Part shown: positions 1 through 64,000 of the stretch, one piece after another | Layout: each line of letters opens with the position of its first letter | How positions within the stretch are numbered: the stretch's first letter is position 1 | Source: an uncultured Candidatus Saccharimonadales bacterium | Lineage (GTDB): Bacteria; Patescibacteriota; Saccharimonadia; UBA4664 | Length of the DNA: 64,000 nt | Reading direction: 5' to 3' | NCBI GenBank assembly: GCA_964505035.1 | Contig: CAZDGK010000001.1 | Coordinates: 12,270 to 76,269 of the forward strand | Made by a program: the position numbers and the translations under genes | Notes under the pieces: model-generated | What the model saw: the letters and a program-made list of their open reading frames with translations, nothing else | Told to the model about the DNA's origin: nothing | Database searches by the model: none

Positions 1-13
1 GGATGTAGACTTT

Positions 14-658
14 ATGGTTATAACCAGTCCGACCCACTGGATGGGCCACGAAGAACTTGGCCAACGTGCCGATGAAACTGGTCAAATCGTTTCGCAAACA
101 ATTTCTGAAGAACTTGCGGCACGCGGTGGAAACCCTACCCGCCTTATTAACACTAGCGACAACATTCACGGCGATCTTACCAGGCAGCATAGAGGCATTG
201 AAGAAGCCCGCCTATTCAATGATCGCCAATTTACGGCGTTCATGCGCGAGCGCTACGGTGGCCAAGGTCGCGAATTTTGGGATGCGGTTAATGCAGACAC
301 CCACCGTGAACTGCGCGAAAGCCTGGGAGCAGAAGGGCCAGAAGATGTTGCCGCTAGGGTCCAGAGAACAATCGACCTCATTGCGCGTTTTGGCGAATAC
401 TACGAGCATCGCAACCCTGGTCGCAGGCTAGCGACGTTTATTATTACTCACCAAGAAGATCTTGAACCTTACGCGCAGCGTCGGCTAGGTGTTGCACCTG
501 CCGATTTCCAGCCTGGTTACAACGACGGCCTAGAAATCGCCATAGGCGCCGATGGGACAGCGACTGCCACGGTAAATGGACGAGAGTATGAAGCACCGGT
601 AACAACCAATCGGCCCCTTCCAGAGCGACAGCCAGGCGAGGCCGAACCAGGTGAGTAA
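14..658 (+). CDS. Hypothetical protein, probably 5'-truncated by the window edge. It lies in the low-GC island and overlaps the start of the next gene.
   Basis: The reading frame is open back to nt 2. The stop overlaps the start of the 651..3125 ORF. Local GC is about 45-55%. No motif I recognise. Confidence 0.4.
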   Translation: MVITSPTHWMGHEELGQRADETGQIVSQTISEELAARGGNPTRLINTSDNIHGDLTRQHRGIEEARLFNDRQFTAFMRERYGGQGREFWDAVNADTHRELRESLGAEGPEDVAARVQRTIDLIARFGEYYEHRNPGRRLATFIITHQEDLEPYAQRRLGVAPADFQPGYNDGLEIAIGADGTATATVNGREYEAPVTTNRPLPERQPGEAEPGE

Positions 659-3125
659 AAAGCTGAATTTTATACCGATGTACGAGATCGGTATGATCTC
701 GCCGCTTTACCCATGTATCGAGAACGGAGCCACATTTACCGATTTAATGCCGAAACTCGGTTTTTATGGCGACAAACACTTTTTGCTGTATTCAAACTTC
801 AATCTGGCTACCGCATACTACGAAGCCGACGAAATGTTACTATCAGGCAGGTATACATTTAGGCACTTGTCGAAGCCAACGCAGTTCACCCATTTTGTAA
901 ACGGCGTACATGAATCTGTTGCTAGAATACGTCAGTTCCTAGATAGGCTCGATAAGTTGGATGTTTGGACTATGCCGCAGGCAGAGCTAATAGACTTGCT
1001 TATAGAAAACAGCGAGATCGAAGCTAACATCTTCGCCTACTATAACAACACCCAACCTCAGAATTTCGCCATATTTGAACAAAAAATTATGGCGGCTCTG
1101 CGCAAAAAAGGCTTAGCCGAAGACGAAGCAATAGCAGCCATGTCGACGCTAACAACGTCTGAAGTCCCCACCCGTCTTAGCGAAGACGAATCCGACTGGC
1201 TACGTTTGGTCTTGGCGGCCAAACAGCAGCTTCCTTCTGACTGGAAAGCAATACGGCTGGAAAAGACCCACCCTGGCATTTACTCAAAGCTGCAAAAGCA
1301 CTTTGACGTTTATAAAACCCTACTGCTCGGCGATGGAAACTGGCAGCCTGATGTCAGCCATTATGTAAGCCTTCTCCGCAATGACATTGTTCGCCCGGCT
1401 GTTGAGCTGAATGAACGCCTAAAAGAACTAACCCAGTTTGCGACCAAGACTAAAGTGGCTAAAGCCGCACTCATTAAGCGCCTGGCGCTAACTGACGACA
1501 TAGTATTTTATGCTCATGTTATTAGCGAAGTAGGACATGTAAGGCTAATGATGCGAATAGATGGATTTATGCCGCTCGCCTATGCCAACGACAAGCCAAT
1601 CGTCGAGGCCCTAGCCCGCACATACAAGCTAGGTTCCCCAGAATTCAGATACATCACCTATGATGAGCTACTTAGCCTGCGCTCAAAGAATCCGCAACTA
1701 AACGCAGCAGAACTGAAGCGCCGGTTCAAGGAAAAGCACTTCCTTCTGATAGTAAACAATGGCAAGTACGAAATGTTGTTTGGCAAAAGTGCAGATATGG
1801 CCTTCGCCAAACTTGTGCCAGAAGCAAATTACTATACCGTAGAAGAGTTGTCGGGTAGTACAGCAATGGGCGGTCGCGTCAAAGGTATGGCCGTTGTATT
1901 TAACTGGGGTGACAATCTGCAAGATGCGCTAGACAAACTGCCTAAAGATGCCATTTTGGTGGCCGGTCAGACTAGGCCGCAGCTAATGCCATTAATCCGC
2001 GCGAGTAAAGGAATTATTACCGACGAGGGTGGTGTTATGAGCCACGCTGCGATAGTTGCTCGCGAGTTAGAAATGCCATGCATCGTAGGAACAAAAGTAG
2101 CGACAAAAGTGCTAAGGACAGGCGACTTAATCGAGCTAGATGCTGACAACGGTGTAATTAAGGTTATAGAGCACACTAACAAGACCAAAGCCGCACTATC
2201 TTACAAACGTATGTCTGCAACACAAAAGACAAAGAAGCTTGCCGGTAAGCCGGCAAGCACAACGTTGGTCGTTCAGCCCATTCTGCAATTCGATGAAATT
2301 AAGCAAGGCGAAACGGGTCTGGTTGGCGGTAAGGGCGGATCACTAGCTGCACTTTCGCGGGCGGGGCTGCCAGTTCCACCAGGGTTTGTGGTTACTACAG
2401 AATGCTTTAGGGCGTTTTCGACAAGCAAGATACCCGGCGACGTTCAAAAGAAGATCCTCGCAGCCTTCGACAAACTAGGGATAGATTATGTTGCGGTTCG
2501 GTCTTCGGCGATTGCAGAAGATTCTAAAGACACGTCCTGGGCCGGCCAGTTCGATACCCTATTGAATGTTACTCGCGATGGTTTAATTGCAGCAATTCAG
2601 AGCTGCTGGTATTCTGCCGAATCTGACTTGGTGCAGGATTATGCCAAAGATAACAAAATCGGGCGCGAAGATTTGGCACTTGCAGTGGTGGTTCAGGCAA
2701 TGGTTTCTAGTGATGTGTCTGGCGTGGCGTTTACCCACAACCCAGTTACCGGCGCCGCAAACGAAATAATGATAGAGGCCTGCTTTGGACTTGGTGAGAT
2801 GTTAGTCCAGGGCATGGTGACGCCAGATAACTTCTTGGTTGATAAGCAAGATTTAAGCGTTATGTCGCACGCGGCCAATAAACAACAGGTCATGCTCAGT
2901 TATGTGAAGGGCCAAAACATTGAGCTGCCCGTGCCTAACCCTAAAGCCAGTAAGCTTACTAAAACCCAACTGTTGGTAGTCGCTGGCCTTGCAAAGCGCA
3001 TAGAAGACTTCTACGGCACACCTCAAGACATTGAATGGGCGATGTCTAAGGGCCGAGTATACATAGTCCAATCACGCCCCATCACAACGCTGAAATCTTC
3101 TCGTCGTAAGGCGTCAAAGACCTAG
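651..3125 (+). CDS. PEP-utilising-enzyme / rifampin-phosphotransferase-like protein with permuted domain order: an N-terminal domain of unknown function, then a swivel phosphohistidine domain, then a C-terminal PPDK_N-type ATP-grasp domain.
   Basis: Phosphohistidine domain motif: 'GIITDEGGVMSHAAIVARELEMPCIVG'. The C-terminal half carries 'GGKGGSLAAL...LPVPPGFVVT...VAVRSSAIAEDS....IVQSRPIT', typical of the PEP-synthase/PPDK N-terminal nucleotide-binding domain. 824 aa. GC about 45% versus about 63% elsewhere. Confidence 0.75.
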   Translation: MSKKLNFIPMYEIGMISPLYPCIENGATFTDLMPKLGFYGDKHFLLYSNFNLATAYYEADEMLLSGRYTFRHLSKPTQFTHFVNGVHESVARIRQFLDRLDKLDVWTMPQAELIDLLIENSEIEANIFAYYNNTQPQNFAIFEQKIMAALRKKGLAEDEAIAAMSTLTTSEVPTRLSEDESDWLRLVLAAKQQLPSDWKAIRLEKTHPGIYSKLQKHFDVYKTLLLGDGNWQPDVSHYVSLLRNDIVRPAVELNERLKELTQFATKTKVAKAALIKRLALTDDIVFYAHVISEVGHVRLMMRIDGFMPLAYANDKPIVEALARTYKLGSPEFRYITYDELLSLRSKNPQLNAAELKRRFKEKHFLLIVNNGKYEMLFGKSADMAFAKLVPEANYYTVEELSGSTAMGGRVKGMAVVFNWGDNLQDALDKLPKDAILVAGQTRPQLMPLIRASKGIITDEGGVMSHAAIVARELEMPCIVGTKVATKVLRTGDLIELDADNGVIKVIEHTNKTKAALSYKRMSATQKTKKLAGKPASTTLVVQPILQFDEIKQGETGLVGGKGGSLAALSRAGLPVPPGFVVTTECFRAFSTSKIPGDVQKKILAAFDKLGIDYVAVRSSAIAEDSKDTSWAGQFDTLLNVTRDGLIAAIQSCWYSAESDLVQDYAKDNKIGREDLALAVVVQAMVSSDVSGVAFTHNPVTGAANEIMIEACFGLGEMLVQGMVTPDNFLVDKQDLSVMSHAANKQQVMLSYVKGQNIELPVPNPKASKLTKTQLLVVAGLAKRIEDFYGTPQDIEWAMSKGRVYIVQSRPITTLKSSRRKASKT

Positions 3126-3534
3126 CAAATAACTTTGTGGCTTACTGCCGGCCGGCATTACAACGAGATTGCCTGCTCTACCCTCAAGGATGTAGTACAT
3201 GAAATCTGACTCATGTTCAACGAGTGTGGTTTCGTGTCCATTTTCCGCGTCGATCAGTACAAAACCGGCTTTGTCGCTTAGTTCCCGGCTGGGAAATATT
3301 TTGCCTTAATGCCGACTTTATCAAAAGAAATAGTCGAGGGTTCATGAATTACATACATGCTGAGTGTATAGCGAATCTATGTCATAGCTATGTGGACCTT
3401 GCAAAAGTTTGGACATCCTATCTCTCCTGCCAGTAATTATCTATTTATTGCCTCCACAAAGCCCTGGCTGGTATACTATGCCAGACCTCAATCAGTCTGT
3501 CCGGATTCGTCCGGCAGCTCAGAAGGGTGGCGAC

Positions 3535-4041
3535 ATGTCCGACATACAGCCAATAACGAGCGGACCATGGTATTACTGTGCCCTCGTGACCATCCTCGTT
3601 GGATGGCCCCTCACGCTCGACGCGCTTTTGCGCTGGCCCTCCAGCTATCGCAAAGCCGGCCTGCACAAGTGGAAGTGGGTCACAGCGGCCCTCCTCTCCA
3701 ATCTGCTGTTCTACCCGGGGCTCGTCTTCGCGATCGTCTATCTCTTCAGCGCACGCGCTAAAATCAGGGCGACCAAACCCCGCCCCATACGCGATGCGTT
3801 CCGGGAAGCGAGAGAAACCAGCAACTCCGGCGGCTCCGGCAGCACCAGCGGCTCCACCACTGGTAGCGGACGGGGATCGACCGGCAGCAAGCGGCAATCG
3901 TTTATGCCGGACCGGCCGGCACATGTGCCAACCAAGCGGACACCCGTGCCCTGCGGCGCATGCCGGGCGACCGGACGCAACCCAGACGGCACCGTCTGCA
4001 CCTCGTGCGGCGGAAGCCGCAATGTGATTGGCACCTTCTAA
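3535..4041 (+). CDS. Small membrane protein (2-3 TM helices) with a C-terminal double CxxCxGxG (DnaJ-type) zinc-finger motif.
   Basis: An AGAAGGG Shine-Dalgarno (SD) sequence precedes the ATG at 3535. Hydrophobic segments present. C-terminus reads 'CGACRATGRNPDGTVCTSCGGSR'. An upstream in-frame extension to 3409 is possible. Confidence 0.5.
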   Translation: MSDIQPITSGPWYYCALVTILVGWPLTLDALLRWPSSYRKAGLHKWKWVTAALLSNLLFYPGLVFAIVYLFSARAKIRATKPRPIRDAFREARETSNSGGSGSTSGSTTGSGRGSTGSKRQSFMPDRPAHVPTKRTPVPCGACRATGRNPDGTVCTSCGGSRNVIGTF

Positions 4042-4209
4042 CACTAGGCGCCACTTCAACAGTCCGGCCTCGTGCAGAGGCCGGACTGTTTCATTTCTTC
4101 CGCAAAGTCTCGGTTAACATCCTGCCACCCCTTCCATGAACTATAATTCTGCACAAGAAAGACCCGCCCAAGAGGCGGGCCTGTCTTGTCTAGGGTTTCG
4201 TGGCTGCTG

Positions 4210-4650
4210 TTAGAATATTTTGAAGGATGAGATTCTGTCGTTCAGCGCACTTCCTACCCAGGGCACGAAGCCACCTTGGGCGCTGGTTGTGATCCAGCCG
4301 GCACCGCCGCCGGTACAGTTGTTTGTGTCATAGAAGTACACAATGCTGCCATAGTTTAGGTTTGAAACCAGAGAGCTTGCCCGGTTGTCAAACGAGAAAG
4401 CGCCATTAACCATAGGGATGCAGGTATTGGCTGGCGGCACACTAAAACCTACCTGCGTGCCGCTATAGTTAATGTCTTGCCAGAAACAGATCGAATTCGA
4501 CCAACACGCGGCCTGGGCGGTTGCTGTCTGCACCATGGCTAGCGGCGAAACGAAAGCCAAGCTCATGCTGAGCAAGACCAGCGCATGGCGGGCAAGTTTA
4601 ATGTTACGGAGTCTTAGTGCGCCCGAGCGCACCGTCTGAAGAAACTTCAT
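4210..4650 (-). CDS. Secreted protein with a beta/gamma-crystallin (peptidase-inhibitor I36 / killer-toxin-like) fold.
   Basis: Signal peptide 'MKFLQTVRSGALRLRNIKLARHALVLLSMSLAFVSPLAMVQTATAQA'. A GGAGGG SD precedes the ATG at 4650. Paired Cys/Tyr/Trp motifs ('CWSNSICFWQDINYSG', 'FDNRASS', 'NDRISSFKI'). Confidence 0.5.
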   Translation of the reverse strand: MKFLQTVRSGALRLRNIKLARHALVLLSMSLAFVSPLAMVQTATAQAACWSNSICFWQDINYSGTQVGFSVPPANTCIPMVNGAFSFDNRASSLVSNLNYGSIVYFYDTNNCTGGGAGWITTSAQGGFVPWVGSALNDRISSFKIF

Positions 4651-4751
4651 ACGACCCTCCAGTGAATTTGTAAAATACACCCTAGTAATTTCATTATAAC
4701 GCTTATGTCTAGTCCGGTCGGTCAAGGGATTACTTCTGGTATACTCTGCTT

Positions 4752-5939
4752 ATGGTTAAGGCCGCTTCTACTCCCGCCACAGCCAGCGCAATCCAGCTCA
4801 GTGCCTGGGCAATAATTGTGCTTACGGTCATCGCCGGCGCTGCCACCCTGCTCATGCCGGCGCCGGCTGGCCAATCTGCCGGCACCTTCCACGGTGAGTT
4901 CGCCACCTCACTGATGGTCGTAGTACTCAATTTGGGCGCTGCCGCCTTATTCCTGGTCAGCCTGGGCGGCTTCAGCGCCAAGCTCAAATTAGCCTACGTA
5001 GCCATGTGTGCCGCCTTCGTGGCTCAGAGTATCGGCTTCGTCCAAATCCCGTTGCTCAGTATTGCAGGCGAGCTCGGTTCGGCTTGGGTCAAGCAAGGCT
5101 GGGTGGTGCTGCCGTTCCTGTCCAGCGCCCTACTGACCTATTTTGGCGTCCGCGGGTTTGCCCGGTTATTTGGGGTGCGCGGGTGGCTGACATCCATCAG
5201 CCTCACTCAAGCAATCGTGGTCGCGGTAGCGGTCCTGCTCACGTTTATGCCGCACGCACCCTGGCACGAGTCCGAATTTTCCTTCGATGCCACCATCGCG
5301 CTCGAAGTCATTTCAGGGCTGGAGTGCACCTTTGCCGCCATGCTGGCCTTTCAGGTCAGTCGCCAGTCTAGCCAGCTCTACAAGCTACCGATGCAGCTCC
5401 TTACTGCCGGGCTCATTAGCGAGATTGCTAGCGTCCTCATCCAGGTACCGGCAGCTTTCCTGCTCACCAACGGTCTCGACTTGACGGCCAATGGCACAGC
5501 CATCGCGCCCCAAGTTGTCGGTGGAGTTATCTTGGTCTGGGCGGCGGTAGCCTTCCATGGCGTGCCATCGCGAGAACAAGCCGCTCTGCCGAGCGCAGTC
5601 TCAGAAGCCGGCCGGACCGCCCTCGACGCCGTGATGAGCCTGGCCAGCCTTGTCTCCGCGCCCGCCGGTATCGAATCATCCAGTGAGACACTGCGAGTAA
5701 TTACCTCCAATCTCCAGCCCGGTCAGGCCATTTCGCCCGAGGACGAGGACCGTCTGGCGCAATGTTATCTCGCCATCGAGAGCTACCTGGACAAGCGCGA
5801 GTTGGTCAGGCCTCAGCCGGTCGCCGCCATGCGCAACCGCACCGAGCTGGTATATGGCGAGGCGCTCACCCAGTCTAAGTTTTGGCAGACCGTTCGCCAG
5901 ACTCCTCCAGGTGCCGGACCCGCCCTCTCCAGCGCGTAG
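4752..5939 (+). CDS. Polytopic integral membrane protein of unknown function.
   Basis: 395-aa ORF with at least 8 hydrophobic helices and GC3-biased codons. Confidence 0.6.
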   Translation: MVKAASTPATASAIQLSAWAIIVLTVIAGAATLLMPAPAGQSAGTFHGEFATSLMVVVLNLGAAALFLVSLGGFSAKLKLAYVAMCAAFVAQSIGFVQIPLLSIAGELGSAWVKQGWVVLPFLSSALLTYFGVRGFARLFGVRGWLTSISLTQAIVVAVAVLLTFMPHAPWHESEFSFDATIALEVISGLECTFAAMLAFQVSRQSSQLYKLPMQLLTAGLISEIASVLIQVPAAFLLTNGLDLTANGTAIAPQVVGGVILVWAAVAFHGVPSREQAALPSAVSEAGRTALDAVMSLASLVSAPAGIESSSETLRVITSNLQPGQAISPEDEDRLAQCYLAIESYLDKRELVRPQPVAAMRNRTELVYGEALTQSKFWQTVRQTPPGAGPALSSA

Positions 5940-6010
5940 TCGATTATTTACAAAGCCAGTAAAAAAGTTTAATATAGGCAAGTCCAGTCCCAACTCCATA
6001 GGAGTGGCCC

Positions 6011-6367
6011 ATGAATCTACACATGTTCAACACCGAGGACGGCTACGCGCTCTGGGGCGCGTTCCTGACCGGCACTCACAACGACGGCGATGGCGGCATT
6101 CACATCTACGAGTGGTGGTTCACCATCGCCCGCACCGAGGAAGAGGCCCGTAAGACCCTGGAGGGTCCGGCAGAGGCGCGCAAGGCGCGATTCAGCTGGC
6201 ACGCGCACGATCCCGGCACCATCGAGTACCGGACCATCGGCCCGTCAGAGCTGGTCGTCTGCTGGCGTCTCCCCGTCGGCGACCACTACCTCAAGCCGGT
6301 GAAGCTGACGCATCCCAGCGCCAGCGGTCTCAACGTGACGGCCGCGCTGATCGACATGCGCAGCTAG
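6011..6367 (+). CDS. Hypothetical cytoplasmic protein.
   Basis: GGAG sits 7 nt before the ATG. Strong GC3 codon bias. No recognisable motif. Confidence 0.5.
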   Translation: MNLHMFNTEDGYALWGAFLTGTHNDGDGGIHIYEWWFTIARTEEEARKTLEGPAEARKARFSWHAHDPGTIEYRTIGPSELVVCWRLPVGDHYLKPVKLTHPSASGLNVTAALIDMRS

Positions 6368-6434
6368 TCACCACAGTGGCGGTAGCTGAACATCTCAGCT
6401 GCCGCTATTTATTTTAGGTTTTAGTCAAACAAGG

Positions 6435-6462
6435 TTGACACACCCCAGCAGCTTGCTACACT
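6435..6462 (+). promoter_or_regulatory. Sigma70-like promoter: TTGACA, 16-nt spacer, TACACT.
   Basis: TTGACA at 6435-6440 and TACACT at 6457-6462, immediately before the GTG start at 6466. This would give a leaderless transcript. Confidence 0.4.
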
Positions 6463-6465
6463 GTC

Positions 6466-6918
6466 GTGGTGACAAAAATCACTGAGTTCTCGTTCGAGAT
6501 CCGTTACACCGGCAACCCTCAGATCGGCAGCGGCGTGTTCGCCACTCACTCCATCGAGGCGGGCGCCATCATCCCCGGCGGCATATTGCTGCCCAGGCGC
6601 TCAGACTGCCGCGTGCTCCACGAATCCGACTTCCCGTCGGGGCTCAAGCACTTCACCAAGTACTGCGTCGCCAAGGACGTCGACGAGTGGTACTGCCCAT
6701 GGGACTTTGCTCGCATGGAAAACGGCTGGCGACTCAACCACGCCGACGAGCATGCCCAGGATCCAGCCGCCCAGCCGAGCCTCCGAATTGGCCCAGACTG
6801 GGAGCTGGAAGTCGTGCGGTTCATCGCCGCCGACGACGAAGTGCGCTGCGACTACAACCAGTTCGGCGAACCAATCCGCCGGCGCAAGCCCTACTACTAC
6901 AAGGGCGTAGTAGACTAG
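6466..6918 (+). CDS. SET-domain protein, a putative protein-lysine methyltransferase.
   Basis: 'GSGVFATHSIEAGAII' matches the SET N-terminal GxG region. 'RLNHADEH' is NHxC-like. 'EVRCDYNQFG' is ELxFDY-like. 150 aa. Confidence 0.55.
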   Translation: MVTKITEFSFEIRYTGNPQIGSGVFATHSIEAGAIIPGGILLPRRSDCRVLHESDFPSGLKHFTKYCVAKDVDEWYCPWDFARMENGWRLNHADEHAQDPAAQPSLRIGPDWELEVVRFIAADDEVRCDYNQFGEPIRRRKPYYYKGVVD

Positions 6919-6937
6919 GCGCGCCGCCCCCAAACTT

Positions 6938-6976
6938 GCCCGTCCGGTATTCATCCGGGCGGGCCATTTCTTTTGC
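6938..6976 (+). terminator. Rho-independent terminator.
   Basis: GCCCGTCCGG-tattca-TCCGGGCGGGC stem, including one G.U pair, followed by CATTTCTTTTG. Confidence 0.5.
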
Positions 6977-6988
6977 TACAATACTCTT

Positions 6989-7822
6989 GTGCTTATTAAG
7001 CGATTATCAATCACCGCGCTCGCCTGCCTCGCATTCTTAGCTACCACTGGCTCCATCCAGGCCGCCACCAATGCCTTGGCTCAGATCTTTACCGCCAGCA
7101 GTGCTAAGGGCAAGATCGTAGCCGGTGCGCTTGTTAGCGCCCAGCCGGGTGCGTCTGGTAGTGTCGAGCTGGCCGATGCCGCCACCGCCGACCGGCTCGT
7201 AGGCATAGCAGCCCAGGATGCCGTACTGGTCATCACGGGCAACACCTCGGCCGCCTCAGCATCCGCCAGCCAAGTTCAGGTTGTCCTAAGCGGCTCGGCC
7301 AGCGTGCTCGTCAGCGACCTGAATGGCTCCATCAAAGCCGGCGACCGCATCACCGCCTCGCCAATCGCCGGCGTGGGCATGCGGGCAGGTGGCAGTAGCC
7401 AGATTGTCGGCATTGCCCAGACCGATCTCAAAACCGCCACCGCCGCTACCCGCAGCATCACCGATGTGCATGGCGCCAGCCACAGCGTGCACGTCGGCAA
7501 CGTCCAGCTGCAAGTCGGCATCGGCAGCTACCAGGCACCCGGCAGCAACTACCTGCCGCCAGCCCTGCAGAGCCTGGCAGACAGCATCGCCGGCCGGTCC
7601 GTCTCGCTAGCCCGCATTATCATCTGCAGCCTGCTGCTGCTAGTGGCGCTGGTTAGCGTAGGCGTCCTCATCTTCACCGCCACGCGCTTTGCCATGATCG
7701 CGCTAGGTCGCAACCCGCTGGCGGCTTCCGGCATCCGCAAGAGCCTCTACCAAGTCATCTTTGTATCGGTCGTCATCGTCGGTGGGGCCTTGCTCGCCAG
7801 CTACATTGTCCTGACGCTTTAG
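6989..7822 (+). CDS. Secreted or membrane-anchored Ala/Ser-rich protein with a signal peptide and C-terminal TM helices.
   Basis: Signal peptide 'MLIKRLSITALACLAFLATTGSIQAAT'. Two hydrophobic helices at the C-terminus. GTG start with TACAAT 7 nt upstream. Confidence 0.55.
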   Translation: MLIKRLSITALACLAFLATTGSIQAATNALAQIFTASSAKGKIVAGALVSAQPGASGSVELADAATADRLVGIAAQDAVLVITGNTSAASASASQVQVVLSGSASVLVSDLNGSIKAGDRITASPIAGVGMRAGGSSQIVGIAQTDLKTATAATRSITDVHGASHSVHVGNVQLQVGIGSYQAPGSNYLPPALQSLADSIAGRSVSLARIIICSLLLLVALVSVGVLIFTATRFAMIALGRNPLAASGIRKSLYQVIFVSVVIVGGALLASYIVLTL

Positions 7823-7903
7823 CAGTGCCCAAAGCGGTTGCCTCAGGCCACACCTTAAGGTTAAGCTTAAGAGGAAACGTGACGAGGAGTAGCCGCGCCA
7901 TCC

Positions 7904-9958
7904 ATGGCCAATGAACGCTTCATGGATATCACCCCGCCAACCAGCAGCCAGCCGCTGCCGGGCGCTCAGGTATTGCCCGACCAGCCACCCACCTGGCCAG
8001 GTCTCGCGACCGTCCCGACGCCGCCGCCGAGCTTGCCGCCCCGCCGAGGGCTGTCGCTCAAGACCATCGTGCTGATTGCCGGCGCGGTCGTGGTGGCTGG
8101 CGGCACCGTCGCCGCTATCCTGCTGCGCGCCAACCGGCCCACCTCCACACAGGCCGGCGACTTCAAGTCCGTCCAGCTGTCACTGGCCGATCTCGCCTCC
8201 AATCCCGGCGCGACCGGCCTGATTGGCGCTAGCCTGCAGGTCAATGGCCGGCTCAACCTGTCCGACTCAGTCGTCTTTAACCCCTCCACCCAGCCCACTT
8301 CTCCCGTCGCCGGTCAGCTCTACTACGACCAGACCGCCAACCAGCTGGCGTTTTACAATGGCCAGGGCTACCTCAACCTGGGCGCCACCACCAACAACAC
8401 CACCAACGTCACCAATGTGCTGACCGGCGGCGGCGCTGGCGTCAAACTGCAGGCTACCACCCCCGGCACGCCTCAAACCGGCCACCTGGCCATCACCGGC
8501 ACTGCCATCGTCGGCACGCTTAGCACCAATATCATCGACGGGGGAACCGCCAAGCCGCTCTTCCTGAACCCCGTCTCCGTCAGCACTGCGCCCACCCCCG
8601 CTGGCATCCCGGTGCACATCGGCCTGGATGTACCCGGCGCCACCACCGAGGCCAGCCCCGGTTGGCAAGACGGTATGAATGCCCAGAAAGTCACCATGGG
8701 CGCCGACGGCGGCAAACTCCAGTCCATGAGCGTTATGTACGTGGGCGGCGCGCCCACCGACCACGTCCAGTTTGCCGTCTACGATGACGACGGCGACGTC
8801 CCCAGCAAACCCGGCAGCCGCCTCGCCGCCAGCGCCATCGTTAGTCTGGTGCCCGACGGCTGGGCCACCGCCACACTGCCGTCCATCACCCTCAGCCCCA
8901 ACACCACCTACTGGCTAGCCGTCAACACCGACTCCACCACCGCCCGTCGCACCGTCAACGGCGGCGCCCAGAATTATTGCTACGTCTTCAAGCCCTTTGG
9001 CGCCATGCCCGACCCGTTTAGTGCACCTGGCTGCTTTGGCGGCGACCTGACCTACCCGCTCTACGCCACCTACACCACCCTCGGCGGCACAGCCGGCGCT
9101 ATCAACCAGGCCCAAATGACCCTCGACCCGGCCAGCGGCGTGCTTATCCGCAACCCCATCGACAACGACACCGCTTTCCAAATCCAGAACTCGCTCGGCT
9201 CCAGCACCATCTTTAACGTCGATGTCGCCAATGGCCGCGTCGCCATTGGCAAGCTCAATGCCAGCTACAAACTCGACATCTCCGGCGGCGATGCCAACCT
9301 ATCGCTCAGCCGCTCCCTGCGCTTTGGCGGCCAGCAAACCCTCACCGTCACCAATACCGGCATTACCGCCCTCACCAACCTCAGCGGGGGCGGCACCGTG
9401 CGCGTTCAGGGCGACAGCTTCTCCGTCCAGGACCGCAGCGCCACCCACGCCAACCTCACCATCAATAACCTGACCGGCGCCACCACCTTCTCCAACGTCA
9501 GTGATTCCACCGGCGCCTTCCAGGTTCAAAACGCCGGCAGCACCACCGTCTTTAACGTCGACACCACCAATGCCGTCGTCACGGTCACCACCCTCGTCAC
9601 CGGCAACATCACGGTAAACGGCCATCTCATCACCGGTGGCACAGCGCCCGGCATTGCCGCCGGCGCCGCCGCCTGCACCACCCCCACCGTCAGCCTCATC
9701 GGCACCGATACCGCCGGCAGCATCACCATCACCACCGGCACTGGTTGTGCGGCCAGTGGCACGCTAGCCACCATCACCTTTGCCGCCGCCTTTGGGGCTG
9801 CCCCGCACATCGTGACCACTCCCGGCAATGCTGCCGCCCTGGCTCTCGGCGCCTACATCGACAACGCTACCGTCTCGACCACCAGCTTCAAGATCGCCAC
9901 CGGGACCACGCCTTCCAGCACCACGAGTTACCAATGGAATTACCTCGTCGCCCAGTAA
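7904..9958 (+). CDS. Large surface protein with a Pro-rich N-terminus, a single TM anchor, a Thr/Asn-rich body and tail-fibre-like beta repeats. It is a paralogue of 28986..30635.
   Basis: TM helix 'LKTIVLIAGAVVVAGGTVAAILL'. Repeats 'AFQIQNSLGSSTIFNVDVANGRVAIG' and 'AFQVQNAGSTTVFNVDTTNAVVTV'. A domain 'TYWLAVNTDSTT' is shared with the 28986 protein. Confidence 0.6.
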   Translation: MANERFMDITPPTSSQPLPGAQVLPDQPPTWPGLATVPTPPPSLPPRRGLSLKTIVLIAGAVVVAGGTVAAILLRANRPTSTQAGDFKSVQLSLADLASNPGATGLIGASLQVNGRLNLSDSVVFNPSTQPTSPVAGQLYYDQTANQLAFYNGQGYLNLGATTNNTTNVTNVLTGGGAGVKLQATTPGTPQTGHLAITGTAIVGTLSTNIIDGGTAKPLFLNPVSVSTAPTPAGIPVHIGLDVPGATTEASPGWQDGMNAQKVTMGADGGKLQSMSVMYVGGAPTDHVQFAVYDDDGDVPSKPGSRLAASAIVSLVPDGWATATLPSITLSPNTTYWLAVNTDSTTARRTVNGGAQNYCYVFKPFGAMPDPFSAPGCFGGDLTYPLYATYTTLGGTAGAINQAQMTLDPASGVLIRNPIDNDTAFQIQNSLGSSTIFNVDVANGRVAIGKLNASYKLDISGGDANLSLSRSLRFGGQQTLTVTNTGITALTNLSGGGTVRVQGDSFSVQDRSATHANLTINNLTGATTFSNVSDSTGAFQVQNAGSTTVFNVDTTNAVVTVTTLVTGNITVNGHLITGGTAPGIAAGAAACTTPTVSLIGTDTAGSITITTGTGCAASGTLATITFAAAFGAAPHIVTTPGNAAALALGAYIDNATVSTTSFKIATGTTPSSTTSYQWNYLVAQ

Positions 9959-10018
9959 TCTGATACGATGGTCCAGACAATAATAATTGTCACAGCCTAG
10001 ACCGAAAGGCGTGTATCC

Positions 10019-10519
10019 GTGTTGCCAACATCAGAACCAACACTCGTATCTGTTGCCAGAATCCCTAATGTGGCAATTGTCACCAAGGATCTGCTAACAG
10101 CCCATCAGCGACTCATGGCCACTTACGACCCAAGCAACCCGCCCAAGGTAGTCAATCTAAGGCAGATGATCCGCGATCCCAACACTGTCATGTTGGTGGC
10201 TATCGCCGGACCACAACCCAAAGGACGAGCCGCCTGGGTTACCCTAAAAGGAGCCGACATTGTCGGCAGCCTGACGCTTATCATCAACCGGACGCTCACC
10301 CAAACCGTGGGCTTCATACCGCACGTAGTGGTCGATCCAGCTCGCCAAAACGAGGGGATTGGCACCATGCTGGTTCGGGAAGCCCTCAGGGAGAGCAGGG
10401 GACGCGGCGTCACCAGAGTTGAGCTAACCTCGGGCCGAGATAAGCCAGCCGCCAATCACGTCTACGCCAAACTGGGGTTTCAGTTGCACGAAACCAACAA
10501 CTGGCGCTACATCCTGTAG
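10019..10519 (+). CDS. GNAT-family N-acetyltransferase.
   Basis: 'VVVDPARQNEGIGTMLVREAL...AKLGF' matches the acetyl-CoA-binding motif A. Confidence 0.7.
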   Translation: MLPTSEPTLVSVARIPNVAIVTKDLLTAHQRLMATYDPSNPPKVVNLRQMIRDPNTVMLVAIAGPQPKGRAAWVTLKGADIVGSLTLIINRTLTQTVGFIPHVVVDPARQNEGIGTMLVREALRESRGRGVTRVELTSGRDKPAANHVYAKLGFQLHETNNWRYIL

Positions 10520-10589
10520 CCCATCAGCTCAACATTACCGGCCGGGCACCCTTGCGTGCTCGGCCGCTACCTTTAAGGCCTCAAGGCCG

Positions 10590-11126
10590 TCAGATCTCCA
10601 GCTCGGTGCAGCTACCAGGCTCCACCTCGAGCTTCCAAGTCTCCTCGTTGGACATCCCGCGCACCACAGCCAGTATCGAGTACACCACCCACTGCGATGT
10701 CACCACCAGCACAGCGTCATAGGACCGGGTACGCAATTCATCAATAAAACTACCCGCACGTACCTTGATGTCCTCAATCGACTCACCGCCGTTGAAGCGG
10801 GCCGTCCAGCGATTCGGCGCCGCCTCGAGCGCGTCCTTGAGCTCCTTGAATGGCCGGCCCTCAAACCCAGAGCGATGCTCATCCAGCCGCCGGTCAATCT
10901 CAATGGGCAGGTGATGAAACTGGTTAATAATCTCGGCCGTCTGCCGCGTTCGCTTCAGTTCTGACGCCATGATCCTGTCCAGCTGCACATCCTTTAGCCG
11001 CCTAGCCACAGCTTCAGCCTGCTCAATACCCACTGCCGTCAGGTGTACATCCACCGCCGGGTCGTAGTTGCATATATGCAGGTCGTTATAATTGGTGCGG
11101 CCGTGCCGGACCAGATAGAGTTTCAT
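10590..11126 (-). CDS. Histidine phosphatase (phosphoglycerate-mutase-like) family protein.
   Basis: 'MKLYLVRHGRTNYN' RHG motif. ATG at 11124-11126. Confidence 0.75.
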   Translation of the reverse strand: MKLYLVRHGRTNYNDLHICNYDPAVDVHLTAVGIEQAEAVARRLKDVQLDRIMASELKRTRQTAEIINQFHHLPIEIDRRLDEHRSGFEGRPFKELKDALEAAPNRWTARFNGGESIEDIKVRAGSFIDELRTRSYDAVLVVTSQWVVYSILAVVRGMSNEETWKLEVEPGSCTELEI

Positions 11127-11187
11127 AGCTTCATCATAGCGGCTCCCACTGCACAGCACCACCTAGGCAAACTGCTACAATAGCTCT

Positions 11188-11679
11188 ATGAGCAATTGGT
11201 ACCGTCCAACTACCGGCATCGACAAGCTGTTTGAAGGCGGCCTCATCATCAAAGGTTTCACTGGTCTGCTGGAGTTCTCCGCTGGCTTGGCGCTCGTGTT
11301 TGTGCGGCCCGACACCATTAGTCGGTTCGTCGCCACGCTCACTCAGCCCGAGCTAGCCGAGGACCCTCGCGATCGTCTCGTGCACTACCTCATGCAGTCG
11401 GTGCGCGAGCTAGGCGGCACCAGCCGGGCGTTTCTCATCGCCTACCTCTGGGTACATGCTGCCGTCAAGCTCATTGCCGTCATTGGCCTGCTCCGCAACC
11501 ACCTCTGGGCCTATCCGTTTTCGCTCATTACGCTCGGCCTGCTGATGCTCTACCAGGTCTATAGCATCATCTTCGTTAGCCCGTCCTTACTGATGATTGG
11601 CCTCACCTTGTTTGACGTCGTCGTGCTCTGGCTCATCTGGCATGAGTACGGCATTATGCGTCTCCGCCTCAAGCCATAA
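11188..11679 (+). CDS. Small integral membrane protein with four predicted TM helices.
   Basis: Hydrophobic profile. 163 aa. Confidence 0.5.
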   Translation: MSNWYRPTTGIDKLFEGGLIIKGFTGLLEFSAGLALVFVRPDTISRFVATLTQPELAEDPRDRLVHYLMQSVRELGGTSRAFLIAYLWVHAAVKLIAVIGLLRNHLWAYPFSLITLGLLMLYQVYSIIFVSPSLLMIGLTLFDVVVLWLIWHEYGIMRLRLKP

Positions 11680-11719
11680 CTCTTGTGCTTACACCAATCC
11701 GCCAGCTATCATTGAGCTA

Positions 11720-12484
11720 ATGCTCAAGACATTACTCCGCATCCGCATCAGCCTCATCAGCGCGCTGCTGCTCTGCCTGTTTGGCGCAGTCGTGCTCTTC
11801 TTGCCTCAGATGAAGCTCACCGCCGGCCAATTGGCCCTCTTCTCCGTCAACTCATTCCTCTTCGGCTACTATTTCGCACCACTCCTCTCGGCGCAGAAGT
11901 CACGAGTCGCCGCCCTCATTACCACCATCCGCCAGGAGCAAATGGTCATCCTCGACGTCCTCACCCAGTCACACTTGCTCAGTGATCGCATCCGCCATCA
12001 GCTCAAGATCCGGCTGCGCGTCTATCTCGAGAGCATTCTGGCCAACGACAAAGTCAGTGCCGACAACCGCTTCTACGACGAGCTGCTCTATTTCATCAAG
12101 CAGGTCAAGGGCGAGGACGCTGGGGTAGCAGGCACCATCTATGACCGCATCTGCAAAACCCAGGCCAACCGTGACGCCATGAACAACCTCTTCGCCGCCA
12201 AGGTTTACAGCCACGAATGGCTAGTCGCCACGGTACTATGGGGCATCACCTTATTTTTTGCCCTCCAGACCGATTATGGCCACAATCCGTTCTTCGGATT
12301 AATGCTTGTGATTCTCGCTACCGGCCTCACTCTGCTCATGGTAATCATGGTCAAGTTTGCCACGCTCACACACAAGGAGGCCAAGCGCATGTGGCAGCCA
12401 CTGCGTGACCTGCTCAAAAATCATTTCGAGGATGTCACAGCCGACGAAGTCCAGGCCATGCGTCATCGCATCAACCAAGCTTAG
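11720..12484 (+). CDS. Membrane protein of unknown function.
   Basis: Internal ATG at 11720, chosen to avoid overlap with the preceding gene. TM helices near the N-terminus and C-terminus. Confidence 0.5.
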   Translation: MLKTLLRIRISLISALLLCLFGAVVLFLPQMKLTAGQLALFSVNSFLFGYYFAPLLSAQKSRVAALITTIRQEQMVILDVLTQSHLLSDRIRHQLKIRLRVYLESILANDKVSADNRFYDELLYFIKQVKGEDAGVAGTIYDRICKTQANRDAMNNLFAAKVYSHEWLVATVLWGITLFFALQTDYGHNPFFGLMLVILATGLTLLMVIMVKFATLTHKEAKRMWQPLRDLLKNHFEDVTADEVQAMRHRINQA

Positions 12485-12534
12485 TTAGCCCACAACCGGC
12501 CAGCGCGGCGCTTTAAGTTGCTATAATAGCTGGT

Positions 12535-12660
12535 ATGAATGTTGTGCATAGCCTGCTTACGCTAATCGTCAGCTTTTTCGACACCCTCATTACCTTGCTC
12601 AAGGCTTTTCTGGATGCGCTACAGAGCTTGTTGCACGGCTTAGTCAACTTGGTGCCGTAG
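12535..12660 (+). CDS. Candidate 41-aa hydrophobic or amphipathic small protein (leaderless). It was not in the ORF track because of its size.
   Basis: Extended -10 TGCTATAAT at 12520-12528 and ATG at 12535. Peptide 'MNVVHSLLTLIVSFFDTLITLLKAFLDALQSLLHGLVNLVP'. GC is lower than surrounding genes. Confidence 0.25.
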   Translation: MNVVHSLLTLIVSFFDTLITLLKAFLDALQSLLHGLVNLVP

Positions 12661-12677
12661 CCAGGCAGGCGACAGAC

Positions 12678-14485
<1,808 letters not shown>

Positions 14486-15343
14486 CTAGGCTCCTGCTTG
14501 GTTAATGGCTTCCGCGCCGCCGGTAATCTCGGCCAGCGACTGCGTAATCGCGGCCTGTCGCGCATCGTTGAGCGTCAATGTCAGGTCAGCCACCAGCTCC
14601 TTGGCGTTGTCGGTCGCGCTCATCATCGCCAGCATGCGGGCCGCCTGCTCACTAGCCCGGGCGTCCAGCACAGACTGCAGCAGTAGCGCCTCGAGCATCC
14701 GCCGGGTCGCAAAGTCCACCAGACGCGTCGGCCCCGGCTCCATTGTCTGCTCGTAGGGAGCCGCCGGCGTCGGCACGACCGGCAGGAGCTGCTGCACTTG
14801 CACATCCTGCCGCACCGTGTTCACAAACTGTGTCGACACCAGCTGTACACTATCAGCCGAGCCGTTCAGAAACAATTCCACAGCCTCATTGAGGATCGGC
14901 TGAGCCAGACCCGTCACGGCATCATGACCATCGATGTCGTAGGCCGCTACCTCTTCCACATCAGTCAGCCGGGCCACATGCAGCGCCGCCCGCCGCCCCA
15001 CGCAAATAGCCGACGCCACTACGCGCATCCCGGCTAGCCGCTGCGACAGCGCCCGCAGCACTTTGCTGTTGTATGCTCCAGCCAGACCTCGGTCGCCCGA
15101 CACGACGATCATCAATGCCCGGCGCACTGGCCGCACCTGGTACAGCTTTTGCTCAGCTAGGCCGTCCGTGCTCTGGAGGCTACTGAGCAGGGCCTTCATG
15201 CCCGCCGTATAGTCCCGCGCGGTCACAGCCGCGGCTTGTGCCCGGCGCAGCTTACTGGCCGCCACCAGCTGCATGGCCTTCGTGATCTGCCGGGTGCTAT
15301 TGACCGACCGAATCCGGTGCTTGATGGCCTGAAGCGTCGCCAC
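14486..15343 (-). CDS. atpG: F1 ATP synthase gamma subunit.
   Basis: N-terminus 'MATLQAIKHRIRSVNSTRQITKAMQLVAASKLRRAQ' is typical of gamma. Confidence 0.85.
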   Translation of the reverse strand: MATLQAIKHRIRSVNSTRQITKAMQLVAASKLRRAQAAAVTARDYTAGMKALLSSLQSTDGLAEQKLYQVRPVRRALMIVVSGDRGLAGAYNSKVLRALSQRLAGMRVVASAICVGRRAALHVARLTDVEEVAAYDIDGHDAVTGLAQPILNEAVELFLNGSADSVQLVSTQFVNTVRQDVQVQQLLPVVPTPAAPYEQTMEPGPTRLVDFATRRMLEALLLQSVLDARASEQAARMLAMMSATDNAKELVADLTLTLNDARQAAITQSLAEITGGAEAINQAGA

Positions 15344-16884
15344 TACTGTGCCTCCTCCTCAGTAGCAAAAGTCTTGGCGATACCTTTGGCCGCCTCGACC
15401 ACCGCCTCAATCTGCTCAGGCGTCGCCTTAGTACCACTCTGCAGGCTCTCAACCAGCTTGGCATGATGCTTACGCACGGTAGCAATCAGCTCCTGCATAG
15501 CCGGTGCCACCTGCTCGTGGGGTAGATTATCAAACGTCCCGCCAGTAGCAGCCAGCAGCACAATGATCTGATCTACCGTCCCGACCGGCTCAAACTGCTT
15601 CTGCTTCAATACCTCGGTCAGTAGCCGGCCGCGCGTAATCCGAGCCTTTGTATCATCATCCAGGTCGCTGCCAAACTGGGCAAACGCCGCCAGTTCGCGA
15701 AATTGCGCCAAATCCAGCCGCAATGTCCCCGCCACCGCCTTGAGCGCCTTGCTCTGAGCCTCGCCGCCCACCCGGCTAACACTCGCACCCACCGAAATCG
15801 CCGGCCGGATGCCTTGGTGAAACAGATTTGACTCGAGGAAAATCTGGCCGTCCGTAATCGAGATGACGTTGGTCGGAATGTACGCGCTAATGTCCCCGGC
15901 TTGCGTCTCGATGATTGGCAGGGCAGTCAGCGAGCCGGCACCCAGCTCGTCGCTGAGCTTGGCCGATCGCTCCAGCAATCGCGAGTGGAGGTAGAACACA
16001 TCACCCGGGTAGGCCTCACGGCCCGGCGGCCGGCGCAGCAGCAATGACAGCTGACGGTAGGCCACCGCATGCTTACTCAGATCATCATACACAATCAACG
16101 CGTGCTGCTTGTTGTCCCGGAACCACTCGCCAATAGCCGTCCCAGCATACGGCGCCAGATAGAGTAGGGAAGCCGGATCAGCCGGGCTGGTCGCCACCAC
16201 AATCGTCTGGTCCATTACACCCTCAGCCTTCAGCCGGTCCACCAACGCTGCTACCTTGCTCAGTCTCTGTCCGACCGCTACGTAGATATTAATGACACCG
16301 GTCTTCTCGCGCAGCTGGTTGATCATGGTGTCCACGGCCAAGGCTGTCTTGCCCGTCTGCCGGTCGCCAATAATCAGCTCGCGCTGGCCACGGCCAATCG
16401 GCGTCAGGGCATCAACCGCCGTAATGCCCGTCGGCAACGGCTCGTGCACACTGCGGCGCTCAATCACACCAGGCGCCCGGCGCTCCATCGGACCAAACGC
16501 ACTGGTCTTGGCCGGCCCCAGACCATCCAGCGGCCGCCCCAATGGGTCTACCACCCGCCCCACTAGCTCCGGGCCCACCGGCACCTGCAGCGCCCGACCG
16601 GTGAGCTTCACTTGGTCGCCAGCCCGCACCTGGTCTTCGCCAGCGAGCAGCACCGCGCCAATCTCATCCTCGCCCAGATTCAGCACAAACGCCTGCACCA
16701 CACCACCGGCCGTCTGCAGCTCGACAATTTCGCCAAAGCCACAATTGGCCAGACCGTACACCCACGCCACGCCGTCCCCAATCCGGGTCACGACGCCCGT
16801 CTGCTCCAGACCCTCTGTCTGCCGCAGACCAGCAATGGCTTCCTGCAGCTCCTGCGTCAGTTCGTTCACGTTCAGATTAGCCAT
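15343..16884 (-). CDS. atpA: F1 ATP synthase alpha subunit.
   Basis: P-loop 'GDRQTGKT'. ATG at 16882-16884. The ORF track extends to 16935 from an upstream alternative start. Confidence 0.95.
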   Translation of the reverse strand: MANLNVNELTQELQEAIAGLRQTEGLEQTGVVTRIGDGVAWVYGLANCGFGEIVELQTAGGVVQAFVLNLGEDEIGAVLLAGEDQVRAGDQVKLTGRALQVPVGPELVGRVVDPLGRPLDGLGPAKTSAFGPMERRAPGVIERRSVHEPLPTGITAVDALTPIGRGQRELIIGDRQTGKTALAVDTMINQLREKTGVINIYVAVGQRLSKVAALVDRLKAEGVMDQTIVVATSPADPASLLYLAPYAGTAIGEWFRDNKQHALIVYDDLSKHAVAYRQLSLLLRRPPGREAYPGDVFYLHSRLLERSAKLSDELGAGSLTALPIIETQAGDISAYIPTNVISITDGQIFLESNLFHQGIRPAISVGASVSRVGGEAQSKALKAVAGTLRLDLAQFRELAAFAQFGSDLDDDTKARITRGRLLTEVLKQKQFEPVGTVDQIIVLLAATGGTFDNLPHEQVAPAMQELIATVRKHHAKLVESLQSGTKATPEQIEAVVEAAKGIAKTFATEEEAQ

Positions 16885-17269
16885 GCCGCACTCCTTCCAC
16901 CATCCGCGCCAAGCGGTGGCGCACCGTCGCGTCAAGCCCGGCCGTGGCCGTCTGGATGCTCACGCCGCCAATCACTTCCGGCGCCACTTGCTCGGCTAAT
17001 TCCAATTCGTTAGCACCCGTATCCCGCCGCAGCAGCACCTCAACCGCCTGGCGACCGGCAGCACTCAGCGGCTGTGCGCTCGTTACCCGAGCCGCCACAT
17101 AACCCCTCGCTGCCAGCTCGGCCGCCACATCCTGTGCCAGGTACACGGCCTGCCGGGCCCGCCGGCGCTCAGCCAGCCACCCGGCCGCCGCCTTTATCGC
17201 GGCATCGCGGTCTGGCGTGCCCAAACGATCAGCCAAAAACGTTGCCACGCGTGCCCGGGCCGACATCAC
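16877..17269 (-). CDS. atpH: ATP synthase delta (OSCP) subunit, unusually short at 130 aa.
   Basis: Position between atpF and atpA. C-terminal 'VIGGVSIQ' region is delta-like. 8-nt overlap with atpA. Confidence 0.55.
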   Translation of the reverse strand: MMSARARVATFLADRLGTPDRDAAIKAAAGWLAERRRARQAVYLAQDVAAELAARGYVAARVTSAQPLSAAGRQAVEVLLRRDTGANELELAEQVAPEVIGGVSIQTATAGLDATVRHRLARMVEGVRHG

Positions 17270-17760
17270 CGGCCCTCCAGGCTACGAATCAGCAGCGCCT
17301 CATCGTGCTGCTTGTCCAATTTCTCATCGAGCACCACCCCAGCCGCCTCAGCCACCAGCTGCGCAGTCTGGACCTTGAGAGCCTGCTGCGCATTAGCCAC
17401 GTCGCGGTCCAGCTGCTGCCGTGCGTCGCTAATAATGCGGTCGGCCCGGCTCGAGGCCTTGGCTTCCGCGTCCTTTACCAGCTTGGCCGCATCCGCCCGG
17501 GCCGCGTCGAGCAACTCACCAGCCGTGGCCCGCGCCTTCGTAATCGCCCCCGCCGCCGAAGCCTGGGCTTGGCGCATAGCCTTTTCGGCTTCGCGCTTGT
17601 ACCGCTCCGCCGCTTCCAGATCAGCCTGCTTGGTATCAAGCGCCCGCACCAGCGTCGGGTACACAAACCGCGCCATAATCCACACGATAGCCAAAAACGC
17701 CGCGGCGTTGACCGCCAAATTGCGCCAATCTAAACCTAGGGCTGTAAACAGCTGCTCCAA
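17266..17760 (-). CDS. atpF: ATP synthase F0 b subunit.
   Basis: N-terminal TM helix followed by a long charged, Ala-rich helix. Position in the operon. Confidence 0.7.
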   Translation of the reverse strand: MEQLFTALGLDWRNLAVNAAAFLAIVWIMARFVYPTLVRALDTKQADLEAAERYKREAEKAMRQAQASAAGAITKARATAGELLDAARADAAKLVKDAEAKASSRADRIISDARQQLDRDVANAQQALKVQTAQLVAEAAGVVLDEKLDKQHDEALLIRSLEGR

Positions 17761-17767
17761 GAACCCT

Positions 17768-17983
17768 CTACTTCAGGAACTTAATGATTAGTGCCACCAC
17801 CAAGCCAATAATGGCCAGGGCGTCCACAAACGACATGGCCAAAATCATCATCGTGCGGACCTTGCCAAGCGCGTCGGGGTTCCGCCCCACCGCACTCACC
17901 GCCGCCCCGCCGACGATACCCAAACCCACCGCCGCCAAACCGCCAGCGATCGAATACGTCAGACCAAATGCCAATGAATCCAT
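17768..17983 (-). CDS. atpE: ATP synthase F0 c subunit (71 aa).
   Basis: 'GLGIVGGAAVSAVGRNPDA...AMSFVDALAIIGLVVALII' forms the c-subunit hairpin. ATG at 17981-17983 is preceded by a GAGAGGAAAGGA ribosome-binding site (RBS). Confidence 0.85.
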   Translation of the reverse strand: MDSLAFGLTYSIAGGLAAVGLGIVGGAAVSAVGRNPDALGKVRTMMILAMSFVDALAIIGLVVALIIKFLK

Positions 17984-18018
17984 ACGGTTATTCCTTTCCT
18001 CTCTTAGAATACACAATT

Positions 18019-18822
18019 CTAAGCATTAGCGCTTCCTGCCATGACCTCACGCGCTGGCGCCGGCTTAGGCTCAGTCGCCTGATGCGCCGAGCCGAGCGCG
18101 ATGAACACCGTCGTGAGCATAAAGAATACGTAGGCTTGAATGGTGCCGACAAACAGCTCCAGAGCCATAAACGGCACCAGCGTCAGCGGCGCCGCCCAAG
18201 CCGAGATGAAACTCATCACTGCCAGCAGCACCTCGCCACCAAAGATGTTGCCAAACAGCCGCATCGCCAGCGCAATCAGTCGCGAAAACTCCGCCACGAT
18301 ATCCAGCAGACCCTCCATCGCCTTACCGGGGTCATGGAACGGATTGGCAAAGTACCGCCCCAGGTTGCCTCGGAAGCCCAGGCTCCGTATCGCCCAAATC
18401 TGCGCCGTCACCATCGTGATAATGGCTAGCGCAAGGGTAAAGTTAAGATCCGCCGCCAGCCCCCGAAACAACGGCAGCCCGTTCCAAGTCACCGGCCCCA
18501 CAAACGGCAGTAGCTCGATCCAGTTATTAATCAGAATAAAGAAAAACATCGTGATGGCCAGCGGCGCCACCCGCCGAGCCTCTTCCTGCGAGCCCATCGC
18601 CTCCTCCACCGTGCCGAGAAGCAGCTCGAACACCCACAGTACCGCTACCGAAAACCGGTTGTAGCGCTTGGCCGCCACACGCTTGACGGTGTAGGCAAAG
18701 ATGCCAAACACCAGCACAGTCCCTAGCGCCCCCAGCACCATCGAGTTGCGCACCGCCAGCGGCCCGAGGTGAAACACCGGCTCGGCCACCAGCGTGACAT
18801 GCGGCTCAGCCGCCAGCCACAT
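18019..18822 (-). CDS. atpB: ATP synthase F0 a subunit.
   Basis: 'LAMRLFGNIFGGEVLL' carries the conserved Arg. The start is uncertain; the ORF runs to 18903. Confidence 0.8.
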   Translation of the reverse strand: MWLAAEPHVTLVAEPVFHLGPLAVRNSMVLGALGTVLVFGIFAYTVKRVAAKRYNRFSVAVLWVFELLLGTVEEAMGSQEEARRVAPLAITMFFFILINNWIELLPFVGPVTWNGLPLFRGLAADLNFTLALAIITMVTAQIWAIRSLGFRGNLGRYFANPFHDPGKAMEGLLDIVAEFSRLIALAMRLFGNIFGGEVLLAVMSFISAWAAPLTLVPFMALELFVGTIQAYVFFMLTTVFIALGSAHQATEPKPAPAREVMAGSANA

Positions 18823-19073
18823 CACTGCACCCGCCTCAGCTGACGCCGCACCAGCCAAACCGACACGCCCAGTCCCAGCGGCACACTCAAGACCGTCAGC
18901 CACGGCTTCGTCTGCCAGTGCAGGTCAGCCCACAAACCACCCGCGGCTAGCAGAGCCGTCGGCAAAAGCATCCGCCAGCTGGTGTCGCCAAGCGTCCGCA
19001 GCAGCGTAAATACATTATCCAGATTGTCCACGGGGTCAACGCCGGGGCGGCTCGTCTCGGTTGGTTGGCTCAT
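18822..19073 (-). CDS. Small 2-TM protein at the AtpI/AtpZ position of the operon.
   Basis: 83 aa with two hydrophobic helices, directly upstream of atpB on the same strand. Confidence 0.4.
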   Translation of the reverse strand: MSQPTETSRPGVDPVDNLDNVFTLLRTLGDTSWRMLLPTALLAAGGLWADLHWQTKPWLTVLSVPLGLGVSVWLVRRQLRRVQ

Positions 19074-19121
19074 ACGCTCACAGTCTTTCTTACCTCAACC
19101 ATAACAGAAACTAGCCTAGGC

Positions 19122-19130
19122 TGGTATAGT
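19122..19130 (+). promoter_or_regulatory. Extended -10 box (TGGTATAGT) for a leaderless trxB transcript.
   Basis: TGGTATAGT ends 7 nt before the ATG at 19138. Confidence 0.4.
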
Positions 19131-19137
19131 TAATAGT

Positions 19138-20076
19138 ATGAAACAGCCGGACCAACCGCTTGATCTGGTGATTATTGGCGCGGGCCCAGCCGGTCTGGCC
19201 GCTGCTGTCTACGCCACTCGCGAGGGGCTTCGGGTGGCAGTACTCGAAAGAGCTGTCGTCGGCGGACTCGCCGCCATCACCGCCACCATCGACAACTATC
19301 CCGGCTTCGACCAAGGGGTCGGCGGCCTGGAGCTAGCCGATCACCTCGCTGCCCATGCCCACCGCTTCGGCGCCGATCTTCGCACCGGTATCGAGGTCAC
19401 CAAGCTCGAGGCCGGCGACGGGGGAGTGCAGCTCACCACCAACCAGGGGCCACTCCACACCCGCAGCGCACTGGTGGCCACCGGCTCGAGCTATCGCCGG
19501 CTCGATGTGCCCGGCGAAGACCGGCTAGTGGGCCGGGGTGTGCACTACTGCGCCACCTGCGATGGTCCGCTCTACCGCGGCAAGGAACTCGTAGTGGTAG
19601 GCGGCGGCAATTCTGCCATGCAGGAGGGGCTATTCCTGGCCCGGTTCGCCAGCCATCTCACTATCTTGGTACGTGGCCACTCACTTGGCGGCACTACCAT
19701 CCTGCGCAATCAGCTTGCCGCCCTGCCCAACGTCTCGGTCGTCTACGACACCCCAGTCACCAGCCTGTCCAAAACTGGCGGCCGGGTGCAGGTCAACCAC
19801 TTGGGCCCAGCGGGGAAGGCCGGCCACCTCACTACCGATGGCGTGTTCGTCTTTGTTGGCCAGCAGGCAAATACCAAAGCCTTCGCCAGCACCCTCAAGC
19901 TCGACCCCCAGGGCTACATCATCACGACACCCGACTTTCGCACCAACCTACCCGGGGTCTACGCCGCCGGTGATGTGCGCTCCGGCAGCACGTGGCAAAT
20001 CGCCAGCGCCGTGGGTGACGGCGTCACAGCCGCCCTGGCCATCCGGGCCGCGCTCTCTGGATCTAGCCGCTCCTAA
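19138..20076 (+). CDS. trxB: Thioredoxin-disulfide reductase.
   Basis: FAD motif 'IIGAGPAGLAAA', redox-active 'CATCDG' and NADPH motif 'VVGGGNSA'. Confidence 0.9.
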   Translation: MKQPDQPLDLVIIGAGPAGLAAAVYATREGLRVAVLERAVVGGLAAITATIDNYPGFDQGVGGLELADHLAAHAHRFGADLRTGIEVTKLEAGDGGVQLTTNQGPLHTRSALVATGSSYRRLDVPGEDRLVGRGVHYCATCDGPLYRGKELVVVGGGNSAMQEGLFLARFASHLTILVRGHSLGGTTILRNQLAALPNVSVVYDTPVTSLSKTGGRVQVNHLGPAGKAGHLTTDGVFVFVGQQANTKAFASTLKLDPQGYIITTPDFRTNLPGVYAAGDVRSGSTWQIASAVGDGVTAALAIRAALSGSSRS

Positions 20077-21392
20077 GGCGCTAGCCGCTTAGTGTCACGC
20101 GGGAATAGCGTGGCCTCCTTCACGTTGCCAAGTCCAATCAGCTCCTGCGTCACGCGCTCCAGCCCCATGCCAAACCCACCGTGCGGCGGCATACCATACT
20201 TGAAGGCCATCAGGAAGTTGCGGAAGCCCTCGCTGTCTGGGTCGCCCTTGGCCATTTTCTTTAGCTGAGCCACCAGCTTGTCGTAGTGGTGCTCACGCAT
20301 GCTAGTGGTCACCACCTCCACGCCCCGAAATAGCAAGTCAGCCCGCACTGCAATCTCTGGCCGCTCATCATCAATCTTGTGATAAAACTTCGCGTCCCGA
20401 GCCGGCCAGTCCGTCACAAACACCGCCTCGCTGCCCAGCTCTTTGGCGGCGTACTCGCAAACCCAGCGCTCTTCGGCTGGCAAAAGGTCCAGTTCGTCGC
20501 GAGTGTTCTCGCCGGTCGCCTTGGAATACAAGTCGTGGATCTCCGCCATCGTCAGTCGAGGCAGCTCCTCCTTGAGCTTTGGCTTAACCGCGCCCAGCAG
20601 TTCCAACTCGTCCTTGGCATGCTCCCAAGCATAGTCCACCATACAGCCGAGCAGCTCGCTGACCATCGTCAGCAGTTGGTCAAAGTCAATGAAACCGACC
20701 TCGGCATCGAGCGAAATATACTCGCTCATATGGCGCGTAGTCACACTGGGCTCAGCCCGGTACACCGGACCCATCTCATACACCCGCTCAAACACCCCCA
20801 CCATCATCTGCTTGTAGAATTGCGGTGATTGCGCCAGTGTGGCCACCTGGCCAAAGTAATCGGTCTTAAACACCTCGGCCCCGCCCTCCGTCGCACCAGG
20901 CAGCAGCTTGGGCGTGTGCACTTCGGTAAACCCACGCTCGTCAAAGTACTCCCGGAACGCCCGGCCCAGCGCTGCTTGTACACGAAAGATGGCCCGCTCG
21001 TTCAAGTTGCGCAAGCCGACTACGCGGTTGTCAAACAACGTGTCGAAGTTCTCGCTTTTGTGATCCAGCGGCTTGTCAATCTCGATCGGCATCACGTCGC
21101 TCACCGGGCTAATCACCGTCAGCTCCGGCTCATGCAGCTCCACGCCACCAGCTGCCCGCGGCTCATCGACCACCTTGCCTTTGATTCGTAGCACCGTGCC
21201 GGCATACAACCCCTCGAGCTTCGCCACCTGCTTTTCGTCCTTCACTACCGCCTGCACAATGCCACTACGGTCGCGCAACACCACAAAGCAGATACCGCCC
21301 AAGTCACGGCGCTTATGCAGCCAGCCACGTACCTCGACTACCTTGCCAATGTGTTTCTTCAATTCACCAATCACTAAATCGTGCATCATCAT
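20073..21392 (-). CDS. aspS: Aspartate--tRNA ligase, archaeal-type class IIb, probably non-discriminating.
   Basis: 439 aa. N-terminal OB fold. 'LAQSPQFYKQMM' is the AspRS QSPQ signature. Class-II motifs 2 and 3 are present. Confidence 0.8.
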   Translation of the reverse strand: MMMHDLVIGELKKHIGKVVEVRGWLHKRRDLGGICFVVLRDRSGIVQAVVKDEKQVAKLEGLYAGTVLRIKGKVVDEPRAAGGVELHEPELTVISPVSDVMPIEIDKPLDHKSENFDTLFDNRVVGLRNLNERAIFRVQAALGRAFREYFDERGFTEVHTPKLLPGATEGGAEVFKTDYFGQVATLAQSPQFYKQMMVGVFERVYEMGPVYRAEPSVTTRHMSEYISLDAEVGFIDFDQLLTMVSELLGCMVDYAWEHAKDELELLGAVKPKLKEELPRLTMAEIHDLYSKATGENTRDELDLLPAEERWVCEYAAKELGSEAVFVTDWPARDAKFYHKIDDERPEIAVRADLLFRGVEVVTTSMREHHYDKLVAQLKKMAKGDPDSEGFRNFLMAFKYGMPPHGGFGMGLERVTQELIGLGNVKEATLFPRDTKRLAP

Positions 21393-21646
21393 CTCCTAAT
21401 AAATACCAAAAACGCCCCGCAACTGCCGGCGATGTACCGGTCAAGCTGCAAGGACGAGTCGTGTCGTGGTGCCACCTTGCTTTACCGCCTATTTATAAGC
21501 GGTCTTATTTGCAGCTATGACGGGCATACCCGGGGAGTTCTAGTGATGGCGCCAAGGCGGCCACGTTCTTCTCCCAGCTCAGCGGTGTCAGCCGCGTCGT
21601 AGCTTGTGACCTCTTTGTAGCACAAACTGGTCACACCAGCAACTCC
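21393..21646 (-). promoter_or_regulatory. Candidate T-box-like leader of aspS.
   Basis: Minus strand reads ...GCAAGGTGGCACCACG.... This resembles the T-box AGGGUGGNACCGCG, with UGGC able to pair the tRNA's GCCA end. A downstream hairpin plus 'GCGUUUUUGG' follows, then an AGGAG RBS and the AUG. Leader is about 250 nt. Confidence 0.3.
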
Positions 21647-21691
21647 ATGCGTTACGTTGTCCTGACCCGCCCCATTCCGTACAATGCGATT

Positions 21692-22123
21692 ATGTTCAAA
21701 CGCCTCGCCGCCATTCTCGTCCTCACGTTGGCTCCGCTGACCGCCTCAGCCGATACCGCCAGTGAGCTCGGGCCCACCACGAGCGGAGGCACAGGTAGTC
21801 CGACCGGCGCCTCATCGTCTCTGCAGCCAGCCGGCACCTCACCAGTTCAGTCGAGCACAGGCGCCGGATCCCAGCTGTCTGCTCCCACCACCGGCGAGAC
21901 CCTGCAGGGACAGGACGCGTCACCGCAACTGCAACTCCTACTTCAGCAAGACGCCGACGGCACGCCGCAAAATGTCGCCGACCAGTCCGGCGGCGATCTG
22001 GTCTGGCTCGATGCCCTCGTTGCCTTTGTCACCCTGGCGGCCGTCTTTACCCTCCTAGCCACCGTCGTCCGCCGGCGCTTGGCCCGGCGCCTCACACCGC
22101 ATCAATCCCGCCCCAACCAGTAG
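21692..22123 (+). CDS. Secreted low-complexity (Ser/Thr/Gly/Gln-rich) protein with a C-terminal TM anchor.
   Basis: Signal peptide 'MFKRLAAILVLTLAPLTASA'. TACAAT 8 nt upstream of the ATG. The C-terminal hydrophobic helix is followed by RRRLARR. Confidence 0.45.
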   Translation: MFKRLAAILVLTLAPLTASADTASELGPTTSGGTGSPTGASSSLQPAGTSPVQSSTGAGSQLSAPTTGETLQGQDASPQLQLLLQQDADGTPQNVADQSGGDLVWLDALVAFVTLAAVFTLLATVVRRRLARRLTPHQSRPNQ

Positions 22124-22144
22124 CCGGCCGCATCAAAAACGGTT

Positions 22145-23806
22145 ATGCTGAGAGCCATGAAGGCCCGCTTAGCGCGACCCGTATTCGACCGGGACGAGCA
22201 CTATGAATCCGCCTCCCGGCAAATCCGGTGGGTCTGTTTTTCGCTCATTCTGATCACCTACCCAAGCAACCAACCCTTCAGCCTAGTCGTCCTCACCATC
22301 ATGATCGCGGTCGGCGTCTACAACCTCCTGCGCTATCACCCCAGCCTGATGGCCCGGCCGGCCTTTGCGTCACGCATCAATTCACTCACCGTCGACCACG
22401 TTTTTGTGCTGGCCATCGTCCTGCTATCGGGCGGTCTATCCAGCCCGTACTATCCGATGATTTTCCTGCTCATCATTGGCGTCATTGCCTCCTTTGGCGT
22501 GGCCGGATTCGCTCTGGCCCTCGCCGGCCAGCTCATCGTCACGCTCGTCATGCTGGCTTACCGCACCCCCACGCTGCCAGACTCGCCAGAGTTTGACTTC
22601 ATCATCCGGCTGGTACTGCTCGTCATCTTCAGCCTCGTCGCGGTCCAGTCGGTCCGCAGTCGCAACGAGGAGTACCTGCTCGAAACCCGTTTCAGCCACC
22701 GAGTCGAAAACGAGCGTCAGCGCCTGCTCAGCCTCATCAACTCGCTGTCCGACGCCGTCATCGCCATCGCGGCCGACGGCAAAGTCTACCTCTACAATGC
22801 TGCCGCGCTCGCCATCCTCAATACCAACCGCAACATCAATGGCTCACTCATCAGCGACCTCCTACCAATGCACGACTCCAAGTACGCCTCAGTCGACCTC
22901 ATGTCGCTCATCTCCAGCCTCACTCGCCAAACCAACCGCCAAGACCTCACCTACATCGCCAGCGACGGCTCCGAAATGGTACTCGACCTCACCATCTCAC
23001 CCGTCCACGTCATGGGCGGCAGCGGCCGCGGCGGCGGCTACATGCTAGTGTTTCGCGACATCACCAAGCAAAAATCGCTCGACGAAGAGCGCGACGAGTT
23101 TATCTCAGTCACTTCCCACGAGCTACGCACACCGCTGGCTATTGCCGAAGCCAATCTGTCCACCGCACTGCTGCCTGGATTCGCCAAAATTGACCCGAAA
23201 GCTCTCAATCTCCTCAACCAGGCTCATGACAATGTGGTATTCCTGAGCAAACTCATTCAGGATCTATCCACCCTGTCGCGAGCCGAGCGCGGCGACCTCA
23301 AGATCGAAAAAAGCGTGGTTGACCTCAAGGAGCTAGTCACCAACCTAGCCCGCGACTATCGCTCCCAGGCCGAGACCAAAGGCCTCAAGCTCGAGCTCGA
23401 GGTAGACGACGAGACGCGCAATGTCATCACCAGCGAGCCGGAGTTGCGCGAAATTCTCCAAAACTTCCTCACCAATGCCATCAAGTACACCACCAAAGGC
23501 TCGGTCACGCTCGCACTAACCCACCACCAGCACAGCGCCGACGTAACCGTTCATGACACCGGCATCGGCATCTCCGCCAGCGACAAGGCCAAGATATTCG
23601 CCAAATTCTATCGCTCCGAGGATTATCGCACCCGGGCCACCGGCGGCACCGGACTGGGGCTCTACATCACAAAAAAGCTAGCTGAGCGACTCGGTTTCGA
23701 GATCGAGTTCACCTCCAAGCTCAACCACGGCTCGACCTTCACTCTCCACTTGCCTTACCGTGTCAGCGACGAGCCGAAGCCTGCCACCCCCACACCTGTA
23801 CGGTAG
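22145..23806 (+). CDS. Sensor histidine kinase with an N-terminal multi-TM domain, PAS, HisKA and HATPase_c domains.
   Basis: H-box 'VTSHELRTPLAIAEAN'. G-boxes 'GGTGLGLYITKKLAERLGF'. Confidence 0.85.
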   Translation: MLRAMKARLARPVFDRDEHYESASRQIRWVCFSLILITYPSNQPFSLVVLTIMIAVGVYNLLRYHPSLMARPAFASRINSLTVDHVFVLAIVLLSGGLSSPYYPMIFLLIIGVIASFGVAGFALALAGQLIVTLVMLAYRTPTLPDSPEFDFIIRLVLLVIFSLVAVQSVRSRNEEYLLETRFSHRVENERQRLLSLINSLSDAVIAIAADGKVYLYNAAALAILNTNRNINGSLISDLLPMHDSKYASVDLMSLISSLTRQTNRQDLTYIASDGSEMVLDLTISPVHVMGGSGRGGGYMLVFRDITKQKSLDEERDEFISVTSHELRTPLAIAEANLSTALLPGFAKIDPKALNLLNQAHDNVVFLSKLIQDLSTLSRAERGDLKIEKSVVDLKELVTNLARDYRSQAETKGLKLELEVDDETRNVITSEPELREILQNFLTNAIKYTTKGSVTLALTHHQHSADVTVHDTGIGISASDKAKIFAKFYRSEDYRTRATGGTGLGLYITKKLAERLGFEIEFTSKLNHGSTFTLHLPYRVSDEPKPATPTPVR

Positions 23807-23914
23807 TCAGCGTTTTGTCAAAGTCACAGACAGGGCGCACACATTCCTGTAACCCTGCACAATAAAACTGGGGACGACCTCGGTATAACTCGTCCGCGCT
23901 CAGGCACAAGCACG

Positions 23915-25534
23915 TTGGAAAAAACCACCGGGAATGATTTAATAAAGCTAATGGTTTGTCCCAACTGTAAGTCGACCGACATCATTAGTGTGCAAGATGA
24001 GTTTTTCTGCATTGCCTGCGGTCAGACAGTGCCGAAGCCACCGGGCGCTAAAGCCGGTCCGGTAGCCGCCACCGTGACTCCAGACGATCTCAAGGCCGCT
24101 ATCGCCCGCGACCAACCACTGCCAGTCAAGTCTGATATGGCCGCCACTCCAGTTCCAACTCCAACTCCAGCTCCAGCACCGCCCACCCCGCCACCGCCGC
24201 CGGAAGCCGAGCCACCAAAACCTGAGCCTCCCACCGAGCTGGCCAAGTCCGAGCCGCCGCCTACCGTGCCCGCATCCGATCCCGAACCCGAGCCAGCACC
24301 AGCTGTCGCGGCAGGATCGCCTCTCATCATCAAGCGCCGCAAGCCCGGGCGCCCGAAGGCCGGCCGCTTGGATGTGCCGCTCGCCACTCCAGTAGCACCC
24401 GCACCCGTCGCCAGCGTCACGCCCGCCAAACCAGCCGCGCCAGCCATTCGCCCATCCAGCGTCCCGCGCCGCATCCTCACCGACATCGCCCCGCCAGTCC
24501 CGATCATCGGCAGTCCCGGGCAGCCTACTCCGGCCGCCGACCAGCCGCCAGTGCCCAGCCCCGTCAGGCCTGGCTCGTCACTTCACCTCACCCTGCTCGC
24601 CGGCGCCAGCCTGCACGAGCGGATCCGGCCGGCCGTTTTTGGCTGGTCGCTGCTGCCGGCCGCCTTTCTAGCCGTAATCATCAGCGCCGGCATCACCGTG
24701 CTGGTACGCGGCCACGTCAGCGACGTTTGGCAAGCCACTCAGCAAGCCGGCTGGGTGGTCTGGGGCGAACTCCTGCTCATCCTTGGACTCTACTATCTCA
24801 GCCACAGTCTAGTCAGCGCCGCCCTCACCTATGGCGCCGCTCGTCGTACCGACCACCGGCCAGTACCACCAGCCAGGCAATTCGCGGCTGCAGTCAATAG
24901 CTTTGGCCCCCGCCTCGGCCTGGACACCATCCTGACTATCACCCAGGCCGGGGTAATCGCCCTGGGCGCCCTCCTGCTGCTCAGTGGCCACCAAGCTTGG
25001 CCTCTCCCCGAGCTAGGACGCTATGCCGCGGTCTTCGTAGCCTTTGCCGCCCTCACCTACGTCATGGTCGGCCTCATTCTCATCCAGAATCTTGGCCGGG
25101 TTGGCCTCGGCCTAGCCGAGATCCGGGTCGTGCAGCAGCTAGCCATTAGCTGGCGGCTATTTCGCCGGCACTTTGAGCTAGTTGGCTTCCGGGCTCTTTG
25201 CCTCTTGCTCGAACTCATGCTGCTCGTGCCGTTCATAGCGGCCGCCGCCACCTTGCTGATTATGACGCCGCCCAGTCTCACCTGGGTCGTGGCCCTCGGC
25301 CTGATGGTCCTAGCCACCACCGCCGGCGCGTTGCTCGGCGGGGGGACTGCCGCCTGGTGGGAAACTGCTTACCGCCACCTCATTCAGTCAGACTATCCCA
25401 GCGACACCGGCAGCCTACTGTCCGGCCGCGCCGCCGGCAAACCGCAGCCGTTTGCCCTCGCCGTCACGGCTGGCCTCGCCGGTATGCTAATTGTGGCCGC
25501 CGTCGCCTGGCCCTGGCTGTCACTCTATATATAA
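23915..25534 (+). CDS. Membrane protein with an N-terminal zinc ribbon, a Pro-rich linker and a C-terminal polytopic domain.
   Basis: 'CPNCKS...CIACGQ'. PTPAPAPPTPPPPPEAEPPKPEPP linker. More than 6 TM helices at the C-terminus. Confidence 0.55.
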   Translation: MEKTTGNDLIKLMVCPNCKSTDIISVQDEFFCIACGQTVPKPPGAKAGPVAATVTPDDLKAAIARDQPLPVKSDMAATPVPTPTPAPAPPTPPPPPEAEPPKPEPPTELAKSEPPPTVPASDPEPEPAPAVAAGSPLIIKRRKPGRPKAGRLDVPLATPVAPAPVASVTPAKPAAPAIRPSSVPRRILTDIAPPVPIIGSPGQPTPAADQPPVPSPVRPGSSLHLTLLAGASLHERIRPAVFGWSLLPAAFLAVIISAGITVLVRGHVSDVWQATQQAGWVVWGELLLILGLYYLSHSLVSAALTYGAARRTDHRPVPPARQFAAAVNSFGPRLGLDTILTITQAGVIALGALLLLSGHQAWPLPELGRYAAVFVAFAALTYVMVGLILIQNLGRVGLGLAEIRVVQQLAISWRLFRRHFELVGFRALCLLLELMLLVPFIAAAATLLIMTPPSLTWVVALGLMVLATTAGALLGGGTAAWWETAYRHLIQSDYPSDTGSLLSGRAAGKPQPFALAVTAGLAGMLIVAAVAWPWLSLYI

Positions 25535-25541
25535 AGAAGAA

Positions 25542-25569
25542 GCCCCAGGCGCTGATACGCGCCCGGGGC
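25542..25569. terminator. GC-rich hairpin between convergent genes.
   Basis: GCCCCAGGCGC-tgatac-GCGCCCGGGGC, with one mismatch. Confidence 0.4.
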
Positions 25570-25577
25570 CCTGTGGC

Positions 25578-27173
25578 CTATCGCTTGATGGCCGGTCGGA
25601 TCTTATAGATCCGGATCGTTTCCTTGAAGCCGGTGAATTCGGCTACCACCGTACCGTACCCGAGCAGGCGAGTGAGCGCCTGACTAGTGGGTAGTTTCTC
25701 CGTGGTGGTTTCGTAGGTGATGATGAAATCGGGCCGGCCGGCTGCTTGCTCACACTCTTGTGCGTGTGTGATCTTGCAGTACGGCTGTCCGATCTGATTA
25801 CCGATAAATTCCTCGGTAATCACCTTGGCATCAGGCGGCGCGTTCTGCGCGTCTGCCATCCAGGCCAGTGTCTGCCCAACGGCGTTGTCCGGGTGGACCA
25901 CGATCCGTTCGGCGTATGACACCAACCCGCCGGCTATGACGAGCAGAGTTAGCGCCGTTACCATCACCTTTCTGAGCTTGCCCCAGGAGCGTTGCCGCAG
26001 CCACAGCTGCAGTTCCGCCGCCAGGTAGCAAGCCGCCGGCACGAGTATCAGTATCAGGTAATGCGGGAGCCACAAGTGCCCCAGCCCAAATACTGCGTAG
26101 CTCGCGAGAGCCCAGGCGAACAGCAGAGAGTTCGCGCGGCGTACCGGTTCGAAGCCTTCATTGCGCAGCGATCGCCACGCCAGAGGCACGTAACCAAACC
26201 ACGACTGCGGTTTACTGCTCAGGCGAACCGTGCGGACAGTTTCAATGAGAACCTGCCAACACCGCCAGAGCAGCAGCCCGCCCACCAGTGCCAGCAACCC
26301 TACCGATGCCAGGTAGATGCTGTACTGATGAACCAGCGGACCAACGGCACTCGAAGTGCCCTGAACCGCACCGCGCGACTTGACGATGCCAGTCGCGCGT
26401 AGCAATTGGTGGTAATTGTCAGATATGAACTGCTTGCCAGCCCACACCGACATGCCAAGTACGAACGCCACACCCATGGTCGCGGCGCCGGCCAGCACCG
26501 TCAGGAACTGACGGAGCCGGTAGCGCTCGAGCCACAGGTAGAGCAATCCGCCCAGCAGGAACGTCACCCCGACCAGCTTGTACACCGTGATGGCGCCAAG
26601 CACGAGCCCGGCTGCGTACAGCCGCGCCCAAGTCGGTCGTGTGCTGAGCCGCCAGAAGCCCCACAGAGCTATCAGCCCCAGTGGCACCTGGACGTTTTCT
26701 GCCCAGCCCACGCGGTTCGTAAATACCAACCAGCCGTCAAAGGCCACAAAAGCTGCTGCCAGCAAACCTGCCCCCTGTCCGACGAGTCGGCGCAGGAGCC
26801 AGGCGACCACGATGACCGTGGCCACGCCGGCGACAGCGCTCAGGAGGCGAGCCTGGGTCATCCCCGAGCCCACCAGCCTGAACCACCCCGCTTCCACCAG
26901 GAACAAAAATGGCGGGTGCGAAGTGTACGGTACAGCCTGGCCGATGTATTCGGCCTTGGCGCTCAGCTGGCCAGATGAGGCCAGCCGCGCCGCGATCGCC
27001 TCATACAGCGACTCGTCTACGTCGTAGCCGGGCCACGCATTTCGCCCGAACCGCAGAGCGGCTCCGGCAGCAGCGATCAGAACCACGGCCAGGCCGTACC
27101 AGTGGCGGAACAATGCGCCCCGCCACCTGTGCCTGTTGGGCACCAAGTTGGTCACCTGGCGTCCTCCCTCCAT
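25578..27173 (-). CDS. GT39 / PMT-ArnT-family (GT-C) membrane glycosyltransferase.
   Basis: 'YDVDESLYEAIAARL' DE motif in the first periplasmic loop. About 12 TM helices. The start is taken at M33 of the ORF; the ORF extends to 27269. Confidence 0.7.
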   Translation of the reverse strand: MEGGRQVTNLVPNRHRWRGALFRHWYGLAVVLIAAAGAALRFGRNAWPGYDVDESLYEAIAARLASSGQLSAKAEYIGQAVPYTSHPPFLFLVEAGWFRLVGSGMTQARLLSAVAGVATVIVVAWLLRRLVGQGAGLLAAAFVAFDGWLVFTNRVGWAENVQVPLGLIALWGFWRLSTRPTWARLYAAGLVLGAITVYKLVGVTFLLGGLLYLWLERYRLRQFLTVLAGAATMGVAFVLGMSVWAGKQFISDNYHQLLRATGIVKSRGAVQGTSSAVGPLVHQYSIYLASVGLLALVGGLLLWRCWQVLIETVRTVRLSSKPQSWFGYVPLAWRSLRNEGFEPVRRANSLLFAWALASYAVFGLGHLWLPHYLILILVPAACYLAAELQLWLRQRSWGKLRKVMVTALTLLVIAGGLVSYAERIVVHPDNAVGQTLAWMADAQNAPPDAKVITEEFIGNQIGQPYCKITHAQECEQAAGRPDFIITYETTTEKLPTSQALTRLLGYGTVVAEFTGFKETIRIYKIRPAIKR

Positions 27174-28837
27174 TCCGATGGACGGTTGTTGACGATCAGG
27201 CGCGACCGCACCCGACCGACCCGCGGCATCACTGGCGGCGCAAATCCGCGCCGGGTGAACCGCTGGCAATTACCGTACACGAATGTCGAGCTAAATACCG
27301 CACCGATGAACGGATACAAGACCCCTTCAACGTGCTGAGCCGACAAAACGTTGGTCAAAATGAGCGACAGCGTCGCCGCCGCCATCAAGTCCAACGCCAC
27401 TACGGGTTGATACATCACACCAAGCACAGCCGCCGCGACACCAATCGGTATCGCTATCAGCTGCGCCAGCCGGAAGACCGAGAACGGGGAATAGGGGTAG
27501 GCCACAATGAAGTCGCCGCACCCTCGCCCCGATCGCATGTACTCCCGGAGAAGCGCCCTAAACCCCTCCCGGTGCGATCGGCGAGCCGACAGCAGGGGAG
27601 TGGTGTAGATGGTGAATCCCGCCCGCAGAGCCCGCCACGCATACTCGTAGTCTTCGTACGAGTTCGTGAAATCGGGCCTGGGCTCGTGAATGGCATTCCA
27701 AACTTCGCGCCGTACTGCCAGATTGGCCGTCACCGGTGGTTTGAATTCACCGATGTTGTCCGCCGTGAGGCGGAACGGCCTAACTACACGAGGGGTCTTC
27801 GACCCACTGGTGGTCCGGTCAATAAACCGGCCCCAGAAGCTGTGCGCCACACCCGTCACCGGGCCGGCCACAAACTTCTCGCCGCCGGTCGTCAGCAGGT
27901 CCACAATATTGGCGAGCCAATATTTGCCTGGCATCAGATCGGCATCCGCATAGACAATGATCTCGCTGTCTTGGGAGACATAGAGCATGCCTTGCTGCCG
28001 CTTGGCGTTCGCATCCCGCCCTGGCGAAACGACCTTGACTTCGACGTTGTTGATCGCGGCGCCGGCCATAAATTGACCGATGCCGCTCCACGTCTGGTCG
28101 TAGGGGTCGCCTACCAGGACGAGCTGAACGTTGCGCGGATAGCTGCGAACGTAGGTCTGGCGGTTGAGAGCTCCCAGCAAGCGGCCAATTGAATCGCCGT
28201 TGTTCTTGCAGGGAACCACAATGCTTACCTTGGGATATCGGGTCACGATAGTGCCGTGGTCCGCTGGGTCCGGCTGTTCGCCTGGCGCGAACGTGTACGT
28301 GTCGTTGGCCGTGTAGTTAAACGCAGCTCCGACAATCGCACCCGCCACGTAGGCGAGCCAGGCCGGTAGTCCCAGCCCCGGGATTCCATACCCCGACACC
28401 CACAGACCATTTGTCTGCAGGTTGTACAGGATTTGGTTGAGCCCAAAGGTAAACAAACGGGCGTAGTGGAAGTACAGCCACGAGCGCCGGAACCCAACGG
28501 CCCGGCGGTCGCTCCACGTGATGTACCGGCTGCCGAGGAAGTTTAGTTCCACGGATACCGCACCTTCCAGAAGATAGCTCCAGAAGTTCGGCCAGCCCAG
28601 GACATTGCGCAGGAAGTACAGCAACCCGGCTCCGATTATGAAGACCGAGATGCCGACACCTGCGAACTTAACGACCCGTAGTGCGTAGCGCACGAGATAC
28701 ACGATCTCGCGCCACCGGAATACGTACAGAGTTCGCCTTAGCAGGTAGAAATAACCTACCAGCAGGGTCCACACCACCGAGAACGGTGGCGGAACCCGGG
28801 TGAACCTGTCTGGTACCCCCGCCCGATGAGTTCTCAA
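27152..28837 (-). CDS. GtrA-like membrane domain fused to a GT2 glycosyltransferase, a polyprenyl-phosphate sugar synthase type.
   Basis: GtrA motif 'VKFAGVGISVFIIGAGLLYFL...NFLGSRYITW'. GT2 'VSIVVPCKNNGDSIG' and a DxD-like 'YADAD'. Probable TTG start at 28837 after GAGAGGAG; the ORF runs to 28939. Confidence 0.7.
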   Translation of the reverse strand: MRTHRAGVPDRFTRVPPPFSVVWTLLVGYFYLLRRTLYVFRWREIVYLVRYALRVVKFAGVGISVFIIGAGLLYFLRNVLGWPNFWSYLLEGAVSVELNFLGSRYITWSDRRAVGFRRSWLYFHYARLFTFGLNQILYNLQTNGLWVSGYGIPGLGLPAWLAYVAGAIVGAAFNYTANDTYTFAPGEQPDPADHGTIVTRYPKVSIVVPCKNNGDSIGRLLGALNRQTYVRSYPRNVQLVLVGDPYDQTWSGIGQFMAGAAINNVEVKVVSPGRDANAKRQQGMLYVSQDSEIIVYADADLMPGKYWLANIVDLLTTGGEKFVAGPVTGVAHSFWGRFIDRTTSGSKTPRVVRPFRLTADNIGEFKPPVTANLAVRREVWNAIHEPRPDFTNSYEDYEYAWRALRAGFTIYTTPLLSARRSHREGFRALLREYMRSGRGCGDFIVAYPYSPFSVFRLAQLIAIPIGVAAAVLGVMYQPVVALDLMAAATLSLILTNVLSAQHVEGVLYPFIGAVFSSTFVYGNCQRFTRRGFAPPVMPRVGRVRSRLIVNNRPSEWREDAR

Positions 28838-28985
28838 CCCATCTCCTCTCTCTAGGCTTGTGAAAGGGCATGCCGGCCACGCGGTCGACACTGGCGGATA
28901 CAGCAGCAATCTGCCACAGTATGCAGACCACTTTAACACAAAATGGTCAATATGTGAAGCAGATTAGCTTGGCCAAGCGCCTAGC

Positions 28986-30635
28986 TTACGGCACCAGTTC
29001 GATCCATACTGTATTGCCAGTCGCGCTGCTGCCCAGGCCAGGCAAACTGCCGCCCGCGTAGGCCGTCGTTTTGGCCAGTACCGGTGAGAGCCCGGCTACG
29101 CCGCCAGCCAATGTAGCACCCTTCACCGACAACGTCGTGCCCGTCCAAGCAATCGCCAGATATAGCTGCTGACTGACTGAGGTGTTTATAGTGCTGTCGA
29201 GCGCCAGGTTGTCGTAGAGCGTGGAGGCCGTCGTCACCGTGGTATGAATATCCGCCGTCGATGCGAGCAGCACGTTACTCGAGTTATAGACACCCAACCG
29301 CACCTCGGTCAGTCCGGCCGGCGTCGTCGTCCCCGTGGCAAAGCGGATCTTCGTAAAGCTCGAGGCCACCTTGGCGTAGGCCAGGATGCCATACACCGTG
29401 CCGGTAGTCAGGTTGAGATTGCCCGAGGCGATCAGCCGGCTCATCGTCGACACATTGCTACTACGCCGCAGCTCAAACTCATCAAAGAAGTTATTGGCCG
29501 ATACCGATCCTGTCACATTCAGGTTGCCAGTCACGGTCACGTCACCAGTCCCGGCATTGACCACGAAACTGTCGGTATTAGTGCCGTCGCCCTTCAGGAT
29601 GCGGAATGTGCGCGTTTGGGTAGTGTTGGTGTTGCGAAAAATCCGGTAAGTCGCATTGTGGGCGTTGTCTTGCGTCAGCACATCATTGTCGATAATCGTG
29701 TGGCCATTCACATCCAGAGTCGGCGTTTGATTGCCCAACACGGTGCCCGCCGCCGTCTTAAACTGCAGCCGCCCTGCCATCGTGATGTTGCCAGTCTTGG
29801 CGTCCATAAATATCACCTGCGTGGCGGTGCCGTCGGCCGCATACAGTGCCCAGGTAGCCGTGCTCGTATTGGTGTCGCGGAATACCCGCACCGCCGCCCC
29901 CGTAGTATTGTCCAGACCCACCCCAATATCGAGCGTCGCCACACCGCCGGCGTCCACGTTGTAGGTCAGCTTGCCCACGGTGTAGTTAGTGCCGCTCGAT
30001 GTCCCAGCCGCCACCGAGCCACTGGTTGGGGTATTAAAGGTGATGCCAAACTGCGTGTTCGGACTATTGATGCCATTCTCGATATAGAGCATCGAGCACG
30101 AATAAAACGCCGCCTGCGTCTGATCAGCGTCACTCTTGAGCCTAAACCGGGTCACCAATACCGACGAGTTGGGCCCGGTAGGGTCGGCCGCCGTCTTGAC
30201 CTCCAAGCCGTGGTGACTCGAACCGCTCGGGATCAGGTCGTGCCAGCCCAGCCAGGCCTGTACCCGCCCGTTCACATCAATCCACACCGGACCGCCCCGG
30301 CTTAGCGTACCCTCGTCCTGGAACACGATGTTCTTCTGCACGAACCCACCCGGATCATTGACCGAGTTCATCACAATCTGCCCGGTCCGGGCCGCTTGTT
30401 CCGGAAATGCCAGATTACCACTAAACGTCTTCGTACCCGACGCCGTCTCGTTGCCCGACAGGTGCATCACAGTGCTATCGGTCGCCTTGGCCGCCAGGTC
30501 GCTCACAAGATTGGTGATTTGGGCTTGAGAAAGGCTTTTAATGGTGCCGTCCGCATTGTGCGTCACCATTAGGAAATCATTCAGAATATCGCCCCAGACG
30601 CCGTCATCGCCTCCGGGCTGTGGCAGCCGCGACAC
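28986..30635 (-). CDS. Large Thr/Asn-rich surface protein, a paralogue of 7904..9958. It has a conserved 'LPQPGGDDGVWGDILNDFL' N-terminus and tail-fibre-like repeats.
   Basis: Repeats 'VRVFRDTNTSTATWALYAADGTATQVIF' and 'YRIFRNTNTTQTRTFRILKGDGT'. C-terminal 'LYLAIAWTGTT' domain is shared with the 7904 protein. Confidence 0.6.
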   Translation of the reverse strand: MSRLPQPGGDDGVWGDILNDFLMVTHNADGTIKSLSQAQITNLVSDLAAKATDSTVMHLSGNETASGTKTFSGNLAFPEQAARTGQIVMNSVNDPGGFVQKNIVFQDEGTLSRGGPVWIDVNGRVQAWLGWHDLIPSGSSHHGLEVKTAADPTGPNSSVLVTRFRLKSDADQTQAAFYSCSMLYIENGINSPNTQFGITFNTPTSGSVAAGTSSGTNYTVGKLTYNVDAGGVATLDIGVGLDNTTGAAVRVFRDTNTSTATWALYAADGTATQVIFMDAKTGNITMAGRLQFKTAAGTVLGNQTPTLDVNGHTIIDNDVLTQDNAHNATYRIFRNTNTTQTRTFRILKGDGTNTDSFVVNAGTGDVTVTGNLNVTGSVSANNFFDEFELRRSSNVSTMSRLIASGNLNLTTGTVYGILAYAKVASSFTKIRFATGTTTPAGLTEVRLGVYNSSNVLLASTADIHTTVTTASTLYDNLALDSTINTSVSQQLYLAIAWTGTTLSVKGATLAGGVAGLSPVLAKTTAYAGGSLPGLGSSATGNTVWIELVP

Positions 30636-30793
30636 TAGACTATTTGCCCTCCTGACTCCAAACCAGTTATGCCTCTAGCCTAGCATTGATATCCGGTCAT
30701 CTCAAGCCTCGTCATCTTGCAAATCACCCAGTCGATGATATACTAGGCGCCATGCCCAACCCTGGGCACACCTTCGACCAGAAGGAGTAGGGG

Positions 30794-31408
30794 ATGACTC
30801 AATCCCGTACTGATCCACGCAAAGCGCGGCTCAAGAAGTACTTTGGCAACGCCGCCGGCATCCTCGTGCTACTGGTAACAGCTAGCATGGTCATCGGCCT
30901 CATCTGGCTGGTCGTCACCGGCGTCCAGCACGACAACCAGTTAGCCAACCAGGCCCGCGGCGACAGCCGTGCCTGCCACGAGGCCTTCTACCGGGAGCAC
31001 CATGTCGCCCTCACCCAGAGCGTCATGGTCGACTCGCTGGCTGACGGCCAAGGCGGCTGGCTCGATAATTACTTCAGCCCCGTGGTCGGCGACGTCGGCT
31101 TGGCGCCGTCCGAGCTCAAGGCCGGCCAGGCTACCGATGGTAAGGTGTTCGTAGAATCCGGCACACTCAACGCCACAGACTATGCACTGGACAACAACCA
31201 GCTGCGTCTGTTCATTGAGCGCCACGACGGCCAGCTCTCGGTCACGCTGCTGTGGGACGAGGGCGACCCGCTGGAGATCCCGCACACGCCACTCGAGAGC
31301 ATCCAAAGCCGCCTCGGTGACCCCACCGCGGCGGTAACGGTCAGGGCCGAGCAGGTCTCAGACAAGTGCTTCATTACGGCTGCCGAGAGGGGCGCCGTCA
31401 ACACCTAG
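30794..31408 (+). CDS. Membrane-anchored hypothetical protein with one TM helix and an extracytoplasmic domain.
   Basis: TM helix 'AAGILVLLVTASMVIGLIWLVVTGV'. GGAG lies immediately upstream of the ATG. Confidence 0.5.
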   Translation: MTQSRTDPRKARLKKYFGNAAGILVLLVTASMVIGLIWLVVTGVQHDNQLANQARGDSRACHEAFYREHHVALTQSVMVDSLADGQGGWLDNYFSPVVGDVGLAPSELKAGQATDGKVFVESGTLNATDYALDNNQLRLFIERHDGQLSVTLLWDEGDPLEIPHTPLESIQSRLGDPTAAVTVRAEQVSDKCFITAAERGAVNT

Positions 31409-31495
31409 ACGAACCCTCCGACCCCGCCACCGCGTATTAGCTGTGGCGGGATTTTTCGTGATATGATGCAGGCATAAGTGCTGTGAGGGATTATT

Positions 31496-31693
31496 ATGTT
31501 TGGCAAATTTGAAACGCTGCTGGTGGTGCTCGTCATCATCTTGATCCTGTTCGGTGCCAAGAAGCTCCCCGAGCTCAGCCGCGGCATCTCCGAGAGCGTC
31601 CGCGAAATCCGCAAGGGCTTCCGCGACGAGCCAACGGCCGACAAACCGGCCGCCGATGGCGACGCGGCCAAAGCCAAAGATTCGCAAAGCTAG
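31496..31693 (+). CDS. tatA: Twin-arginine translocase subunit TatA/E.
   Basis: 'LLVVLVIILILFGAKKLPELSRGI...RKGF' has the TM helix, hinge FG and amphipathic helix. Confidence 0.85.
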   Translation: MFGKFETLLVVLVIILILFGAKKLPELSRGISESVREIRKGFRDEPTADKPAADGDAAKAKDSQS

Positions 31694-31701
31694 GAACCAC
31701 C

Positions 31702-32547
31702 GTGGCTGCCCAGGTTGATGTTTCGGCCTCGTCACCGCAGATGCTCCCGGTCAGTCAGCATCTGCGCGAGCTCCGGCGGCGGCTCAGCTATCCGGCCGGC
31801 GTGGTGCTGCTGGGCGCAGGCCTCGCCTACATCTGGCGGCAACCGCTCATCGAGCTAATGCGCCGGCCGCTTGGCCAGCCGTTGTTTTATACCTCGCCCA
31901 CCGCCGGCTTCAATTTCGTCATGGAGCTCTGCCTGCTCGCCGGCTTTCTGCTGGCTCTGCCGGTGCTCTGCTACCAGCTGGTGCGTTTCATCGAGCCAGT
32001 GTTTACGCAGCGTCTACGTGGCCGCGATATCGTACGGCTCATCAGTACCTCATCTGTCCTCGTCCTAGCCGGTGTCGCCTTTGGCTACTATCTCAGCCTG
32101 CCAGCCGCCCTGCGCTTCTTCACGCTCGTCGGCAGCAACGACCTGCGGCCGCTCATCTCGGCCGATCAGTATCTGCGCTTCCTCCTCAGCCACCTCGCCA
32201 TCTTTGCTGCCGCCTTCCAGCTACCCCTGCTACTGCTCGTAATCAATCGCTTCACGCCCCTCGACCCGCGCCGCCTCGGCCGGGCCCGCCGCTACGTCAT
32301 CGTCGGTGCCTTCGCTCTGGCTCTCATCGTGCCCTGGGCGCCCGACCCTTTGAGCCAGCTCATCCTAGCCCTGCCGATCATCGCGCTCTACGAGCTGTCG
32401 ATACTGCTGGTGCGGCTATCCAACCGCCACCGCCTGACCGATCTGCCACCGCCACCAGTCATCCCGCGGCTCAAACCCGCCGTCCCCAAACCGCCACAAC
32501 CGCCGGCCAAACGCCGGACAGGTCCCGTCAACCTGCGCGACCGTTAG
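31702..32547 (+). CDS. tatC: Twin-arginine translocase subunit TatC.
   Basis: 'HLRELRRRL' N-terminus and six TM helices. Sits directly after tatA. Confidence 0.9.
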   Translation: MAAQVDVSASSPQMLPVSQHLRELRRRLSYPAGVVLLGAGLAYIWRQPLIELMRRPLGQPLFYTSPTAGFNFVMELCLLAGFLLALPVLCYQLVRFIEPVFTQRLRGRDIVRLISTSSVLVLAGVAFGYYLSLPAALRFFTLVGSNDLRPLISADQYLRFLLSHLAIFAAAFQLPLLLLVINRFTPLDPRRLGRARRYVIVGAFALALIVPWAPDPLSQLILALPIIALYELSILLVRLSNRHRLTDLPPPPVIPRLKPAVPKPPQPPAKRRTGPVNLRDR

Positions 32548-34439
32548 CTAATAGGGAAGGTCAGCGTTACCGTCGACCCCTGCCCAAGCTGCGAAGCAAT
32601 CGCAATCTCGCCGCCCACATAGTGCATAATCAGCCGGTCAATATAGAGGCTCAGCCCCGCCCCTTCGTGATTAAACGTCAACGCCCCTTCAGCCTTATAA
32701 AACGGCTGGAAAAGCTGTGATAGCTGGTCTGGCGCGATCCCTTTGCCATGGTCACGCACCGTGATGCTAGCCGGCTGTCGCAGATCGCCGGCATTAGCCG
32801 CAATTTCTACCCGGCTCGGTCCCGTGCTATACGCCACCGCGTTGTCGAGCACCGATGCCACCACCTGCGACACCCAGTCGGCGTGCCGGCAGCGCAAGCT
32901 CAGCTCCGGCGGACCATCCAGCGTCACATTGCGGGCATCCGCCGCCGGCTGCAAGGCAGCCTTGGCCGGCCCCACCAGCGCAGACACCGCCACCGTCTGC
33001 AGAGGCGCCTCACTCTGACCAGCCTGCAGCCGGCCAGCTACCTCACAGCACGCCACCAGCCGCCGGTAGCGGTCATAGCCGTCATGGATCGCTTTGCCAC
33101 CGGGTTGATCGGCCGCTAGGTGCGGCAGCAGCTTAGCCAAGCCCTCTAGGCTATGGCCCATCTGCACAGCCACTTCCGCAATCAACTCCGAGCGAGCCTT
33201 GTCGACCACCCGCTGGTGCTCCGTGACCTGCCCACGCATCTGCCGCTGCCACCCCCGCAAGCGCCGGCCTCGCAGCAGCACATACAGCCCCACGGCCAAA
33301 CCGGCCAGCACCGCCCACTGCACCAGCATGTTGACCGTGCCCACGTCCACCTGGCCGACTGCCATCACCAGGAAGTTAAATGACGACGTCGCCACCACCA
33401 GCAGTCCAATTGGCAACCAAAAGCCCCACTGGGTCCAGACTCGCGCCGGCGGCATGATGGCATCCGGTGGCGGCACCGCAGCCAGCAGCGGGCTGGCATC
33501 TAGTCGTTTGAGCAGGCCAGTCGCCGCCAGATTGACCGTCTCGACCGCCACCGCCAGTCGGCTAGTGGCATCAGGCGGCAGCTCCGGCTTAAACTTGAGG
33601 CTATCCACTCCTGCCTGCAGCAGCGTCAACGGCGTGCGCAAATAGTGCGATACCAGCTGCAGCAAGGTGGTTTTCTCGTCGGTAATCACCCGCTCATGCT
33701 CCAGCAACCGCTGTTGCTCCAGATTGCGTGCCGCCTCCTGCTGCGCCTGCCACACCAGCACCAGCAATATGCCACCCAGCAGCGCAAAAAGCAGATAGGG
33801 GAAGCCGCGCACTACTGGCAGCGGCACTTGGGCAATGATGCGCTGCAGCTGAGCCGCCACCGCTGGCGTCAGCAGCCCAAACAGCGTCCCGGCTGTCGCC
33901 GCGGCCGCCTGCACCGACACCGTAAAGTCAGTCGTAGTCACATCGGCGCCTTGCCGCACCAACACCCGCACGTGCTTACCTGGCCGCTGATCGGTCGGCC
34001 AGTCCCACCGGGCCGTGCCATCGGCATCAGGCTTCACTGAAGCCACCAATTGGCCGTCTATATAGAAGTCCACACTATCAAAGCTCTGTCCTTGGCCATT
34101 GAGCGGCGTGACGGTCACCACATAGTGCGGCCGCGGCAACACCTGCCCGTTATGCAGATTAATGGCGTACTGCAGGCCGCTCGGCGCCGTCACCACGGTC
34201 GACTCGACCGGCGTCGAAGTCGGCGACGTCGCGGGACTCACGCTCGGCGACACACACGCCGTATCGCAGCCATTGTATGGCCCGTCGCCATACGGCCCCA
34301 CACCATAGGCCGTCGCCGCAGCAACCACCGGGGCCAATAGCCACAGCAACCCCAGCCCCAAACCCACTGCCTGCCATACCCGCCTCACGTACCGACTCTC
34401 GCCCTGCTTATGCTTCTCATCATACCGCACCTTGTCCAA
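32544..34439 (-). CDS. Sensor histidine kinase with a large extracytoplasmic N-terminal domain.
   Basis: H-box 'LVSHYLRTPLTLL'. HATPase 'DHGKGIAPDQ...GAGLSLYI...GQGSTVTLTFP'. 4-nt overlap with tatC on the opposite strand. Confidence 0.8.
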   Translation of the reverse strand: MDKVRYDEKHKQGESRYVRRVWQAVGLGLGLLWLLAPVVAAATAYGVGPYGDGPYNGCDTACVSPSVSPATSPTSTPVESTVVTAPSGLQYAINLHNGQVLPRPHYVVTVTPLNGQGQSFDSVDFYIDGQLVASVKPDADGTARWDWPTDQRPGKHVRVLVRQGADVTTTDFTVSVQAAAATAGTLFGLLTPAVAAQLQRIIAQVPLPVVRGFPYLLFALLGGILLVLVWQAQQEAARNLEQQRLLEHERVITDEKTTLLQLVSHYLRTPLTLLQAGVDSLKFKPELPPDATSRLAVAVETVNLAATGLLKRLDASPLLAAVPPPDAIMPPARVWTQWGFWLPIGLLVVATSSFNFLVMAVGQVDVGTVNMLVQWAVLAGLAVGLYVLLRGRRLRGWQRQMRGQVTEHQRVVDKARSELIAEVAVQMGHSLEGLAKLLPHLAADQPGGKAIHDGYDRYRRLVACCEVAGRLQAGQSEAPLQTVAVSALVGPAKAALQPAADARNVTLDGPPELSLRCRHADWVSQVVASVLDNAVAYSTGPSRVEIAANAGDLRQPASITVRDHGKGIAPDQLSQLFQPFYKAEGALTFNHEGAGLSLYIDRLIMHYVGGEIAIASQLGQGSTVTLTFPIS

Positions 34440-34483
34440 ACATAACTGGTTTGATACACTGACCCCAACAGCCAGGAGTGGAT

Positions 34484-34681
34484 ATGGTCAAACAACGCGT
34501 CGAGCAAGTGCTCGCCCAAGAAGTCACCCGCCGCCAGTTCCTGGTACACGCCGGTCTAGCGCTCCTGGCCGTCGTGGGCCTACCGGCCCTGCTGCGCGCC
34601 CTGGAGGTCGGCGGGCGGCACCCTGATGGCGCCGGGGGATATGGCGGCTCATCCTATGGCGGCCAGGCCAACAAGCCATAA
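34484..34681 (+). CDS. Candidate small (65-aa) Tat-signal-peptide precursor with a Gly/Tyr-rich mature peptide of about 27 aa.
   Basis: AGGAG lies 5 nt before the ATG. 'TRRQFLVHAGLALLAVVGLPALLRA' has a twin-arginine motif, an h-region and an AxA-like cleavage site. Codons are GC3-biased. Confidence 0.35.
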   Translation: MVKQRVEQVLAQEVTRRQFLVHAGLALLAVVGLPALLRALEVGGRHPDGAGGYGGSSYGGQANKP

Positions 34682-34756
34682 TGGTTCTATTATTGACTTA
34701 CACCTGGTTTTCAGGCATATTATTGACAAAGCCGACGGCTTTTTAAATTTGTCGCT

Positions 34757-34945
34757 ATGAAACCACTCATCGAATACCTCACCGCCAGCCGGGCCGAGTT
34801 AGCCAAAGTAGCCTGGCCCAGCCGCCGCCAAACCGCCCGGCTAACGTTCCTCGTGATCGGGTTCTCGCTCGTATTCGCCGCCGCCCTCGGTTTACTCGAC
34901 TTCGCTTTCTCAGAGTTGCTCCGCCGCGTAATTATTAAGGGATAA
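34757..34945 (+). CDS. secE: Preprotein translocase SecE.
   Basis: 62 aa with a C-terminal TM helix. Directly upstream of nusG. Confidence 0.85.
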   Translation: MKPLIEYLTASRAELAKVAWPSRRQTARLTFLVIGFSLVFAAALGLLDFAFSELLRRVIIKG

Positions 34946-34947
34946 CT

Positions 34948-35490
34948 ATGTCCGAATCTGCCAAGACTAAGCACCACTGGTACGTCATTCACACCTACTC
35001 CGGCTACGAAGACCGCGTCGCCGAAAACCTGCGTCAGCGCATCGAGACCATGCACATGCAGGACAAAATCTTTGACGTCATCGTGCCCAAAGAAAACCAG
35101 ATCGAGATCAAAAACGGCCGCCGGCGCATCGTCGAGCGCCGCATCTTCCCCGGCTACGTCCTGGTGCAGATGGATGTTACCGAAGACTCTTGGTATGTCG
35201 TGCGTAACACTCCCAATGTCACCGGCTTCGTCGGATCCGGCACGACACCTACCGCCGTCAGCGAGGATGAGGTCCGCCACATCCAGAAGCGCATGGGCGT
35301 CGAAGAGCCCAAGTTTAAGATCGACTTTAGCGTTGGCGAAGCCGTCAACATCACCGACGGTCCCTTCAAGGGCTTCGACGGCATGGTCAATGAGATTGAC
35401 GAGAACAAGGGCAAGATCAAGGTCCTCGTCAACATGTTTGGCCGCGAAACGCCAGTCGAGCTCGACAGCCTCCAGGTCAAGAAGATCTAA
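34948..35490 (+). CDS. nusG: Transcription termination/antitermination factor NusG.
   Basis: 'HWYVIHTYSGYE' NGN domain and a C-terminal KOW domain. Confidence 0.95.
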   Translation: MSESAKTKHHWYVIHTYSGYEDRVAENLRQRIETMHMQDKIFDVIVPKENQIEIKNGRRRIVERRIFPGYVLVQMDVTEDSWYVVRNTPNVTGFVGSGTTPTAVSEDEVRHIQKRMGVEEPKFKIDFSVGEAVNITDGPFKGFDGMVNEIDENKGKIKVLVNMFGRETPVELDSLQVKKI

Positions 35491-35600
35491 CCGTTCCCGA
35501 TACTGGACTTCACAAACATCACCAAATCTGCTACTATACCGCAGATATTCGTTATAAGTGGGAGCCGCGAACCGGCGCTCGTACCACAAAGGAGTAACTC

Positions 35601-36032
35601 ATGGCAGTCGCCAAACCAGTCAAAGCCAACGTCAAATTCCGCCTCCAGGGCGGCAAAGCCACCCCGGCCCCGCCGGTCGGTTCGATTTTGGGCGCCCAGG
35701 GCGTCAACATGATGGACTTCGTCAACACCTTTAACGACCAAACCAAGGACCTGGGCGACCAGCTACTCAACGTCCGCGTGCGCATCTTTGAAGACCGCAC
35801 GTTCACCTTTACCTACACTGGCGAGACCATGGTCAGCCGCATTCGCAAGGCCTCGGGCCAAGACAAAGGCTCTGGCACTCCCAACAAGACCAAGGTCGGT
35901 AAGCTGACCAAGGCCCAGGTGCAAGAGCTAGCCGAAGCCAAAATGAAGGACATGAACGCTCACGAGCTCGCCGCCGCCATGAAGACCGTGGCCGGCACTG
36001 CCCGCTCCATGGGCATTGAGGTAGTTGATTAA
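35601..36032 (+). CDS. rplK: 50S ribosomal protein L11.
   Basis: 'KFRLQGGKATPAPPVG'. Confidence 0.95.
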   Translation: MAVAKPVKANVKFRLQGGKATPAPPVGSILGAQGVNMMDFVNTFNDQTKDLGDQLLNVRVRIFEDRTFTFTYTGETMVSRIRKASGQDKGSGTPNKTKVGKLTKAQVQELAEAKMKDMNAHELAAAMKTVAGTARSMGIEVVD

Positions 36033-36090
36033 CTAACCGTGGGAGGCTCTGCCCAAGCGCAAGCCGCACGCACCACAGGAGATTATTTAC

Positions 36091-37143
36091 ATGGCAACCA
36101 AGAAAAAAGTTGAAGACACCGTCGAAGAGGTCGTTGAAACCCCCGAAGCGACCGAAGCGGTAGAGGTTCTGGACACACCCGTCGAGCTCGTCACCGAAGC
36201 GCCGTCGGCCGACACGAGCAGCGACACCGGCGAGACTAGCGCAGACGAAACTGACGCAGACGAGACCGAAGAGGCCAAGATCGCCAAGGCCGGCAAGCGT
36301 AGCGCCAAGGCTGTCCGCGAGGCCGAAGCCGAAGAGGCCCGCCAGGAGGCCAAGGAGCACCGCGCCGAGACCGAGGCAGCCACCGACGCCGCCCCCAAAG
36401 CAGCCAAGCGCTCCACGCCCAACCCACTTCACCAGCACGGCAAGAAGTACCGCGAGGCCGCCAAGCTTGTCGACCGCACCAAGCAGTACGAGCTAGCCGA
36501 GGCCCTGGAACTTGCCCAGAAGACGAGCACCACCAAGTTTGACAGCTCCGTCGAGCTGCACATCAGCCTCGGTGTTGACCCTCGCCAAGCCGACCAAATG
36601 GTGCGCGCCAGCGTCGTGCTACCGCACGGTACCGGCCGCAGCCTGCGCGTCGCCGTCTTCGCCGATGGCAAGGCCGCCGATGACGCCAAGACCGCCGGCG
36701 CCGATATCGTGGGTACCGACAAACTGCTAGCCGACATCGAGGCCGGCAAGCTAGACTTTGACGTCCTGATCGCCACTCCCGACAAGATGGCCGGTCTCGG
36801 CAAAGTCGCCAAGGTTCTCGGTCCGCGCGGCCTCATGCCTAACCCCAAGTCCGGCACCGTCACCCCCGACGTCGCCAAGGCCGTCACCGAAACCAAGACC
36901 GGCAAGGTTGAGTTCCGTATCGACAAGCAAGCCATTGTGCACATCGCCGTCGGCAAAGTCAGCTTCAAGGCCGCCGATCTGCTCGACAATGCCACCACCC
37001 TCATCAAGGCCGTCCTAAAGGCCAAGCCGGCCGCTGCCAAGGGCACCTACGTGAAAACCATTGCCGTCACCACCTCCATGGGTCCCGGCATCAAAATCGA
37101 CGCTCCCACCACCACCAGCGCTCTGTCTACCAGCAAAAAGTAG
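36091..37143 (+). CDS. rplA: 50S ribosomal protein L1 with an acidic N-terminal extension of about 115 aa.
   Basis: The L1 core starts at '[21 protein letters not shown]'. A preceding Glu/Asp/Thr/Ala-rich segment is absent from typical 230-aa L1 proteins. Confidence 0.9.
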
Positions 37144-37187
37144 CCATTTAGCGCGCCATCTCATACAATCTGGGAAAGGGGAATGAG

Positions 37188-37787
37188 ATGGCAATTTCGA
37201 GTGGGATCTTTGGTGATGGCTCCAATTTTGAGCAACGCAACCTCGCCAACTATGAGGTCGTAGCCGAGAGCGTTCAGTTACTGAAGGCTCTCGGGCTCAA
37301 GATTGTCCTCACCGCCGGCTCGTTTGACCTCATTCACGAAGGCCACGCCCAGTATCTGGAGCGCGCCCGTCAGTTTGGCGACCTCCTCATCACTGGCGTC
37401 GACTCCGACGACAAGATCCGCCACCGCAAAGGCCCAGACCGGCCCATCGTGCCGCAGGCCGAGCGTTTGCGCATGTTGACGCATCTGCGCCACGTCGACT
37501 TAGTCGTGCTCAAGCCACTCGAGGCCGAGAAATGGGCGCTCATCAAAGCCGTCCGCCCCGACGTGCTAGTGGCCACCGAGGAGACCTACACCCAAGACCA
37601 GATCACCGAGCTCGAGCGGCTCTATTGTGGCCGCGTCGAAGTCCTTCCGCGCATGGCCACCACGACCACCTCGGCCAGGCTGCGCCTTCTCCAGCTCAAT
37701 CTCGCCGATCGCATGACCAGCCGCCTCGCCAATCAGCTGCCCGACATTGTCCGCCAAGTCATCCGCGACCAAATCGAAGGCCGCTAG
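37188..37787 (+). CDS. Cytidylyltransferase-like (HxGH) nucleotidyltransferase family protein.
   Basis: 'LTAGSFDLIHEGHAQYL' HxGH motif and 'ITGVDSDD'. Confidence 0.7.
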   Translation: MAISSGIFGDGSNFEQRNLANYEVVAESVQLLKALGLKIVLTAGSFDLIHEGHAQYLERARQFGDLLITGVDSDDKIRHRKGPDRPIVPQAERLRMLTHLRHVDLVVLKPLEAEKWALIKAVRPDVLVATEETYTQDQITELERLYCGRVEVLPRMATTTTSARLRLLQLNLADRMTSRLANQLPDIVRQVIRDQIEGR

Positions 37788-37790
37788 CCC

Positions 37791-38627
37791 ATGTCCAAGC
37801 AGCTGCTTGTCTACATTCCGGTTGTGCACGCCGGCTATATCACCCTGTTCGACCGCCACCTCGATGCCGACGAAGTATTATTAATTGGCCCTGACTTTAC
37901 TCGCGATTGGCCTATACTAGCCAAGGAAATTCGTGCCCTCGAGCCCAAACTTGCCCTCAGTAGTCTCCAGGCCATCTACCCGAGACTGCGGCTGCGCATC
38001 ATCGGACCGGCCGATCTGCCCAGTGCCGTCACCGCCACCACCCTGATCGCGCCAGCGGAGGACCTATTGCGGCATCTCATCAGTCATTATCACCTCGACC
38101 AGGGCCGGGATGTCCAATATGACCCAACCTTCCTACGCTGGGATCGCGACTCCAGCCGTGACGCACGTCCCGTCCAGCTCACCCCAGCCACGCCGCTGTC
38201 CGAACTCGACCAGTCCATGCTCGGTCTGGCCACGGATGCCGCGCGCCGCAGCTCCGACTGGTGGCGCCAAGTCGGCGCCGTCGCCGCCACGCCCACTGGC
38301 CCTCTCGTCGCCCACAATCACCACCTGCCCACGCCGTACGCACCCTACATCAGCGGCGATCCGCGCAACAACTTCCGCCGCGGCGAGTATCTGCAGCTAT
38401 CGACGGCCATTCATGCCGAGGCCGCCATCATCGCCCAGGCCGCCCGCCGGGGCATCAGCCTCCAGCGCACTACCATGTTCGTGACCACCTTTCCGTGCCC
38501 AGCGTGTGCCCGGCTCATCGCCGAGACCGGCATTGCCAAGCTGTATGTAGCCGACGCCTACAGCCTGCTCGACGGCGCCGATATCCTCGCCACCGCCGGT
38601 GTCGAAATCATTTGGGTCAAGACGTAG
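37791..38627 (+). CDS. Deoxycytidylate/cytidine deaminase-family protein with an extra N-terminal domain of about 140 aa.
   Basis: Zinc ligands 'HAEAAII' and 'PCPACARLI' at the C-terminus. Adjacent to thyA and folA. Confidence 0.75.
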   Translation: MSKQLLVYIPVVHAGYITLFDRHLDADEVLLIGPDFTRDWPILAKEIRALEPKLALSSLQAIYPRLRLRIIGPADLPSAVTATTLIAPAEDLLRHLISHYHLDQGRDVQYDPTFLRWDRDSSRDARPVQLTPATPLSELDQSMLGLATDAARRSSDWWRQVGAVAATPTGPLVAHNHHLPTPYAPYISGDPRNNFRRGEYLQLSTAIHAEAAIIAQAARRGISLQRTTMFVTTFPCPACARLIAETGIAKLYVADAYSLLDGADILATAGVEIIWVKT

Positions 38628-38669
38628 AAAGCCCCTTGTTCTCTGATCGCAAGAACAAGGGGCTTCGGC

Positions 38670-39125
38670 TCAAGCGGCCGGTCGCCCGGTTAGCTTGACC
38701 TTGATCGGCTCGTGAGCGGGATCATTGGTGTCGCCCACGACCACATGAGCGTGGACGTGGAAGATGGTGCCGGCAGTGTGGGCCGGGTGACCATTGCGAA
38801 CGAAGAAGCCGTAGTGCTCAAACTCAAATCTGAGCCTCAGCACCCTCAGCAGCCACCCCAGCTCCATCCAAGCCTCGGGGCTCAGATCGGCCACATCGGT
38901 GATGTGTTGCTTGGGTAGTAGCAAGAAGTGCAGTCTGGAGCCAGCATAAGGAAATTGGTTGAACGTCACCGCCCAATAATCCGCCTCCTCAATGATTGGC
39001 CCCTCCTGCTCGGCGGCGAGATGCTCCGGGCAAAACATGCAAATACCCGATTCCTCCAGCCGCACCATCTTGGCCCGCTGCTCGTCAGTGCGCGCATTGG
39101 GCAGATAGTAGAGTGGCCTATTCAT
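38670..39125 (-). CDS. HIT (histidine-triad) family hydrolase.
   Basis: 'HVHAHVV' HxHxHxx motif. The start is taken at the internal Met so as not to overlap folA. Confidence 0.8.
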   Translation of the reverse strand: MNRPLYYLPNARTDEQRAKMVRLEESGICMFCPEHLAAEQEGPIIEEADYWAVTFNQFPYAGSRLHFLLLPKQHITDVADLSPEAWMELGWLLRVLRLRFEFEHYGFFVRNGHPAHTAGTIFHVHAHVVVGDTNDPAHEPIKVKLTGRPAA

Positions 39126-39672
39126 CCTGCCACGTCCTCGCTCGGTACGACATTCGTTCCCAGTACCGAACTCCGGTCGGAAACTGGTCTCGCTCGTCGT
39201 ACTGCTTGCACGACTCGATGCGCACCAGCCGGAAGCTGCCAAGCCAATCGAGTGGCATAAACGCATCCGCGCCGGCCACCCTTGTCTCAACCACCGTCTG
39301 GTAGATCCGGTCTGTCCGGCCCAGACATTGGCTATAGACCGCCGCGCCGCCGATGACAAATACCTCGTCATCGCCGTTTTCCTGGGCCAGACACTCTGCC
39401 CGGTCCAGAGCCGCTCCAACACTCCCTGCCCACTCGACGCCCTCCAGGGGCGGCCGGTCGGGCTGATGTGTCGCCACCACGCAGGTGCGGCCAGGCAATG
39501 ATTTGCCCAACCGCGCCACGATCGAGGCGTGAGTCCGCGAGCCAACCACCAGCACGTGGCCGGTGGTCAGCTCGCGAAACCGCTTGAGGTCGCTGGGGAT
39601 GTGCCAGGGCAAATCATTGCCCCGGCCAATCGCTCCAGCGCGGTCCGTTGCTACCACCATCGAGATGGTCAT
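39118..39672 (-). CDS. folA: Dihydrofolate reductase.
   Basis: 'ISMVVATDRAGAIGRGNDLPWHIPSDLKRF'. 4-nt overlap with thyA. Confidence 0.85.
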   Translation of the reverse strand: MTISMVVATDRAGAIGRGNDLPWHIPSDLKRFRELTTGHVLVVGSRTHASIVARLGKSLPGRTCVVATHQPDRPPLEGVEWAGSVGAALDRAECLAQENGDDEVFVIGGAAVYSQCLGRTDRIYQTVVETRVAGADAFMPLDWLGSFRLVRIESCKQYDERDQFPTGVRYWERMSYRARTWQDE

Positions 39673-40562
39673 GGTAGCACCGGCATGCGCAGACCCGGAT
39701 GCGGGTCGTAGTCGAACAGCTCAAAGTGCTCGGCCCGGAAGTCATGGATGTCCGTGATCTTCTGGCCGGCCACCGTCAGAGCCACCGTCGGCAATCGCCG
39801 CGGCTCGCGATACAGCATGGTACGAACGTACTGCAGCTGGCCGGAGTAGATGTGTGCATCCGAGATGGTGTGATAGTACACGCCCGCCGGAATCCCGGTG
39901 AGCTGCTCCAGCATCAGCAGGAGCGCCGCGTACTGCACCATGTTGGACGGCACGCCGCCCGGCACATCGCCACTGCGCTGGAACATGTGCAAATGCAGCC
40001 GCCCGTTTAGGACGCGCACGTGCACCCAGCCGTGACAGGGCGCGATGGTGGTTTTGGGCGTCTTACCCTTGCCACGCACCTGGTACTGCGGGATCCACGG
40101 ACTCACGAAGTGCGTCCGGTCGTCCGGCAGCTCGCGGATCTGCTCCACCAGGTGCTGGTACTGGTCGAAGGGCGGACCCTCAGCAGTGGGAAAGTATCGA
40201 AACGCCCCACCGTAGAATCCAGGACCCATCGTGCCCGGCGGCAGGCCACGCTTGGCGGTCTTCTCGGGCGTCGCCCAAGGATCCCACCAGTCGCAGCCAA
40301 ATGCCTCCATCTCGTCCAGGCTAGTCGCGCCGTTGATAAACGCGCACAGTTCGCCGATTGGCTTACGCCAGAAGCCGTTGAGGCTCCGATCGGTGATCAT
40401 CGGGAAACCATTGGCCAGCTCGAACTTCATTACCTGCTGCATCAGCGTCAATGCCACTTCACCCTGACGGGTGGGCACCTCTTCGCCAGCGGTCACAATA
40501 TTGTGCAACAGCTGGCGGTATTGGCTGTCCGGCTCGCGCCTTTCGTATGCAAGGTACTTCAC
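39669..40562 (-). CDS. thyA: Thymidylate synthase (ThyA family) with a divergent N-terminal region.
   Basis: Catalytic 'APCHGW'. 'MFQRSGDVPGGVPSNMVQYAALLLMLEQLTGIPAGVYYHTISDAHIY'. Probable GTG start after AAAGGGGGG; the ORF runs to 40616. Confidence 0.75.
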   Translation of the reverse strand: MKYLAYERREPDSQYRQLLHNIVTAGEEVPTRQGEVALTLMQQVMKFELANGFPMITDRSLNGFWRKPIGELCAFINGATSLDEMEAFGCDWWDPWATPEKTAKRGLPPGTMGPGFYGGAFRYFPTAEGPPFDQYQHLVEQIRELPDDRTHFVSPWIPQYQVRGKGKTPKTTIAPCHGWVHVRVLNGRLHLHMFQRSGDVPGGVPSNMVQYAALLLMLEQLTGIPAGVYYHTISDAHIYSGQLQYVRTMLYREPRRLPTVALTVAGQKITDIHDFRAEHFELFDYDPHPGLRMPVLP

Positions 40563-40682
40563 TGGACCCCCCTTTCTATCGGTATAAGGGCCAGCCGCCA
40601 CACTGTACCATAGCACCCACAGATCTGCTATACTCCTTGGCAGTCTGCCGCAAGGGCAGCCAGTTCCTAGAAGGGAAGTCCC

Positions 40683-41105
40683 ATGACAAAGGGGCCAACG
40701 CCCCGGGCTGTTGGCGCGCTGGTCATAAGCCGCGATCTGATCCTGCTCATGCGGCGCGGCCGGGCCGTGCTCTGGTCCGCACCGTGCGGCGAGCTCTCCG
40801 GAGCAGACCAGGCTGCAGCTGCCACTGAATTGGCCAAGAAACAGGCCTATGCCATCGTGCAGCCGCAGCGGTTAGTCGGCATCACCACCGATTTTGGTGA
40901 CGTTCTCGGCCCAATCGCCTGGTGGAGCTGCACTCTGCTGCAGCCACTGCCGGGTAGCGATGATCCCAGCTATCAATTGCTGGGAGCCGACTACCGGCAC
41001 CTGGAGTGGGTCAAACTCCAGGACGTCAGCCACTACCCGCTAGTCCCGGCGTTGCACCAACTCTTCGCCGGGCACTACGCCAACCTGGAGCTGTTCTTCA
41101 GCTAG
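40683..41105 (+). CDS. Hypothetical protein, possibly a degenerate NUDIX fold.
   Basis: 'GALVISRDLILLMRRGRA' resembles a NUDIX N-terminal strand, but no canonical Nudix box is present. Confidence 0.35.
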   Translation: MTKGPTPRAVGALVISRDLILLMRRGRAVLWSAPCGELSGADQAAAATELAKKQAYAIVQPQRLVGITTDFGDVLGPIAWWSCTLLQPLPGSDDPSYQLLGADYRHLEWVKLQDVSHYPLVPALHQLFAGHYANLELFFS

Positions 41106-41162
41106 ACTAAGCCGGGGGGTCGCCACATTTGGCACCTCCGGCTTCTCCATATTCAGACTATA

Positions 41163-42419
41163 ATGACAATTATGAATCAACTTGTCCGCCTCACTCGCCA
41201 CGAAGCCGCTCGCCAACGAGACACCCTCAATCTCATCGCCTCCGAGAATTATCCCTCGCCAAGCACGCTGGCACTCCTTGGTAGTGTCTGGTCAAACAAA
41301 TACGCCGAGGGGCAGCCCGGCAAGCGCTATTATGCCGGCAATGTCTATGCCGACGAGCTGGAGAGTTTCGTCCAAGCCAAAGCCCTAGCCATCTTCGACT
41401 CCACCGGCGAGTATGGCGCAAATGTCCAGGTATTGTCCGGCTCGCCCGCCAATGCCACCGTATTCCTCGCTGCCCTCGCCGCCGGCGACACCGTCATGAG
41501 CCTCAATCTCGCCAATGGCGGCCACCTCAGCCACCTGCACGCCACCTCCAACTACCTCAAGTTCTTCCGGCTCATCAATTATGACGTCGTGGCCACCGCC
41601 CACGGCTACGAGATCGACCAGGCCGACTACCAAGCCAAATTGACCGAGCACCAGCCCAAGCTCGTCATCATCGGCTTCTCGGCCTACCCTCGCGCCTACC
41701 AGTTTGAGCCTCTCATCAAGCTTGCCCACCGGCATGGCGCGCTGGTGCTGGCCGATATCGCTCACATTGCCGGCCTAGTGGCCGCTGGTCTGCACGACAG
41801 CCCATTCAAACCGGGCGCAGCCGGCGCCGATTACGTTTCCATGACCACCCACAAAACCCTACGGGGGCCCCGCGGCGCCCTACTCTTTGCCAAGCACCAG
41901 CACCTCGCCGAACTCAACCGCACCGTCTTCCCGGGCACCTCGGGCGGTCCGCACCTGCACCAAATCGCCGCCACCGGCCAGGCCTTGCTCGAGGTGCTCG
42001 GCGAGGACCAATACCCCGACCGCCGGCCGTTCCCAGAGTATGCCAAGGCCATTATCAGCACCTGCCGCGCCCTTGAAGCCGGGCTAAACGATGGGGGACT
42101 CGCCGCCATTTCGCCCACCCAGACCCACCTCACTCTCACCCAGCTCCCACCCGAGCTCGATAGTCTCGACGTCCAGCGGCGCCTCGAGTCGCTCGGCCTC
42201 ATCCTCAATCGCAATCTCATTCCCTTTGACGCCAAGACCGCCTGGCGCCCCAGTGGTTTGCGCCTCGGCACCGCCGCGCTGGCCAGCCGTGGCCTCACAC
42301 CAGAGTCAGCCCGCACTCTAGGCCAGCTCATTGCCGATATCGTCCTGCGCCGCCTACCGGACGCAGCGGCTCAGCGGCGCGTCAAAGACCTGGTCGCCCA
42401 GCTCGCCTGGTGGTATTAA
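41163..42419 (+). CDS. glyA: Serine hydroxymethyltransferase.
   Basis: 'LIASENYPSP...' and the PLP-lysine region 'TTHKTLRGPRG'. Confidence 0.95.
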   Translation: MTIMNQLVRLTRHEAARQRDTLNLIASENYPSPSTLALLGSVWSNKYAEGQPGKRYYAGNVYADELESFVQAKALAIFDSTGEYGANVQVLSGSPANATVFLAALAAGDTVMSLNLANGGHLSHLHATSNYLKFFRLINYDVVATAHGYEIDQADYQAKLTEHQPKLVIIGFSAYPRAYQFEPLIKLAHRHGALVLADIAHIAGLVAAGLHDSPFKPGAAGADYVSMTTHKTLRGPRGALLFAKHQHLAELNRTVFPGTSGGPHLHQIAATGQALLEVLGEDQYPDRRPFPEYAKAIISTCRALEAGLNDGGLAAISPTQTHLTLTQLPPELDSLDVQRRLESLGLILNRNLIPFDAKTAWRPSGLRLGTAALASRGLTPESARTLGQLIADIVLRRLPDAAAQRRVKDLVAQLAWWY

Positions 42420-42472
42420 CTTTAAAACCGGCTGCCGAGTAATCCTCGGGCAGCCGGTCAGTGGGGTAGCGT

Positions 42473-43681
42473 TCATATGCTAACCCGCAGCCTGACAGGA
42501 GCATTTACCACTTCCGCGTATAGTTCCGTCATAGCTTCTGCCGTGTGGTTCCAGCCGTAGCGGGCATGCACCCGCCGCGCCGCCGCCTTGCCGTACTTGC
42601 GACGCAGCGCCGCATCACCAAGCAGCTCGCTGATAGCGCTAGTCAGCCCAGCGCGATCGCCCGGCATAACCTGCCGGCCGGTACTGCCATCTACCACACT
42701 GTCAATCAGACCTCCCACAGCATAGGTTACCACCGGCACACCACAGGCCATCGCCTCTAGCGGCGTCAAGCCAAACGGTTCATACCAGGGTGTGCACGTC
42801 ACGAGGTCGGCCGAGCGGTACCAGCTCGCCATCTCCGATGCCGGAACCGCACCCACCAACTGCACCTGATCGGTCACACCGAGCGCGTCAGCCAGCTGGT
42901 ACAGTCGCCTAAACTCCGGGTCACGATCAGCCCCATGTTCGGGCCCGCCCACCACCACCAGCTCGACGCCGGGCAGGTTAGGCAGGATCCGAATCACCTC
43001 CTCGAACCCCTTGCGCGGAACGGGTCGGCCAACTGCCAGTAGCCGGGGCCCGGTCTTATTGACCGTCGGCCCGCGCGGCTGAAACTGGTTCAGATCAATG
43101 CCGGAAGGAATGAGCCGGATTTGGGTAGCGGGGACGCCAAGAGCCATTAGTTCGGCCACCTCATCGCTACATTGAGCCACGACTCGCTGCACCACCAGGG
43201 CCAGCTGCCGTTCAATCGACATCCGCCCCGCCGGACTAGTATCGTCCTGGCGCTGGAAACGTCGCTTGACGTTGCCGTGAGCATGATAGGTCAGCACAAC
43301 CGGAATCTGCCGCGGCATCGCCCCCCGCAACGCCGCGATTCCGCTCATCCAGAAGTGGGCATGAACCACATCCGGCCGCCTCTTCGACTCCGCAAACCGA
43401 CTGCTCAGCCAGCTGCCAAATGGCACCATATAGGGCATGAGCTCGTCCTTGGGCACGCCTTCGGGAGGACCCACGGGCACATGCACCACCTCATACCCCC
43501 CTGGAGCGCTGATGCGCCCGGCCCTGACCATGCTGTCGCGCCGGGTGTAGACCGTCACTTCGTGACCCACCGCCACCAGCGCCGCAGCCAGACCGGCCAC
43601 GTGTCGATTTTGCCCACCGGCGTCAATTCCGCTAATCGTTGCCAGCGGGCTGGCATGCTCTGACACAAGTGCAATCCTCAT
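42473..43681 (-). CDS. GT4 glycosyltransferase (MshA/BshA-like retaining family).
   Basis: 'MRIALVSEHASPLA...GGQNRHV' N-terminus and a C-terminal EX7E-type region. ATG at 43679-43681. Confidence 0.8.
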   Translation of the reverse strand: MRIALVSEHASPLATISGIDAGGQNRHVAGLAAALVAVGHEVTVYTRRDSMVRAGRISAPGGYEVVHVPVGPPEGVPKDELMPYMVPFGSWLSSRFAESKRRPDVVHAHFWMSGIAALRGAMPRQIPVVLTYHAHGNVKRRFQRQDDTSPAGRMSIERQLALVVQRVVAQCSDEVAELMALGVPATQIRLIPSGIDLNQFQPRGPTVNKTGPRLLAVGRPVPRKGFEEVIRILPNLPGVELVVVGGPEHGADRDPEFRRLYQLADALGVTDQVQLVGAVPASEMASWYRSADLVTCTPWYEPFGLTPLEAMACGVPVVTYAVGGLIDSVVDGSTGRQVMPGDRAGLTSAISELLGDAALRRKYGKAAARRVHARYGWNHTAEAMTELYAEVVNAPVRLRVSI

Positions 43682-43819
43682 GCCGCACCCCCCGTTGGGT
43701 TGCAACATCGGGGATCAAGGTACTTCACCGGACACTCCCTTCTATTTGTGAGAATTAGCGCCAGCCGGGGCACTCTACCACAACCTTTGCCAACACGCAC
43801 CGTTAGTACTTACAAAAGC

Positions 43820-43848
43820 TTGACGCTCACGCTCAAATCCGCTAATAT
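43820..43848 (+). promoter_or_regulatory. Sigma70-type promoter (TTGACG, 17-nt spacer, TAATAT) for rplJL.
   Basis: TTGACG at 43820-43825 and TAATAT at 43843-43848. Confidence 0.45.
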
Positions 43849-43854
43849 TACTCT

Positions 43855-43997
43855 CGTTCACCGTAGACAGTGGCCGTGCTGGTAACCACCAGTGCTTAAT
43901 CCGCCACCGAGGTAATCCACAACCGGATAACTTCAAACTGTCTCTTTGGTGTTCGCCCAAGAGATTTTTTAAATGCTTAAAGCAAAAGGGAAGTGAC
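43855..43997 (+). promoter_or_regulatory. Probable rplJ (L10) autoregulatory leader.
   Basis: A structured 5'-UTR of about 140 nt sits between the promoter and the rplJ AUG, in the position of the conserved L10 leader. Confidence 0.3.
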
Positions 43998-44528
43998 ATG
44001 GCCATTTCTCGTGAGGCCAAGGAGTCGGCGGTAGCTCAGCTAACGCAGGACCTCAGCCACATCAAATTGGCCGTCATGACCGACTACCGCGGTCTCACCG
44101 TCGGTGAAGTAGAGGAGTTGCGCAATCTGCTCCGTGCTCAGGGTATGACCTACCGGGTCACCAAGAACACGCTGCTGCGCATCGCCACCAAAGCCAATGC
44201 GGCCCTGGCCGACATTGACCCACAGAGCTTCACCGGCCCCATGGCCCTGGCGATGGGCTTTGATGATGAAGTGGCTCCGGCCCGCGTCATCTTCCAGTAC
44301 GCCAAGGCGCATGACGCGCTTGAGGTGGTAGGCGCCATCACCGGCGACGGACAGCTATTATCTGCCGCCGACGTGAAGGCCCTGGCCACGCTACCCACTC
44401 GCGAGCAACTCATTGCTCAGGTGGTCGGCACCATCGCGGCACCCCTCACCGGGTTTGTCGGTGTCATGGCGGGCAACGTCCGCTCCATCATTAATGTTCT
44501 AAACGCTCTGAGCGAAGCTCGGGCCTAA
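43998..44528 (+). CDS. rplJ: 50S ribosomal protein L10.
   Basis: Size, conserved N-terminal region and position next to rplL. Confidence 0.9.
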   Translation: MAISREAKESAVAQLTQDLSHIKLAVMTDYRGLTVGEVEELRNLLRAQGMTYRVTKNTLLRIATKANAALADIDPQSFTGPMALAMGFDDEVAPARVIFQYAKAHDALEVVGAITGDGQLLSAADVKALATLPTREQLIAQVVGTIAAPLTGFVGVMAGNVRSIINVLNALSEARA

Positions 44529-44550
44529 GCAATAGCAAAGGAACCTATCA

Positions 44551-44994
44551 ATGGCAGAAGACAAGGTCGAAACGACCGAAACCACCGAGACCGAAACGGT
44601 TGAGATCCCCAAGAAGTTTAAGGAGCTAGTCGAGGCTATCGACAAGCTCAGCGTGCTGGAGCTCAGCGAGCTCGTCAAGGTGCTCGAGAAGCACTACGGC
44701 GTGTCCGCTGCCGCCCCCATGGCTGTAGCCGCTGCTCCGGCCGCTGCTGGTGACGGCGAAGGTGCCGCTGCCGCCGAGGAGAAGACCACCTTCACCGTGG
44801 TACTAGCCGACGCTGGTGCCAACAAGATCAATGTCATCAAGGCCGTTCGTGAGATCACCGGCCTGGGCCTGGCCGAGTCCAAGGCTCTGGTCGACGGCGC
44901 CCCCAAGCCGGTCAAGGAAAATGTCTCCAAGACCGACGCCGAAGACGCCAAGGCCAAGCTGACCGAGGCCGGCGCCACCGTCGAGCTCCAGTAA
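44551..44994 (+). CDS. rplL: 50S ribosomal protein L7/L12.
   Basis: Ala-rich hinge and '[24 protein letters not shown]'. Confidence 0.95.
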
Positions 44995-45018
44995 GCCAGT
45001 CCTGTCCATACCAAAAAT

Positions 45019-45040
45019 GAGCCCACCCGGGCTCTTTTTT
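45019..45040 (+). terminator. Rho-independent terminator after rplL.
   Basis: GAGCCC-accc-GGGCTC followed by TTTTTT. Confidence 0.6.
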
Positions 45041-45054
45041 GATATGATCGGCGT

Positions 45055-45834
45055 ATGACACCCGAGAATGGACCCAACCAAGCCCACGAGTTTACCGCCA
45101 AGGACCAAGCCGAGCTGCTATCCCTGCTCGGCCACCACGATGCCGAATCGAGCACCGAAGGCGTCGAGCACCTCGAGCCAGCCACCGGCAGCGACATGTT
45201 CCGCGACTTCCAAGCCACCTTCATGCTCGGCAATGGCGGCGCCACTGGCCAAGAGGCCGCCATGCGGCTGATGGCCGGCGCCTACCGTCGCAACACTACC
45301 GGACCAGAGCTCCAAGCCGCCACCGCCGAAGCCAACCAGCGTATCGCCGACCTACGCATACCCAATAAGCACGCGCCCATACCGGTTGCCCAGTACGGCG
45401 CTTATGCCATCAACTCAGCCGACAATCTTCTCAAGGGCAGCTCCTTTGTCGATCGCTGGGCCGTTTTTCAGGGCCTCATTCTTGGTCAGCTGACACCACC
45501 CAGAGCGGCCACCCAGCAACAGCTCAGACAAGACATCATTACCAGCGCACTCCAAATGGATGTCCGCTACATTACTGAAGGCCGGAAAGGACGCGAGAAG
45601 AGTGGCGACCCTCACGAGAGCATCTATCGCGAATATATCCTCGGCGACAGTCTGCGTGGCAGTGATTACGTCATCGCACTCCGGGATGCTCTGCGCGAAA
45701 CCGCCCTCGAAATGGTCCAGTCCGGCCACATGCCGCCCCAGCTAGCCGAAGTTGTGCAGCTATGGGAGGCCCATCATCCCGGCCAGCGTTTCTTTGATCT
45801 GCCCGCTCCGCGCCAGCGCCCTAAATCAAATTGA
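45055..45834 (+). CDS. Hypothetical protein, occupying the position where rpoB normally follows rplL.
   Basis: TATGAT lies 7 nt upstream of the ATG. 259 aa. No motif I recognise. Confidence 0.5.
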   Translation: MTPENGPNQAHEFTAKDQAELLSLLGHHDAESSTEGVEHLEPATGSDMFRDFQATFMLGNGGATGQEAAMRLMAGAYRRNTTGPELQAATAEANQRIADLRIPNKHAPIPVAQYGAYAINSADNLLKGSSFVDRWAVFQGLILGQLTPPRAATQQQLRQDIITSALQMDVRYITEGRKGREKSGDPHESIYREYILGDSLRGSDYVIALRDALRETALEMVQSGHMPPQLAEVVQLWEAHHPGQRFFDLPAPRQRPKSN

Positions 45835-45872
45835 AGCCCCCCGACCATGCGTCAGGGGGCAAAAGGGCAGGC

Positions 45873-46181
45873 TCATTCCGCCAGCAGGATCCGCACTGAC
45901 GGACAATCCGCCAGGCTGCTCAGCAGCACGTCGACACCCAGTCGCTCGTCTTCGATCCGGGCCTGTCCCAAGTCCATATGACTGGGCAAATCCTTGATCT
46001 TGTCCGTGCACCTAGGGTCGATAACCAAATGTGGCTCCACCTGAAATGACAGAATTGCCGGCCCGAGCACCAGCCATTTAGCTGGCTGCAGGTCGCCAAT
46101 GTCAACCAGGCAGTCGATCACACTGAGTTCGCCGGGGTTGAGCGGGTGGCTGTCTGCGTCGATCGCAAACCGGACCCACAT
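45873..46181 (-). CDS. Hypothetical small protein, possibly a degenerate ferredoxin-like fold.
   Basis: 'IDAD...' N-terminus and 'CPSVRILLAE' C-terminus recall single-cluster ferredoxins, but only 3 Cys are present. GC3-biased. Confidence 0.3.
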   Translation of the reverse strand: MWVRFAIDADSHPLNPGELSVIDCLVDIGDLQPAKWLVLGPAILSFQVEPHLVIDPRCTDKIKDLPSHMDLGQARIEDERLGVDVLLSSLADCPSVRILLAE

Positions 46182-46256
46182 ATACTCAAGACCTCCTCGG
46201 GTCTAAGACGCGCCTCAGGTTTGTTATATACTAAGTCTGACATTGGAGGCAATATT

Positions 46257-46667
46257 ATGGACCACACCACGTTAAACCCGTACCTCAACTTTGGTGGCAA
46301 CGCCCGCGAAGCCATGGAATTCTACCACGGCATCTTTGGTGGCAAGCTCGACATCCAGACCTTTGGCCAGACCCCCGGCATGGACGTGCCAGCCGGCTAC
46401 GAGGACAAGGTGCTGCATGCCCATCTGAAATTTGGCCAGGTCATCATCATGGCCTCCGAAACCCAGCCCGGCACCCAGCCCGTAGTTGGCAACAACGTCC
46501 ACCTCAGTCTCAACGGCCAGGACAAAGAGGTAATCACCCAGTGGTTCAATGCCCTAGCCGAGGGCGGCAAAGTCGACATGCCTCTAGCCGAGCAATTCTG
46601 GGGCGACACATTTGGTATGCTCACGGACAAGTTTGGTATCCATTGGATGGCCAATATCGAAAAGTAG
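46257..46667 (+). CDS. VOC-family / PhnB-like (glyoxalase-fold) protein.
   Basis: 'YLNFGGNAREAMEFYHGIFGG'. GGAGG lies 9 nt upstream of the ATG. Confidence 0.7.
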   Translation: MDHTTLNPYLNFGGNAREAMEFYHGIFGGKLDIQTFGQTPGMDVPAGYEDKVLHAHLKFGQVIIMASETQPGTQPVVGNNVHLSLNGQDKEVITQWFNALAEGGKVDMPLAEQFWGDTFGMLTDKFGIHWMANIEK

Positions 46668-46707
46668 TTTTGACTTTGTTCGTGGGCTGTAGTATTAATA
46701 AGGCCAG

Positions 46708-47271
46708 TTGGAGTTATACCTAAAACAAAGGGATGGTGGAGTGGCCGAATTTACCGACAAGCAGTTAAAGACTCTCAAAAAATTAATCGAAACCGCCGAG
46801 ACCAATCTGGCGGGGGCCAAGGAATTATTAACGAGTCTAGTCGGCTCAGACGATACTGTCGCGCCGGCCTCTGCCGTGAACGCCGCCAAAGCCGGCGATA
46901 TGAGCAGTGGCAAAGTCATCGAGGGTGCCTTCGACGGCCAACACATGATCGGCCCCGACGGCAAGAATTATCCTGTGCCCGCCAACTACGCATCCAAGAG
47001 CAAGCTGGTCCAGGGCGACCTGCTCAAGCTAATCATTGGCGATGACGGTAGTTTCATCTACAAGCAAATCGGCCCAGTCGAGCGCAAAAAGCTCATCGGC
47101 ACGCTCAACCTCAAGGACGGTGCCTACTTCGTGGAGGCCCGCGGCAAGGAATATCACGTTCTATTCGCCAGCGTCACCTATTTCAAGGCTCAGCCAGGCG
47201 ACCAAGTCACCATGGTGATCCCCGACGAGGGCGACGCCGACTGGGCAGCCATTGAAGCCGTCATCGGCTAA
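46708..47271 (+). CDS. Hypothetical protein.
   Basis: 187-aa ORF. The start is uncertain: TTG at 46708, or GTG at 46741 after AAGGGA. Confidence 0.45.
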   Translation: MELYLKQRDGGVAEFTDKQLKTLKKLIETAETNLAGAKELLTSLVGSDDTVAPASAVNAAKAGDMSSGKVIEGAFDGQHMIGPDGKNYPVPANYASKSKLVQGDLLKLIIGDDGSFIYKQIGPVERKKLIGTLNLKDGAYFVEARGKEYHVLFASVTYFKAQPGDQVTMVIPDEGDADWAAIEAVIG

Positions 47272-47326
47272 TGTTATAACACGTAGACACCAGCCAGCTC
47301 TTTGACCGCACGAATCGAGGTGAGCT

Positions 47327-47668
47327 ATGACTGGCACCGCCGAGCAGACATTGCTCGTCACGGACGGCCCCAAGCAAGGCGCCCTGCTGCGGCTAGGCCT
47401 GTTCTGGATCGTCTCCAGTTCTGGGCCTCCCCGCGCTCTGCTGCTGCGGGCGTGGCTGGATGGGCGCAATACCCACCAGCTCTTCACGCTCATGGCAGAG
47501 CATTGGCAGGAAAATACACCCGGACAATGGGTACTGCACGGCCAGGTGTTCGACACCCTGCCCGGAGGAGATCCCAGCGAGTCGCTGGGCCTCTACGTAG
47601 TGCGCTACAACGCCTGGTCGGGCCAAGGCTTCGGCCGTCCAACCTCACCGGCGCCCCATCTCGTGTGA
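47327..47668 (+). CDS. Hypothetical protein.
   Basis: GAGGTGAG lies 5 nt upstream of the ATG. 113 aa. Confidence 0.5.
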   Translation: MTGTAEQTLLVTDGPKQGALLRLGLFWIVSSSGPPRALLLRAWLDGRNTHQLFTLMAEHWQENTPGQWVLHGQVFDTLPGGDPSESLGLYVVRYNAWSGQGFGRPTSPAPHLV

Positions 47669-47686
47669 TGGGGCGCCGCCCCTTTT
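47650..47686 (+). terminator. Rho-independent terminator overlapping the stop codon.
   Basis: GGCGCCCCATC-tcgtgt-GATGGGGCGCC (11-bp stem), followed by a T-rich run (CCTTTTC). Confidence 0.55.
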
Positions 47687-47796
47687 CGGCGCTAGCCGAT
47701 AACCTCATGATATACACAGCTCAGTCTACCAATATTGGGATATACTAGAACCAGATGCGATTTCGTATTTAAGCAAATTCGCAAAAGAAGTGGAGA

Positions 47797-49299
47797 GTGG
47801 AAGGGGTGGCTGATCTGGCACTGTACCGGAAGTACCGGAGTGCGCACTTTGACGACGTCATTGGACAAGACCACGTCGTTAAAACCATCACAACTGCCAT
47901 CAAAAATGGCCGGTTGTCTCATGCGTACCTGTTTACCGGCCCAAGAGGGGTGGGGAAGACGAGTGTCGCTAGGCTATTAGCCCGCGCTCTCAACTGCACG
48001 GATCAGCAGTCTAGACCATGCAATGAGTGTGCCAATTGCAAGGCCAGCCTAAACGCCTCTCTCGACATCATTGAAATCGACGCCGCCAGCAACCGGTCGA
48101 TTGACTCAGTGCGAGAGCTTCGCGACAAGATCAATCTGGCGCCGGCCATCGGCAGCTACAAAGTCTACATCATCGACGAGGTCCATATGCTAACCAGTGA
48201 GGCTTTTAATGCGCTGCTGAAAACGCTTGAGGAGCCACCCGCCCATGCTGTATTCATCCTGGCGACTACCGAAGCCCACAAGGTGCCCGAAACGATCATC
48301 TCCAGAACCCAGAGATTCAACTTTAAGCCCATCACCCCGGCCGACATCATCAAACACCTAGAAATGATCGCCAAGAGCGAAAAAATCGCCATCGAGCCCG
48401 CCGGCCTCGAAGTCATCGCTGGCGTAGCGCGCGGCAGCTTCCGTGATGCCATCAGCATTCTCGACCAAATGAGCTCCAGTGGCGAGCAGCCCATTACCGC
48501 CAGCGGCGTGCGGCTGCTCCTAGGACTTAGCGATAGCGAAGCCGTCGCCACCGTCAGCCGCGCCATGGCAGCCGGCGACGCCAAGGCCGCTGTCGAAGCG
48601 CTCACCACCGTGCTAGCAGGCGGCGCGCAGCCCGGCCAGATCGCCGCTCAGCTGGCCAGCCAATGGCGCGAAGCGCTGCTGGTCACCGTCGGCGCCGCCA
48701 CGGCCACCGACGACACGACCCGCGACCTTGCCGCCCAGCTCTCACCCTCAGCCATCGGCACCATCATCGAGGAATTGCTGGCTGTCACTCGGTCACACTG
48801 GCCACGCGAGAGCCTTGAAGTAGCCGTGATTCGCCTGGCCGCGCCAGCCGCCGAGCCACCGCGCCCGGCCGCCCCGGCGCGCGCTCAGGCCACCACCGCC
48901 GCGGGCGCCACCACTGCTCCTGCAGCCACCGCGCCCACTCCAGCCGCTCCGACTAGTGAGCCGTCAGCCGACGTCGAGCTCTGGCCCAAGGTCCTCGTCA
49001 TGCTCAAGACCAAGAATAACTCGCTCTGCGCTCTGCTCCAGATGTACCCTGTCGAGTTCAAAGACGGCAAAATCGTCATCAAGTCCCGCTTCAATTTCCA
49101 CCGGGACCTGTTCCTGAAGGTCCAAAACCGCTCCGTCATTGAGGATGCCGTCCAGAAGGTCTACGGCCGCCCCATCCCAGTCACCGCCATCACCGACGAG
49201 GCCGCCGCTGGCCGCCCCGCCAAAAAACTCGCCGACCCCAGTGCCGAGCTCATTTCCTCGGCCCTGGAGATCCTGGGTGGGGAAGTAGTGGAGGAATAG
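47797..49299 (+). CDS. dnaX: DNA polymerase III gamma/tau subunit.
   Basis: 'LYRKYRSAHFDDVIGQDHV...LFTGPRGVGKTS' Walker A. 'IDEVHML'. Ala/Pro-rich linker. Confidence 0.9.
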   Translation: MEGVADLALYRKYRSAHFDDVIGQDHVVKTITTAIKNGRLSHAYLFTGPRGVGKTSVARLLARALNCTDQQSRPCNECANCKASLNASLDIIEIDAASNRSIDSVRELRDKINLAPAIGSYKVYIIDEVHMLTSEAFNALLKTLEEPPAHAVFILATTEAHKVPETIISRTQRFNFKPITPADIIKHLEMIAKSEKIAIEPAGLEVIAGVARGSFRDAISILDQMSSSGEQPITASGVRLLLGLSDSEAVATVSRAMAAGDAKAAVEALTTVLAGGAQPGQIAAQLASQWREALLVTVGAATATDDTTRDLAAQLSPSAIGTIIEELLAVTRSHWPRESLEVAVIRLAAPAAEPPRPAAPARAQATTAAGATTAPAATAPTPAAPTSEPSADVELWPKVLVMLKTKNNSLCALLQMYPVEFKDGKIVIKSRFNFHRDLFLKVQNRSVIEDAVQKVYGRPIPVTAITDEAAAGRPAKKLADPSAELISSALEILGGEVVEE

Positions 49300-49300
49300 T

Positions 49301-50710
49301 ATGGCAGACCGTCGCGACCAGAGCCGCCAAAGTCAGTTTGAACGCCTCGGCCAAGGCCTCGAGGTGGAGCTGGCGGCCGGCGTGGCCGGCAAGGTCCCGC
49401 CCCAAAACACCGAGGCCGAGACAAGCCTGCTCGGCAGCCTGCTTATCGACAAGGACGCCATCATCAAGATTGCCGACATTGTCACCCCAGAGGACTTCTA
49501 CGACAACCGCCACGCCATCATCTTCAGCGCGATGCTCGACCTCTACGAAAAGCGCCAACCCATCGACCTACTCACCCTCGCCAACAAGCTCCGCGAAGCC
49601 GGTGAGCTCGACCGCGTCGGCGGCTCCGCCCAGCTAGCCGAGCTCACGTCCATGGTGCCCACTGCCGCTCACGTCGCCGAGTACGCCAGCATCGTGGCCC
49701 ACAAGGCCACCCTCCGCCGCCTCATCTCGGCCGCCGGTCATATCACCAATCTGGGCTACGACGAAAACACCGCCCTCGACCAGCTCCTCGACAAGGCCGA
49801 GCAAACCATCTTCGAAGTCAGTCAGAAAAACCTCAAACAAAACTTCATCCCCGTCCGCACCGTCCTCGACGAGTCGTTTGAGCGCCTCAACGAGCTCCAC
49901 TCCAACGCCGGCAAGCTCCGGGGTATCCCCACCGGTTTCCGCGACCTCGATTCCACTCTAGCTGGCCTCCAGAACTCCGATCTGCTCATCCTGGCCGCGC
50001 GTCCGTCCATGGGCAAGACCACCTTCGTCATGAACCTGGCCCATCACGTGGCCGCCAAAGAAGGCATCCCCGTCGGCTTCTTCAGCCTGGAGGTGTCCAA
50101 GGAGCAACTCATCGACCAGCTGCTAGCCATCGAGTCCGGCGTCGACTCCTGGAAGCTGCGCACCGGCGCCCTCGACGACGACGATTTCCCGCGCATCGCC
50201 GACGCCATGGCCCAGCTCTCGGAAGCCCCGCTCTACATCGACGACTCCGCCACCACCAACGTCATGGAAATGCGCACCAAAGCCCGCCGTCTGCAAGCCG
50301 AGCACGGGCTGGGCCTAGTTATCGTCGACTATCTGCAGCTTATCTCCGGCGGCGCTCGCAGCCAGGAAGGCCGCACCCAGGAAGTGAGCGAAATCTCCCG
50401 CCAGCTCAAGGGTCTAGCTCGTGAGCTCGGAGTGCCAGTGGTTGCCCTGTCGCAGCTGTCCCGCGCGGTCGAGTCGCGCAACCCACCCATTCCACAGCTG
50501 TCCGACCTGCGCGACTCCGGCTCCATCGAGCAAGATGCCGACGTCGTGATGTTCCTCTACCGTCCGTGGTACTACGACAAGGAGGCCGACGAAAACCTCA
50601 CCGAAGTCCTTGTCCGCAAGCACCGCAACGGCCCCATTCGCGACATCGAGCTGGAGTTCCACCCCGAGCAGCGCAGCTTCCTCGACCGCGCCGAGCGCTT
50701 CCACGGCTAG
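49301..50710 (+). CDS. dnaB: Replicative DNA helicase DnaB.
   Basis: 'ARPSMGKTTF' Walker A. 'IVDYLQLI'. Confidence 0.95.
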   Translation: MADRRDQSRQSQFERLGQGLEVELAAGVAGKVPPQNTEAETSLLGSLLIDKDAIIKIADIVTPEDFYDNRHAIIFSAMLDLYEKRQPIDLLTLANKLREAGELDRVGGSAQLAELTSMVPTAAHVAEYASIVAHKATLRRLISAAGHITNLGYDENTALDQLLDKAEQTIFEVSQKNLKQNFIPVRTVLDESFERLNELHSNAGKLRGIPTGFRDLDSTLAGLQNSDLLILAARPSMGKTTFVMNLAHHVAAKEGIPVGFFSLEVSKEQLIDQLLAIESGVDSWKLRTGALDDDDFPRIADAMAQLSEAPLYIDDSATTNVMEMRTKARRLQAEHGLGLVIVDYLQLISGGARSQEGRTQEVSEISRQLKGLARELGVPVVALSQLSRAVESRNPPIPQLSDLRDSGSIEQDADVVMFLYRPWYYDKEADENLTEVLVRKHRNGPIRDIELEFHPEQRSFLDRAERFHG

Positions 50711-50754
50711 CGGCATTGCCCCCGTCCGAGCTATCACCTATACTCAAGACAGTT

Positions 50755-51255
50755 ATGCTTACTCAAGACATCGAGGCGGTTATACCCCGGCACCGGCGCC
50801 TGACCAAAGCCAACTTTAAACAGGCCGGTAAGTTTGGGTTGGTCGGCATCATCAATACCGCCGTTGATTTCCTCATCTACAACCTGCTCCATTTCGGCGC
50901 CGGGCTGGCCCTCGTACCGGCCAACGTCGTCTCCACGACCATCGCCATGACCTTTAGCTTTATCGCCAATAAGCGTCTGGTCTTCCGCCACGAATCGGCC
51001 ACCCAGGCTCGCCACATCGCGCTGTTCCTGCTGGTCACGGCGTTCGGACTCTATGTCCTTCAAAATGGTGCTATCGTATTGCTGACCGAAATCTGGACGC
51101 AGCCCCTGCACCTCCTCATCCAGGCCTGTCATACCGCCGGCCTCAACCGCTTCATGACTGATACCTTTATCTTTAATAACGGCGCCAAGGCCGCCGCTAC
51201 CGCTGTCAGCTTGACATGGAACTATATTCTTTATAGAAAGGTAGTATTTAGGTAA
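50755..51255 (+). CDS. GtrA-family membrane protein of a polysaccharide-glycosylation system.
   Basis: 'GKFGLVGIINTAVDFLIYNLL' and 'FIANKRLVFR'. TATACT lies 10 nt upstream of the ATG. The ORF track's upstream extension overlaps dnaB and was rejected. Confidence 0.75.
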   Translation: MLTQDIEAVIPRHRRLTKANFKQAGKFGLVGIINTAVDFLIYNLLHFGAGLALVPANVVSTTIAMTFSFIANKRLVFRHESATQARHIALFLLVTAFGLYVLQNGAIVLLTEIWTQPLHLLIQACHTAGLNRFMTDTFIFNNGAKAAATAVSLTWNYILYRKVVFR

Positions 51256-52787
51256 TGAAGCAATCAACCCCACCTTTTGCCTGGCTCGGCCGCTACTTTG
51301 AATGGGTAGTGCTGGCGGGTTTGCTCGGCCTGGCCGCCTTCTTCCGCTTCATCGACCTAACCAGCCTGCCACCCGGCCTCTACACTGGTGAGGCCCGCAT
51401 CGGCCTCCAGGCCCTCGATCTGCTACACCACGGCACACTTCCCGGACTCGATTCCTACAATCAATACGCCCCCCTCTGGGTCTGGTTGCAGGCGCTGGCC
51501 GTGGCCGTGTTTGGGCACAATGACTGGAGCCTCCGCGTCTGGCCGGCCGTCCTCGGCGTGCTAGCCACTGGCGCCACCTGGCTCTGGGCCAAGCAGTGGT
51601 TTACCGGCCGCATCGCCTGGATAGCCGCGCTCCTCGTAGCTGTCACACCGTGGTCGGTCACGCTCAGCCGCAGCGCCATGCCCACCGAGCTCATCATCCT
51701 GCTCGTGCCGCTAACGCTCTGGACGGTCACCGAAATCTACCGCCGCGGCACGCTCGGCCTCTGGCTAGCCGGCGCCGGCCTCCTCACTCTCAGCCTGCTC
51801 TCTGGGCCGCTCGGTTGGCTGCTGGTCGCCAGCGTCACCGTCCTGGGCGTCTTCCAACTAGTCCGCCGCCACGAGCTGCTACGGGGAGGCAAAGCCCGCT
51901 GGGCCGGCCTGGTGGCCGCTGCCCTAGGTTTCGGACTGTTTGGCTACTTGGCGGGCACCTCGGCCGCCAGCCTGTCCGCGCTACCAGTCGCCCTGGGCCT
52001 GACCGCTCCGCCGGCCATCATTCTCGAAAATATCGCCCGCACCCTGTTGATGTTTAACCTCCGCGGCGACGAAAACTTCCGCCACAACTTCGCCGCCGAA
52101 CCCATGCTCAATGCGTTCGTCGGGCTGATGTTCATCTTTGGCATCCTGGTCTCGATCTCCCGCCTGCACCTACGCCGCTACCGCATCCTGCTCCTGCTGT
52201 TCGTCATCCTGCTCGCCCCAGCTGCTCTCAGCAATACCGGCGTGCCCAATGCCGCTCACGCCGCTGCCGCCCTGCCCATTGTCGCCGTCTTGGCCGCCGT
52301 TGGTATCAGCTATATGCTCGAGCTCTGGTACTCCACCTTCCCAATCAATTCGGCCGCCCGTAGCGTCGGCCAGTCCGTCATTGTCCTGCTTCTGGCCCTC
52401 ACCATCTTCCAGGGCTACACCCAATACTTCCGCGCCTGGGCTGCGTCCGGCGAAACCTACAGCACCGCCAATGAAGCCGCCACCAACGCCGCCCGGTTCC
52501 TCAAGACCACCAGTTTCAGCGGCACGCGGCTAGTTGTTGCCACACCCGACGAGCTCGCCACCGTCCACTTCCTGGCCTACAACCAGCCAGCTCACCAAGA
52601 GCTCGACCCAGCCGGTCTGGTGGGTCTGCCCGTCACCCCCGGCGCCCGGCAGTTCATCATCACCGCCGCCGCCCGCGATGCCGCCGCCAAGAACCTGGCT
52701 CTCAAGTTCCCCGGCAGCAAACTACGTGCTCATCTGTCACCCTTTAGCTACAATGAGATCTATTACGTCTATGAGGTAACCCAATGA
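51255..52787 (+). CDS. GT39 / ArnT-PMT-family (GT-C) membrane glycosyltransferase.
   Basis: About 12 TM helices. 'YTGEARIGLQALDLLHHG' in periplasmic loop 1. Lies between GtrA and the GT2. Confidence 0.8.
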   Translation: MKQSTPPFAWLGRYFEWVVLAGLLGLAAFFRFIDLTSLPPGLYTGEARIGLQALDLLHHGTLPGLDSYNQYAPLWVWLQALAVAVFGHNDWSLRVWPAVLGVLATGATWLWAKQWFTGRIAWIAALLVAVTPWSVTLSRSAMPTELIILLVPLTLWTVTEIYRRGTLGLWLAGAGLLTLSLLSGPLGWLLVASVTVLGVFQLVRRHELLRGGKARWAGLVAAALGFGLFGYLAGTSAASLSALPVALGLTAPPAIILENIARTLLMFNLRGDENFRHNFAAEPMLNAFVGLMFIFGILVSISRLHLRRYRILLLLFVILLAPAALSNTGVPNAAHAAAALPIVAVLAAVGISYMLELWYSTFPINSAARSVGQSVIVLLLALTIFQGYTQYFRAWAASGETYSTANEAATNAARFLKTTSFSGTRLVVATPDELATVHFLAYNQPAHQELDPAGLVGLPVTPGARQFIITAAARDAAAKNLALKFPGSKLRAHLSPFSYNEIYYVYEVTQ

Positions 52788-53557
52788 ACCAAATCGACCT
52801 CAGCATCATCCTGCCCTCATACATGGAAGCCAAGAATATTGGCTCGTCCCTGGACCAGCTCTCAGAGTGGCTAAGGACTCATGACTACGGCCATGTTGAA
52901 GTAATTGTGGTAGTCGCCGACAGCCCAGACGGCACAGCGGCCATCGCCGAGAGCAAGGCCGGACAGTTTGACAGCCTCATCGTCACCCATGCCGGCCCCC
53001 GGGCAGGGAAGGGCCGCGACGTCCGGCTGGGTATGTTCGAGGCCACCGGCCGCTACCGTATGTTCATGGACGCCGACCTAGCCACACCGCTCTCGCACCT
53101 CGACGACGTGAAAGCCCTGATGGACCACGGCGGCAAAGTCGGCATCGCCGTGCGTGACCTCGTCAAAATCCACAAAGGCCTCATCCGCAAAACCATCACC
53201 GGCTTCGGCAACTTACTGGCCCAGATTATCCTGCTACCCGGGCTCAAGGACACTCAGTGTGGCTTCAAAGTCTTCGAGGCTGAAGCCGCCGAAGCCGTCT
53301 TCAGCCGCCTGACCATCCTGGGCTGGGGCTTCGACCTCGAGATCCTGGCCGTCGCCCGCAAGCTCGGCTACCACATCGAGACCTTCGAGGCTCCCGACTG
53401 GAAAGACCCCAAGGCCGAGGGCGCCGGACTAGTAGGGGATTCGCCGCTCAAAGCCTCCATCCAGGTTTTCCGCGACCTGCTAACCGTCCGCTGGAACCTC
53501 ATCCGCGGCCTCTACCGCCAGCCCAGCTACCACCACACTCCCGGCGCCATCGACTAG
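52784..53557 (+). CDS. GT2 polyprenyl-phosphate glycosyltransferase (DPM1 / ArnC / GtrB-like).
   Basis: 'LSIILPSYMEAKNI' and 'MFMDADL' DxD motif. Confidence 0.85.
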   Translation: MNQIDLSIILPSYMEAKNIGSSLDQLSEWLRTHDYGHVEVIVVVADSPDGTAAIAESKAGQFDSLIVTHAGPRAGKGRDVRLGMFEATGRYRMFMDADLATPLSHLDDVKALMDHGGKVGIAVRDLVKIHKGLIRKTITGFGNLLAQIILLPGLKDTQCGFKVFEAEAAEAVFSRLTILGWGFDLEILAVARKLGYHIETFEAPDWKDPKAEGAGLVGDSPLKASIQVFRDLLTVRWNLIRGLYRQPSYHHTPGAID

Positions 53558-53566
53558 CATCGCAGC

Positions 53567-53971
53567 ATGAATAGGCTCCTCATCATCGTTGGCAGTCAGT
53601 CCGACATCCCACTGCTCAAAGACCTCGAGCAGCAGCTGACCAAGGCCAAGATCACCTACGATATCGAAATTGCCTCCTGTCACCGCGACCTCGACACGCT
53701 CTACCAACTGCTCACCACCATCAAGGACGGCCGCTACCGGGCCGTAGTTGCGGTAGCCAATGCCGTCTCCAACATGCCGGCCATCGTGGCCAGCTATCTC
53801 AAAGATACCGCCACAGTGGTAGTCGGCGTCGGCCTCAGCGACAAGGGCATGAATGGCATCGACTCGCTTCTAGCCATCAATACCATCCCCAAGGGCGTGC
53901 CCCTTGTCACCACCGGGCTCGGCGCCACCGGCCTGCACAACGCCGGCCTGTTCGTCGCTAAGCTGTTCTAG
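53567..53971 (+). CDS. PurE-like (AIR carboxylase / N5-CAIR mutase fold) protein with substituted active-site loops.
   Basis: 'LIIVGSQSD', 'IASCHRD' (compare SAHRTP) and 'GIDSLLAINTIPKGVPLVT'. The 70s loop 'AGGAAHLPG' is replaced by 'ANAVSNMPA'. Confidence 0.65.
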   Translation: MNRLLIIVGSQSDIPLLKDLEQQLTKAKITYDIEIASCHRDLDTLYQLLTTIKDGRYRAVVAVANAVSNMPAIVASYLKDTATVVVGVGLSDKGMNGIDSLLAINTIPKGVPLVTTGLGATGLHNAGLFVAKLF

Positions 53972-55830
53972 TACAGCTTGTACAGGTAGATAGAGTAGCC
54001 AATCTTAGCCACCGGCTGCATTGCCCGCAGGTAGCGGTAGCCCGGCAAGCCGTCGCGGTTGGAATAGTAGCGGTCATTCTCCAGGAATGTCTCCGACACC
54101 GCTATATACTGACCCGTGTACGGCCCATACTCACTATGCCAATCCTCATAGACCGCCGCACTGCAGTCATATCCCCCAGCCGTCGCCACTAGCCGGCCCT
54201 GCTTGTCGTATTGGCGCTTGCAGAAGTAATATTTGGGATCACCGCCGCCAAAGTAGTCTAGTGCCAAATGATCAATCTCCGGGTGCTCCGCCAGATAGGT
54301 CTTTAGCCGCTTCAGGTCCTGTCCCCAGTCCACGCTCGAGTCGCTAAAGTACTCGCCAGAATACGCCGCCCCGCCAATCAGTTCATTAAAGTACGCCGTA
54401 AACGCCGGGTACACCAGCACCGTGCTTGCTGTGTACCAGCCAAGCAGCAATGTCAGCAGCACAGCCGAGTGCGTCTGCCAGGGCGTCTTGGCCATCCGCC
54501 GGGCAATTTGCACCACTCCAATCGCCACCAGCACAAAGATCGGCACATAGATCGGCAAAATGTGCCGGATACCGAGATTGAGATTACCGGCCACCGAAAT
54601 ACCAAAGTAAAACACCGCGAACCCACCAAGCACCCACTCAGTAGTATGCTTGCGCGTCGACTCAAGCACCGGCTTCAGTAGCCGGAATGGCCGGCGACTC
54701 AGATACACCGCCAAGCCCGCACCCACCACCAATATCAGCAAAATCAGCAGCGCCACTTGCGTCTTCACCAGGAATAATTCCGGGAAATAGCCATGGAAGC
54801 TTTGATTGGTGACTTGGCCATTAAAGTACGTCGTGTTGCCGCCGCTCACCCGGCCAAACACCATCGTCAGACCCAGCAGATATTGCGCCAGCGACTTCAT
54901 CAGCGGCAGGCCGTTAATCGCGGTCAGGATATGCGCCATAGTCTGGCCCACCGAGCTGCCCATGAGCGAAGTGTTGATGAGCTTGTCCTGCACGCTTTCT
55001 GGCATATTCCAGGTGTGCGGGATGTAAAACAACCAAATCCAACCCAGACTAGCAACACTGGCCGCAATAAAGCCACCCACCCAATGCTTAAGCCTCGTCA
55101 CCCAGCTAGCTGGATCGCGCCACAGCACCACCATGCCAATCGTTAGCACACCTAGGAACGGGTAGAGCAGGAAGCCGCTAAACTTAGCCAGGTTGGCTCC
55201 GGCTAGCGCCAGCGATAGCCACAACACATTGCGGCCCGTCGGGCGCTTCACAAACTTCGCAAACGTCACGAGCGCCACAAAGGCGAATACACTCTCACCC
55301 AGGTCGGTCGTCACATAATGCGCGTGGGCAATGATATTGGGGCTCATCGTGTAAAACAGCAGCGTCAGCAGCGCCACTCCCAGGCCCCACTCCTTGCGCA
55401 CATACCAGAACAACCACGCACCAAACCCGATCGCCAGCAGCAGGATCGGCAGTCTGGCCCAGAACAAGATGGCGTCAGCGTTGTTGCCGATGTGATAAAT
55501 AAAGTTCCACCCCGACTCCCATTGGCCATTGGCATCTGTCGTCCAGGCCGGCTCATAGTCAGGGAACCTCAGGTGCATAAACTGCAATGGTAGCCCGGCC
55601 AGATCCTTGATCAGCGGCGGGTGCTCAGGGTTGAGCCGGTAGTCGCCGTAGTGCAGATACGAATAGCCAGCCGGAATATGGGCAATCTCATCCACGATCG
55701 CCGAATCACCCATCATCGCGCCCAGACCCAGGCCAAACATCGCGGCTAGCATCGCCGCCGCTAGCCACCACGCCCACCGGCGGCTCCACTCAGAAACGGG
55801 CGTTATGATACGATGGTACAAAGACTTCAC
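53968..55830 (-). CDS. GT39 / PMT-family (GT-C) membrane glycosyltransferase with a C-terminal extracytoplasmic domain.
   Basis: 'DEIAHIPAGYSYL' DE motif. Many TM helices. 620 aa. Confidence 0.75.
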   Translation of the reverse strand: MKSLYHRIITPVSEWSRRWAWWLAAAMLAAMFGLGLGAMMGDSAIVDEIAHIPAGYSYLHYGDYRLNPEHPPLIKDLAGLPLQFMHLRFPDYEPAWTTDANGQWESGWNFIYHIGNNADAILFWARLPILLLAIGFGAWLFWYVRKEWGLGVALLTLLFYTMSPNIIAHAHYVTTDLGESVFAFVALVTFAKFVKRPTGRNVLWLSLALAGANLAKFSGFLLYPFLGVLTIGMVVLWRDPASWVTRLKHWVGGFIAASVASLGWIWLFYIPHTWNMPESVQDKLINTSLMGSSVGQTMAHILTAINGLPLMKSLAQYLLGLTMVFGRVSGGNTTYFNGQVTNQSFHGYFPELFLVKTQVALLILLILVVGAGLAVYLSRRPFRLLKPVLESTRKHTTEWVLGGFAVFYFGISVAGNLNLGIRHILPIYVPIFVLVAIGVVQIARRMAKTPWQTHSAVLLTLLLGWYTASTVLVYPAFTAYFNELIGGAAYSGEYFSDSSVDWGQDLKRLKTYLAEHPEIDHLALDYFGGGDPKYYFCKRQYDKQGRLVATAGGYDCSAAVYEDWHSEYGPYTGQYIAVSETFLENDRYYSNRDGLPGYRYLRAMQPVAKIGYSIYLYKLY

Positions 55831-55881
55831 GCTAAGAGATTCCCTTTGAAGTTGCCCCTATTTTAGCATAAGGAGAATGAC

Positions 55882-56169
55882 ATGTTTGAGAAAGCCAAAA
55901 TGATGATGGAACTCAAGAAGATCCAGAGCGCTCTGGCCAAGGAGATTGTCGAGACCGAAGCCGGCAACGGCGCCGTCAAGGTGCGGATCAATGGCGAGCA
56001 AAAGATTCAGAAAATCACCCTCGATCCCGATCTCGTCGCCGACGCCGACCTGCCCAAGCTCGAGAAGTGGATCGAGTCGGCTGTAACCCAGGCCATCACC
56101 CGCAGCCAGCAAGCCGCCGCCGAGAAGATGAAGAGTGTTGCTGGCGGACTGGGTTTGCCCGGGCTGTAA
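55882..56169 (+). CDS. ybaB: Nucleoid-associated protein YbaB/EbfC.
   Basis: AAGGAGA RBS. 'MMMELKKIQSAL...AGNGAVKV'. Confidence 0.85.
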   Translation: MFEKAKMMMELKKIQSALAKEIVETEAGNGAVKVRINGEQKIQKITLDPDLVADADLPKLEKWIESAVTQAITRSQQAAAEKMKSVAGGLGLPGL

Positions 56170-56181
56170 CTCACAACCCCT

Positions 56182-56781
56182 ATGCGCATCGTCCCCACGG
56201 CCGTCGAACGGCTCATCGAAGAATTGGGCAAGCTGCCCGGTGTCGGCCCTCGCACCGCCGAACGCCTAGCCTTTCATTTGCTCAAAGCCGACGCCCACAA
56301 GGCCCAGAGTCTCGGCCTGGCGCTCGATAGCCTGCATGCTGCCGTCCGCTCCTGCCGCGTCTGCCACAACTTCGCTGAGGCCGATATCTGCGCCGTCTGC
56401 GACGACAGCGGCCGCGACCGCCGCACCATCGCGGTCGTGGAGGAGCCCTTCGACGTGGTCGCGATCGAGAAAACCGGCCTCTACCAAGGCCTCTACCACG
56501 TGCTCGGCGGCGTCATCTCACCCATGGACGGCGTCAGCCCAGCCGCCCTCGAGATTGCCAGCCTTATCCACCGGATCGAAAACGGCGAGATCGACGAAGT
56601 CATCCTGGCCACCAATCCATCCCTCGAGGGCGAGTCCACCGCCATGTACATCCGGGCCCAGCTCGAGCCACACGGCACCAAGCTCACCCGGCTGGCCCGC
56701 GGCCTACCGGTCGGTGGCGACCTCGAATACGCCGACCAAGTCACGCTTGGCCGCGCCCTCCAAGGTAGACAAGCCTTCTAA
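56182..56781 (+). CDS. recR: Recombination protein RecR.
   Basis: 'LPGVGPRTAERLAF' helix-hairpin-helix, 'CRVCHNF...CAVC' zinc finger and a Toprim domain. Confidence 0.95.
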   Translation: MRIVPTAVERLIEELGKLPGVGPRTAERLAFHLLKADAHKAQSLGLALDSLHAAVRSCRVCHNFAEADICAVCDDSGRDRRTIAVVEEPFDVVAIEKTGLYQGLYHVLGGVISPMDGVSPAALEIASLIHRIENGEIDEVILATNPSLEGESTAMYIRAQLEPHGTKLTRLARGLPVGGDLEYADQVTLGRALQGRQAF

Positions 56782-56836
56782 ACCGCTGATATTATAGGGC
56801 CTCATCCCATTCCTGCAAGCAAAGGATGAGCACCAA

Positions 56837-57331
56837 ATGTCAGACACCACCCGCACTGTTGTCCGCCAGAGTCAGGGCACAGTGTATCAGGAGATCCAAG
56901 ACGCCCTGGACGCCGTCTATCAAATGCGCACCCGGATTGACCTGCAAGGTCTCCACAGCACACTTGAGCAAACCGGCCGCCCCATCGAACAACTACTCGG
57001 TACCCATCCCTACAACATCGGTTCCGAGTACCGCCGGCGGCGCAACCGGCTGGCGAACTTGCTAGCCCAGCGCATGGCCCAGGGCTACATCGGCATCGCC
57101 AGCGAAGCCAACGGCGGCGCCTACAGCTACTTCAACCGCGGCCCCGCCCAAGAGCCCCGGCACCTCCTGGTGTACTTCAATCCCATCAGCGACGTCGCCT
57201 TCTGGCACCTGGGCGGACTCCTGCCCCAGCGGCCCCGGCTCAGCCCCGGCAATATCGGCCGCTTCGCCGAGGAACGGGATTGGGAGCGGTTGTTTCGGCA
57301 GCTGCCCAACATCCGCTTCCTGCCTCACTAG
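56837..57331 (+). CDS. Hypothetical protein.
   Basis: 164-aa ORF followed by a strong terminator. Confidence 0.5.
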   Translation: MSDTTRTVVRQSQGTVYQEIQDALDAVYQMRTRIDLQGLHSTLEQTGRPIEQLLGTHPYNIGSEYRRRRNRLANLLAQRMAQGYIGIASEANGGAYSYFNRGPAQEPRHLLVYFNPISDVAFWHLGGLLPQRPRLSPGNIGRFAEERDWERLFRQLPNIRFLPH

Positions 57332-57338
57332 CCGCCGC

Positions 57339-57380
57339 AGACCCACATTGGCCCATCGCCAATGTGGGTCTCTTTCGTTC
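57339..57380 (+). terminator. Rho-independent terminator.
   Basis: Perfect 13-bp inverted repeat AGACCCACATTGG-cccatcg-CCAATGTGGGTCT, followed by a T-rich run (CTTTCGTTC). Confidence 0.6.
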
Positions 57381-57407
57381 GCCGTCCAAAGCCGCTATCA
57401 TACCGGC

Positions 57408-58415
57408 ATGACCAACTCCGATACCAAAGCCATCGATCAACTCGGCAAACTCCTAGCCGATGCCAAAACCGTCCTTATTCTCCAGCCCGAGAAACCAGAC
57501 ACCGACTCACTCTGCAGTGCCCTGGCCCTCGAGCATCTCCTCGGTGACCTGGGCAAAACCGTGCACATGTACTGCCAGGACGAGATGCCACCGTACATCA
57601 ACTACTTCGAGGGCATCGATCGTATCACTGACGAGCTACCCAAGCAGTTTGACCTGACCATCCTGGTCGACACCGGCGGCGTTCAGCAGATCCAGCGCAC
57701 CCTCGAAAAGCACCAGGGCCGCCTAGCCTCCAAGCCGTTTGTGATCATCGACCACCACGCCGAGCGCACACCACTACCCTTTGCCACAGTCGACGTTATT
57801 GATTCCAAGGCAGCTGCCACCGGCGAGCTGCTCGTCAAACTAGCCAAGCAGCTAGGCTGGTCCATCAACGCCGAAGCCGCTGGCCTGATCGTCGCCGCTA
57901 TCATGTCCGACACGCTTGGTCTCACCACTCCCAGCACCCAAGCCGCCACCGTCCACACGGTCGCCGACATGGTTGATGCCGGCGCCAATCTCTATGCCAT
58001 CAACACCGCCCGCCTCGAAGCCGGAGCGCTCGAGCAAGACGTCTTCGCGCTCAAAGGCCGCCTACTCCAGCAAGTTGAGTTCCTGCTCGACGGCCGGCTG
58101 GCCCTGCTCACGGTCGACCCCGCCACGCTCAAAGAGTTTGCCAAGCGCTATGATCCATCAGCCCTCGTCGTCTACGACATGCAGCATGTGCGCGGTGTTG
58201 AGCTAGCCGTCGTCATCCGCGACTACCACCCCAAGATCAAGCTGTCATTGCGCGCCAATTCGCCGATCGCCGCCCCCGTCGCCGCCATCTTCGGCGGTGG
58301 TGGCCACCCCCAGGCCTCGGGCGCCACCATCGAGTCTGGTGACGCCGCCGACGTCCGCGCCAAGCTCATCGAAGCTACCAAAGCCCAGCTTGACGCCAAG
58401 GCCGCCGGTCAATAA
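57408..58415 (+). CDS. DHH-family phosphoesterase (NrnA-like nanoRNase / pAp phosphatase).
   Basis: 'TVLILQPEKPDTDSLCSALAL', 'ILVDTGG' and 'IIDHHAE'. Confidence 0.8.
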   Translation: MTNSDTKAIDQLGKLLADAKTVLILQPEKPDTDSLCSALALEHLLGDLGKTVHMYCQDEMPPYINYFEGIDRITDELPKQFDLTILVDTGGVQQIQRTLEKHQGRLASKPFVIIDHHAERTPLPFATVDVIDSKAAATGELLVKLAKQLGWSINAEAAGLIVAAIMSDTLGLTTPSTQAATVHTVADMVDAGANLYAINTARLEAGALEQDVFALKGRLLQQVEFLLDGRLALLTVDPATLKEFAKRYDPSALVVYDMQHVRGVELAVVIRDYHPKIKLSLRANSPIAAPVAAIFGGGGHPQASGATIESGDAADVRAKLIEATKAQLDAKAAGQ

Positions 58416-58488
58416 ACTCGTAGCCATGACCACTCGCACTCCCCACACCCTCTGCTGCCGCACCTGTACCTAGGTGAGGCTGGTTTTT

Positions 58489-58511
58489 GCATTCCAAATC
58501 TGGCCTCACCG
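58489..58511 (+). terminator. Rho-independent terminator, part of an overlapping two-hairpin arrangement.
   Basis: CTGGCC-tcac-CGGCCAG followed by TTTTTTG. An alternative upstream hairpin, GGTGAGGC...GCCTCACC, overlaps its 5' arm. Confidence 0.5.
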
Positions 58512-58555
58512 GCCAGTTTTTTGTTTGCACCAACCAACCCACAAGGACCCTCACC

Positions 58556-59149
58556 ATGAACATCGCTTTCTTCACCGCCCATCCCGACGACCACGAGATG
58601 ATGCTGGCCTACCAAACCCTGGAGCTCCAGTCCCGGCCCGACACCACCCTCTACGCCTACATCGCGACCAATGGCGAAGCCAGCACCCTAGGCCACCCCG
58701 CCTTCGTGCGTTCCGGCCAGCGCCGCCACGAATCAGCCGCCGGCCTAGCTGCCCTTGGCATTAGATCAGGCCACATCCACCACGCCGGCCTGCCAGACGG
58801 TCGTTTGACCGACGAAGCCACCTTTACCCAGCTCGGCGGCAGCATCAGGCATTTCATCGAACACCACCAAATCACTCAGGCCGTCACACTCGGAGCCAAT
58901 GGGGGAGATTACCACCCAGACCATATCGCGGTCCACCAAGCCGTCGCCGGCCAAAAGCTCCCCATTCTGGCCCTCAACGCCGCTCATACTGGCCAGCTTG
59001 CGATTACCCCGACTATCAGCCAGCGCCTAGCCAAGCTCACCGCCCTGTCGCATCACCGCAGCCAATTCCCCGAGCCGTCTCGCATTGGCCCGCCGTGGGA
59101 ACGCTTTTTAGCTGCCGAAACCTACGACCATATTCTAAATGCGCTATAG
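58556..59149 (+). CDS. LmbE / PIG-L family N-acetylglucosaminyl deacetylase.
   Basis: 'IAFFTAHPDDHEMM' is an AHPDDE-type zinc-binding motif. Confidence 0.8.
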   Translation: MNIAFFTAHPDDHEMMLAYQTLELQSRPDTTLYAYIATNGEASTLGHPAFVRSGQRRHESAAGLAALGIRSGHIHHAGLPDGRLTDEATFTQLGGSIRHFIEHHQITQAVTLGANGGDYHPDHIAVHQAVAGQKLPILALNAAHTGQLAITPTISQRLAKLTALSHHRSQFPEPSRIGPPWERFLAAETYDHILNAL

Positions 59150-59157
59150 TTAGTCAC

Positions 59158-59529
59158 ATGAAGCCGTCGCGCCGCCAGATTGTGATAGCCATTTGCGCTT
59201 CTCTAGTATTGCTAGTGTGCGGGTCGGTGGCCGCTTGGTACTGGCACGAGCAAAGCCTCGGCCCCGACACCTCCTTTTCTGGCCAAGGCTGCCAGTCCAA
59301 GCTCGTGCCCAGCGTCATTGTCGTCACCTACAAACCAGGCACCAGCGCCGCCCAGATAGAACCCATCCTCAAATCCGTCGGTACCATTACCGACAACCTG
59401 TCCGACATCCACACCTACGTCATCAAAGTCAAAACCGGCCAGGAAGACACCGCCATCGCCACGCTCAAGACCCATCCCGAAATTTCCACCGCTACTCGTG
59501 ACCAAACCGCCTGCCCTTTAAGCAAATAA
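59158..59529 (+). CDS. Small membrane-anchored or secreted protein with a peptidase-inhibitor-I9 (subtilisin-propeptide)-like domain.
   Basis: N-terminal hydrophobic anchor. 'VIVVTYKPGTSAAQIEPILKSVG...IHTYVIKV' resembles the I9 alpha/beta fold. Confidence 0.35.
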   Translation: MKPSRRQIVIAICASLVLLVCGSVAAWYWHEQSLGPDTSFSGQGCQSKLVPSVIVVTYKPGTSAAQIEPILKSVGTITDNLSDIHTYVIKVKTGQEDTAIATLKTHPEISTATRDQTACPLSK

Positions 59530-59547
59530 CCCGGATATACCTGCACC

Positions 59548-60948
59548 ATGCGTCTCCATAACACCCTCACCCGTCAAACCGAAGAGCTCAAACCCATTAA
59601 ACCAGGAGAGGTTAGCCTCTACACCTGTGGCTTTACCGTCTACGACTATGCCCATATTGGCAATGCCTTTGCCTATCTAGCCTGGGACAACTTGCGCCGT
59701 GCGCTGGAGCTAAGTGGCTACAAGGTTCGCCATGTCATGAACATTACCGACGTCGGCCACCTGGTATCTGATGCCGACGAGGGCGAGGACAAACTCGAAA
59801 AAGGCGCCAAGCGGGCCGGCAAAACCGTTTGGGACATCGCCGAGCATTACACCGAAGCCTTCAAACAAGACATGCTGGCACTCAACATCTTGCCGCCCAA
59901 CGCCTACACCGACCCCAAACGCCACGATCACTACGCCCGTGCCACCGACTTCATCCCCCAGCAAATCGAGCTCGTCCAGCGCCTATTTGACCATGGCTTT
60001 GTCTACCAAACTGAGCAAGCCATCTACTTTGACGTCACCAAGCTGCCCAGTTACGGCGAGCTGAGTGGCCAAAAATTGACCGACAAAGAAGTGGCGGTCC
60101 GCGACGAAGTAGTGTCCGACCCCAGCAAGCACCACCCGTACGACTTTGCCGTCTGGTTCTTCACCGTTGGCCACTACGCCGACCACACCATGCACTGGCC
60201 GTCGCCTTGGGGCGAAGGCTTCCCAGGCTGGCATCTGGAGTGCTCAGCCATTATCCATGCCACTCTAAACGACCCCATCGACATCCACACCGGCGGCATT
60301 GACCATATTGGCACCCACCACACCAATGAAATGGCCCAAACCGAAGCCGCTTTTGGCCACCGGCTGGCCAATAACTGGCTGCACAACAACTTCATGCTAG
60401 TCGACGGCGGCAAAATGAGTAAATCCAAGCAAAACTTTTACACGCTACGAGACCTCACCGACAAGGGCTTCAGCCCCTTGGCTTACCGGTTGCTACTCCT
60501 GCAATCGCACTACCGCACACCGCTCAACTTTACCTGGGAATCGCTCGAAGCCGCGCAAAACACCCTGCTCAATCTGCATGCCTGGGCCGACCAAACTCAC
60601 CAAGGCGAGTCCGGCGGCCTCCCGGCCGGATGGGACCAGCCAGTCATTACCGCCCTGGCCAACGATCTTGACACCGCCACCGGACTAGCCCATGTGTTCG
60701 AGCTAAGTAGCCAGCACACGCCTACCCAAGCCGACCTCAAGCAGCTCGATAATATCTTTGGTCTCAGCCTAGCCAACCGGTCCGATATCACCGCCGCCCA
60801 AAAGCGGCTGATCGCCGACCGTGAGGCCGCCCGGGTCGCCAAAGATTGGGCCAAATCCGACGCCCTCCGTGACACCCTCCGCCAGGAGCATCAGCTCGAC
60901 ATCGACGACACCCCGGCCGGCCCGCGCTGGCGCCGCACCGCCATCTAG
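59548..60948 (+). CDS. cysS: Cysteine--tRNA ligase.
   Basis: 'HIGN' and 'KMSKS' motifs. The C-terminal helical domain 'REAARVAKDWAKSDALRDTLRQEHQLDIDDTPAGPRWRR' is typical of CysRS and absent from MshC. Confidence 0.95.
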   Translation: MRLHNTLTRQTEELKPIKPGEVSLYTCGFTVYDYAHIGNAFAYLAWDNLRRALELSGYKVRHVMNITDVGHLVSDADEGEDKLEKGAKRAGKTVWDIAEHYTEAFKQDMLALNILPPNAYTDPKRHDHYARATDFIPQQIELVQRLFDHGFVYQTEQAIYFDVTKLPSYGELSGQKLTDKEVAVRDEVVSDPSKHHPYDFAVWFFTVGHYADHTMHWPSPWGEGFPGWHLECSAIIHATLNDPIDIHTGGIDHIGTHHTNEMAQTEAAFGHRLANNWLHNNFMLVDGGKMSKSKQNFYTLRDLTDKGFSPLAYRLLLLQSHYRTPLNFTWESLEAAQNTLLNLHAWADQTHQGESGGLPAGWDQPVITALANDLDTATGLAHVFELSSQHTPTQADLKQLDNIFGLSLANRSDITAAQKRLIADREAARVAKDWAKSDALRDTLRQEHQLDIDDTPAGPRWRRTAI

Positions 60949-60960
60949 CCGGACAGAAAG

Positions 60961-61003
60961 AGCCCTCAGCGCGACCATCACATGGTCACACTGAGGGCTT
61001 TTG
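60961..61003. terminator. Nested, bidirectional intrinsic terminator between convergent genes.
   Basis: AGCCCTCAG-cgc-GACCAT-cac-ATGGTC-aca-CTGAGGGCT followed by TTTTG. It overlaps the 3' end of the minus-strand gene. Confidence 0.6.
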
Positions 61004-61291
61004 CATCAACGGCTCGAGGAGCCGCTTCAGGTCGCGGACAGTCCGCAGCGGCCGATGACGGTACCAGGTAGACAACCACTGCACATAGTCCACGATGTCG
61101 CCAGTGGCGCCGCAGCCTAGGCACAGGTAGCGCCCGTCCGGCCACAGCCGGCACGACGGCGTTAGCTCATCGTGGACGGGGCACATGACGTACTTGCCAT
61201 GCCGGGATTGCACGCCCAGCGCCGCCAGCACATCCGCCCAAGCCACCGTCTGGCGAACTCGCGCGCAATATCGCTTGTTAACCTTTAGCAC
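60986..61291 (-). CDS. Stand-alone primase-type CHC2 zinc-finger protein (101 aa).
   Basis: 'CPVHDELTPSCRLWPDGRYLCLGCGATGDIVDYV' is a CxH...CxxC DnaG-type zinc finger, with no downstream primase domains. Confidence 0.6.
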   Translation of the reverse strand: MLKVNKRYCARVRQTVAWADVLAALGVQSRHGKYVMCPVHDELTPSCRLWPDGRYLCLGCGATGDIVDYVQWLSTWYRHRPLRTVRDLKRLLEPLMQKPSV

Positions 61292-61518
61292 GTTTCACCT
61301 CGCTTTGGTGAATCGTTGGCTGGTCCCGGTGCGGTCTTGCTGCCCGCGCCCGCACCGGATCGACTCAAGGCCTGCCTCGCGGATCGGTATTGACCTCGGT
61401 CCCACTGCAAGGCTCCAGTCACCGCCGTAGCGGCTCAGCGTCGCCTTGCCGAGCATTATGGCACACATTCAGATACAAATTCACCCCCGGACGCGAATAC
61501 GCATCCGGGGGCAGGGAA

Positions 61519-62715
61519 TTAGCCGACCAGCAACTGGTCCCACCGCAGGTATTCACCCGGCGGGATCGAAGCCTGCAGCAGCTCCGGGTTCAGCTCCATC
61601 AGCTGGTGCAAGAACTCCGTCGCCACCGCGGTGCTCAGGTCTTGGCCCGGACACCGCCGGCTGCCACGACCAAACGTGAACCACGGCTTGCCGGGCAATG
61701 GCCGGCGGCCGGGCCGGAACACGTCGGGGTCCTGGCCGATCCAGAGCGGATCGCGATTGGCACTGGTCCAGCAGGCGTACACGAACATGTACGGCAGCAG
61801 GGGCCGGCCGGCTAGCCACATCGGCCAGCGCACCCGGTGCGGTCTGCCCAGGCCCGATCCGTAGAACCGGCCGGACTCAGAGTAGATCGCAAAGCCCTCA
61901 CGAAACCAGTTGGGGCCCAGCAGTTTGACACGCCAGGCGTCGTACTCAGCCGGATCCAAATGGGTCCGCATCAGCGCATACGCCATCGCAATAGCAAACG
62001 ACGATGTCTGCGTACCGGACAGGAACAGGAAGAACAACATTCCGAGCTTCTGGATATCCACCAGACGCTCCGACCGCAGCAAGCGGTCGACCGGCATGTC
62101 CAGTGCCACACTCAACCGAGTCTCGATGTAGTCCCAGAAGAACTGGTTCATGTCGAACTGCGGCTTGAGCAGGAGCGGCGGAGTCAGACTAAATTCGTCC
62201 AGCCACCGGAAGAACATGCGCATGTGCTCATCGCTCAGGAGGTATGGATCCTCAATGCCAAGCAACGTGCACATCACGAGGTATGTCACCTTGTCGGTTA
62301 CCCGCGCCAGGTTGAACACACCTGATTGCTCAGCCAAGCACTGCCGCACAATGTCGGCGATCTTTGGCTTGAGCCCCGTCGTGTTGATGGCCTCCGGAGA
62401 GACCATCTCGACCGCCAGGCCGCGCAGGAGATCCAGCTCCTCGCCCGGCCCCTTGGCCGACGGTCCGCGCATTACCAGGTGATCCTTGTCGATATTCGGC
62501 TTCTTGAAGCCGGGGATCGCCTCGCGCGTGACAGGCCGCAGCACTCGGTGCTCCGACCAGTCCATTACCCAGGCCACCTTCTTGGCGCTGTAGACGCACT
62601 CCATGGCCGTGGGACCCATCTTGACGTAATGTGACTTACGTCTCGGATCGAGCTTGCCTTCGTACGGCGCTGCCAGCGCCGCCCGCAGCTCATCCAGTGA
62701 TGCAGCTTGGATCAT
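61519..62715 (-). CDS. Cytochrome P450.
   Basis: Heme-binding loop 'FGRGSRRCPGQDL'. ATG at 62715 preceded by an AAGGGA RBS. The ORF's GTG start at 62787 lies inside the promoter -10 box. Confidence 0.85.
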   Translation of the reverse strand: MIQAASLDELRAALAAPYEGKLDPRRKSHYVKMGPTAMECVYSAKKVAWVMDWSEHRVLRPVTREAIPGFKKPNIDKDHLVMRGPSAKGPGEELDLLRGLAVEMVSPEAINTTGLKPKIADIVRQCLAEQSGVFNLARVTDKVTYLVMCTLLGIEDPYLLSDEHMRMFFRWLDEFSLTPPLLLKPQFDMNQFFWDYIETRLSVALDMPVDRLLRSERLVDIQKLGMLFFLFLSGTQTSSFAIAMAYALMRTHLDPAEYDAWRVKLLGPNWFREGFAIYSESGRFYGSGLGRPHRVRWPMWLAGRPLLPYMFVYACWTSANRDPLWIGQDPDVFRPGRRPLPGKPWFTFGRGSRRCPGQDLSTAVATEFLHQLMELNPELLQASIPPGEYLRWDQLLVG

Positions 62716-62785
62716 TACCGATCCCTTCAGCGGTTCGATGGGGTATTGCTTCCTACCGCACCAGATGGTGCCGCAAGACGCCTGC

Positions 62786-62814
62786 ACTATACCAGACGTC
62801 TTAGTAATTAGCTA
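62786..62814 (-). promoter_or_regulatory. Extended -10 promoter (TGGTATAGT) with a weak -35 (TAGCTA) for the P450 gene.
   Basis: Minus strand TAGCTA, 17-nt spacer, TATAGT with TGG upstream. It lies inside the 3' end of the PRTase-like gene. Confidence 0.4.
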
Positions 62815-63374
62815 GCGCACACTGGGCACTGGCTCGGCGCATACGACAACATCGGCTCCTCCACCAAAAAATGTGGCGTCACCCCGGAGGCATACTCGGG
62901 CCGTAGCTCACCCCGCCGCCAAATCGCCAGGGCGTGGATGTCCTGCCGCTCCGGCTCAAGCAATCGCACCACCCCGGCTACCGAGCTCAGAGTAGTCACA
63001 ATGTCTTCATAAATCCGCGGGCTCTTGGCGTCCAGCGCCAGCTCGCGGTCGGCCTCGCTCGCAAACCGGAAATCTTGCTTCGCCCCGCCCGGCACCCGCT
63101 CCAGTTGCACCACCGGCAGTCCCAGCCATTCCGGGCCGCCCAGCCGGTCGGCCAGATATTGGCCGCCGCGGGGCACTCCCAGTAGCACATCAGCCGGCGG
63201 CAAACCGTCCGCCCGGGCCAACCCCGCCAACACTACCGCCAATGGCTCCGGATGCTCCCATAGGTAGTCGGCGTCAAGCTTGCGCACCGCATGGTCGCCA
63301 GCCGCAAACACAAAGTGCCCCTCCCGCAGCATCCCGCTCGCCAATACCGCCTGTCGTATTGCTTGGCTCATCAC
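62808..63374 (-). CDS. Phosphoribosyltransferase (OPRTase-like, type I PRT fold) protein with a C-terminal CPVC motif.
   Basis: 'GHFVFAAGDHAVRKLD' and a degenerate PRPP-binding 'RIYEDIVTTLSSV'. Confidence 0.55.
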   Translation of the reverse strand: MMSQAIRQAVLASGMLREGHFVFAAGDHAVRKLDADYLWEHPEPLAVVLAGLARADGLPPADVLLGVPRGGQYLADRLGGPEWLGLPVVQLERVPGGAKQDFRFASEADRELALDAKSPRIYEDIVTTLSSVAGVVRLLEPERQDIHALAIWRRGELRPEYASGVTPHFLVEEPMLSYAPSQCPVCAS

Positions 63375-63398
63375 AGCCTATGCTACACTAGTCTGCGT

Positions 63399-64000
63399 AT
63401 GAATGACATTCTCAAGATTATTCGCTACTCCTGGAGCCTCAAGCGCTACTACATCATCACGATCATCTTCGTGGTGGTCGTCTCGCTGCTCAACCAAGCC
63501 ACGCCCTTCTTCCTGAAGTTCATCGTGGACGCGCTGGTGCGGCTAAGCCACGGCCAGTCGGTTGCCATGAGCTATATCTGGTGGCTACTCATTGGCATTC
63601 TGCTCGTCAATGTCGCCCTGACCATCATTTCCAATATCCAAGGCTTCTACGGCGATATCCTCGGCGCCAAGCTCAACACCCTGCTCAGTCAGCGCTACTA
63701 CAATCACATCCTGCGCCTGCCCCTCGAGTACTACGACAATCAAGTCGCCGGCCGCATCAGCAGCCGCCTCGAGCGCAGCATCGTCACCATTAGCCAGCTC
63801 ATGAACAACTTCGCCAACAACTTCGTAGGCTTCTTCCTCACGAGCGCGGTCACACTCGTGATCCTAGCGTTTTATGCCTGGCCAGTCGCCCTACTGCTCG
63901 GCTTCCTCTTCCCGTTCTATATCTGGCTCACCACACTCTCCAGTGCCTCGTGGCAGAAGCGCCAGCAGCCCATCAATCAGGATACCGACGTCAACCAAGG
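63399..64000 (+). CDS. ABC exporter (MsbA-like, fused TMD-NBD). Only the N-terminal transmembrane domain is in the window; the 3' end is truncated by the window edge.
   Basis: TACACT lies 9 nt upstream of the ATG at 63399. 'LKRYYIITIIFVVVVSLLNQATPFFLKFIVD' is the typical ABC_membrane TM1. The frame is open to the end of the window. Confidence 0.75.
   Translation, partial: MNDILKIIRYSWSLKRYYIITIIFVVVVSLLNQATPFFLKFIVDALVRLSHGQSVAMSYIWWLLIGILLVNVALTIISNIQGFYGDILGAKLNTLLSQRYYNHILRLPLEYYDNQVAGRISSRLERSIVTISQLMNNFANNFVGFFLTSAVTLVILAFYAWPVALLLGFLFPFYIWLTTLSSASWQKRQQPINQDTDVNQ

What the first reader, a model, noticed from the sequence alone, without database searches (positions are those of the whole stretch)
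1..3540. Low-GC island at the window start carrying a permuted PEP-utilising-type phosphotransferase
Spot counts of 60-nt lines give about 43-45% GC for 700-3100, against about 65-70% in typical housekeeping genes. An AT-rich, promoter-like, non-coding stretch lies at 3130-3530. Two overlapping genes sit in the island, followed by a return to host composition at about 3535. This is the signature of horizontally acquired DNA. Its cargo is an 824-aa enzyme of the PEP-synthase / rifampin-phosphotransferase superfamily, so a xenobiotic- or antibiotic-modifying function is plausible.
Basis: partly seen in the sequence, partly recalled or inferred. Interest (0 to 1): 0.6.

Follow-up and report, generated by a model that had tools for sequence, protein, structure and literature searches.

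The report
Acquired low-GC phosphatase–dikinase gene cassette
The first 3.5 kb of the window is a real low-GC patch in a high-GC Saccharibacteria-like chromosome, and it carries a two-gene cassette seen elsewhere only in lower-GC genomes: a divergent histidine-phosphatase-like gene and a rifampin-phosphotransferase-type dikinase whose two usual subunits are fused, which explains the "permuted" domain order; its substrate is unknown.

Summary
Region 1-3530 is 48.8% GC against 60.9% for the rest. That is z = -7.9 against other 3.5-kb windows. GC3 is 0.47-0.51 against 0.70-0.84, and the tetranucleotide distance is twice the largest seen elsewhere.

The cargo is a translationally coupled pair:
- A histidine-phosphatase-like gene, cut by the window start.
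- An 824-aa enzyme with the domain order substrate-binding domain, His-swivel (His465), ATP-grasp.

The enzyme is not a PEP synthase and not an Rph orthologue. It belongs to the RPH/HpeHI small-molecule dikinase family.

Relatives carry the operon phosphatase-like gene, then H (substrate domain plus swivel, about 505 aa), then I (ATP-grasp, about 276 aa). The window enzyme is therefore an H-I gene fusion. Among 1.84 billion representative proteins only three align collinearly with it. The order substrate domain, His domain, ATP-binding domain is already known from glucan water dikinase.

In relatives the cassette matches its 38-51% GC surroundings, and the flanking genes differ between loci. 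This supports acquisition from a lower-GC donor.

Two points are not shown: absence from close relatives of the host (none are sampled), and any integration machinery.

The substrate is unknown. An antibiotic-modifying role is only a homology-based guess, and the conserved phosphatase partner argues mildly against it.

The parts
1..658 (+). 3' two-thirds of a histidine-phosphatase-like gene. The reading frame is open from window position 2 and the stop codon is TAA at 656-658. The full gene starts 284 nt left of the window, at L087:131, behind an AAGGAG ribosome-binding site.
   Evidence: L087 is 100% identical to window 1-545 and extends 414 nt upstream. Homologues are 288-338 aa long with conserved RH[SG], GQRA, EG and SH[HS]E motifs. 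All top 50 Foldseek hits are histidine phosphatases. hhalign against a canonical His_Phos_1 protein gives P = 0.0034 with the motifs collinear. No Pfam or NCBIfam hit.
651..3125 (+). 824-aa fused small-molecule dikinase, made of a substrate-binding domain, a His-swivel domain and an ATP-grasp domain.
651..1895 (+). N-terminal, mainly helical domain (residues 1-415), the presumed second-substrate-binding domain, equivalent to HpeH/PpsA and to the rifampin-binding domain of RPH.
   Evidence: No Pfam hit. pLDDT is above 90. Foldseek aligns this domain plus the swivel with RPH structures 5fbu/5fbt over about 585 columns, E = 3e-13. The family profile reaches RPH residues 699-866. Invariant residues in P0001 numbering are E134, H208, R289, R293, E330 and R349.
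1941..2153 (+). Phosphohistidine swivel domain (residues 431-501) with the motif T457-DEGGVMS-H465.
   Evidence: PF00391, E = 3.8e-24. Motif position. It matches the T/SxxGGxxxH motif described for HpeH and RPH (PMC12167813).
2154..2282 (+). Linker of low model confidence that joins the former H and I subunits (about residues 502-544).
   Evidence: pLDDT is below 50 for P0001 residues 502-529. In the split relatives the H stop codon and the I start codon overlap or abut at this point.
2283..3125 (+). C-terminal ATP-grasp (PPDK_N) nucleotide-binding domain (residues 545-824).
3126..3450 (.). Low-GC spacer (36-50% GC). It holds two short minus-strand ORFs (3114-3200 and 3278-3358) without homology support. 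Whether this stretch is acquired DNA or the host's own intergenic DNA is unresolved.
3146..3156 (+). TGCCGGCCGGC, the only copy in the 64-kb window. The same 11-mer lies at L087:1-11, 130 nt upstream of the phosphatase-like gene's start. It is a candidate flanking direct repeat and is unverified.
   Evidence: The expected number of matches in the window is 0.2.
3448..3477 (+). Promoter-like site (TTGCCT, 18-nt spacer, TATACT, with an extended-TG element) ahead of the host-like gene 3535-4041. Its -10 region belongs to a 14-nt motif repeated at 4736-4749.

Best explanation
The low-GC stretch is DNA acquired by a high-GC (about 61%) Saccharibacteria-like chromosome from a lower-GC donor, probably another Patescibacterium. 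It carries a self-contained, translationally coupled two-gene cassette.

Gene 2 is a small-molecule dikinase of the RPH/HpeHI/PpsAB type. Its ATP-grasp domain takes the beta-phosphate of ATP and gives AMP + Pi. The phosphate goes onto His465 of the swivel domain. The swivel domain then moves to the N-terminal helical domain and phosphorylates a bound acceptor, most likely a hydroxyl group of a small molecule.

The 'permuted' order arose because the usually separate genes for subunit H (acceptor-binding domain plus swivel) and subunit I (ATP-grasp) became fused in their gene order H then I.

Gene 1 is a divergent member of the histidine-phosphatase fold with its catalytic residues intact. It most likely hydrolyses the phosphoester product or a downstream intermediate. 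Alternatively it resets the phospho-His enzyme.

What is shown: the composition, the domain content and order, the catalytic motifs, the fusion, and the conserved pairing. What is inferred: the dikinase chemistry, the phosphatase activity, and the direction and source of transfer. What is unknown: the acceptor substrate.
For: Composition: 48.8% against 60.9% GC, z = -7.9; GC3 0.47-0.51 against 0.70-0.84; tetranucleotide distance 0.0375 against a maximum of 0.0193 elsewhere.

Host: the window carries ATP synthase, DnaB, DnaX, CysRS and SHMT genes. The CysRS clusters at 90% identity or more with a 'Candidatus Saccharimonas sp.' protein.

Cassette elsewhere:
- The fused form is in L001 (about 51% GC) and in L002-L006 (about 46% GC).
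- The split form is in L088 (39%), L089/L090 (38%), L091 (42%) and L093.
- In all but L093 its GC and GC3 match those of its neighbours.
- Nothing but the cassette is shared in synteny with the window.

Pairing: the phosphatase-like gene is present in 7 of 7 distinct loci that carry this N-domain subfamily, and in 0 of 80 loci with other dikinases.

Enzyme family:
- Pfam PEP-utilizers and PPDK_N.
- The N-domain plus swivel aligns with RPH 5fbu/5fbt.
- The TxxGGxxxH motif is present (PMC12167813).

Fusion: relatives have H and I genes that overlap or abut. Only P0001-P0003 align collinearly among 1.84 billion representatives. They are also each other's nearest relatives in the N-domain and the ATP-grasp domain.

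Left side: an independent Logan assembly, L087, shows 50 nt of 70% GC to the left of the cassette's promoter region.
Against: - No close relative of the host could be found, so an empty site could not be shown.
- No tRNA, integrase or transposase lies in or beside the region.
- The right-hand junction is seen only in the one NCBI contig, so an assembly chimera is not formally excluded.
- The phosphatase assignment is weak. There is no Pfam, NCBIfam or PDB sequence hit. The model has a mean pLDDT of only 63, and the Foldseek E-values are 7e-5 or weaker.
- Nothing bears on the substrate. No riboswitch was found, and no further gene is consistently associated.
Confidence: 0.7

Rival explanations
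1. The low-GC stretch is an assembly or binning chimera. DNA from a lower-GC Patescibacterium in the same sample was joined to the high-GC contig near its end, so there is no real island.
For: The region lies at the very start of the window. The homologous cassette in L001 also lies at the end of its contig, with the upstream gene cut. The right-hand junction (about 3100-3540) is covered only by the NCBI contig. The Logan contigs recovered cover window positions -414 to 545, 3871-4842 and 4566-6093.
Against: L087 comes from a separate run and assembly, and it shows 70% GC sequence immediately left of the cassette's promoter. The spacer grades into a promoter motif that is shared with another host gene. 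A comparable junction between a low-GC cassette and high-GC DNA is reproduced in two independent assemblies for L093 and L094.
Confidence: 0.1
2. The cassette is an antibiotic- or xenobiotic-inactivating determinant, that is, an Rph-like resistance kinase. It would have been acquired because it protects the epibiont from a host-made or environmental compound.
For: The closest solved structures are rifampin phosphotransferase and HpeI. RPH-family members are reported as widespread small-molecule dikinases, some of which act on antibiotics (PMC12167813, PMC4844700). rph-like genes have been counted as resistance-like genes in CPR genomes (PMC8651080). The cassette is mobile and self-contained.
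Against: The protein scores 251.6 bits against the 999-bit cut-off of the Rph equivalog model. The N-domain is about 16% identical to RPH in the structural alignment. Its invariant residues are charged: E134, H208, R289, R293, E330 and R349. The obligatory phosphatase partner would undo a simple inactivating phosphorylation.
Confidence: 0.12
3. The region is a long-resident native operon. Its low GC would reflect gene-specific constraints rather than transfer.
For: The operon family is widespread in Patescibacteria, so vertical inheritance in the host lineage is conceivable. In every locus the phosphatase-like gene is somewhat GC-richer than the dikinase, which is a gene-intrinsic bias.
Against: Third codon positions, which are the least constrained, differ by 0.2-0.35 from all 20 host genes tested. 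The tetranucleotide signature is an outlier. In other genomes the cassette follows the local GC.
Confidence: 0.06

Closest known systems
Two-component small-molecule dikinases: HpeHI (Rhodococcus), CreHI (Corynebacterium) and phenylphosphate synthase PpsAB (Thauera/Aromatoleum) (PMC12167813)
   Different: Here the two subunits are fused into one 824-aa chain. No sequence-level match to HpeH was obtained for the N-domain; it has no Pfam or NCBIfam hit. The hosts are Patescibacteria with no aromatic-catabolism genes nearby. A dedicated histidine-phosphatase-like gene directly precedes the enzyme gene. The substrate is unknown.
Rifampin phosphotransferase RPH (Listeria monocytogenes; PDB 5hv1, 5fbs/t/u; PMC4844700)
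   Same: The same three domain types are present, and presumably the same ATP to His to acceptor dikinase mechanism. It is the best structural match overall.
   Different: The domain order in RPH is ATP-grasp, RIF-binding, swivel; here it is binding domain, swivel, ATP-grasp. The score is 251.6 bits against the 999-bit cut-off of NF041857. Identity outside the ATP-grasp domain is about 16%.
Plant and algal alpha-glucan, water dikinase GWD1 (PMC13553574)
   Same: The N-to-C order is the same: substrate-binding part, His domain, C-terminal ATP-binding domain. In starch metabolism GWD acts in a cycle with phosphoglucan phosphatases (the cycle is from my own knowledge).
   Different: GWD binds its substrate through CBM45 modules and a central domain and is about 1400 aa long. 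No homology of the N-domain to GWD was tested or found here.
PEP synthase (PpsA) and pyruvate phosphate dikinase
   Same: They share homologous ATP-grasp and swivel domains.
   Different: The window protein lacks the PEP/pyruvate-binding TIM-barrel domain (PF02896). It scores 291 bits against the 739.75-bit cut-off of TIGR01418. The domain order differs.
Histidine phosphatase superfamily, branch 1 (PhoE, SixA, RosC, Sts, PGAM5)
   Same: The partner protein has collinear RH[SG], R, E and H motifs and a matching predicted fold. JGI names one member 'broad specificity phosphatase PhoE'.
   Different: It is too divergent for PF00300 or for any NCBIfam model. It carries an insertion of about 100 residues between the core elements, and this insertion has low model confidence (residues 143-202).

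Membership tests
PEP synthase (pyruvate, water dikinase) | A C-terminal PEP/pyruvate-binding TIM-barrel domain (PF02896), and a score above the TIGR01418 or NF005057 cut-off | tested here: not met
   There is no PF02896 hit. The protein scores 291.2 bits against a 739.75-bit cut-off and 304.9 bits against a 598-bit cut-off.
Rifamycin-inactivating phosphotransferase Rph | A score at or above the equivalog cut-off of NF041857 or NF000283 | tested here: not met
   The protein scores 251.6 bits against 999 and 174.1 bits against 1700.
Rifamycin-inactivating phosphotransferase Rph | Domain order ATP-grasp, RIF-binding domain, His-swivel | tested here: not met
   The order here is binding domain (residues 1-415), swivel (431-501), ATP-grasp (545-821).
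Rifamycin-inactivating phosphotransferase Rph | Phosphorylation of rifamycins, or resistance to them | not testable with these tools
   This needs an enzyme assay or MIC measurements.
RPH/HpeHI-type small-molecule dikinases (superfamily level) | An ATP-grasp nucleotide-binding domain homologous to that of RPH or HpeI | tested here: met
RPH/HpeHI-type small-molecule dikinases (superfamily level) | A swivel domain with the catalytic His in a T/SxxGGxxxH motif | tested here: met
   PF00391, E = 3.8e-24. The motif T457-DEGGVMS-H465 is present. The motif definition comes from PMC12167813.
RPH/HpeHI-type small-molecule dikinases (superfamily level) | A second-substrate domain with the RIF-binding-domain fold (not the PEP-binding TIM barrel) | tested here: inconclusive
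Two-component dikinases (HpeHI/CreHI/PpsAB) | H and I encoded as separate polypeptides | tested here: not met
   The window gene is one 824-aa ORF. Its relatives in L088, L089, L091 and L093 are split.
Histidine phosphatase superfamily (partner gene) | The catalytic RHG-type motif, plus a second Arg, a Glu and a His, in collinear order on the phosphoglycerate-mutase-like fold | tested here: met
   The motifs RH[SG], GQRA, EG and SH[HS]E are conserved. hhalign against a canonical PF00300 protein aligns them collinearly, P = 0.0034 but probability only 9.5%. All top 50 Foldseek hits are histidine phosphatases, best E = 7e-5, on a model with pLDDT 63.
Histidine phosphatase superfamily (partner gene) | A match to Pfam PF00300/PF00328 at the gathering score | tested here: not met
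   There is no Pfam hit even at E <= 10.
Genomic island (horizontally acquired DNA) | Composition that deviates from the host genome | tested here: met
   z = -7.9 for GC. GC3 and tetranucleotide composition are both outliers.
Genomic island (horizontally acquired DNA) | Absence from the same site in closely related genomes | not testable with these tools
   The host genome is not among the 185,579 GTDB species representatives scanned. The neighbouring host proteins have no usable relatives. The left-flank DNA is not found in the JGI metagenomes.
Genomic island (horizontally acquired DNA) | Integration signatures: a flanking tRNA, an integrase or transposase, or direct repeats | tested here: inconclusive
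   There is no tRNA in the window, and no mobility gene among the ORFs up to 12.5 kb. The one candidate is an 11-nt repeat, TGCCGGCCGGC, at L087:1-11 and at window 3146-3156.

The most novel reading that the evidence does not exclude
The histidine-phosphatase-like protein and the H-I dikinase form a dedicated, mobile phosphorylation/dephosphorylation module that is specific to Patescibacteria. It would act on a scavenged metabolite or on a host-derived polymer, in the way GWD and phosphoglucan phosphatases cycle phosphate on starch. Alternatively the phosphatase would act on the phospho-His swivel itself, as SixA does on HPt and NPr.

The module would belong to a much larger, undescribed system. 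In that system one ATP-grasp 'loader' serves many paralogous acceptor-binding/swivel modules. These appear as gene arrays with up to 8 paralogues, and as single proteins with up to 6 swivel domains.
Probability: 0.2. Interest if true: 0.75.

Novelty: new variant of a known kind. Interest (0 to 1): 0.42.

Why it matters
Patescibacteria have tiny genomes, so a self-contained cassette that they keep and exchange is likely to matter for their epibiotic lifestyle.

This one pairs an ATP-dependent dikinase of the rifampin-phosphotransferase/HpeHI type with a dedicated phosphatase-like protein. That pairing gives a concrete two-protein system to express and screen for substrates. The fused form is convenient for biochemistry because it is a single chain.

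The fusion also documents how a 'circularly permuted' multidomain enzyme can arise simply by joining adjacent subunit genes.

As a case of horizontal transfer it is ordinary.

Tried and rejected
- **Recovering the left flank or the full NCBI contig.** The exact-protein look-up of P0001 failed. P0263 and P0266 gave only 1-1.5 kb Logan contigs. A scan of the JGI metagenomes for the left-flank DNA found nothing.
- **Finding host relatives for a synteny or empty-site test.** The genome-contig scan did not return the host genome or any close full-length relative. The neighbouring 395-aa protein has one 1.4-kb JGI relative. The neighbouring 168-aa protein has none.
- **Plasmid DNA search with the island.** No match.
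- **Viral contigs.** Only one distant swivel-domain hit was found, so there is no evidence for a phage vehicle.
- **My first reading of the minus-strand 3114-3358 as a frameshifted cupin gene.** No Pfam hit at E <= 1, and no tblastn or tblastx match in 1.3 Mb of related loci or in the window. I dropped it.
- **Riboswitch or other RNA upstream of the operon as a clue to the ligand.** None was found in the window or in seven related loci.
- **Sequence-only identification of the partner protein.** Pfam, NCBIfam and PDB phmmer/hmmsearch all found nothing. Identification needed motifs, hhalign and fold search.
- **An error of mine.** In one search the GC3 row for the gene at 3535-4041 was computed out of frame. 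Its true GC3 is 0.76, which is host-like.

Full report
**Observation**

A sliding-window profile shows 43-56% GC over window 1-3450 and a rise to 59-67% from about 3450-3600 onward. At 2-kb resolution the rest of the window stays at 56-65%.

Computed directly, 1-3530 is 48.8% GC and 3531-64000 is 60.9%. 3.5-kb windows outside the region have mean 61.0%, sd 1.6 and minimum 57.0%, so the island lies at z = -7.9.

GC3 is 0.47 for the upstream gene and 0.51 for the enzyme, against 0.70-0.84 for 20 host genes. The strand-symmetrised tetranucleotide distance to the rest of the window is 0.0375, against a maximum of 0.0193 for any other 3.5-kb window.

The anomaly is therefore real and far beyond chance.

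The gene at 3535-4041 is host-like, with a true GC3 of 0.76. My row for it was computed out of frame.

**Host**

The window is a bacterial chromosome. It carries F-ATPase alpha and beta subunits, a class II aminoacyl-tRNA synthetase, DnaX, DnaB, CysRS and SHMT.

Its CysRS falls in a 90%-identity cluster with a protein that NCBI names as from 'Candidatus Saccharimonas sp.'. The contig is an 82,376-nt NCBI record.

No tRNA gene is present in the window.

**Anatomy of the region**

- An ORF is open from window position 2 to the TAA at 656-658.
- A Logan contig from a separate run, L087, is 100% identical to window 1-545. It extends 414 nt further left.
- L087 shows that this gene starts 284 nt left of the window, behind an AAGGAG site. 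Upstream of the start lie about 80 nt of 37.5% GC, and beyond that 50 nt of 70% GC.
- The 824-aa ORF 651-3125 overlaps the first gene by 8 nt. Residues encoded upstream of the later ATG at 678 match the family consensus LxFxxxYEV, which favours the GTG start at 651.
- Downstream, 3126-3450 is 36-50% GC and has no supported ORF.
- A promoter-like site at 3448-3477 precedes the next, host-like gene. Its extended -10 region belongs to a 14-nt motif repeated at 4736-4749, ahead of another + strand gene. The last 80 nt or so of the 'AT-rich spacer' are therefore probably host promoter DNA.
- Promoter-like sites are not enriched: 2 were found in 3000-4800 against 1.1 expected.

**The enzyme**

Pfam finds PEP-utilizers (the swivel domain) at residues 431-501 and PPDK_N (the ATP-grasp domain) at 545-821. 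Nothing is found in residues 1-415. PDB sequence matches show the same order.

There is no PEP/pyruvate-binding domain. All NCBIfam equivalog scores lie far below their cut-offs: PEP synthase 291 bits against 739.75, and Rph 251.6 bits against 999. The protein is therefore neither a PEP synthase nor an Rph orthologue.

An AlphaFold2 model built on 34 family sequences has a mean pLDDT of 81. The N-domain and the swivel are mostly above 90, and the linker (P0001 residues 502-529) is disordered.

Structural matches:
- Foldseek's best hits are the RPH ATP-grasp domain (5hv6, E = 5e-15) and HpeI (9goj, E = 1.5e-14).
- RPH structures 5fbu/5fbt align over about 585 columns, that is, the N-domain plus the swivel.
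- A profile of the family reaches RPH residues 699-866.

The catalytic motif is T457-DEGGVMS-H465. It matches the T/SxxGGxxxH motif described for HpeH and RPH (PMC12167813).

**Why the domains are 'permuted'**

Among the 120 best database hits, the N-domain occurs in three forms:
- Canonical single chains, in the order grasp, N-domain, swivel.
- Many proteins of about 500 aa with only the N-domain and the swivel.
- The order N-domain, swivel, grasp, found only in P0001 (the window protein), P0002 and P0003.

The 500-aa proteins sit in a constant operon: a gene of about 300 aa without Pfam hits, then the N-domain-plus-swivel gene (H-like), then an ATP-grasp gene of about 276 aa (I-like). The stop and start codons overlap or abut. 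This is seen in L088, L089/L090, L091/L092 and L093/L094.

This is the two-component layout described for HpeHI, CreHI and phenylphosphate synthase PpsAB (PMC12167813). The window enzyme is thus an H-I fusion in gene order, joined by a flexible linker.

An exhaustive HMMER pass over 1.84 billion representative proteins found only P0001-P0003 collinear with the query. A few distant, evidently independent fusions with a C-terminal grasp domain also turned up: P0260, P0262, P0224 and P0151.

The three fused proteins are each other's nearest relatives in the N-domain (40% identity) and in the grasp domain (54-55%). P0003 occurs on seven contigs from several samples, so the fusion is not an assembly artefact.

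The order substrate domain, His domain, C-terminal ATP-binding domain is already known from glucan water dikinase (PMC13553574).

**The partner gene**

The upstream ORF is homologous to the gene that precedes the dikinase in every locus examined:
- 60-61% identity to the L002 protein and 37% to the L001 fragment.
- 44-45% identity to P0126 and P0127.
- HMM E-values from 1e-31 to 1e-136 across the loci.

It was found in 0 of the 80 GTDB loci that carry other dikinases of the superfamily.

Sequence libraries give no hit. Three lines of evidence nevertheless point to the histidine-phosphatase superfamily:
- The family conserves RH[SG], GQRA, EG and SH[HS]E motifs.
- hhalign against the host's own canonical His_Phos_1 protein (10590-11162, minus strand) aligns these motifs collinearly over 180 columns. 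P = 0.0034, but the probability is only 9.5%.
- All 50 best Foldseek matches of the AlphaFold2 model are histidine phosphatases such as RosC, Sts-2, phosphoserine phosphatase and acid phosphatases. The best E-value is 7e-5, and the model has a pLDDT of 63.

JGI names one member 'broad specificity phosphatase PhoE'. I regard the fold and the catalytic residues as probable, and the activity as inferred.

**Horizontal acquisition**

In the relatives the cassette's GC and GC3 equal those of its neighbours: L001 about 51%, L002 about 46%, L088 39%, L089 38% and L091 42%.

The flanking genes differ between loci. Nothing but the cassette is shared with the window, apart from an unlinked TatC at 34% identity.

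L093 and L094 offer a second example. There a low-GC (36-49%) cassette abuts 60-67% GC DNA, and the junction is reproduced in two assemblies.

Together with the composition data, this supports transfer from a lower-GC donor into the 61% GC host.

What could not be done:
- The host genome is not among the GTDB species representatives.
- The neighbouring host proteins have almost no relatives in 5.8 billion proteins or in the JGI contigs.
- The left-flank DNA is absent from the JGI metagenomes.

Absence from close relatives is therefore untested. The right-hand junction is covered only by the NCBI contig, so a chimera remains a minor rival.

The only possible integration signature is the 11-mer TGCCGGCCGGC. 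It occurs once in the 64-kb window, at 3146-3156, which is 21 nt after the enzyme's stop codon. It occurs again at L087:1-11, which is 130 nt before the partner gene's start codon. This was noticed after the fact. The left copy lies at a contig end. I report it as unverified.

**Function**

The best-supported mechanism is that of the RPH/HpeHI family. ATP binds in the grasp domain. The beta-phosphate passes to His465, releasing AMP + Pi. The swivel domain then delivers the phosphate to an acceptor held by the N-domain.

The acceptor is unknown. There is no riboswitch, and no third gene is consistently associated with the operon.

The invariant N-domain residues are charged: E134, H208, R289, R293, E330 and R349. 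This, together with the obligatory phosphatase partner, fits a metabolic phosphorylation/dephosphorylation module better than a one-way antibiotic-inactivating kinase. That is inference only.

rph-like genes have been counted as resistance-like genes in CPR genomes on homology alone (PMC8651080).

**Verdict**

This is a genuine compositional island with probable horizontal origin. Its cargo is a rare fused variant of a known enzyme kind, together with a conserved, previously unannotated phosphatase-like partner.

It is a new variant of a known kind and of moderate interest. The broader arrays of swivel-module genes seen in related loci are the more unusual lead.

Noticed in passing
L011:3-13240; L016:2250-12230; L023:2683-13407; L010:9338-15883; proteins P0128, P0130, P0137: Some MAG loci hold tandem arrays of 5-8 paralogous genes, each encoding a variable domain plus a His-swivel, followed by a single stand-alone ATP-grasp gene. 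Some single proteins have one ATP-grasp domain followed by up to six swivel-bearing modules; P0128 is 2648 aa. This suggests that one ATP-loading module serves many acceptor modules. I found no description of it in the papers searched.
   Followed up: partly
L093:1-6153 and L094: The split phosphatase/H/I cassette, at 36-49% GC, abuts 60-67% GC DNA from about position 3800 onward. The junction is reproduced in two independent Logan assemblies. This is a second case of the cassette lying beside high-GC DNA.
   Followed up: partly
window 4210-4725 (-), with hairpins at 4058-4090 and 4160-4182: A secreted peptidase-inhibitor I36 family gene has atypical composition (51% GC, GC3 0.59) in the 61% GC host. 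It is separated from the convergent gene 3535-4041 by two strong terminator-like hairpins. It may be a second foreign patch.
   Followed up: no
window 3468-3481 and 4736-4749: The 14-nt motif CTGGTATACTNTGC (an extended -10-like TGGTATACT) is repeated just upstream of two + strand genes. It may be a host promoter element that lies very close to the start codons.
   Followed up: no
window 3146-3156 and L087:1-11: The 11-mer TGCCGGCCGGC brackets the two-gene cassette. It occurs only once in the 64-kb window, against an expected 0.2 matches. It could be a target duplication or a coincidence.
   Followed up: partly
window 3114-3200 (-) and 3278-3358 (-): Two short minus-strand ORFs in the spacer read like the halves of a frameshifted small gene. 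No Pfam match was found, and no match in the related loci.
   Followed up: yes
L089:4331-4668: In one relative a tRNA gene (4584-4668), itself preceded by a GIY-YIG nuclease gene, lies directly upstream of the cassette. This is a classical setting for insertion.
   Followed up: no
window 10590-11162 (-): The host has its own canonical His_Phos_1 protein (PF00300, E = 3.7e-42). In the hhalign alignment, the position of the second catalytic His reads SQW rather than SHG.
   Followed up: no
window 6466-6918 (+): A 150-aa ORF has a borderline SET-domain match: 23.0 bits against a 22.4-bit cut-off.
   Followed up: no
L096:4931-7319 (IMG/VR contig IMGVR_UViG_3300032156_000026): A predicted viral contig carries a 209-aa ORF with a swivel domain (E = 9e-20 to the window's swivel domain), set within a run of three overlapping ORFs. 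It was the only viral hit.
   Followed up: partly
window 1-64000: The GC skew of the + strand is negative almost throughout the window (cumulative -8.8 at 2-kb windows), even though genes lie on both strands.
   Followed up: no
L087:957-980: The last 23 nt or so of the Logan contig (AGATCGGAAGAGCGTCGTGTAGG) look like Illumina adapter sequence; I recognised this from memory. The last 6 residues of P0125 (DRKSVV) are therefore an artefact.
   Followed up: yes

Follow-up and report, generated by a model that had tools for sequence, protein, structure and literature searches.

A divergent member of a Patescibacteria and Dependentiae SET-domain family, encoded by a predicted single-gene unit in a Saccharibacteria genome

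Introduction

SET genes had been found in more than 500 bacterial genomes by the time of a 2014 review (PMC3980110), and two prokaryotic SET enzymes are described there with endogenous chromatin targets, Go1-SET of Methanosarcina mazei methylating MC1-alpha and cpnSET of Chlamydophila pneumoniae methylating Hc1. By described function alone, these two are the favoured model for the gene reported here. Among the solved structures, vSET (PBCV-1 A612L, an H3K27 methyltransferase; PDB 1n3j, 3kma) is likewise a minimal SET domain, with 119 aa and neither pre-SET nor post-SET module. S. pombe Set7 (PDB 5h6z) differs from our protein in being a eukaryotic histone methyltransferase, and LegAS4/RomA (5czy, 8sr6/8swi) in being a secreted effector of 450-550 aa that has extra domains, targets host histone H3 and carries NF in place of NH. 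The Cys-rich pre-SET and post-SET Zn clusters of the SUV39, SET2 and EZH types are not seen in our protein, nor does it have the export signal or effector architecture, and the eukaryotic host, of the secreted SET nucleomodulins (RomA/LegAS4, NUE, BaSET). BurB of Burkholderia thailandensis (PDB 9l4t) methylates free methionine in the DMSP/malleicyprol pathway together with BurI, BurD and BurE. No such context exists at our locus, where the association with BurI, BurD and BurE that goes with BurB/MSMT-type methionine S-methyltransferases is replaced by hypothetical membrane and secreted proteins, a GNAT and a phosphatase.

The gene described here lies in a 64-kb stretch of DNA (64,000 nucleotides, the whole of which is called the window below). 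It belongs to a SET family that has been annotated before in Patescibacteria and Dependentiae, from whose other members it diverges, and its recognition as a SET gene is a correct but ordinary find. The closest described relatives form a family of about 130 aa in Patescibacteria/CPR and Dependentiae (PF00856), with the same domain-only architecture and an alignment that runs over the full length. We found no experimentally characterised member of this family in the literature and no paper on Patescibacteria SET proteins.

The gene and its transcription unit

The ORF listing of the window gives a 150-aa ORF with a GTG start at 6466-6918 on the forward strand. An in-frame TGA at 6436-6438 shuts the reading frame upstream, so that translation can start only at GTG 6466 or at the adjacent GTG 6469. 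The second GTG is the likely initiation codon, since the -10 box ends 6 nt before it, no Shine-Dalgarno sequence was found upstream of the gene, and the NCBI start of the near-identical protein P0001 corresponds to the 149-aa form. The ORF of the initial annotation is therefore present where it was placed, with its likely start moved to 6469 and its product shortened by one residue. A start at a further GTG, 6535 (V24), was dismissed, as it would cut off the GxG motif and the conserved N-terminal block TEFSF (residues 5-10; E7 in 119 of 120, F8 in 114, S9 in 116 and F10 in 118 sequences of alignment A2, see below). Two ORFs on the antisense strand, 6546-6824 and 6601-6954, were put down to the high G+C. 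The features of the unit are as follows.

6375..6409 (+): terminator-like hairpin of the upstream gene 6011-6367, with a 15-pair stem and a 5-nt loop, then TATTTTAGGT
6435..6440 (+): -35-like hexamer TTGACA, which holds the in-frame TGA 6436-6438
6454..6462 (+): extended -10-like element TGcTACACT (hexamer TACACT at 6457-6462), ending 6 nt before GTG 6469
6469..6918 (+): SET-domain protein gene, 149 aa and stop; alternative GTG 6466 gives 150 aa
6938..6974 (+): intrinsic-terminator-like hairpin (6938-6964) of 10 pairs, 9 of them G-C, with a T-rich tail
6974..6991 (+): extended -10-like element TGcTACAAT of the next gene (6974-6982), 6 nt, GTG 6989
4737-4754, 6454-6471, 6974-6991, 11173-11190, 19122-19140, 45040-45057: TGnTAnnnT elements with their start codons (ATG or GTG), without Shine-Dalgarno sequence

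The promoter-like site (TTGACA, 16 nt, TACACT, preceded by TG) scores 10 out of 12, and two such sites are found in 5900-7400 as against 0.4 +/- 0.6 in shuffles. Downstream of the gene, hairpin 6938-6964 is followed by CATTTCTTTT and folds at -23 kcal/mol (z = -2.05). The promoter and terminator that had been proposed for this gene are thus both seen as sequence signals. The hairpin at 6375-6409 forms the 5′ boundary of the unit and the TGcTACAAT box of the next gene its 3′ boundary, and this order of terminator, promoter, ORF, terminator and a -10 box belonging to the next gene agrees with the earlier description of the unit as monocistronic.

Because the -10 element ends only 6 nt before GTG 6469 and a Shine-Dalgarno sequence is missing, the SET mRNA is probably leaderless. 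The same layout of TGnTAnnnT, 6 or 7 nt and a start codon is also found at the long ORF starts 4752, 6989, 11188, 19138 and 45055, which makes it a pattern and not an isolated coincidence. In all, the leaderless layout is seen at 6 or more gene starts besides that of the SET gene. In the window as a whole, TANNNT occurs at leaderless spacing before about 11 of 64 gene starts as compared to a background of about 1.6% for all ATG/GTG triplets, and the genes without such a -10 box mostly have Shine-Dalgarno-like motifs before a candidate start. Going by these signals, leaderless transcripts seem to be common in this Saccharibacteria genome.

Membership of the SET family

Taken by itself, the protein gives a marginal score with the Pfam SET model PF00856 (23.0 bits against a gathering cut-off of 22.4, E = 1.1e-4), which spans the whole model (profile positions 1-105 of 105). 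SET membership rests on the family and fold evidence. NCBIfam has no family for the protein, and phmmer, with only the protein as query, detected no significant match among the PDB sequences; a nanobody match at E = 1 was discarded as spurious. A word-indexed search of 5.8 billion proteins gave one relative, P0001, a protein of a Candidatus Saccharimonas MAG with 99% identity, which the database calls a SET domain-containing protein-lysine N-methyltransferase. The contig that carries P0001 matches window 6279-8748 with 99.96% identity, and P0001 therefore comes from the same organism as the window.

When 1.84 billion representatives were searched exhaustively with phmmer, 62 relatives came up at E <= 1e-3, most of them 120-180 aa long and with 29-48% identity to the query over the matched stretches. 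Alignment A1 was made of the query and 37 of these, and all its 38 sequences match Pfam SET, with a best E of 2.7e-14. The Pfam search that was proposed to check the SET assignment is thus positive, both for the query (a full-model match just above the gathering score) and for every sequence aligned with it. With the A1 profile, 1303 cluster representatives were found at E <= 1e-5, and those listed all carry PF00856; the named members belong to Nomurabacteria, Parcubacteria, 'Patescibacteria group' and Dependentiae. Small SET-only proteins are therefore common in Patescibacteria/CPR and Dependentiae, this family alone having 1303 cluster representatives, and the initial remark that SET methyltransferases are rare in bacteria was overstated. 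The phylogenetic comparison with other bacterial SET proteins is covered in part, by the relatives gathered into this SET-only family of about 130 aa.

Against solved lysine methyltransferases, the A1 profile matches S. pombe Set7, LegAS4, vSET, MLL3, MLL1 and ASH1L at E of about 1e-8. In these profile-to-structure alignments the NH of the family pairs with NH, and its invariant Tyr pairs with the tyrosine of ISY/INY. A pattern scan of the GTDB species genomes with the protein, a method which detects close relatives only, gave no relative, and tblastn gave no match to the protein in phage genomes. Viral contigs scanned with the family alignment gave one weak match with 27% identity. As judged from these searches, the family is not notably viral.

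Conserved motifs and divergence of this member

A second alignment, A2, contains 120 family sequences and was used for the conservation counts. The three SET-like motifs noted initially are all present, namely G21-S22-G23, N91-H92 within WRLNHADEH and D129-Y130 within EVRCDYNQFG. They are listed below together with the other elements of the domain.

6526..6534 (+): SET motif I (GxG), G21-S22-G23, cofactor pocket; G21 and G23 invariant in 120 of 120
6661..6663 (+): codon of Y66, which aligns to vSET Y50 (family profile against 1n3j)
6736..6741 (+): NH motif, N91-H92, invariant in 120 of 120 and paired with NH in both vSET and S. pombe Set7
6745..6774 (+): NH-to-P spacer of 10 residues, residues 94-103 (DEHAQDPAAQ), from the A1 and A2 alignments
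6838..6855 (+): E125-V-R-C-D-Y130, counterpart of ELxFDY with the predicted catalytic Tyr; E125 and Y130 invariant
6868..6900 (+): C-terminal family motif EPxxx[KR]xxYY (E135...Y143-Y144-Y145), from A2 conservation

The query keeps all of the invariant columns of the family (G21, G23, I30, P78, F81, N91, H92, E125, Y130 and E135). In the alignments, the predicted catalytic Y130 has as its counterparts Y105 in vSET and the ISY tyrosine in Set7. Of the 120 sequences, 106 have Y and 11 have F in the column of Y66, whose vSET counterpart, Y50, is the second active-site tyrosine. In the C-terminal motif E135 is invariant, P136 is found in 117, Y143 in 110 and Y144 in 115 of the 120, and we infer that this tail is a minimal post-SET flap closing the lysine channel. 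The protein sequence has no Cys-rich pre-SET module and no CxCx4C post-SET module; it contains only four Cys (C47, C67, C77 and C128) and ends 20 residues past Y130. Without these Cys modules it resembles vSET and S. pombe Set7 in being SET-only. In addition, the NHS..PN, the EEIxISY and both tyrosines of vSET align to the family profile.

The blocks TEFSF, G[VI]GVFA, YC...CPxDF, GW[YH]LNHS, GEEIxIDYN and EPExxKEDYY are common to the query and the family of about 130 aa, whereas the query has GSG for G[VI]G, WRLNHA for WYLNHS and DDEVRCDY for GEEIxIDY. It is an outlier in the family, with a mean identity of 36% (31-40%) to the members as against 55% among the members, whose median nearest-neighbour identity is 75%. 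At near-invariant positions it carries the substitutions V/I22S, Y89R, S93A, N105S, G123D and I128C. Position 22, for instance, is V or I in 117 of the 120 sequences of A2; the query and the near-identical P0001 are the only two with S.

The rest of the NH motif also departs from the family, with A93 for S, an insertion of 8 residues after it, and PS for PN. Between NH[S/A] and P[N/S] there are 2 residues in 118 of the 120 sequences of A2 and 10 in the remaining two, the query and the 99% identical P0001; in A1 the spacer has 2 residues in 34 sequences, 3 in 3 and 10 in the query only. On these alignments the 10-residue spacer amounts to a lineage-specific insertion of 8 residues in NHSxxPN, beside the cofactor site. 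Such an insertion could tune or weaken the activity, or tune the specificity.

Predicted fold

An AlphaFold2 model computed with A2 as input has a mean pLDDT of 90.1 and a pTM of 0.82. The block means of pLDDT in the region of the insertion are 90 for residues 91-100 and 94 for residues 101-110. A Foldseek search of the PDB placed vSET at the top, followed by MLL1, ASH1L, SETD8, SET7/9 and PRDM domains, all with a probability of 1.00 and a TM of about 0.5. The fold matches extend over both of the segments that would form the pseudoknot, in which the C-terminus of a SET domain passes through the loop that follows NH, and the predicted model also has the SET beta-fold. The structure prediction that was suggested as a check of the initial annotation thus yields, at the level of a model, a SET fold.

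Genomic neighbourhood

The ATP synthase beta subunit of the window, whose F-type operon lies further along, has its best matches among the GTDB species genomes in Saccharibacteria MAGs (73-81% identity). Next to the SET gene lie genes for hypothetical membrane or secreted proteins that are lineage-specific, for a protein with an I36 peptidase-inhibitor domain, for a GNAT and for a histidine phosphatase. Genes for lineage-specific secreted, membrane or surface proteins around it are found at 4210-4725, 4752-5939, 6989-7822 and 7904-9958. The gene at 4210-4725 on the complementary strand encodes a predicted secreted protein with the peptidase inhibitor I36 domain (E = 1.4e-8) and is divergent from the membrane-protein gene at 4752-5939. 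The one at 7904-9958 encodes a Thr/Gly/Ala-rich predicted surface protein of 684 aa without a Pfam domain, residues 118-182 of which weakly match phrog_8309 (unknown function). Neither PADLOC nor PHROGs had a match to the SET protein, and this weak PHROG match was the sole result for its immediate neighbours; a defence-system or prophage context, which was considered, is not supported by either.

Across the loci of six relatives we found no conserved gene neighbourhood. As the neighbourhoods of the relatives are unrelated, the context gives no clue to the substrate. In several genomes, genes for a GNAT acetyltransferase and a class I methyltransferase lie within a few kb of the SET gene (L004/L005, 1-1391; L089, 5544-9523; window 10019-10519), the GNAT of the window being 3 kb downstream. 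This proximity could be due to chance, both families being common.

Proposed function and alternative explanations

We consider it probable that the gene encodes a minimal stand-alone SAM-dependent protein-lysine methyltransferase, and that its substrate is endogenous. The analysis shows the ORF, its membership of the family, the fold, the conserved catalytic motifs and the layout of the signals; we infer enzymatic activity and lysine as the acceptor, and the substrate is taken from analogy with the described enzymes. The GxG turn (G21-S-G23) together with N91-H92 would bind SAM, and the target lysine would enter a narrow channel whose walls include Y66 and Y130, and probably the C-terminal Y143/Y144, where the methyl group would pass to its epsilon-amino group by SN2 attack. 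The gene would be transcribed alone from the extended -10 promoter into an mRNA that begins at or next to GTG 6469, and transcription would stop at hairpin 6938-6964. The query has no signal peptide and no N-terminal extension, so that the enzyme would be cytoplasmic. Our best guess for the substrate, by analogy with Go1-SET and cpnSET, would be an abundant endogenous basic protein, for example a nucleoid-associated or ribosomal one. Against this reading stand the slim Pfam margin, the lack of a significant PDB match to the protein alone, the outlier status, the substitutions at near-invariant positions, the unique insertion and the lack of a conserved neighbourhood that would indicate a substrate.

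That the ORF arose by chance in G+C-rich DNA and is no real gene has a practically negligible probability. The local G+C is about 62% and long spurious ORFs overlap the locus in other frames, but the idea is already contradicted by the 62 and 1303 homologous proteins and the confident SET fold, to which the conserved motifs and the matching transcription signals may be added. It is also unlikely that the domain is catalytically weakened or inactive and kept for binding, or that the gene is drifting toward loss. The long branch implied by 36% identity to the members against 55% among them would fit such a decay, as would the several substitutions where more than 90% of the members are conserved together with the 8-residue insertion in NHSxxPN, the single near-identical homologue among 5.8 billion proteins and the failure of the pattern scan to detect a relative in the GTDB species genomes. 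Yet the invariant residues are all retained, N91, H92 and Y130 included, the intact ORF has promoter-like and terminator-like signals of its own, and the AlphaFold2 model is confident across the insertion. The small-molecule alternative, in which a SET-fold enzyme acts like BurB and converts free methionine to S-methylmethionine, draws on the existence of BurB, a small bacterial SET enzyme whose substrate is a free amino acid and not a protein, which counts against the lysine reading. We regard it as quite improbable for our protein, since BurB is absent from the best 60 matches of the family profile, all of them protein methyltransferases or SET domains, neighbours like BurI, BurD or BurE are absent here and at the loci of the relatives, and both tyrosines of the lysine channel are conserved.

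A different substrate is proposed if the enzyme is taken to be an effector, which the epibiont delivers to its host cell, itself probably bacterial, or to the cell surface, and which would methylate host proteins there. Cultivated Saccharibacteria are obligate epibionts, and the window comes from Saccharibacteria. A parallel is the methylation of host histones by RomA/LegAS4 of Legionella and NUE of Chlamydia, and LegAS4 is among the best matches by both sequence and fold. The SET gene also lies amid lineage-specific secreted, membrane and surface protein genes, and about 10 of 118 family members, including a Dependentiae protein, have Sec-like signal peptides. We nevertheless hold this explanation to be unlikely, because the query itself has neither signal peptide nor N-terminal extension, no secretion-system genes were seen adjoining the SET gene, a bacterial host has no histones, and most of the family members likewise lack export signals, although the protein might leave the cell by an unrecognised route. 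The Sec-like N-terminal extensions in A2 include those of P0068, P0069, P0071, P0072, P0090, P0092, P0098, P0170 and P0179; going by these predicted signals, a subset of the family may be exported. A more speculative proposal, to which we assign a very low probability, is that the Saccharibacteria epibiont uses this divergent SET enzyme to methylate lysines on host proteins, the host being a bacterium, or, as a regulatory mark, on the nucleoid protein of the epibiont itself, with the insertion and the neighbouring substitutions retuning the substrate choice. If true, it would be a prokaryote-on-prokaryote counterpart of the SET nucleomodulins.

What the proteins of this family methylate bears on whether lysine methylation is used by ultra-small symbiotic bacteria, be it of their own nucleoid or ribosomal proteins or of host proteins. 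The gene alone changes no current view, as the annotation of a public MAG already lists the near-identical P0001 as a SET methyltransferase. What it adds is a divergent Saccharibacteria representative with an unusual insertion beside the cofactor site. Its interest is modest and lies in this unique insertion, in the single-gene unit, probably leaderless and clean enough for easy cloning, and in the abundance of an uncharacterised SET family in ultra-small symbionts.

Other observations

No Rfam families and no tRNA genes were found in the 64-kb window. Its first part (1-4000) has a G+C of 0.49-0.52 as against about 0.57-0.65 elsewhere in the window, and the gene of a PEP-utilising/PPDK_N-domain protein (651-3125) lies within this low-G+C stretch. 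The GC skew is zero or negative in all 2-kb bins (cumulative -4.47) despite most of the long ORFs being on the forward strand. Among the relatives, P0002 (325 aa; L090, 5001-5978; CP064957.1, a 1.45-Mb contig) has two distinct regions of similarity to the query, suggestive of a SET protein that is tandem or extended.

Follow-up and report, generated by a model that had tools for sequence, protein, structure and literature searches.

The 5' leader of aspS in a Candidatus Saccharimonadales genome, at positions 21408-21608 on the minus strand of the 64,000-nt stretch of DNA analysed here (the window), is a T-box leader and appears to be a genuine riboswitch that is specific for tRNA-Asp and most likely works by transcription attenuation. 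It carries an ultrashort Stem I together with an intrinsic terminator (Table 1) and, judging from the homologous leaders, would represent a conserved, lineage-specific variant of CPR bacteria. We regard it as highly probable that attenuation controls aspS according to whether tRNA-Asp is charged.

Table 1. Features of the aspS leader and its gene, in the order of transcription (positions are those of the window).
Feature	Positions	Strand	Composition	Basis
Putative -35 hexamer	21637..21642	-	TTGCTG; 17 nt upstream of -10	Read from the sequence
Extended -10	21614..21622	-	TGcTACAAA	TGnTAnnAn conserved in homologous leaders
Ultrashort Stem I	21576..21604	-	29 nt	RF00230 alignment, covariation
Specifier and 3' purine	GAC 21589-21587; A 21586	-	GAC (Asp codon) followed by conserved purine A	Apical loop, conservation
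Stem II	21533..21575	-	Lower helix GGGAG/CUCCC, S-turn internal loop AAGAAC/CUAGAA, variable distal hairpin	
Stem IIA, F-box and tail	21512..21532	-	CGGG/CCCG; F-box CCGUCA (21523-21518); tail that would form IIB	Conservation
Stem III	21484..21503	-	Hairpin; AAUAAG before, AAA after	Covariation; RF00230, high posterior probability
Antiterminator	21448..21480	-	A1 GCAAGG/CCUUGC, 7-nt bulge UGGCACC (21474-21468), A2 ACGA/UCGU	
Terminator hairpin	21413..21456	-	5' strand CGUCCUUGC, overlapping the antiterminator A1 3' strand	
U-run	21408..21412	-	UUUUU, directly 3' of the terminator stem	U-run after hairpin in 13/13 leaders
Shine-Dalgarno (SD)	21393..21397	-	AGGAG; 10 nt 3' of the U-run, outside the hairpin	Sequence
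aspS	ORF 20073-21392; likely coding 20073..21386	-	Archaeal-type non-discriminating AspRS (ND-AspRS)	NF003483; homolog length

The leader and its target gene

The aspS ORF scored 483.5 bits with the NCBIfam model NF003483 (aspartate--tRNA(Asn) ligase), against a cutoff of 353. It offers three AUG codons, at 21392, 21389 and 21386 (minus strand), and the third is the likely start, giving a protein of 437 amino acids that begins 6 nt past the SD; this AUG is favoured because the database copy (P0001) and the close homologs are 437 amino acids long. The sequence strings quoted in the first-pass annotation, which had proposed a T-box upstream of this gene, are all present on the minus strand where it had placed them (GCAAGGUGGCACCACGAC at 21480-21463, GGCUGACACCG at 21593-21583 and GCGUUUUUGG at 21415-21406), and so is the order that it described at the 3' end, with an AGGAG ribosome-binding site (21397-21393) and then AUG following the hairpin and U-run.

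A scan of the whole window at Rfam gathering thresholds reported no T-box, the gathering score of RF00230 being 93. In E-value mode, the full span of the same model (positions 1-219) aligned to 21447-21609 on the minus strand with 47.5 bits, at an E-value of 1.9e-9 over a 501-nt stretch and of 2.5e-7 over the whole window. The match is thus far beyond chance. Within it, 4 nt stand in for 74 consensus positions of Stem I, and the score falls below the gathering score, a curation cut-off rather than a biological feature, because these roughly 74 positions are absent, which represents a natural truncation. Of the pair of findings that, according to the first-pass annotation, would speak against a T-box, the first, no RF00230 hit above threshold, was therefore obtained and the second, no foldable Stem I, was not; the T-box identity itself is upheld by the end-to-end alignment together with the same architecture, and compensatory changes, in 12 other leaders. 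All 13 leaders score 39-59 bits with RF00230 and are consequently missed by annotation at the gathering threshold.

The TGnTAnnAn motif of the extended -10 keeps a constant distance from the first model position (-14/-15) in 12 of the 13 homologous leaders, and the remaining one, from the Peregrinibacteria (L043), has an alternative promoter (TTGACA-17-TACAAT). A consensus promoter scan did not report a promoter for the aspS leader; its -10 rule demands T at position 6. The motif would place the transcript start at about 21606-21609, at the base of Stem I. With the conserved extended -10 lying immediately 5' of Stem I, there would be no additional 5' RNA in which a distal part of Stem I could be hidden.

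Divergently from the leader, the window carries two genes (21647-23806, plus strand). The first encodes a small protein with no Pfam match and with a signal-peptide-like N-terminus (MFKRLAAILVLTLAPLTA) when read from the second AUG, and is preceded by a promoter-like site at 21657-21685 (plus strand); the second (22145-23806, plus strand) encodes a PAS-domain histidine kinase.

Expression platform

The 3' part of the leader can adopt two mutually exclusive folds that have one strand in common, an arrangement found in 13 of 13 leaders. In the antiterminator, which alone folds at -8.7 kcal/mol, helices A1 and A2 are paired in 100% of alignment cells, with compensatory changes, and the UGGC singled out by the first-pass annotation proved to be the first four bases of the canonical 7-nt bulge between them. 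The antiterminator and terminator pair that it had recognized is likewise present: the 3' strand of A1, GUCCUUGC, doubles as the 5' strand of a terminator hairpin of -24.8 kcal/mol (z -3.43; 0 of 200 shuffles were as stable), directly followed by U5. This hairpin escaped the consensus terminator scan around the leader owing to its branching and to the scan's loop limit of 8 nt; terminator energies were taken from direct folding instead.

The last eight antiterminator bases pair alternatively with the downstream strand in all 13 leaders. Antiterminators range from -7 to -10 kcal/mol across this set, and terminators from -19 to -32 kcal/mol in 12 leaders, with -8.8 kcal/mol in the AT-rich L043. 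Where A1 has changed from G-C to A-U (L166 and L174), the terminator partner still pairs. Given an antiterminator of only -8.7 kcal/mol, the default outcome would be termination, as in classical T-boxes.

These features bear on whether the hairpin terminates at all. Ultrashort Stem I elements have so far been tied to translational control; two leaders (L162 and L043) show no SD and have only 0-3 nt between the end of the U-run and the predicted start codon, so that the hairpin might affect initiation there; and one Acidimicrobiaceae aspS leader (L063) combines a short Stem I with the absence of a U-run. All of this would suit a T-box that regulates translation or the stability of the mRNA, in the manner of the actinobacterial ultrashort ileS T-boxes, with a hairpin that does not terminate. 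Such a mode of action is nevertheless improbable for the leaders described here. In the window and nine other leaders (10 of the 13), an SD or SD-like motif lies 3-17 nt 3' of the U-run, outside the conserved helices; the U-run comes directly after the stem in 13 of 13, and a sequestrator would not need one; and, as class I T-boxes also show, the hairpin greatly exceeds the antiterminator in stability. Since the SD is located 3' of the U-run, the helix does not sequester the ribosome-binding site, and control is most likely transcriptional.

With the discriminator G73 that is general in bacterial tRNA-Asp and tRNA-Asn, the UGGC of the bulge could pair with the GCCA 3' end of the tRNA. ARAGORN found no tRNA in the window and, across 60 related loci, only tRNA-Thr and tRNA-Arg, with neither tRNA-Asp nor tRNA-Asn among them. 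The bulge reads UGGCACC in the Saccharibacteria members and in the Candidatus Peribacteria leader (L031), and UGGUACC in L043 (1532-1540), where the sequence implies that the cognate tRNA would have the discriminator A73.

tRNA-binding half and specifier

Stem I consists of a three-pair base (A-U, G-C and C-G), a K-turn, a 4-bp top helix (GCGG/CCGC) and a 6-nt apical loop (CUGACA). The K-turn is formed by a 3-nt bulge (UAC) and tandem G.A/A.G pairs, following the pattern GC-NNN-GA ... GA-GC, whose G and A positions are invariant among the leaders. The distal platform is absent, that is, there is no long Stem I with an interdigitated T-loop platform. Covariation is seen at pair 16-25 (GC/AU/UA) and at the closing pair 5-34 (AU/GC), and the top helix variants GCGG/CCGC, GCAG/CUGC and GCUG/CAGC all enclose an invariant GACA. 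A Stem I able to fold had been set beforehand as a test of the T-box proposal, and this one both folds and covaries, with every other module present.

The GAC-A proposed as a candidate specifier in the first-pass annotation thus lies in the apical loop of Stem I. GACA is constant in 12 leaders, the two loop bases 5' of it being variable (CU/CC/UC), and L031 has AACA (Asn) at this position with the same enzyme family encoded downstream. Since the enzyme charges both tRNA-Asp and tRNA-Asn, a GAC/AAC switch is the pattern to be expected of a functional specifier, and the specifier seems to track the gene, all 13 leaders preceding ND-AspRS genes recognized by NF003483. Both GAC and AAC end in C, in keeping with the T-box 'C rule' (PMC7583486).

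The same observations raise the question of which tRNA is read, as tRNA-Asn might be sensed besides or instead of tRNA-Asp if GAC paired with the GUU anticodon via a first-position G.U wobble. The gene is annotated as a non-discriminating aspartate--tRNA(Asn) ligase, and an orthologous Peribacteria leader has AAC at the same loop position. Elsewhere, the title of Saad et al. (J Biol Chem, 2012) names a T-box that controls the tRNA-dependent route to Asn in Clostridium acetobutylicum, and that of another paper refers to partial induction of a Lys T-box by tRNA-Asn (PMC2916919). Against this, every T-box variety known recognizes the anticodon through three Watson-Crick pairs with the specifier (PMC7583486), and GAC has been kept constant in 12 leaders where AAC would allow tRNA-Asn to be read directly. 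We therefore consider sensing of tRNA-Asn by the window leader unlikely, and tRNA-Asp the probable ligand.

Downstream of Stem I, Stem II shows compensatory changes in nine of nine counted pairs, with AAGAA and UAGAAC invariant in its internal loop. The conserved IIA helix shows a single swap, from C-G to U-A. For the IIB pseudoknot, UAUG/CAUA fits the window leader, and inspection of the relatives (alignment A2, see below) gave no consistent covariation. In Stem III all four outer pairs covary (4/4); the preceding G is found in 12 of 13 leaders (U in L043) and the AA that follows in all 13, and the purine string 5' of the stem (RRRxG) is matched in part only (AUAAG, AUGAG).

Covariation and distribution

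Covariation was measured on a MAFFT alignment of 12 sequences (A2), onto which 33 pairs were mapped from the T-box model. In this alignment, 98.0% of cells are paired, compared with 36-45% when the partners are slid, 17 of the 33 pairs have changed on both sides, and not one of the five measures used is reached by any of 500 shuffles. Adding L031 by alignment to the model (A3), which leans the result towards the structure, gave 98.6% paired cells and compensatory changes at 20 of 33 pairs, again unmatched by any of 500 shuffles. RNAalifold, with no structure imposed, recovered the same helices (36 pairs, 18 of them compensatory) and lengthened the base of Stem I by a covarying pair. Little or no variation was seen in the tertiary motifs that a 2020 review lists (PMC7583486), namely UGGN-ACC, the F-box, the purines of the S-turn, the G and A bases of the K-turn and the AA that follows Stem III.

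Among 185,579 species genomes, the nearest AspRS relatives are encoded in Saccharibacteria/Patescibacteria MAGs, two with 80% identity (L001 and L004) and about 25 others with 53-64%, which places the window in a CPR bacterium of the Saccharimonadia. Of the Saccharibacteria relatives found in this genome scan, L004 alone has the leader; in L001 a divergent ORF abuts aspS and the leader is absent, and none was found in the Saccharibacteria at 53-64% AspRS identity, using a regular expression and the covariance model R1. A protein search revealed a close AspRS clade (66-85% identity), and contigs of this clade provided ten further distinct leaders (L082, L161, L162, L165, L166, L167, L170, L174, L176 and a partial one, L081); the contigs examined for three other members (L168, L172 and L178) lack it.

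The ultrashort form also precedes aspS in a Peregrinibacteria MAG (L043), whose AspRS is 46% identical. R1, built from 12 leaders, further detected it in a Candidatus Peribacteria MAG (L031) that lay outside the training set, with 88.7 bits and an E-value of 1.6e-26. Both of these genes are ND-AspRS by NF003483, the AsnRS models scoring below cutoff.

The leader is therefore patchy, four AspRS relatives at 66-80% identity being without it (L001, L168, L172 and L178), which points to repeated loss or to lateral acquisition within CPR. Such outright loss in close relatives, together with the missing platform that is essential in studied transcriptional T-boxes, is what one might expect of a decaying relic, a T-box that lost the distal part of Stem I and with it its regulatory function, so that the resemblance is only historical. 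This reading is very unlikely, given that 13 lineages, down to 46-48% AspRS identity, keep all the remaining modules, with 20 of 33 pairs compensatory in the model-aligned set; that the bases of the tertiary motifs are invariant and the terminator strand co-varies with the antiterminator; and that the specifier has changed in a meaningful way, from GAC to AAC. The view that a short GC-rich motif resembles the T-box consensus by chance, in favour of which the score under the RF00230 gathering threshold might speak, can be dismissed almost with certainty in view of the E-value over the window, the full modular architecture, and its conservation and covariation in orthologous leaders.

Other T-box arrangements were seen in front of aspS genes more distant from that of the window. 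Archaeal-type aspS genes of Chloroflexi and Firmicutes have T-boxes with full-length Stem I, which score 20-39 bits with R1. An Acidimicrobiaceae (Actinobacteria) aspS (L063, 2773-2967) is preceded by a short-Stem-I T-box (GGAG-AUGGACC-CUCC) with GAC in the loop, no U-run and an SD close to the helix, which suggests a translational ultrashort T-box on aspS rather than on ileS. In an Anaerolineae aspS leader (L039, about 2640-2990), two T-box cores occur in tandem, GGUGGUACC and then GGUGGCACC; the first has its own terminator and the second seems to comprise Stem III and the antiterminator only.

Other elements in the window and on related contigs

The window also contains a match to the ribosomal protein L10 leader (RF00557; 43843-43980, plus strand; 42.5 bits, gathering score 44), directly upstream of rplJ (43998-44528, Pfam Ribosomal_L10) and rplL (44551-44994, Ribosomal_L12). 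This is probably a real autoregulatory leader missed by the threshold. Terminators made up of a hairpin and a U-run occur at other gene ends in the window too, for example after rplL, where the hairpin and T-run are bidirectional (45019-45034). Overall, terminator-like sites are modestly enriched in the window over shuffled sequences (23 vs 15.2±4.1 and 18 vs 15.5±4.0). On one of the related Saccharimonadia contigs (L165, 2028-2082, minus strand), a match to the type III hammerhead ribozyme (RF00008; 37.4 bits against a gathering score of 48.5, E-value 1.5e-4) lies 14 nt 3' of the aspS stop codon.

Proposed mechanism

From the anatomy of the leader and its homology with studied T-boxes, we infer tRNA binding, charge sensing, termination and a role for Stem II along the following lines. 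Transcription would start a few bases before Stem I, and the apical loop of the nascent ultrashort Stem I would offer GAC-A to the GUC anticodon. The absence of an elbow-binding platform would have to be compensated, presumably with a contribution from Stem II. If the tRNA is uncharged, its GCCA 3' end would pair with the UGGC bulge and stabilize the otherwise weak antiterminator, allowing RNA polymerase to read into aspS; with a charged tRNA, or none, the much more stable terminator would form with the shared GUCCUUGC strand and transcription would stop at the U-run, upstream of the ribosome-binding site. Efficient co-transcriptional sensing by so short a form is not guaranteed, given the general requirement for a long platform set out in a review of the field (PMC7583486).

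Gene regulation in Patescibacteria has been described as "virtually unknown" (2024 perspective, PMC11665869). Our literature search found no paper linking T-box riboswitches with Saccharibacteria, CPR or Patescibacteria, and novelty was judged from reviews and databases; the short-Stem-I terminator form may already be noted somewhere in the primary literature on reduced T-boxes. With these points in mind, we suggest, at a little short of an even chance, that the leaders constitute an undescribed T-box class restricted to CPR (a Saccharimonadia subclade, Peregrinibacteria and Peribacteria), which would terminate transcription co-transcriptionally without an elbow platform, use only an apical-loop specifier and the Stem II domain, and toggle between Asp (GAC) and Asn (AAC) on the same ND-AspRS; it would then be the first native riboswitch-type regulator documented for such epibiotic, genome-reduced bacteria.

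Comparison with known T-boxes

The T-box field distinguishes transcriptional T-boxes with a long Stem I from translational ones with a short Stem I, the latter mostly from Actinobacteria. Most translational T-boxes have an intermediate or ultrashort Stem I without the interdigitated T-loop platform, and the specifier is located in the apical loop only in short Stem I elements, whereas in transcriptional T-boxes rapid capture of the tRNA generally depends on the platform of a long Stem I, and disruption of the platform abolished readthrough in vivo (PMC7583486). The stated rationale for this split is that RNA polymerase can be beaten to the terminator only if the elbow platform captures the tRNA quickly (PMC7583486). 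A conserved leader that has both a short Stem I and a terminator is thus a direct natural test of the kinetic argument. In TBDB, a truncated Stem I is treated as class II (translational), and class II was searched for in Actinobacteria only; leaders of the present type would be missed by this search as well as by Rfam annotation at the gathering threshold. As AspRS supplies both Asp-tRNA and the precursor of Asn-tRNA, the leader offers a handle on amino-acid sensing in host-dependent cells, and it could be used as a native part for regulation in the genetic tools under development for Patescibacteria.

The closest counterparts in the tRNA-binding half are the actinobacterial ileS T-boxes with ultrashort Stem I, described from Mycobacterium smegmatis, M. 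tuberculosis and Nocardia farcinica (Sherwood et al., 2015; structures 6UFG and 6UFM; via PMC7583486). These share with the aspS leader the short Stem I with a basal K-turn and a specifier plus purine in the apical loop, Stem II with the S-turn purine string, the F-box CCGUCA with its IIA helix (and a putative IIB pairing here), Stem III and the 7-nt bulge. In N. farcinica ileS the F-box is identical and the purines of Stem II occupy matching positions; the A 3' of the specifier, GAA, UAGA and the F-box are spaced as in the aspS leader to within about 5 nt. The aspS leader differs in having a terminator and U-run upstream of the SD rather than an SD sequestrator, in its gene (aspS, encoding ND-AspRS), in its specifier (GAC/AAC instead of AUC) and in its CPR hosts.

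With class I T-boxes such as those of Bacillus subtilis tyrS and glyQS, the leader has in common an antiterminator and terminator built on a common strand, the U-run, AAGGUGGCACCACG, Stem III and an aminoacyl-tRNA synthetase gene as target, and it shares Stem II and a putative IIA/B element with the non-glycine members of the class. Unlike them, it has no specifier internal loop, AG bulge, distal loop or elbow-binding interdigitated T-loop platform. The long-Stem-I aspS T-boxes of Chloroflexi and Firmicutes (L040, L042, L049, L050, L065, L072, L075, L057 and L070) resemble it in gene family, in GAC followed by A (gaaGACAc) and in the T-box core, but their Stem I is full-length and holds the specifier in an internal loop.

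The Asn T-box of Clostridium acetobutylicum, a Firmicute element with a conventional Stem I, reportedly controls tRNA-dependent asparagine formation. It stands before an ND-AspRS pathway and reads tRNA-Asn, in which it is like the Peribacteria leader with AAC, whereas the window leader has GAC. Taken as a whole, the aspS leader would appear from its sequence to join the tRNA-binding half of actinobacterial class II T-boxes to a class I expression platform, and it does so outside their phylum-level group and in front of another gene.

Follow-up and report, generated by a model that had tools for sequence, protein, structure and literature searches.

A phage-fibre-like gene beside a coupled GtrA-GT2 and GT-C glycosyltransferase pair in Saccharimonadales

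We analysed a stretch of 64,000 nucleotides (hereafter the window) from the chromosome of a soil Saccharimonadales (TM7) bacterium. Three successive minus-strand ORFs, which we call A, B and C, span positions 25578-30635, in the order that a sequence-only reading of this DNA had described. That reading took them for one operon in which a surface protein is glycosylated by the products of the two genes that follow. The features of the locus are:

28986..30635, minus strand: gene A, 549 aa, GTG start; a phage minor-tail-protein-like fibre
30501..30635, minus strand: A residues 1-45, an N-terminal module (M-x-R-L-P-x-P-G-x-D-x-x-x-W-G-x-I-L-N-D-F-L) common to phage fibre and tailspike-like proteins
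30411..30482, minus strand: A residues 52-75, a BppL_N-like collar motif in an indel-prone linker
30006..30407, minus strand: A residues 77-210, where the family is most conserved (alignment A1, per-region conservation)
28989..29438, minus strand: A residues ~400-549, a beta-sandwich tip, confidently modelled (pLDDT about 85-95)
28838..28985, minus strand: A-B intergenic gap, 148 nt, with a promoter-like site at 28958-28930
27152..28837, minus strand: gene B, 561 aa; N-terminal GtrA/DPMS-type 4-TM domain, GT2 domain and C-terminal TM helices
28289..28669, minus strand: GtrA_DPMS_TM domain of B, residues 57-183 (Pfam PF04138)
27359..28234, minus strand: GT2 catalytic domain and C-terminal membrane region of B (Pfam PF13641, PF00535, PF13632)
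25578..27155, minus strand: gene C, a 525-aa GT-C (PMT_2) glycosyltransferase, GTG start
25540..25571, minus strand: terminator-like hairpin closing the unit, 7 nt past the C stop codon (13-pair stem, 10 of the pairs G-C, T-rich tail)

B starts at TTG 28837, which has GGAG upstream and before which its homologues do not align; the resulting 561-aa protein is identical to database protein P0119 (NCBI and Logan sources). The gap between A and B is therefore 148 nt and not short, as the gaps within the trio had been said to be. This gap holds a promoter-like site (TTCACA-17-TAAAGT with TG), of a kind whose regional count is at chance level, and no terminator-like hairpin. The gap has no conserved sequence, and its RNA structure is not significant (z = -1.05). 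The most likely start of C is GTG 27155, with GGAGGGAGG 7 nt upstream and the homologue P0108 beginning at the aligned position. From this start, C overlaps the stop codon of B by 4 nt (GTGA); an overlap of 22 nt, in keeping with the approximately 20 nt first reported, results only if C starts at ATG 27173. The neighbours of the trio in the window include a tRNA synthetase, TrxB, histidine kinases, TatC and L1, and the window contains no tRNA.

The domain searches recovered the expected GtrA, GT2 and PMT_2 domains. In B, GtrA_DPMS_TM (PF04138; E 4.7e-14, 117 of 117 profile positions) lies N-terminal to a GT2 domain recognised by the models Glyco_tranf_2_3, Glycos_transf_2 and Glyco_trans_2_3. 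When the B family profile was compared with the PDB, P. furiosus DPMS (5mlz) came top (E 1.1e-27) with two matched stretches covering both modules, an E-value (1e-27) that stems mostly from the TM domain; ArnC (1e-6) and GtrB (1.2e-5) were also matched, and the single-sequence match of B to P. furiosus DPMS is weak (E 0.0026). The GtrA_DPMS_TM domain of B aligns with the TM domain of the archaeal enzyme (residues 250-373). B thus resembles a domain-swapped archaeal dolichol-phosphate-mannose synthase: both proteins carry a GT2 catalytic domain and a GtrA-like four-helix membrane domain on one polypeptide, whereas their order is reversed, with the membrane domain at the N-terminus of B but at the C-terminus of DPMS, and B has extra C-terminal TM helices. 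Given this resemblance, and with both modules present in most B homologues, the fusion of GtrA to GT2 is not unusual, although it had been singled out as uncommon.

For C, PMT_2 (PF13231; E 3.2e-14) was the sole Pfam model reported at E<=0.01. Neither Pfam PMT (PF02366) nor PMT_4TMC matched C, and PF02366 appears only on distant relatives that are 20-21% identical to it (alignment A2). D45, D47 and E48, which follow TM1, are invariant in the 12 sequences of that alignment; since other GT-C families also have such an acidic first-outer-loop motif, it does not discriminate for PMT. The AlphaFold model of C (pLDDT 83.8, pTM 0.84) has the superfamily GT-C fold and the acidic loop-1 motif in common with ArnT (GT83) and Pmt (GT39), and Foldseek placed ArnT first (5f15; E 1.4e-9, TM-score 0.55), followed by STT3/AglB (about 1e-8) and then by ALG9/12 (9e-7) level with Chaetomium Pmt4 (CtPmt4, 9e-7), with ScPmt1/2 at 1.5e-3 or weaker. 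In a profile search against solved structures, Pmt4 (E 0.0015) and ArnT (E 0.0089) were not separable. Unlike Pmt, C has no MIR domain, and its C-terminal outer domain comprises only about 100 residues. Of the earlier label, a GT39/PMT-like GT-C transferase, the PMT_2 family and the GT-C fold stand, whereas an assignment to PMT/GT39 is not supported, because the PMT-specific models miss C and because ArnT and the oligosaccharyltransferases are structurally nearer than the Pmt proteins. We also rejected an ArnT (GT83) identity with an Arn pathway, as no Arn pathway genes occur among the window ORFs scanned; Saccharibacteria are not expected to have lipid A, to which ArnT transfers its sugar. 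The acceptor specificity of C cannot be read from its sequence or fold.

B and C are tightly coupled and constitute one enzyme system. Their 4-nt overlap recurs in four related loci (L001, L004, L013 and L020), the two genes are fused into a single 1015-aa ORF in L018, and they are adjacent in every locus that has both. All the parts of a Gtr- or Arn-type system that had been proposed (GT2, GtrA-type membrane domain and GT-C transferase) are present in the pair, and, as in GtrA/GtrB/Gtr GT-C, ArnC/ArnE-F/ArnT, CsbB/GtcA/YfhO and GacI-L, the three are encoded together and translationally coupled. In such three-component systems, a sugar is loaded onto a lipid phosphate, flipped, and transferred outside the membrane (PMC8035078, PMC11127046). 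The pair in the window differs from them in that the GT2 carries the GtrA module as an N-terminal fusion, in that a phage-fibre-like gene is linked, and in the ancestry of the GT2, which is not orthologous to GtrB, ArnC, DPM1 or CsbB and has as its named relatives (names from the sources) ExoA, HpnI, ceramide-glucosyltransferase-like, Glyco_transf_21-type and cellulose-synthase-like proteins, so that even the polyprenyl-phosphate acceptor of B is one that we infer.

A is related to the minor tail (receptor-binding) proteins of actinophages, having both the fibre-type N-terminal module and the tip fold. The N-terminal module was found in 5,375 representative clusters at E<=1e-3, mostly from residue 1, and in six Streptomyces phage records; it also occurs on proteins with BppL_N, DUF5907, Phage_tail_C, pectate-lyase beta-helix and GDSL domains. 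A itself matches Pfam BppL_N at E 3.1e-5 with 23.8 bits, under the 25.8-bit cut-off, and the collar residues 52-75 are missing from a 513-aa subfamily. The central 134-residue domain (residues 77-210) holds 54 invariant positions, including H141-H142, D133, E145, R163, R165, D169 and D171, has an AlphaFold pLDDT of only about 40-60, and has no detectable counterpart in actinophage minor tail proteins. The model of A is poor over most of its length (mean pLDDT 62). When Foldseek was run with this model, the PDB matches were the Bxb1 tail tip and, at E 7.7e-5, the central fibre gp20 of mycobacteriophage Douge. Among viral proteins there were 110 matches at E<=1e-3, led by minor tail proteins from phages of Streptomyces, Gordonia and Mycobacterium; from the confidence profile, these matches of ~160-190 columns probably fall on the tip domain. 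The tip is the most divergent part between subfamilies (residues 471-549 are only 27% identical), and the family is best conserved at the centre and less so towards the tip, a pattern expected of receptor-binding proteins. A thus shares its module, BppL_N-like collar and beta-sandwich tip with actinophage fibres (Douge gp20, the Bxb1 tail tip and the collagen-repeat protein of Streptomyces phage BRock); in contrast to them, it has housekeeping genes as its neighbours and no further virion genes around it, and no related locus has phage genes that would place A within a virion gene cluster. Its full-length homologues, which all come from Saccharimonadales or metagenome contigs, keep the N-terminus after the GTG start and are roughly 46-80% identical overall to the window protein. 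A had been called a surface-protein paralogue, yet it has no relative in the window: tblastn found A only, and phmmer --max gave no match among the other unassigned window ORFs. The ORF at 7904-9958 has a similar Thr/Gly/Asn-rich composition, without detectable homology to A.

We rejected A as a classical secreted or anchored surface protein. Its highest 19-residue Kyte-Doolittle mean is 1.25, with no segment reaching 1.6, whereas the same measure exceeds 2 in B and C. A begins with a hydrophilic stretch (MSRLPQPGGDDGVWGDILNDFL), its hydropathy profile shows neither a signal peptide nor a TM segment or pilin-type leader, and no TM anchor, lipobox or wall-sorting motif was seen when the sequence was judged by eye. 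An extracellular role for A would thus need an unrecognised secretion route, which weakens both the reading that we favour below and the reading in which A is itself the acceptor. According to the latter, which we consider rather unlikely, A would be exported and C would O-glycosylate Ser/Thr residues of the fibre with the lipid-linked sugar made by B, in a dedicated protein-glycosylation system. The Thr-rich composition first noted for A is real (14.0% versus 6.6% across eleven housekeeping proteins that the window encodes; Ser 8%) and agrees with such a role, as do the conserved adjacency of A and B-C described below, the GT-C fold and acidic loop-1 motif that C has in common with protein O-mannosyltransferases, and the Pfam PMT domain of the most distant sequence relatives of C. 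However, the longest S/T run in A is 3 residues, with no long Ser/Thr or Pro/Thr tracts; C is structurally nearer ArnT and the oligosaccharyltransferases than Pmt; and the window codes for at least two further PMT_2 enzymes, so this family is not special to A. PMT-type mannosylation works on Sec-translocated chains. The earlier proposal that A is an O-mannosylation substrate fits poorly with a phage-fibre-like protein that has no signal peptide, and A and B-C each occur without the other. A precedent for modification of a fibre subunit does exist in Pseudomonas aeruginosa, where tfpW adjoins pilA. The pilin, unlike A, bears a class III leader and leaves the cell by a known export route. As with C and A, the pair consists of a GT-C enzyme and a fibre subunit, and TfpW glycosylates the type IV pilin (bioRxiv 10.1101/2020.04.19.049825).

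We found that A adjoins B-C in 10 of 13 informative loci. This linkage is a new result, and it bears out the association proposed for the window. The genes run as A>B>C in six of the ten loci, converge (A> <C<B) in three, and have C upstream of A (C>A) in one, and thus A is not upstream of B-C on the same strand in four of them. These arrangements, like the promoter-like sequence between A and B in the window, speak against a single operon. The flanks are unrelated (rpl/nusG, groEL/pgi, lepA/tatAC, rml/manC, Ku/LigD and S8 peptidase). Adjacency at this frequency, in three arrangements and between unrelated flanks, makes a functional link between A and B-C likely and does not require co-transcription. 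In L003, L017 and L009, A has no B-C within 8 kb, and in L014 relatives of B-C occur without any protein bearing the A N-terminal module; these loci count against the reading that we favour as well as against A as the acceptor. It is quite unlikely, in our view, that A and B-C lack any functional link and stay side by side only because a small clade has inherited this gene order, with B-C decorating a wall polymer in the manner of other GT2/GT-C pairs of the genome. The A family is indeed small (about 29 full-length proteins, present in 4 of 185,579 species genomes), a wider neighbourhood of HATPase_c, nusG-like and L1 genes is common to the window, L001 and L007, and the window has a second GT-C and GT2 pair, without a fibre gene, at 51255-53557. 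Against such passive inheritance, the trio is intact in several loci whose flanks differ completely, its relative orientation has changed at least twice, and the divergence of A to ~46% identity implies a long time for random rearrangement amid otherwise shuffled neighbourhoods.

The fibre-like nature of A suggests a comparison with phages, since P22-like and Shigella phages (P22, SfV, SfX) carry gtrABC surface or serotype-conversion genes beside their tailspike gene. As in these cassettes, the gene for a receptor-binding-type protein lies beside a GtrA/GT2/GT-C glycan-modifying set. The trio could accordingly come from a phage or phage-like element, with B-C altering a surface glycan of their own cell that is the receptor of the linked fibre A; this change would prevent self-binding or superinfection, and A would be the matching receptor-binding protein or a mere remnant. 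Apart from the fold and N-terminal module of A, this origin would fit the movement of the trio as a unit among unrelated chromosomal contexts in both orientations, and the tailspike-like proteins with the same N-terminal module that adjoin B-C in L010 and L013. We nevertheless regard it as unlikely. No integrase, capsid, terminase or other tail genes were found within about 8 kb in any locus, the flanks of the trio have no integrase or att-type features, no defence-system model matched, and a pattern scan of 2.9 million IMG/VR viral contigs found neither the A core nor the B family. The strong purifying selection on A (54 invariant central residues at ~46-80% identity) argues against a decaying remnant. 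Unlike the phage cassettes, the trio lies outside any prophage context, its host is a monoderm CPR bacterium, and the family appears to be vertically maintained in one clade.

We tentatively favour a fibre-plus-glycan cassette, in which a glycopolymer of the bacterial envelope is decorated by B-C, and A depends on that glycan for its function. Several observations favour a glycopolymer as the acceptor. In L020, the trio sits amid dTDP-rhamnose, GDP-mannose and GT4 genes; in L013 and L014, UDP-glucose dehydrogenase and epimerase genes adjoin the B-C relatives, and only there; and the tailspike-like neighbours of B-C in L010 and L013 carry pectate-lyase-type, glycan-degrading domains. Three-component systems that decorate wall polymers are also established in Gram-positive bacteria (PMC8035078, PMC11127046). 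By analogy with these systems, B would take a sugar from a nucleotide-sugar donor and attach it to polyprenyl phosphate on the inner face of the membrane, the lipid-linked sugar would then reach the outer face, possibly aided by the GtrA-type domain, and C, as a GT-C of the ArnT/PMT superfamily, would pass it to an acceptor in the cell envelope. A would be a domesticated fibre of the kind that actinophages use as receptor-binding minor tail proteins, and, if exported, it may either dock, in a lectin-like manner, on the glycan modified by B-C or be kept by that modification from binding its own cell. In both cases, the function of A would be tied to the B-C glycan, and A and B-C would therefore be inherited together.

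Three successive minus-strand ORFs fill positions 25578-30635, as the sequence-only reading had proposed. We refer to them as genes A, B and C and place their starts as follows.

28986-30635, minus strand: A (549 aa), phage minor-tail-protein-like fibre; start GTG at 30635, supported by all homologues
27152-28837, minus strand: B (561 aa), GtrA/DPMS-type domain and GT2; start TTG at 28837, with GGAG upstream, where homologue alignments begin and from which the product is identical to a database protein from NCBI and Logan
25578-27155, minus strand: C (525 aa), PMT_2 GT-C enzyme; most likely start GTG at 27155, with GGAGGGAGG 7 nt upstream and the database homologue P0108 beginning at the aligned residue

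Because B starts at TTG 28837, the gap between A and B is 148 nt and not short as claimed. With C starting at its GTG, B and C most likely overlap by 4 nt (GTGA); an overlap of about 20 nt would fit a start at ATG 27173, which is less likely. In the database, A appears as P0001 (527 aa), called 22 codons too far downstream, so that the most conserved part of its N-terminal module (30570-30635) is lost; an exact-sequence look-up of full-length A returned no record. A G+C-rich hairpin of 13 pairs with a T-rich tail lies 3' of C, and no terminator-like hairpin was found between A and B. The A-B gap contains a promoter-like site, of a kind that occurs in this region at chance level, and a search of the gap for a conserved RNA or regulatory element yielded neither conserved sequence nor significant fold.

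The window has a G+C content of about 60%, and scans of it for tRNA genes and Rfam families gave no matches. Named homologues of A, B and C come from Candidatus Saccharimonadales or Saccharimonas metagenome-assembled genomes. Housekeeping genes flank the trio (thioredoxin-reductase-type oxidoreductase, class II tRNA synthetase, PAS histidine kinase, TatC and ribosomal protein L1) and lie farther off in the window (ATP synthase, DnaB, DNA polymerase III clamp loader, SHMT and thymidylate synthase), so that this stretch is chromosome, neither phage nor plasmid. Near A, in the window and in the related loci L001/L008, L004 and L007, is a 631-aa protein with a C-terminal HATPase_c domain only and no HisKA match (window 32544-34439, minus strand), which may be a cassette-associated sensor or mere local synteny. 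The window also holds a second GT-C/GT2 pair, in which a PMT_2 protein (51255-52787, plus strand) overlaps a 257-aa plain GT2 (52784-53557, plus strand) by 4 nt; unlike B and C, this pair has the reversed gene order and lacks both a GtrA domain and a fibre gene. Near it are a third, weak PMT_2-like protein (620 aa; 53968-55830, minus strand) and a GT4 enzyme (42473-43708, minus strand). With several PMT_2 and GT genes in the window, the genome thus holds multiple lipid-carrier glycosylation systems.

The domains predicted for the two enzymes were recovered with Pfam: B has GtrA_DPMS_TM and three GT2 models, and C has PMT_2. The family profile of B matches Pyrococcus furiosus dolichol-phosphate-mannose synthase (DPMS; E 1.1e-27), whose C-terminal membrane domain aligns with the N-terminal GtrA-type domain of B. 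From this alignment, B appears to be a domain-swapped form of a known GT2 plus GtrA-like architecture. Nor is the fusion uncommon, as had been thought: most B homologues have both modules, and the Pfam name 'GtrA/DPMS' reflects the same pairing. Further profile matches of the GT2 domain are ArnC (1e-6) and GtrB (1.2e-5), but the nearest of its relatives that carry names are ExoA, HpnI or ceramide-glucosyltransferase-like, and polyprenyl phosphate is thus a putative acceptor of B. Family profiles were required to find PDB relatives of either enzyme, since single-sequence searches gave a weak DPMS match for B and nothing for C; NCBIfam matches were all sub-threshold (MftF, HpnB/I and EpsD for B, Agl23 for C). 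C is well modelled (pLDDT 83.8, pTM 0.84) and, as a GT-C enzyme, belongs to the ArnT/STT3/PMT structural class. Its best match is ArnT (5f15, E 1.4e-9, TM-score 0.55), followed by yeast, human and archaeal oligosaccharyltransferases, ALG9/12, Chaetomium Pmt4 (9e-7), PglB and AftA, with yeast Pmt1/2 at only about 1e-3. The D-x-D-E after TM1 of C is invariant, a motif generic to GT-C enzymes. The label GT39/PMT-like is not supported: PMT-specific Pfam models found no match in C, and its profile does not separate Pmt4 (0.0015) from ArnT (0.0089) among PDB sequences, so C is not assignable to GT39. These matches neither place C in a non-PMT family with a lipid acceptor, a result that the sequence-only reading had named as refuting it, nor speak against such a family.

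The first protein is Thr-rich as described (14% vs 6.6% in eleven housekeeping proteins of the window), but its description as a surface-protein paralogue is not confirmed: A lacks any hydrophobic segment and has no paralogue in the window by tblastn, phmmer --max or motif regex. What was mistaken for one is probably a 684-aa ORF at 7904-9958 (plus strand) with an N-terminal membrane helix and no Pfam match. Its composition nearly equals that of A (T 14.2%, G 11.4%, N 6.1%), a likeness of composition only, as homology to A was undetectable; of the two, it is the better candidate for a true surface protein. A search of 5.8 billion proteins gave about 29 full-length homologues of A (~43-80% identity), and A is encoded in only 4 of 185,579 species-representative genomes, all Saccharimonadales/Saccharibacteria. 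The sole Pfam match of A is sub-threshold (BppL_N, residues 52-75), BppL_N being the N-terminal motif of a phage lower-baseplate protein; a single-sequence PDB search gave noise only.

Residues ~1-45 of A (M-x-R-L-P-x-P-G-x-D-x-x-x-W-G-x-I-L-N-D-F-L...) form a module common to many other proteins. An exhaustive HMMER search with residues 1-80 (30396-30635, minus strand) against representative clusters at 50% identity found 5,375 clusters at E<=1e-3 and 683 at E<=1e-10, mostly matching from residue 1 of carriers that range from 86 to >2,000 aa. The second half of this query repeats in very long proteins, in up to 12 copies. The C-terminal parts of the carriers include BppL_N, DUF5907 repeats, Phage_tail_C, phage tail repeats, pectate-lyase/beta-helix and GDSL esterase, the same modular layout as in phage fibres and tailspikes, and a classical signal peptide is absent from all module proteins examined. 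Six Streptomyces phage records have the same module at the head of proteins, including a collagen-repeat protein of phage BRock. In the large Streptomyces phages BRock (100187-101134) and GiJojo (gene 34), the module gene lies within a tRNA-gene array, outside the tail gene block.

In the AlphaFold2 model of A (mean pLDDT 62), only residues ~400-549 are confident, forming a beta-sandwich. The best PDB structure matches are mycobacteriophage Douge central fibre gp20, a capsid-associated chain of cyanophage A4 and the tail tip of Bxb1; predicted viral structures yielded 110 at E<=1e-3, topped by minor tail proteins of Streptomyces, Gordonia and Mycobacterium phages. The most conserved region of the family is residues 77-210 (30006-30407, minus strand), with 54 invariant positions, among them two adjacent His and several Asp, Glu and Arg, and with the motifs GWHD..P.G..HHG.E.K, TRFR..SD.D and AFYS. 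This region is poorly modelled and matched nothing in any library; it could be a catalytic or ligand-binding site instead of fibre shaft. The tip is the most divergent part (27% identity between two subfamilies), and a conserved centre with a divergent tip is the pattern expected of receptor-binding proteins. Together, the N-terminal module, the structure matches and the conservation pattern identify A as a phage minor-tail-protein-like fibre in a cellular housekeeping context. Among 2.9 million IMG/VR viral contigs, pattern scans with the A and B profiles found relatives neither of the A core nor of the B family. No phage genes occur in the flanks of A at any locus examined, PHROGs gave one weak virion-protein match for A and none for B or C, and PADLOC gave no matches. 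A phage-style 'fibre plus surface conversion' origin of the cassette is a possible one to which prophage features give no support.

We compared 18 related loci by gene tables and tblastn and counted the 13 A-containing loci with readable flanks.

Arrangement of A, B and C in the 13 loci (L numbers are handles for related loci)
A>B>C on one strand: window, L001/L008, L004, L007, L012, L020 (n = 6)
A convergent with B>C: L005/L006, L010, L018 (n = 3)
C upstream of A: L011 (n = 1)
B-C absent within 8 kb of A: L003 and L017 (shared context), L009 (n = 3)

Four further A homologues, to judge by contigs of identical length, are probably on the same contig as a B or C homologue. B and C are adjacent in all cases, always in the order B>C; their overlap is 4 nt in five loci, and in L018 (7636-10683, minus strand) GtrA, GT2 and PMT_2 are found in one 1015-aa ORF, a natural B/C fusion convergent with the A homologue. 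The flanks vary widely (L11/L1/nusG/secE; groEL...NUDIX/pgi; lepA...tatA/tatC; rmlABCD/manC...LPG synthase/GT4; Ku/LigD; S8 peptidase/umuDC-like). Pure hitch-hiking, with A and B-C unlinked in function, is therefore unlikely, since the contexts are shuffled while the trio persists. Because the linkage is kept in differing orientations, co-transcription of A with B-C is not essential; together with the promoter-like site this leaves the single-operon claim unsupported.

Other module proteins also lie beside A, B-C relatives or both. L010 contains, divergent from A, a further carrier of the N-terminal module, with a pectate-lyase-like body (6041-7702, minus strand). The B-C pair of L013 is more distantly related (33-38% identity); it is followed by UDP-glucose dehydrogenase and is convergent with an 877-aa tailspike-like protein that has the first 34 residues of A (12830-15463, minus strand), and a prophage check of the neighbours in L013 gave only tailspike-like, Lsr2-like and UDP-glucose dehydrogenase matches and weak partition-ATPase matches. 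These two loci suggest that fibre- or spike-like proteins are generally associated with a B-C-type glycosylation pair, and the persistent, orientation-independent linkage, which extends to them, argues for a functional relationship. L014 has B-C, UDP-glucose dehydrogenase and an epimerase, and no module protein. The UDP-glucose dehydrogenase and NAD-dependent epimerase/dehydratase genes beside B-C relatives (L013 11097-12401, L014 11030-13502), and the rmlABCD, phosphomannomutase and manC genes that flank them in L020 (1-5151), hint at which pathway supplies the sugar donor; the window has no such genes in the immediate surroundings of the trio. We found no fourth conserved gene: of the divergent ORFs upstream and the 160-aa ORF between A and B in L001, none is kept outside close relatives. 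In L019 (1034-7629), a type IV pilus operon encoding a PilB-like ATPase, a PilC-like platform protein, a pilin and PilM lies divergent to the A homologue, and the contig stops just past A.

We are fairly confident that B and C fit the established three-component scheme by which single sugars are added to envelope glycoconjugates outside the membrane (PMC8035078, PMC11127046, PMC7389260). If wall-polymer decoration is all that B and C do, nothing but the fused GtrA would set the locus apart from ordinary three-component glycosylation systems. We lean slightly towards a glycan-lectin relationship: B-C would decorate an envelope polymer that fibre A binds or must avoid. We do so because the relatives of A are glycan-recognising phage proteins, linked sister proteins bear glycan-degrading domains, and in L020, L013 and L014 B-C have wall-polysaccharide or nucleotide-sugar genes around them. 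Slightly less weight falls on the proposal of the sequence-only reading that A itself is the acceptor glycosylated by C; the GT-C enzyme TfpW, which glycosylates pilin (10.1101/2020.04.19.049825), is a precedent, but A has neither an export signal nor long Ser/Thr tracts, and C shows no specific affinity to Pmt enzymes, all of which weakens it. N-glycosylation was rejected, as the 14 N-x-S/T sequons of A (about 9 expected) are not striking, and C shows no OST-type WWDYG region and has an outer C-terminal domain of only ~100 residues.

Cultivated Saccharibacteria live attached to Actinobacteria. A bolder scenario, which we consider improbable, is that soil Saccharibacteria domesticated an actinophage-type receptor-binding fibre to recognise wall glycans of host or kin, with module-defined, signal-peptide-independent export, in a mobile cassette with the glycan-rewriting B-C. 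In the domestication scenario, B-C would rewrite the cell's own envelope glycan, so that the fibre would be anchored to self or kept off self. Phage tailspike and seroconversion genes are an analogous pair of lectin and glycan code, which here would serve a cell.

Overall, the original observation is confirmed in part and its interpretation partly supported. As an enzyme pair, B-C is ordinary and belongs to a known kind, and its type of fusion is known too. New, and of moderate interest, is that in an epibiont lineage this pair is coupled, in conserved fashion, to a domesticated actinophage-like fibre; literature searches combining Saccharibacteria with GtrA, tail fibre or glycosyltransferase turned up no account of the A-B-C module. 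Host recognition and attachment by ultrasmall CPR/Saccharibacteria are still described as largely unknown (PMC12206443), with evidence to date pointing only to type IV pili and a few glycan-binding adhesins (PMC10633639, PMC12206443). Our analysis reveals a large family with a common N-terminal module, no classical export signal and, in many members, depolymerase-type domains. Within it, A, which is chromosomal, strongly conserved and built like an actinophage receptor-binding fibre, is a concrete candidate for glycan-based recognition in Saccharibacteria, a case strengthened by its genetic tie to an envelope-glycosylation pair.
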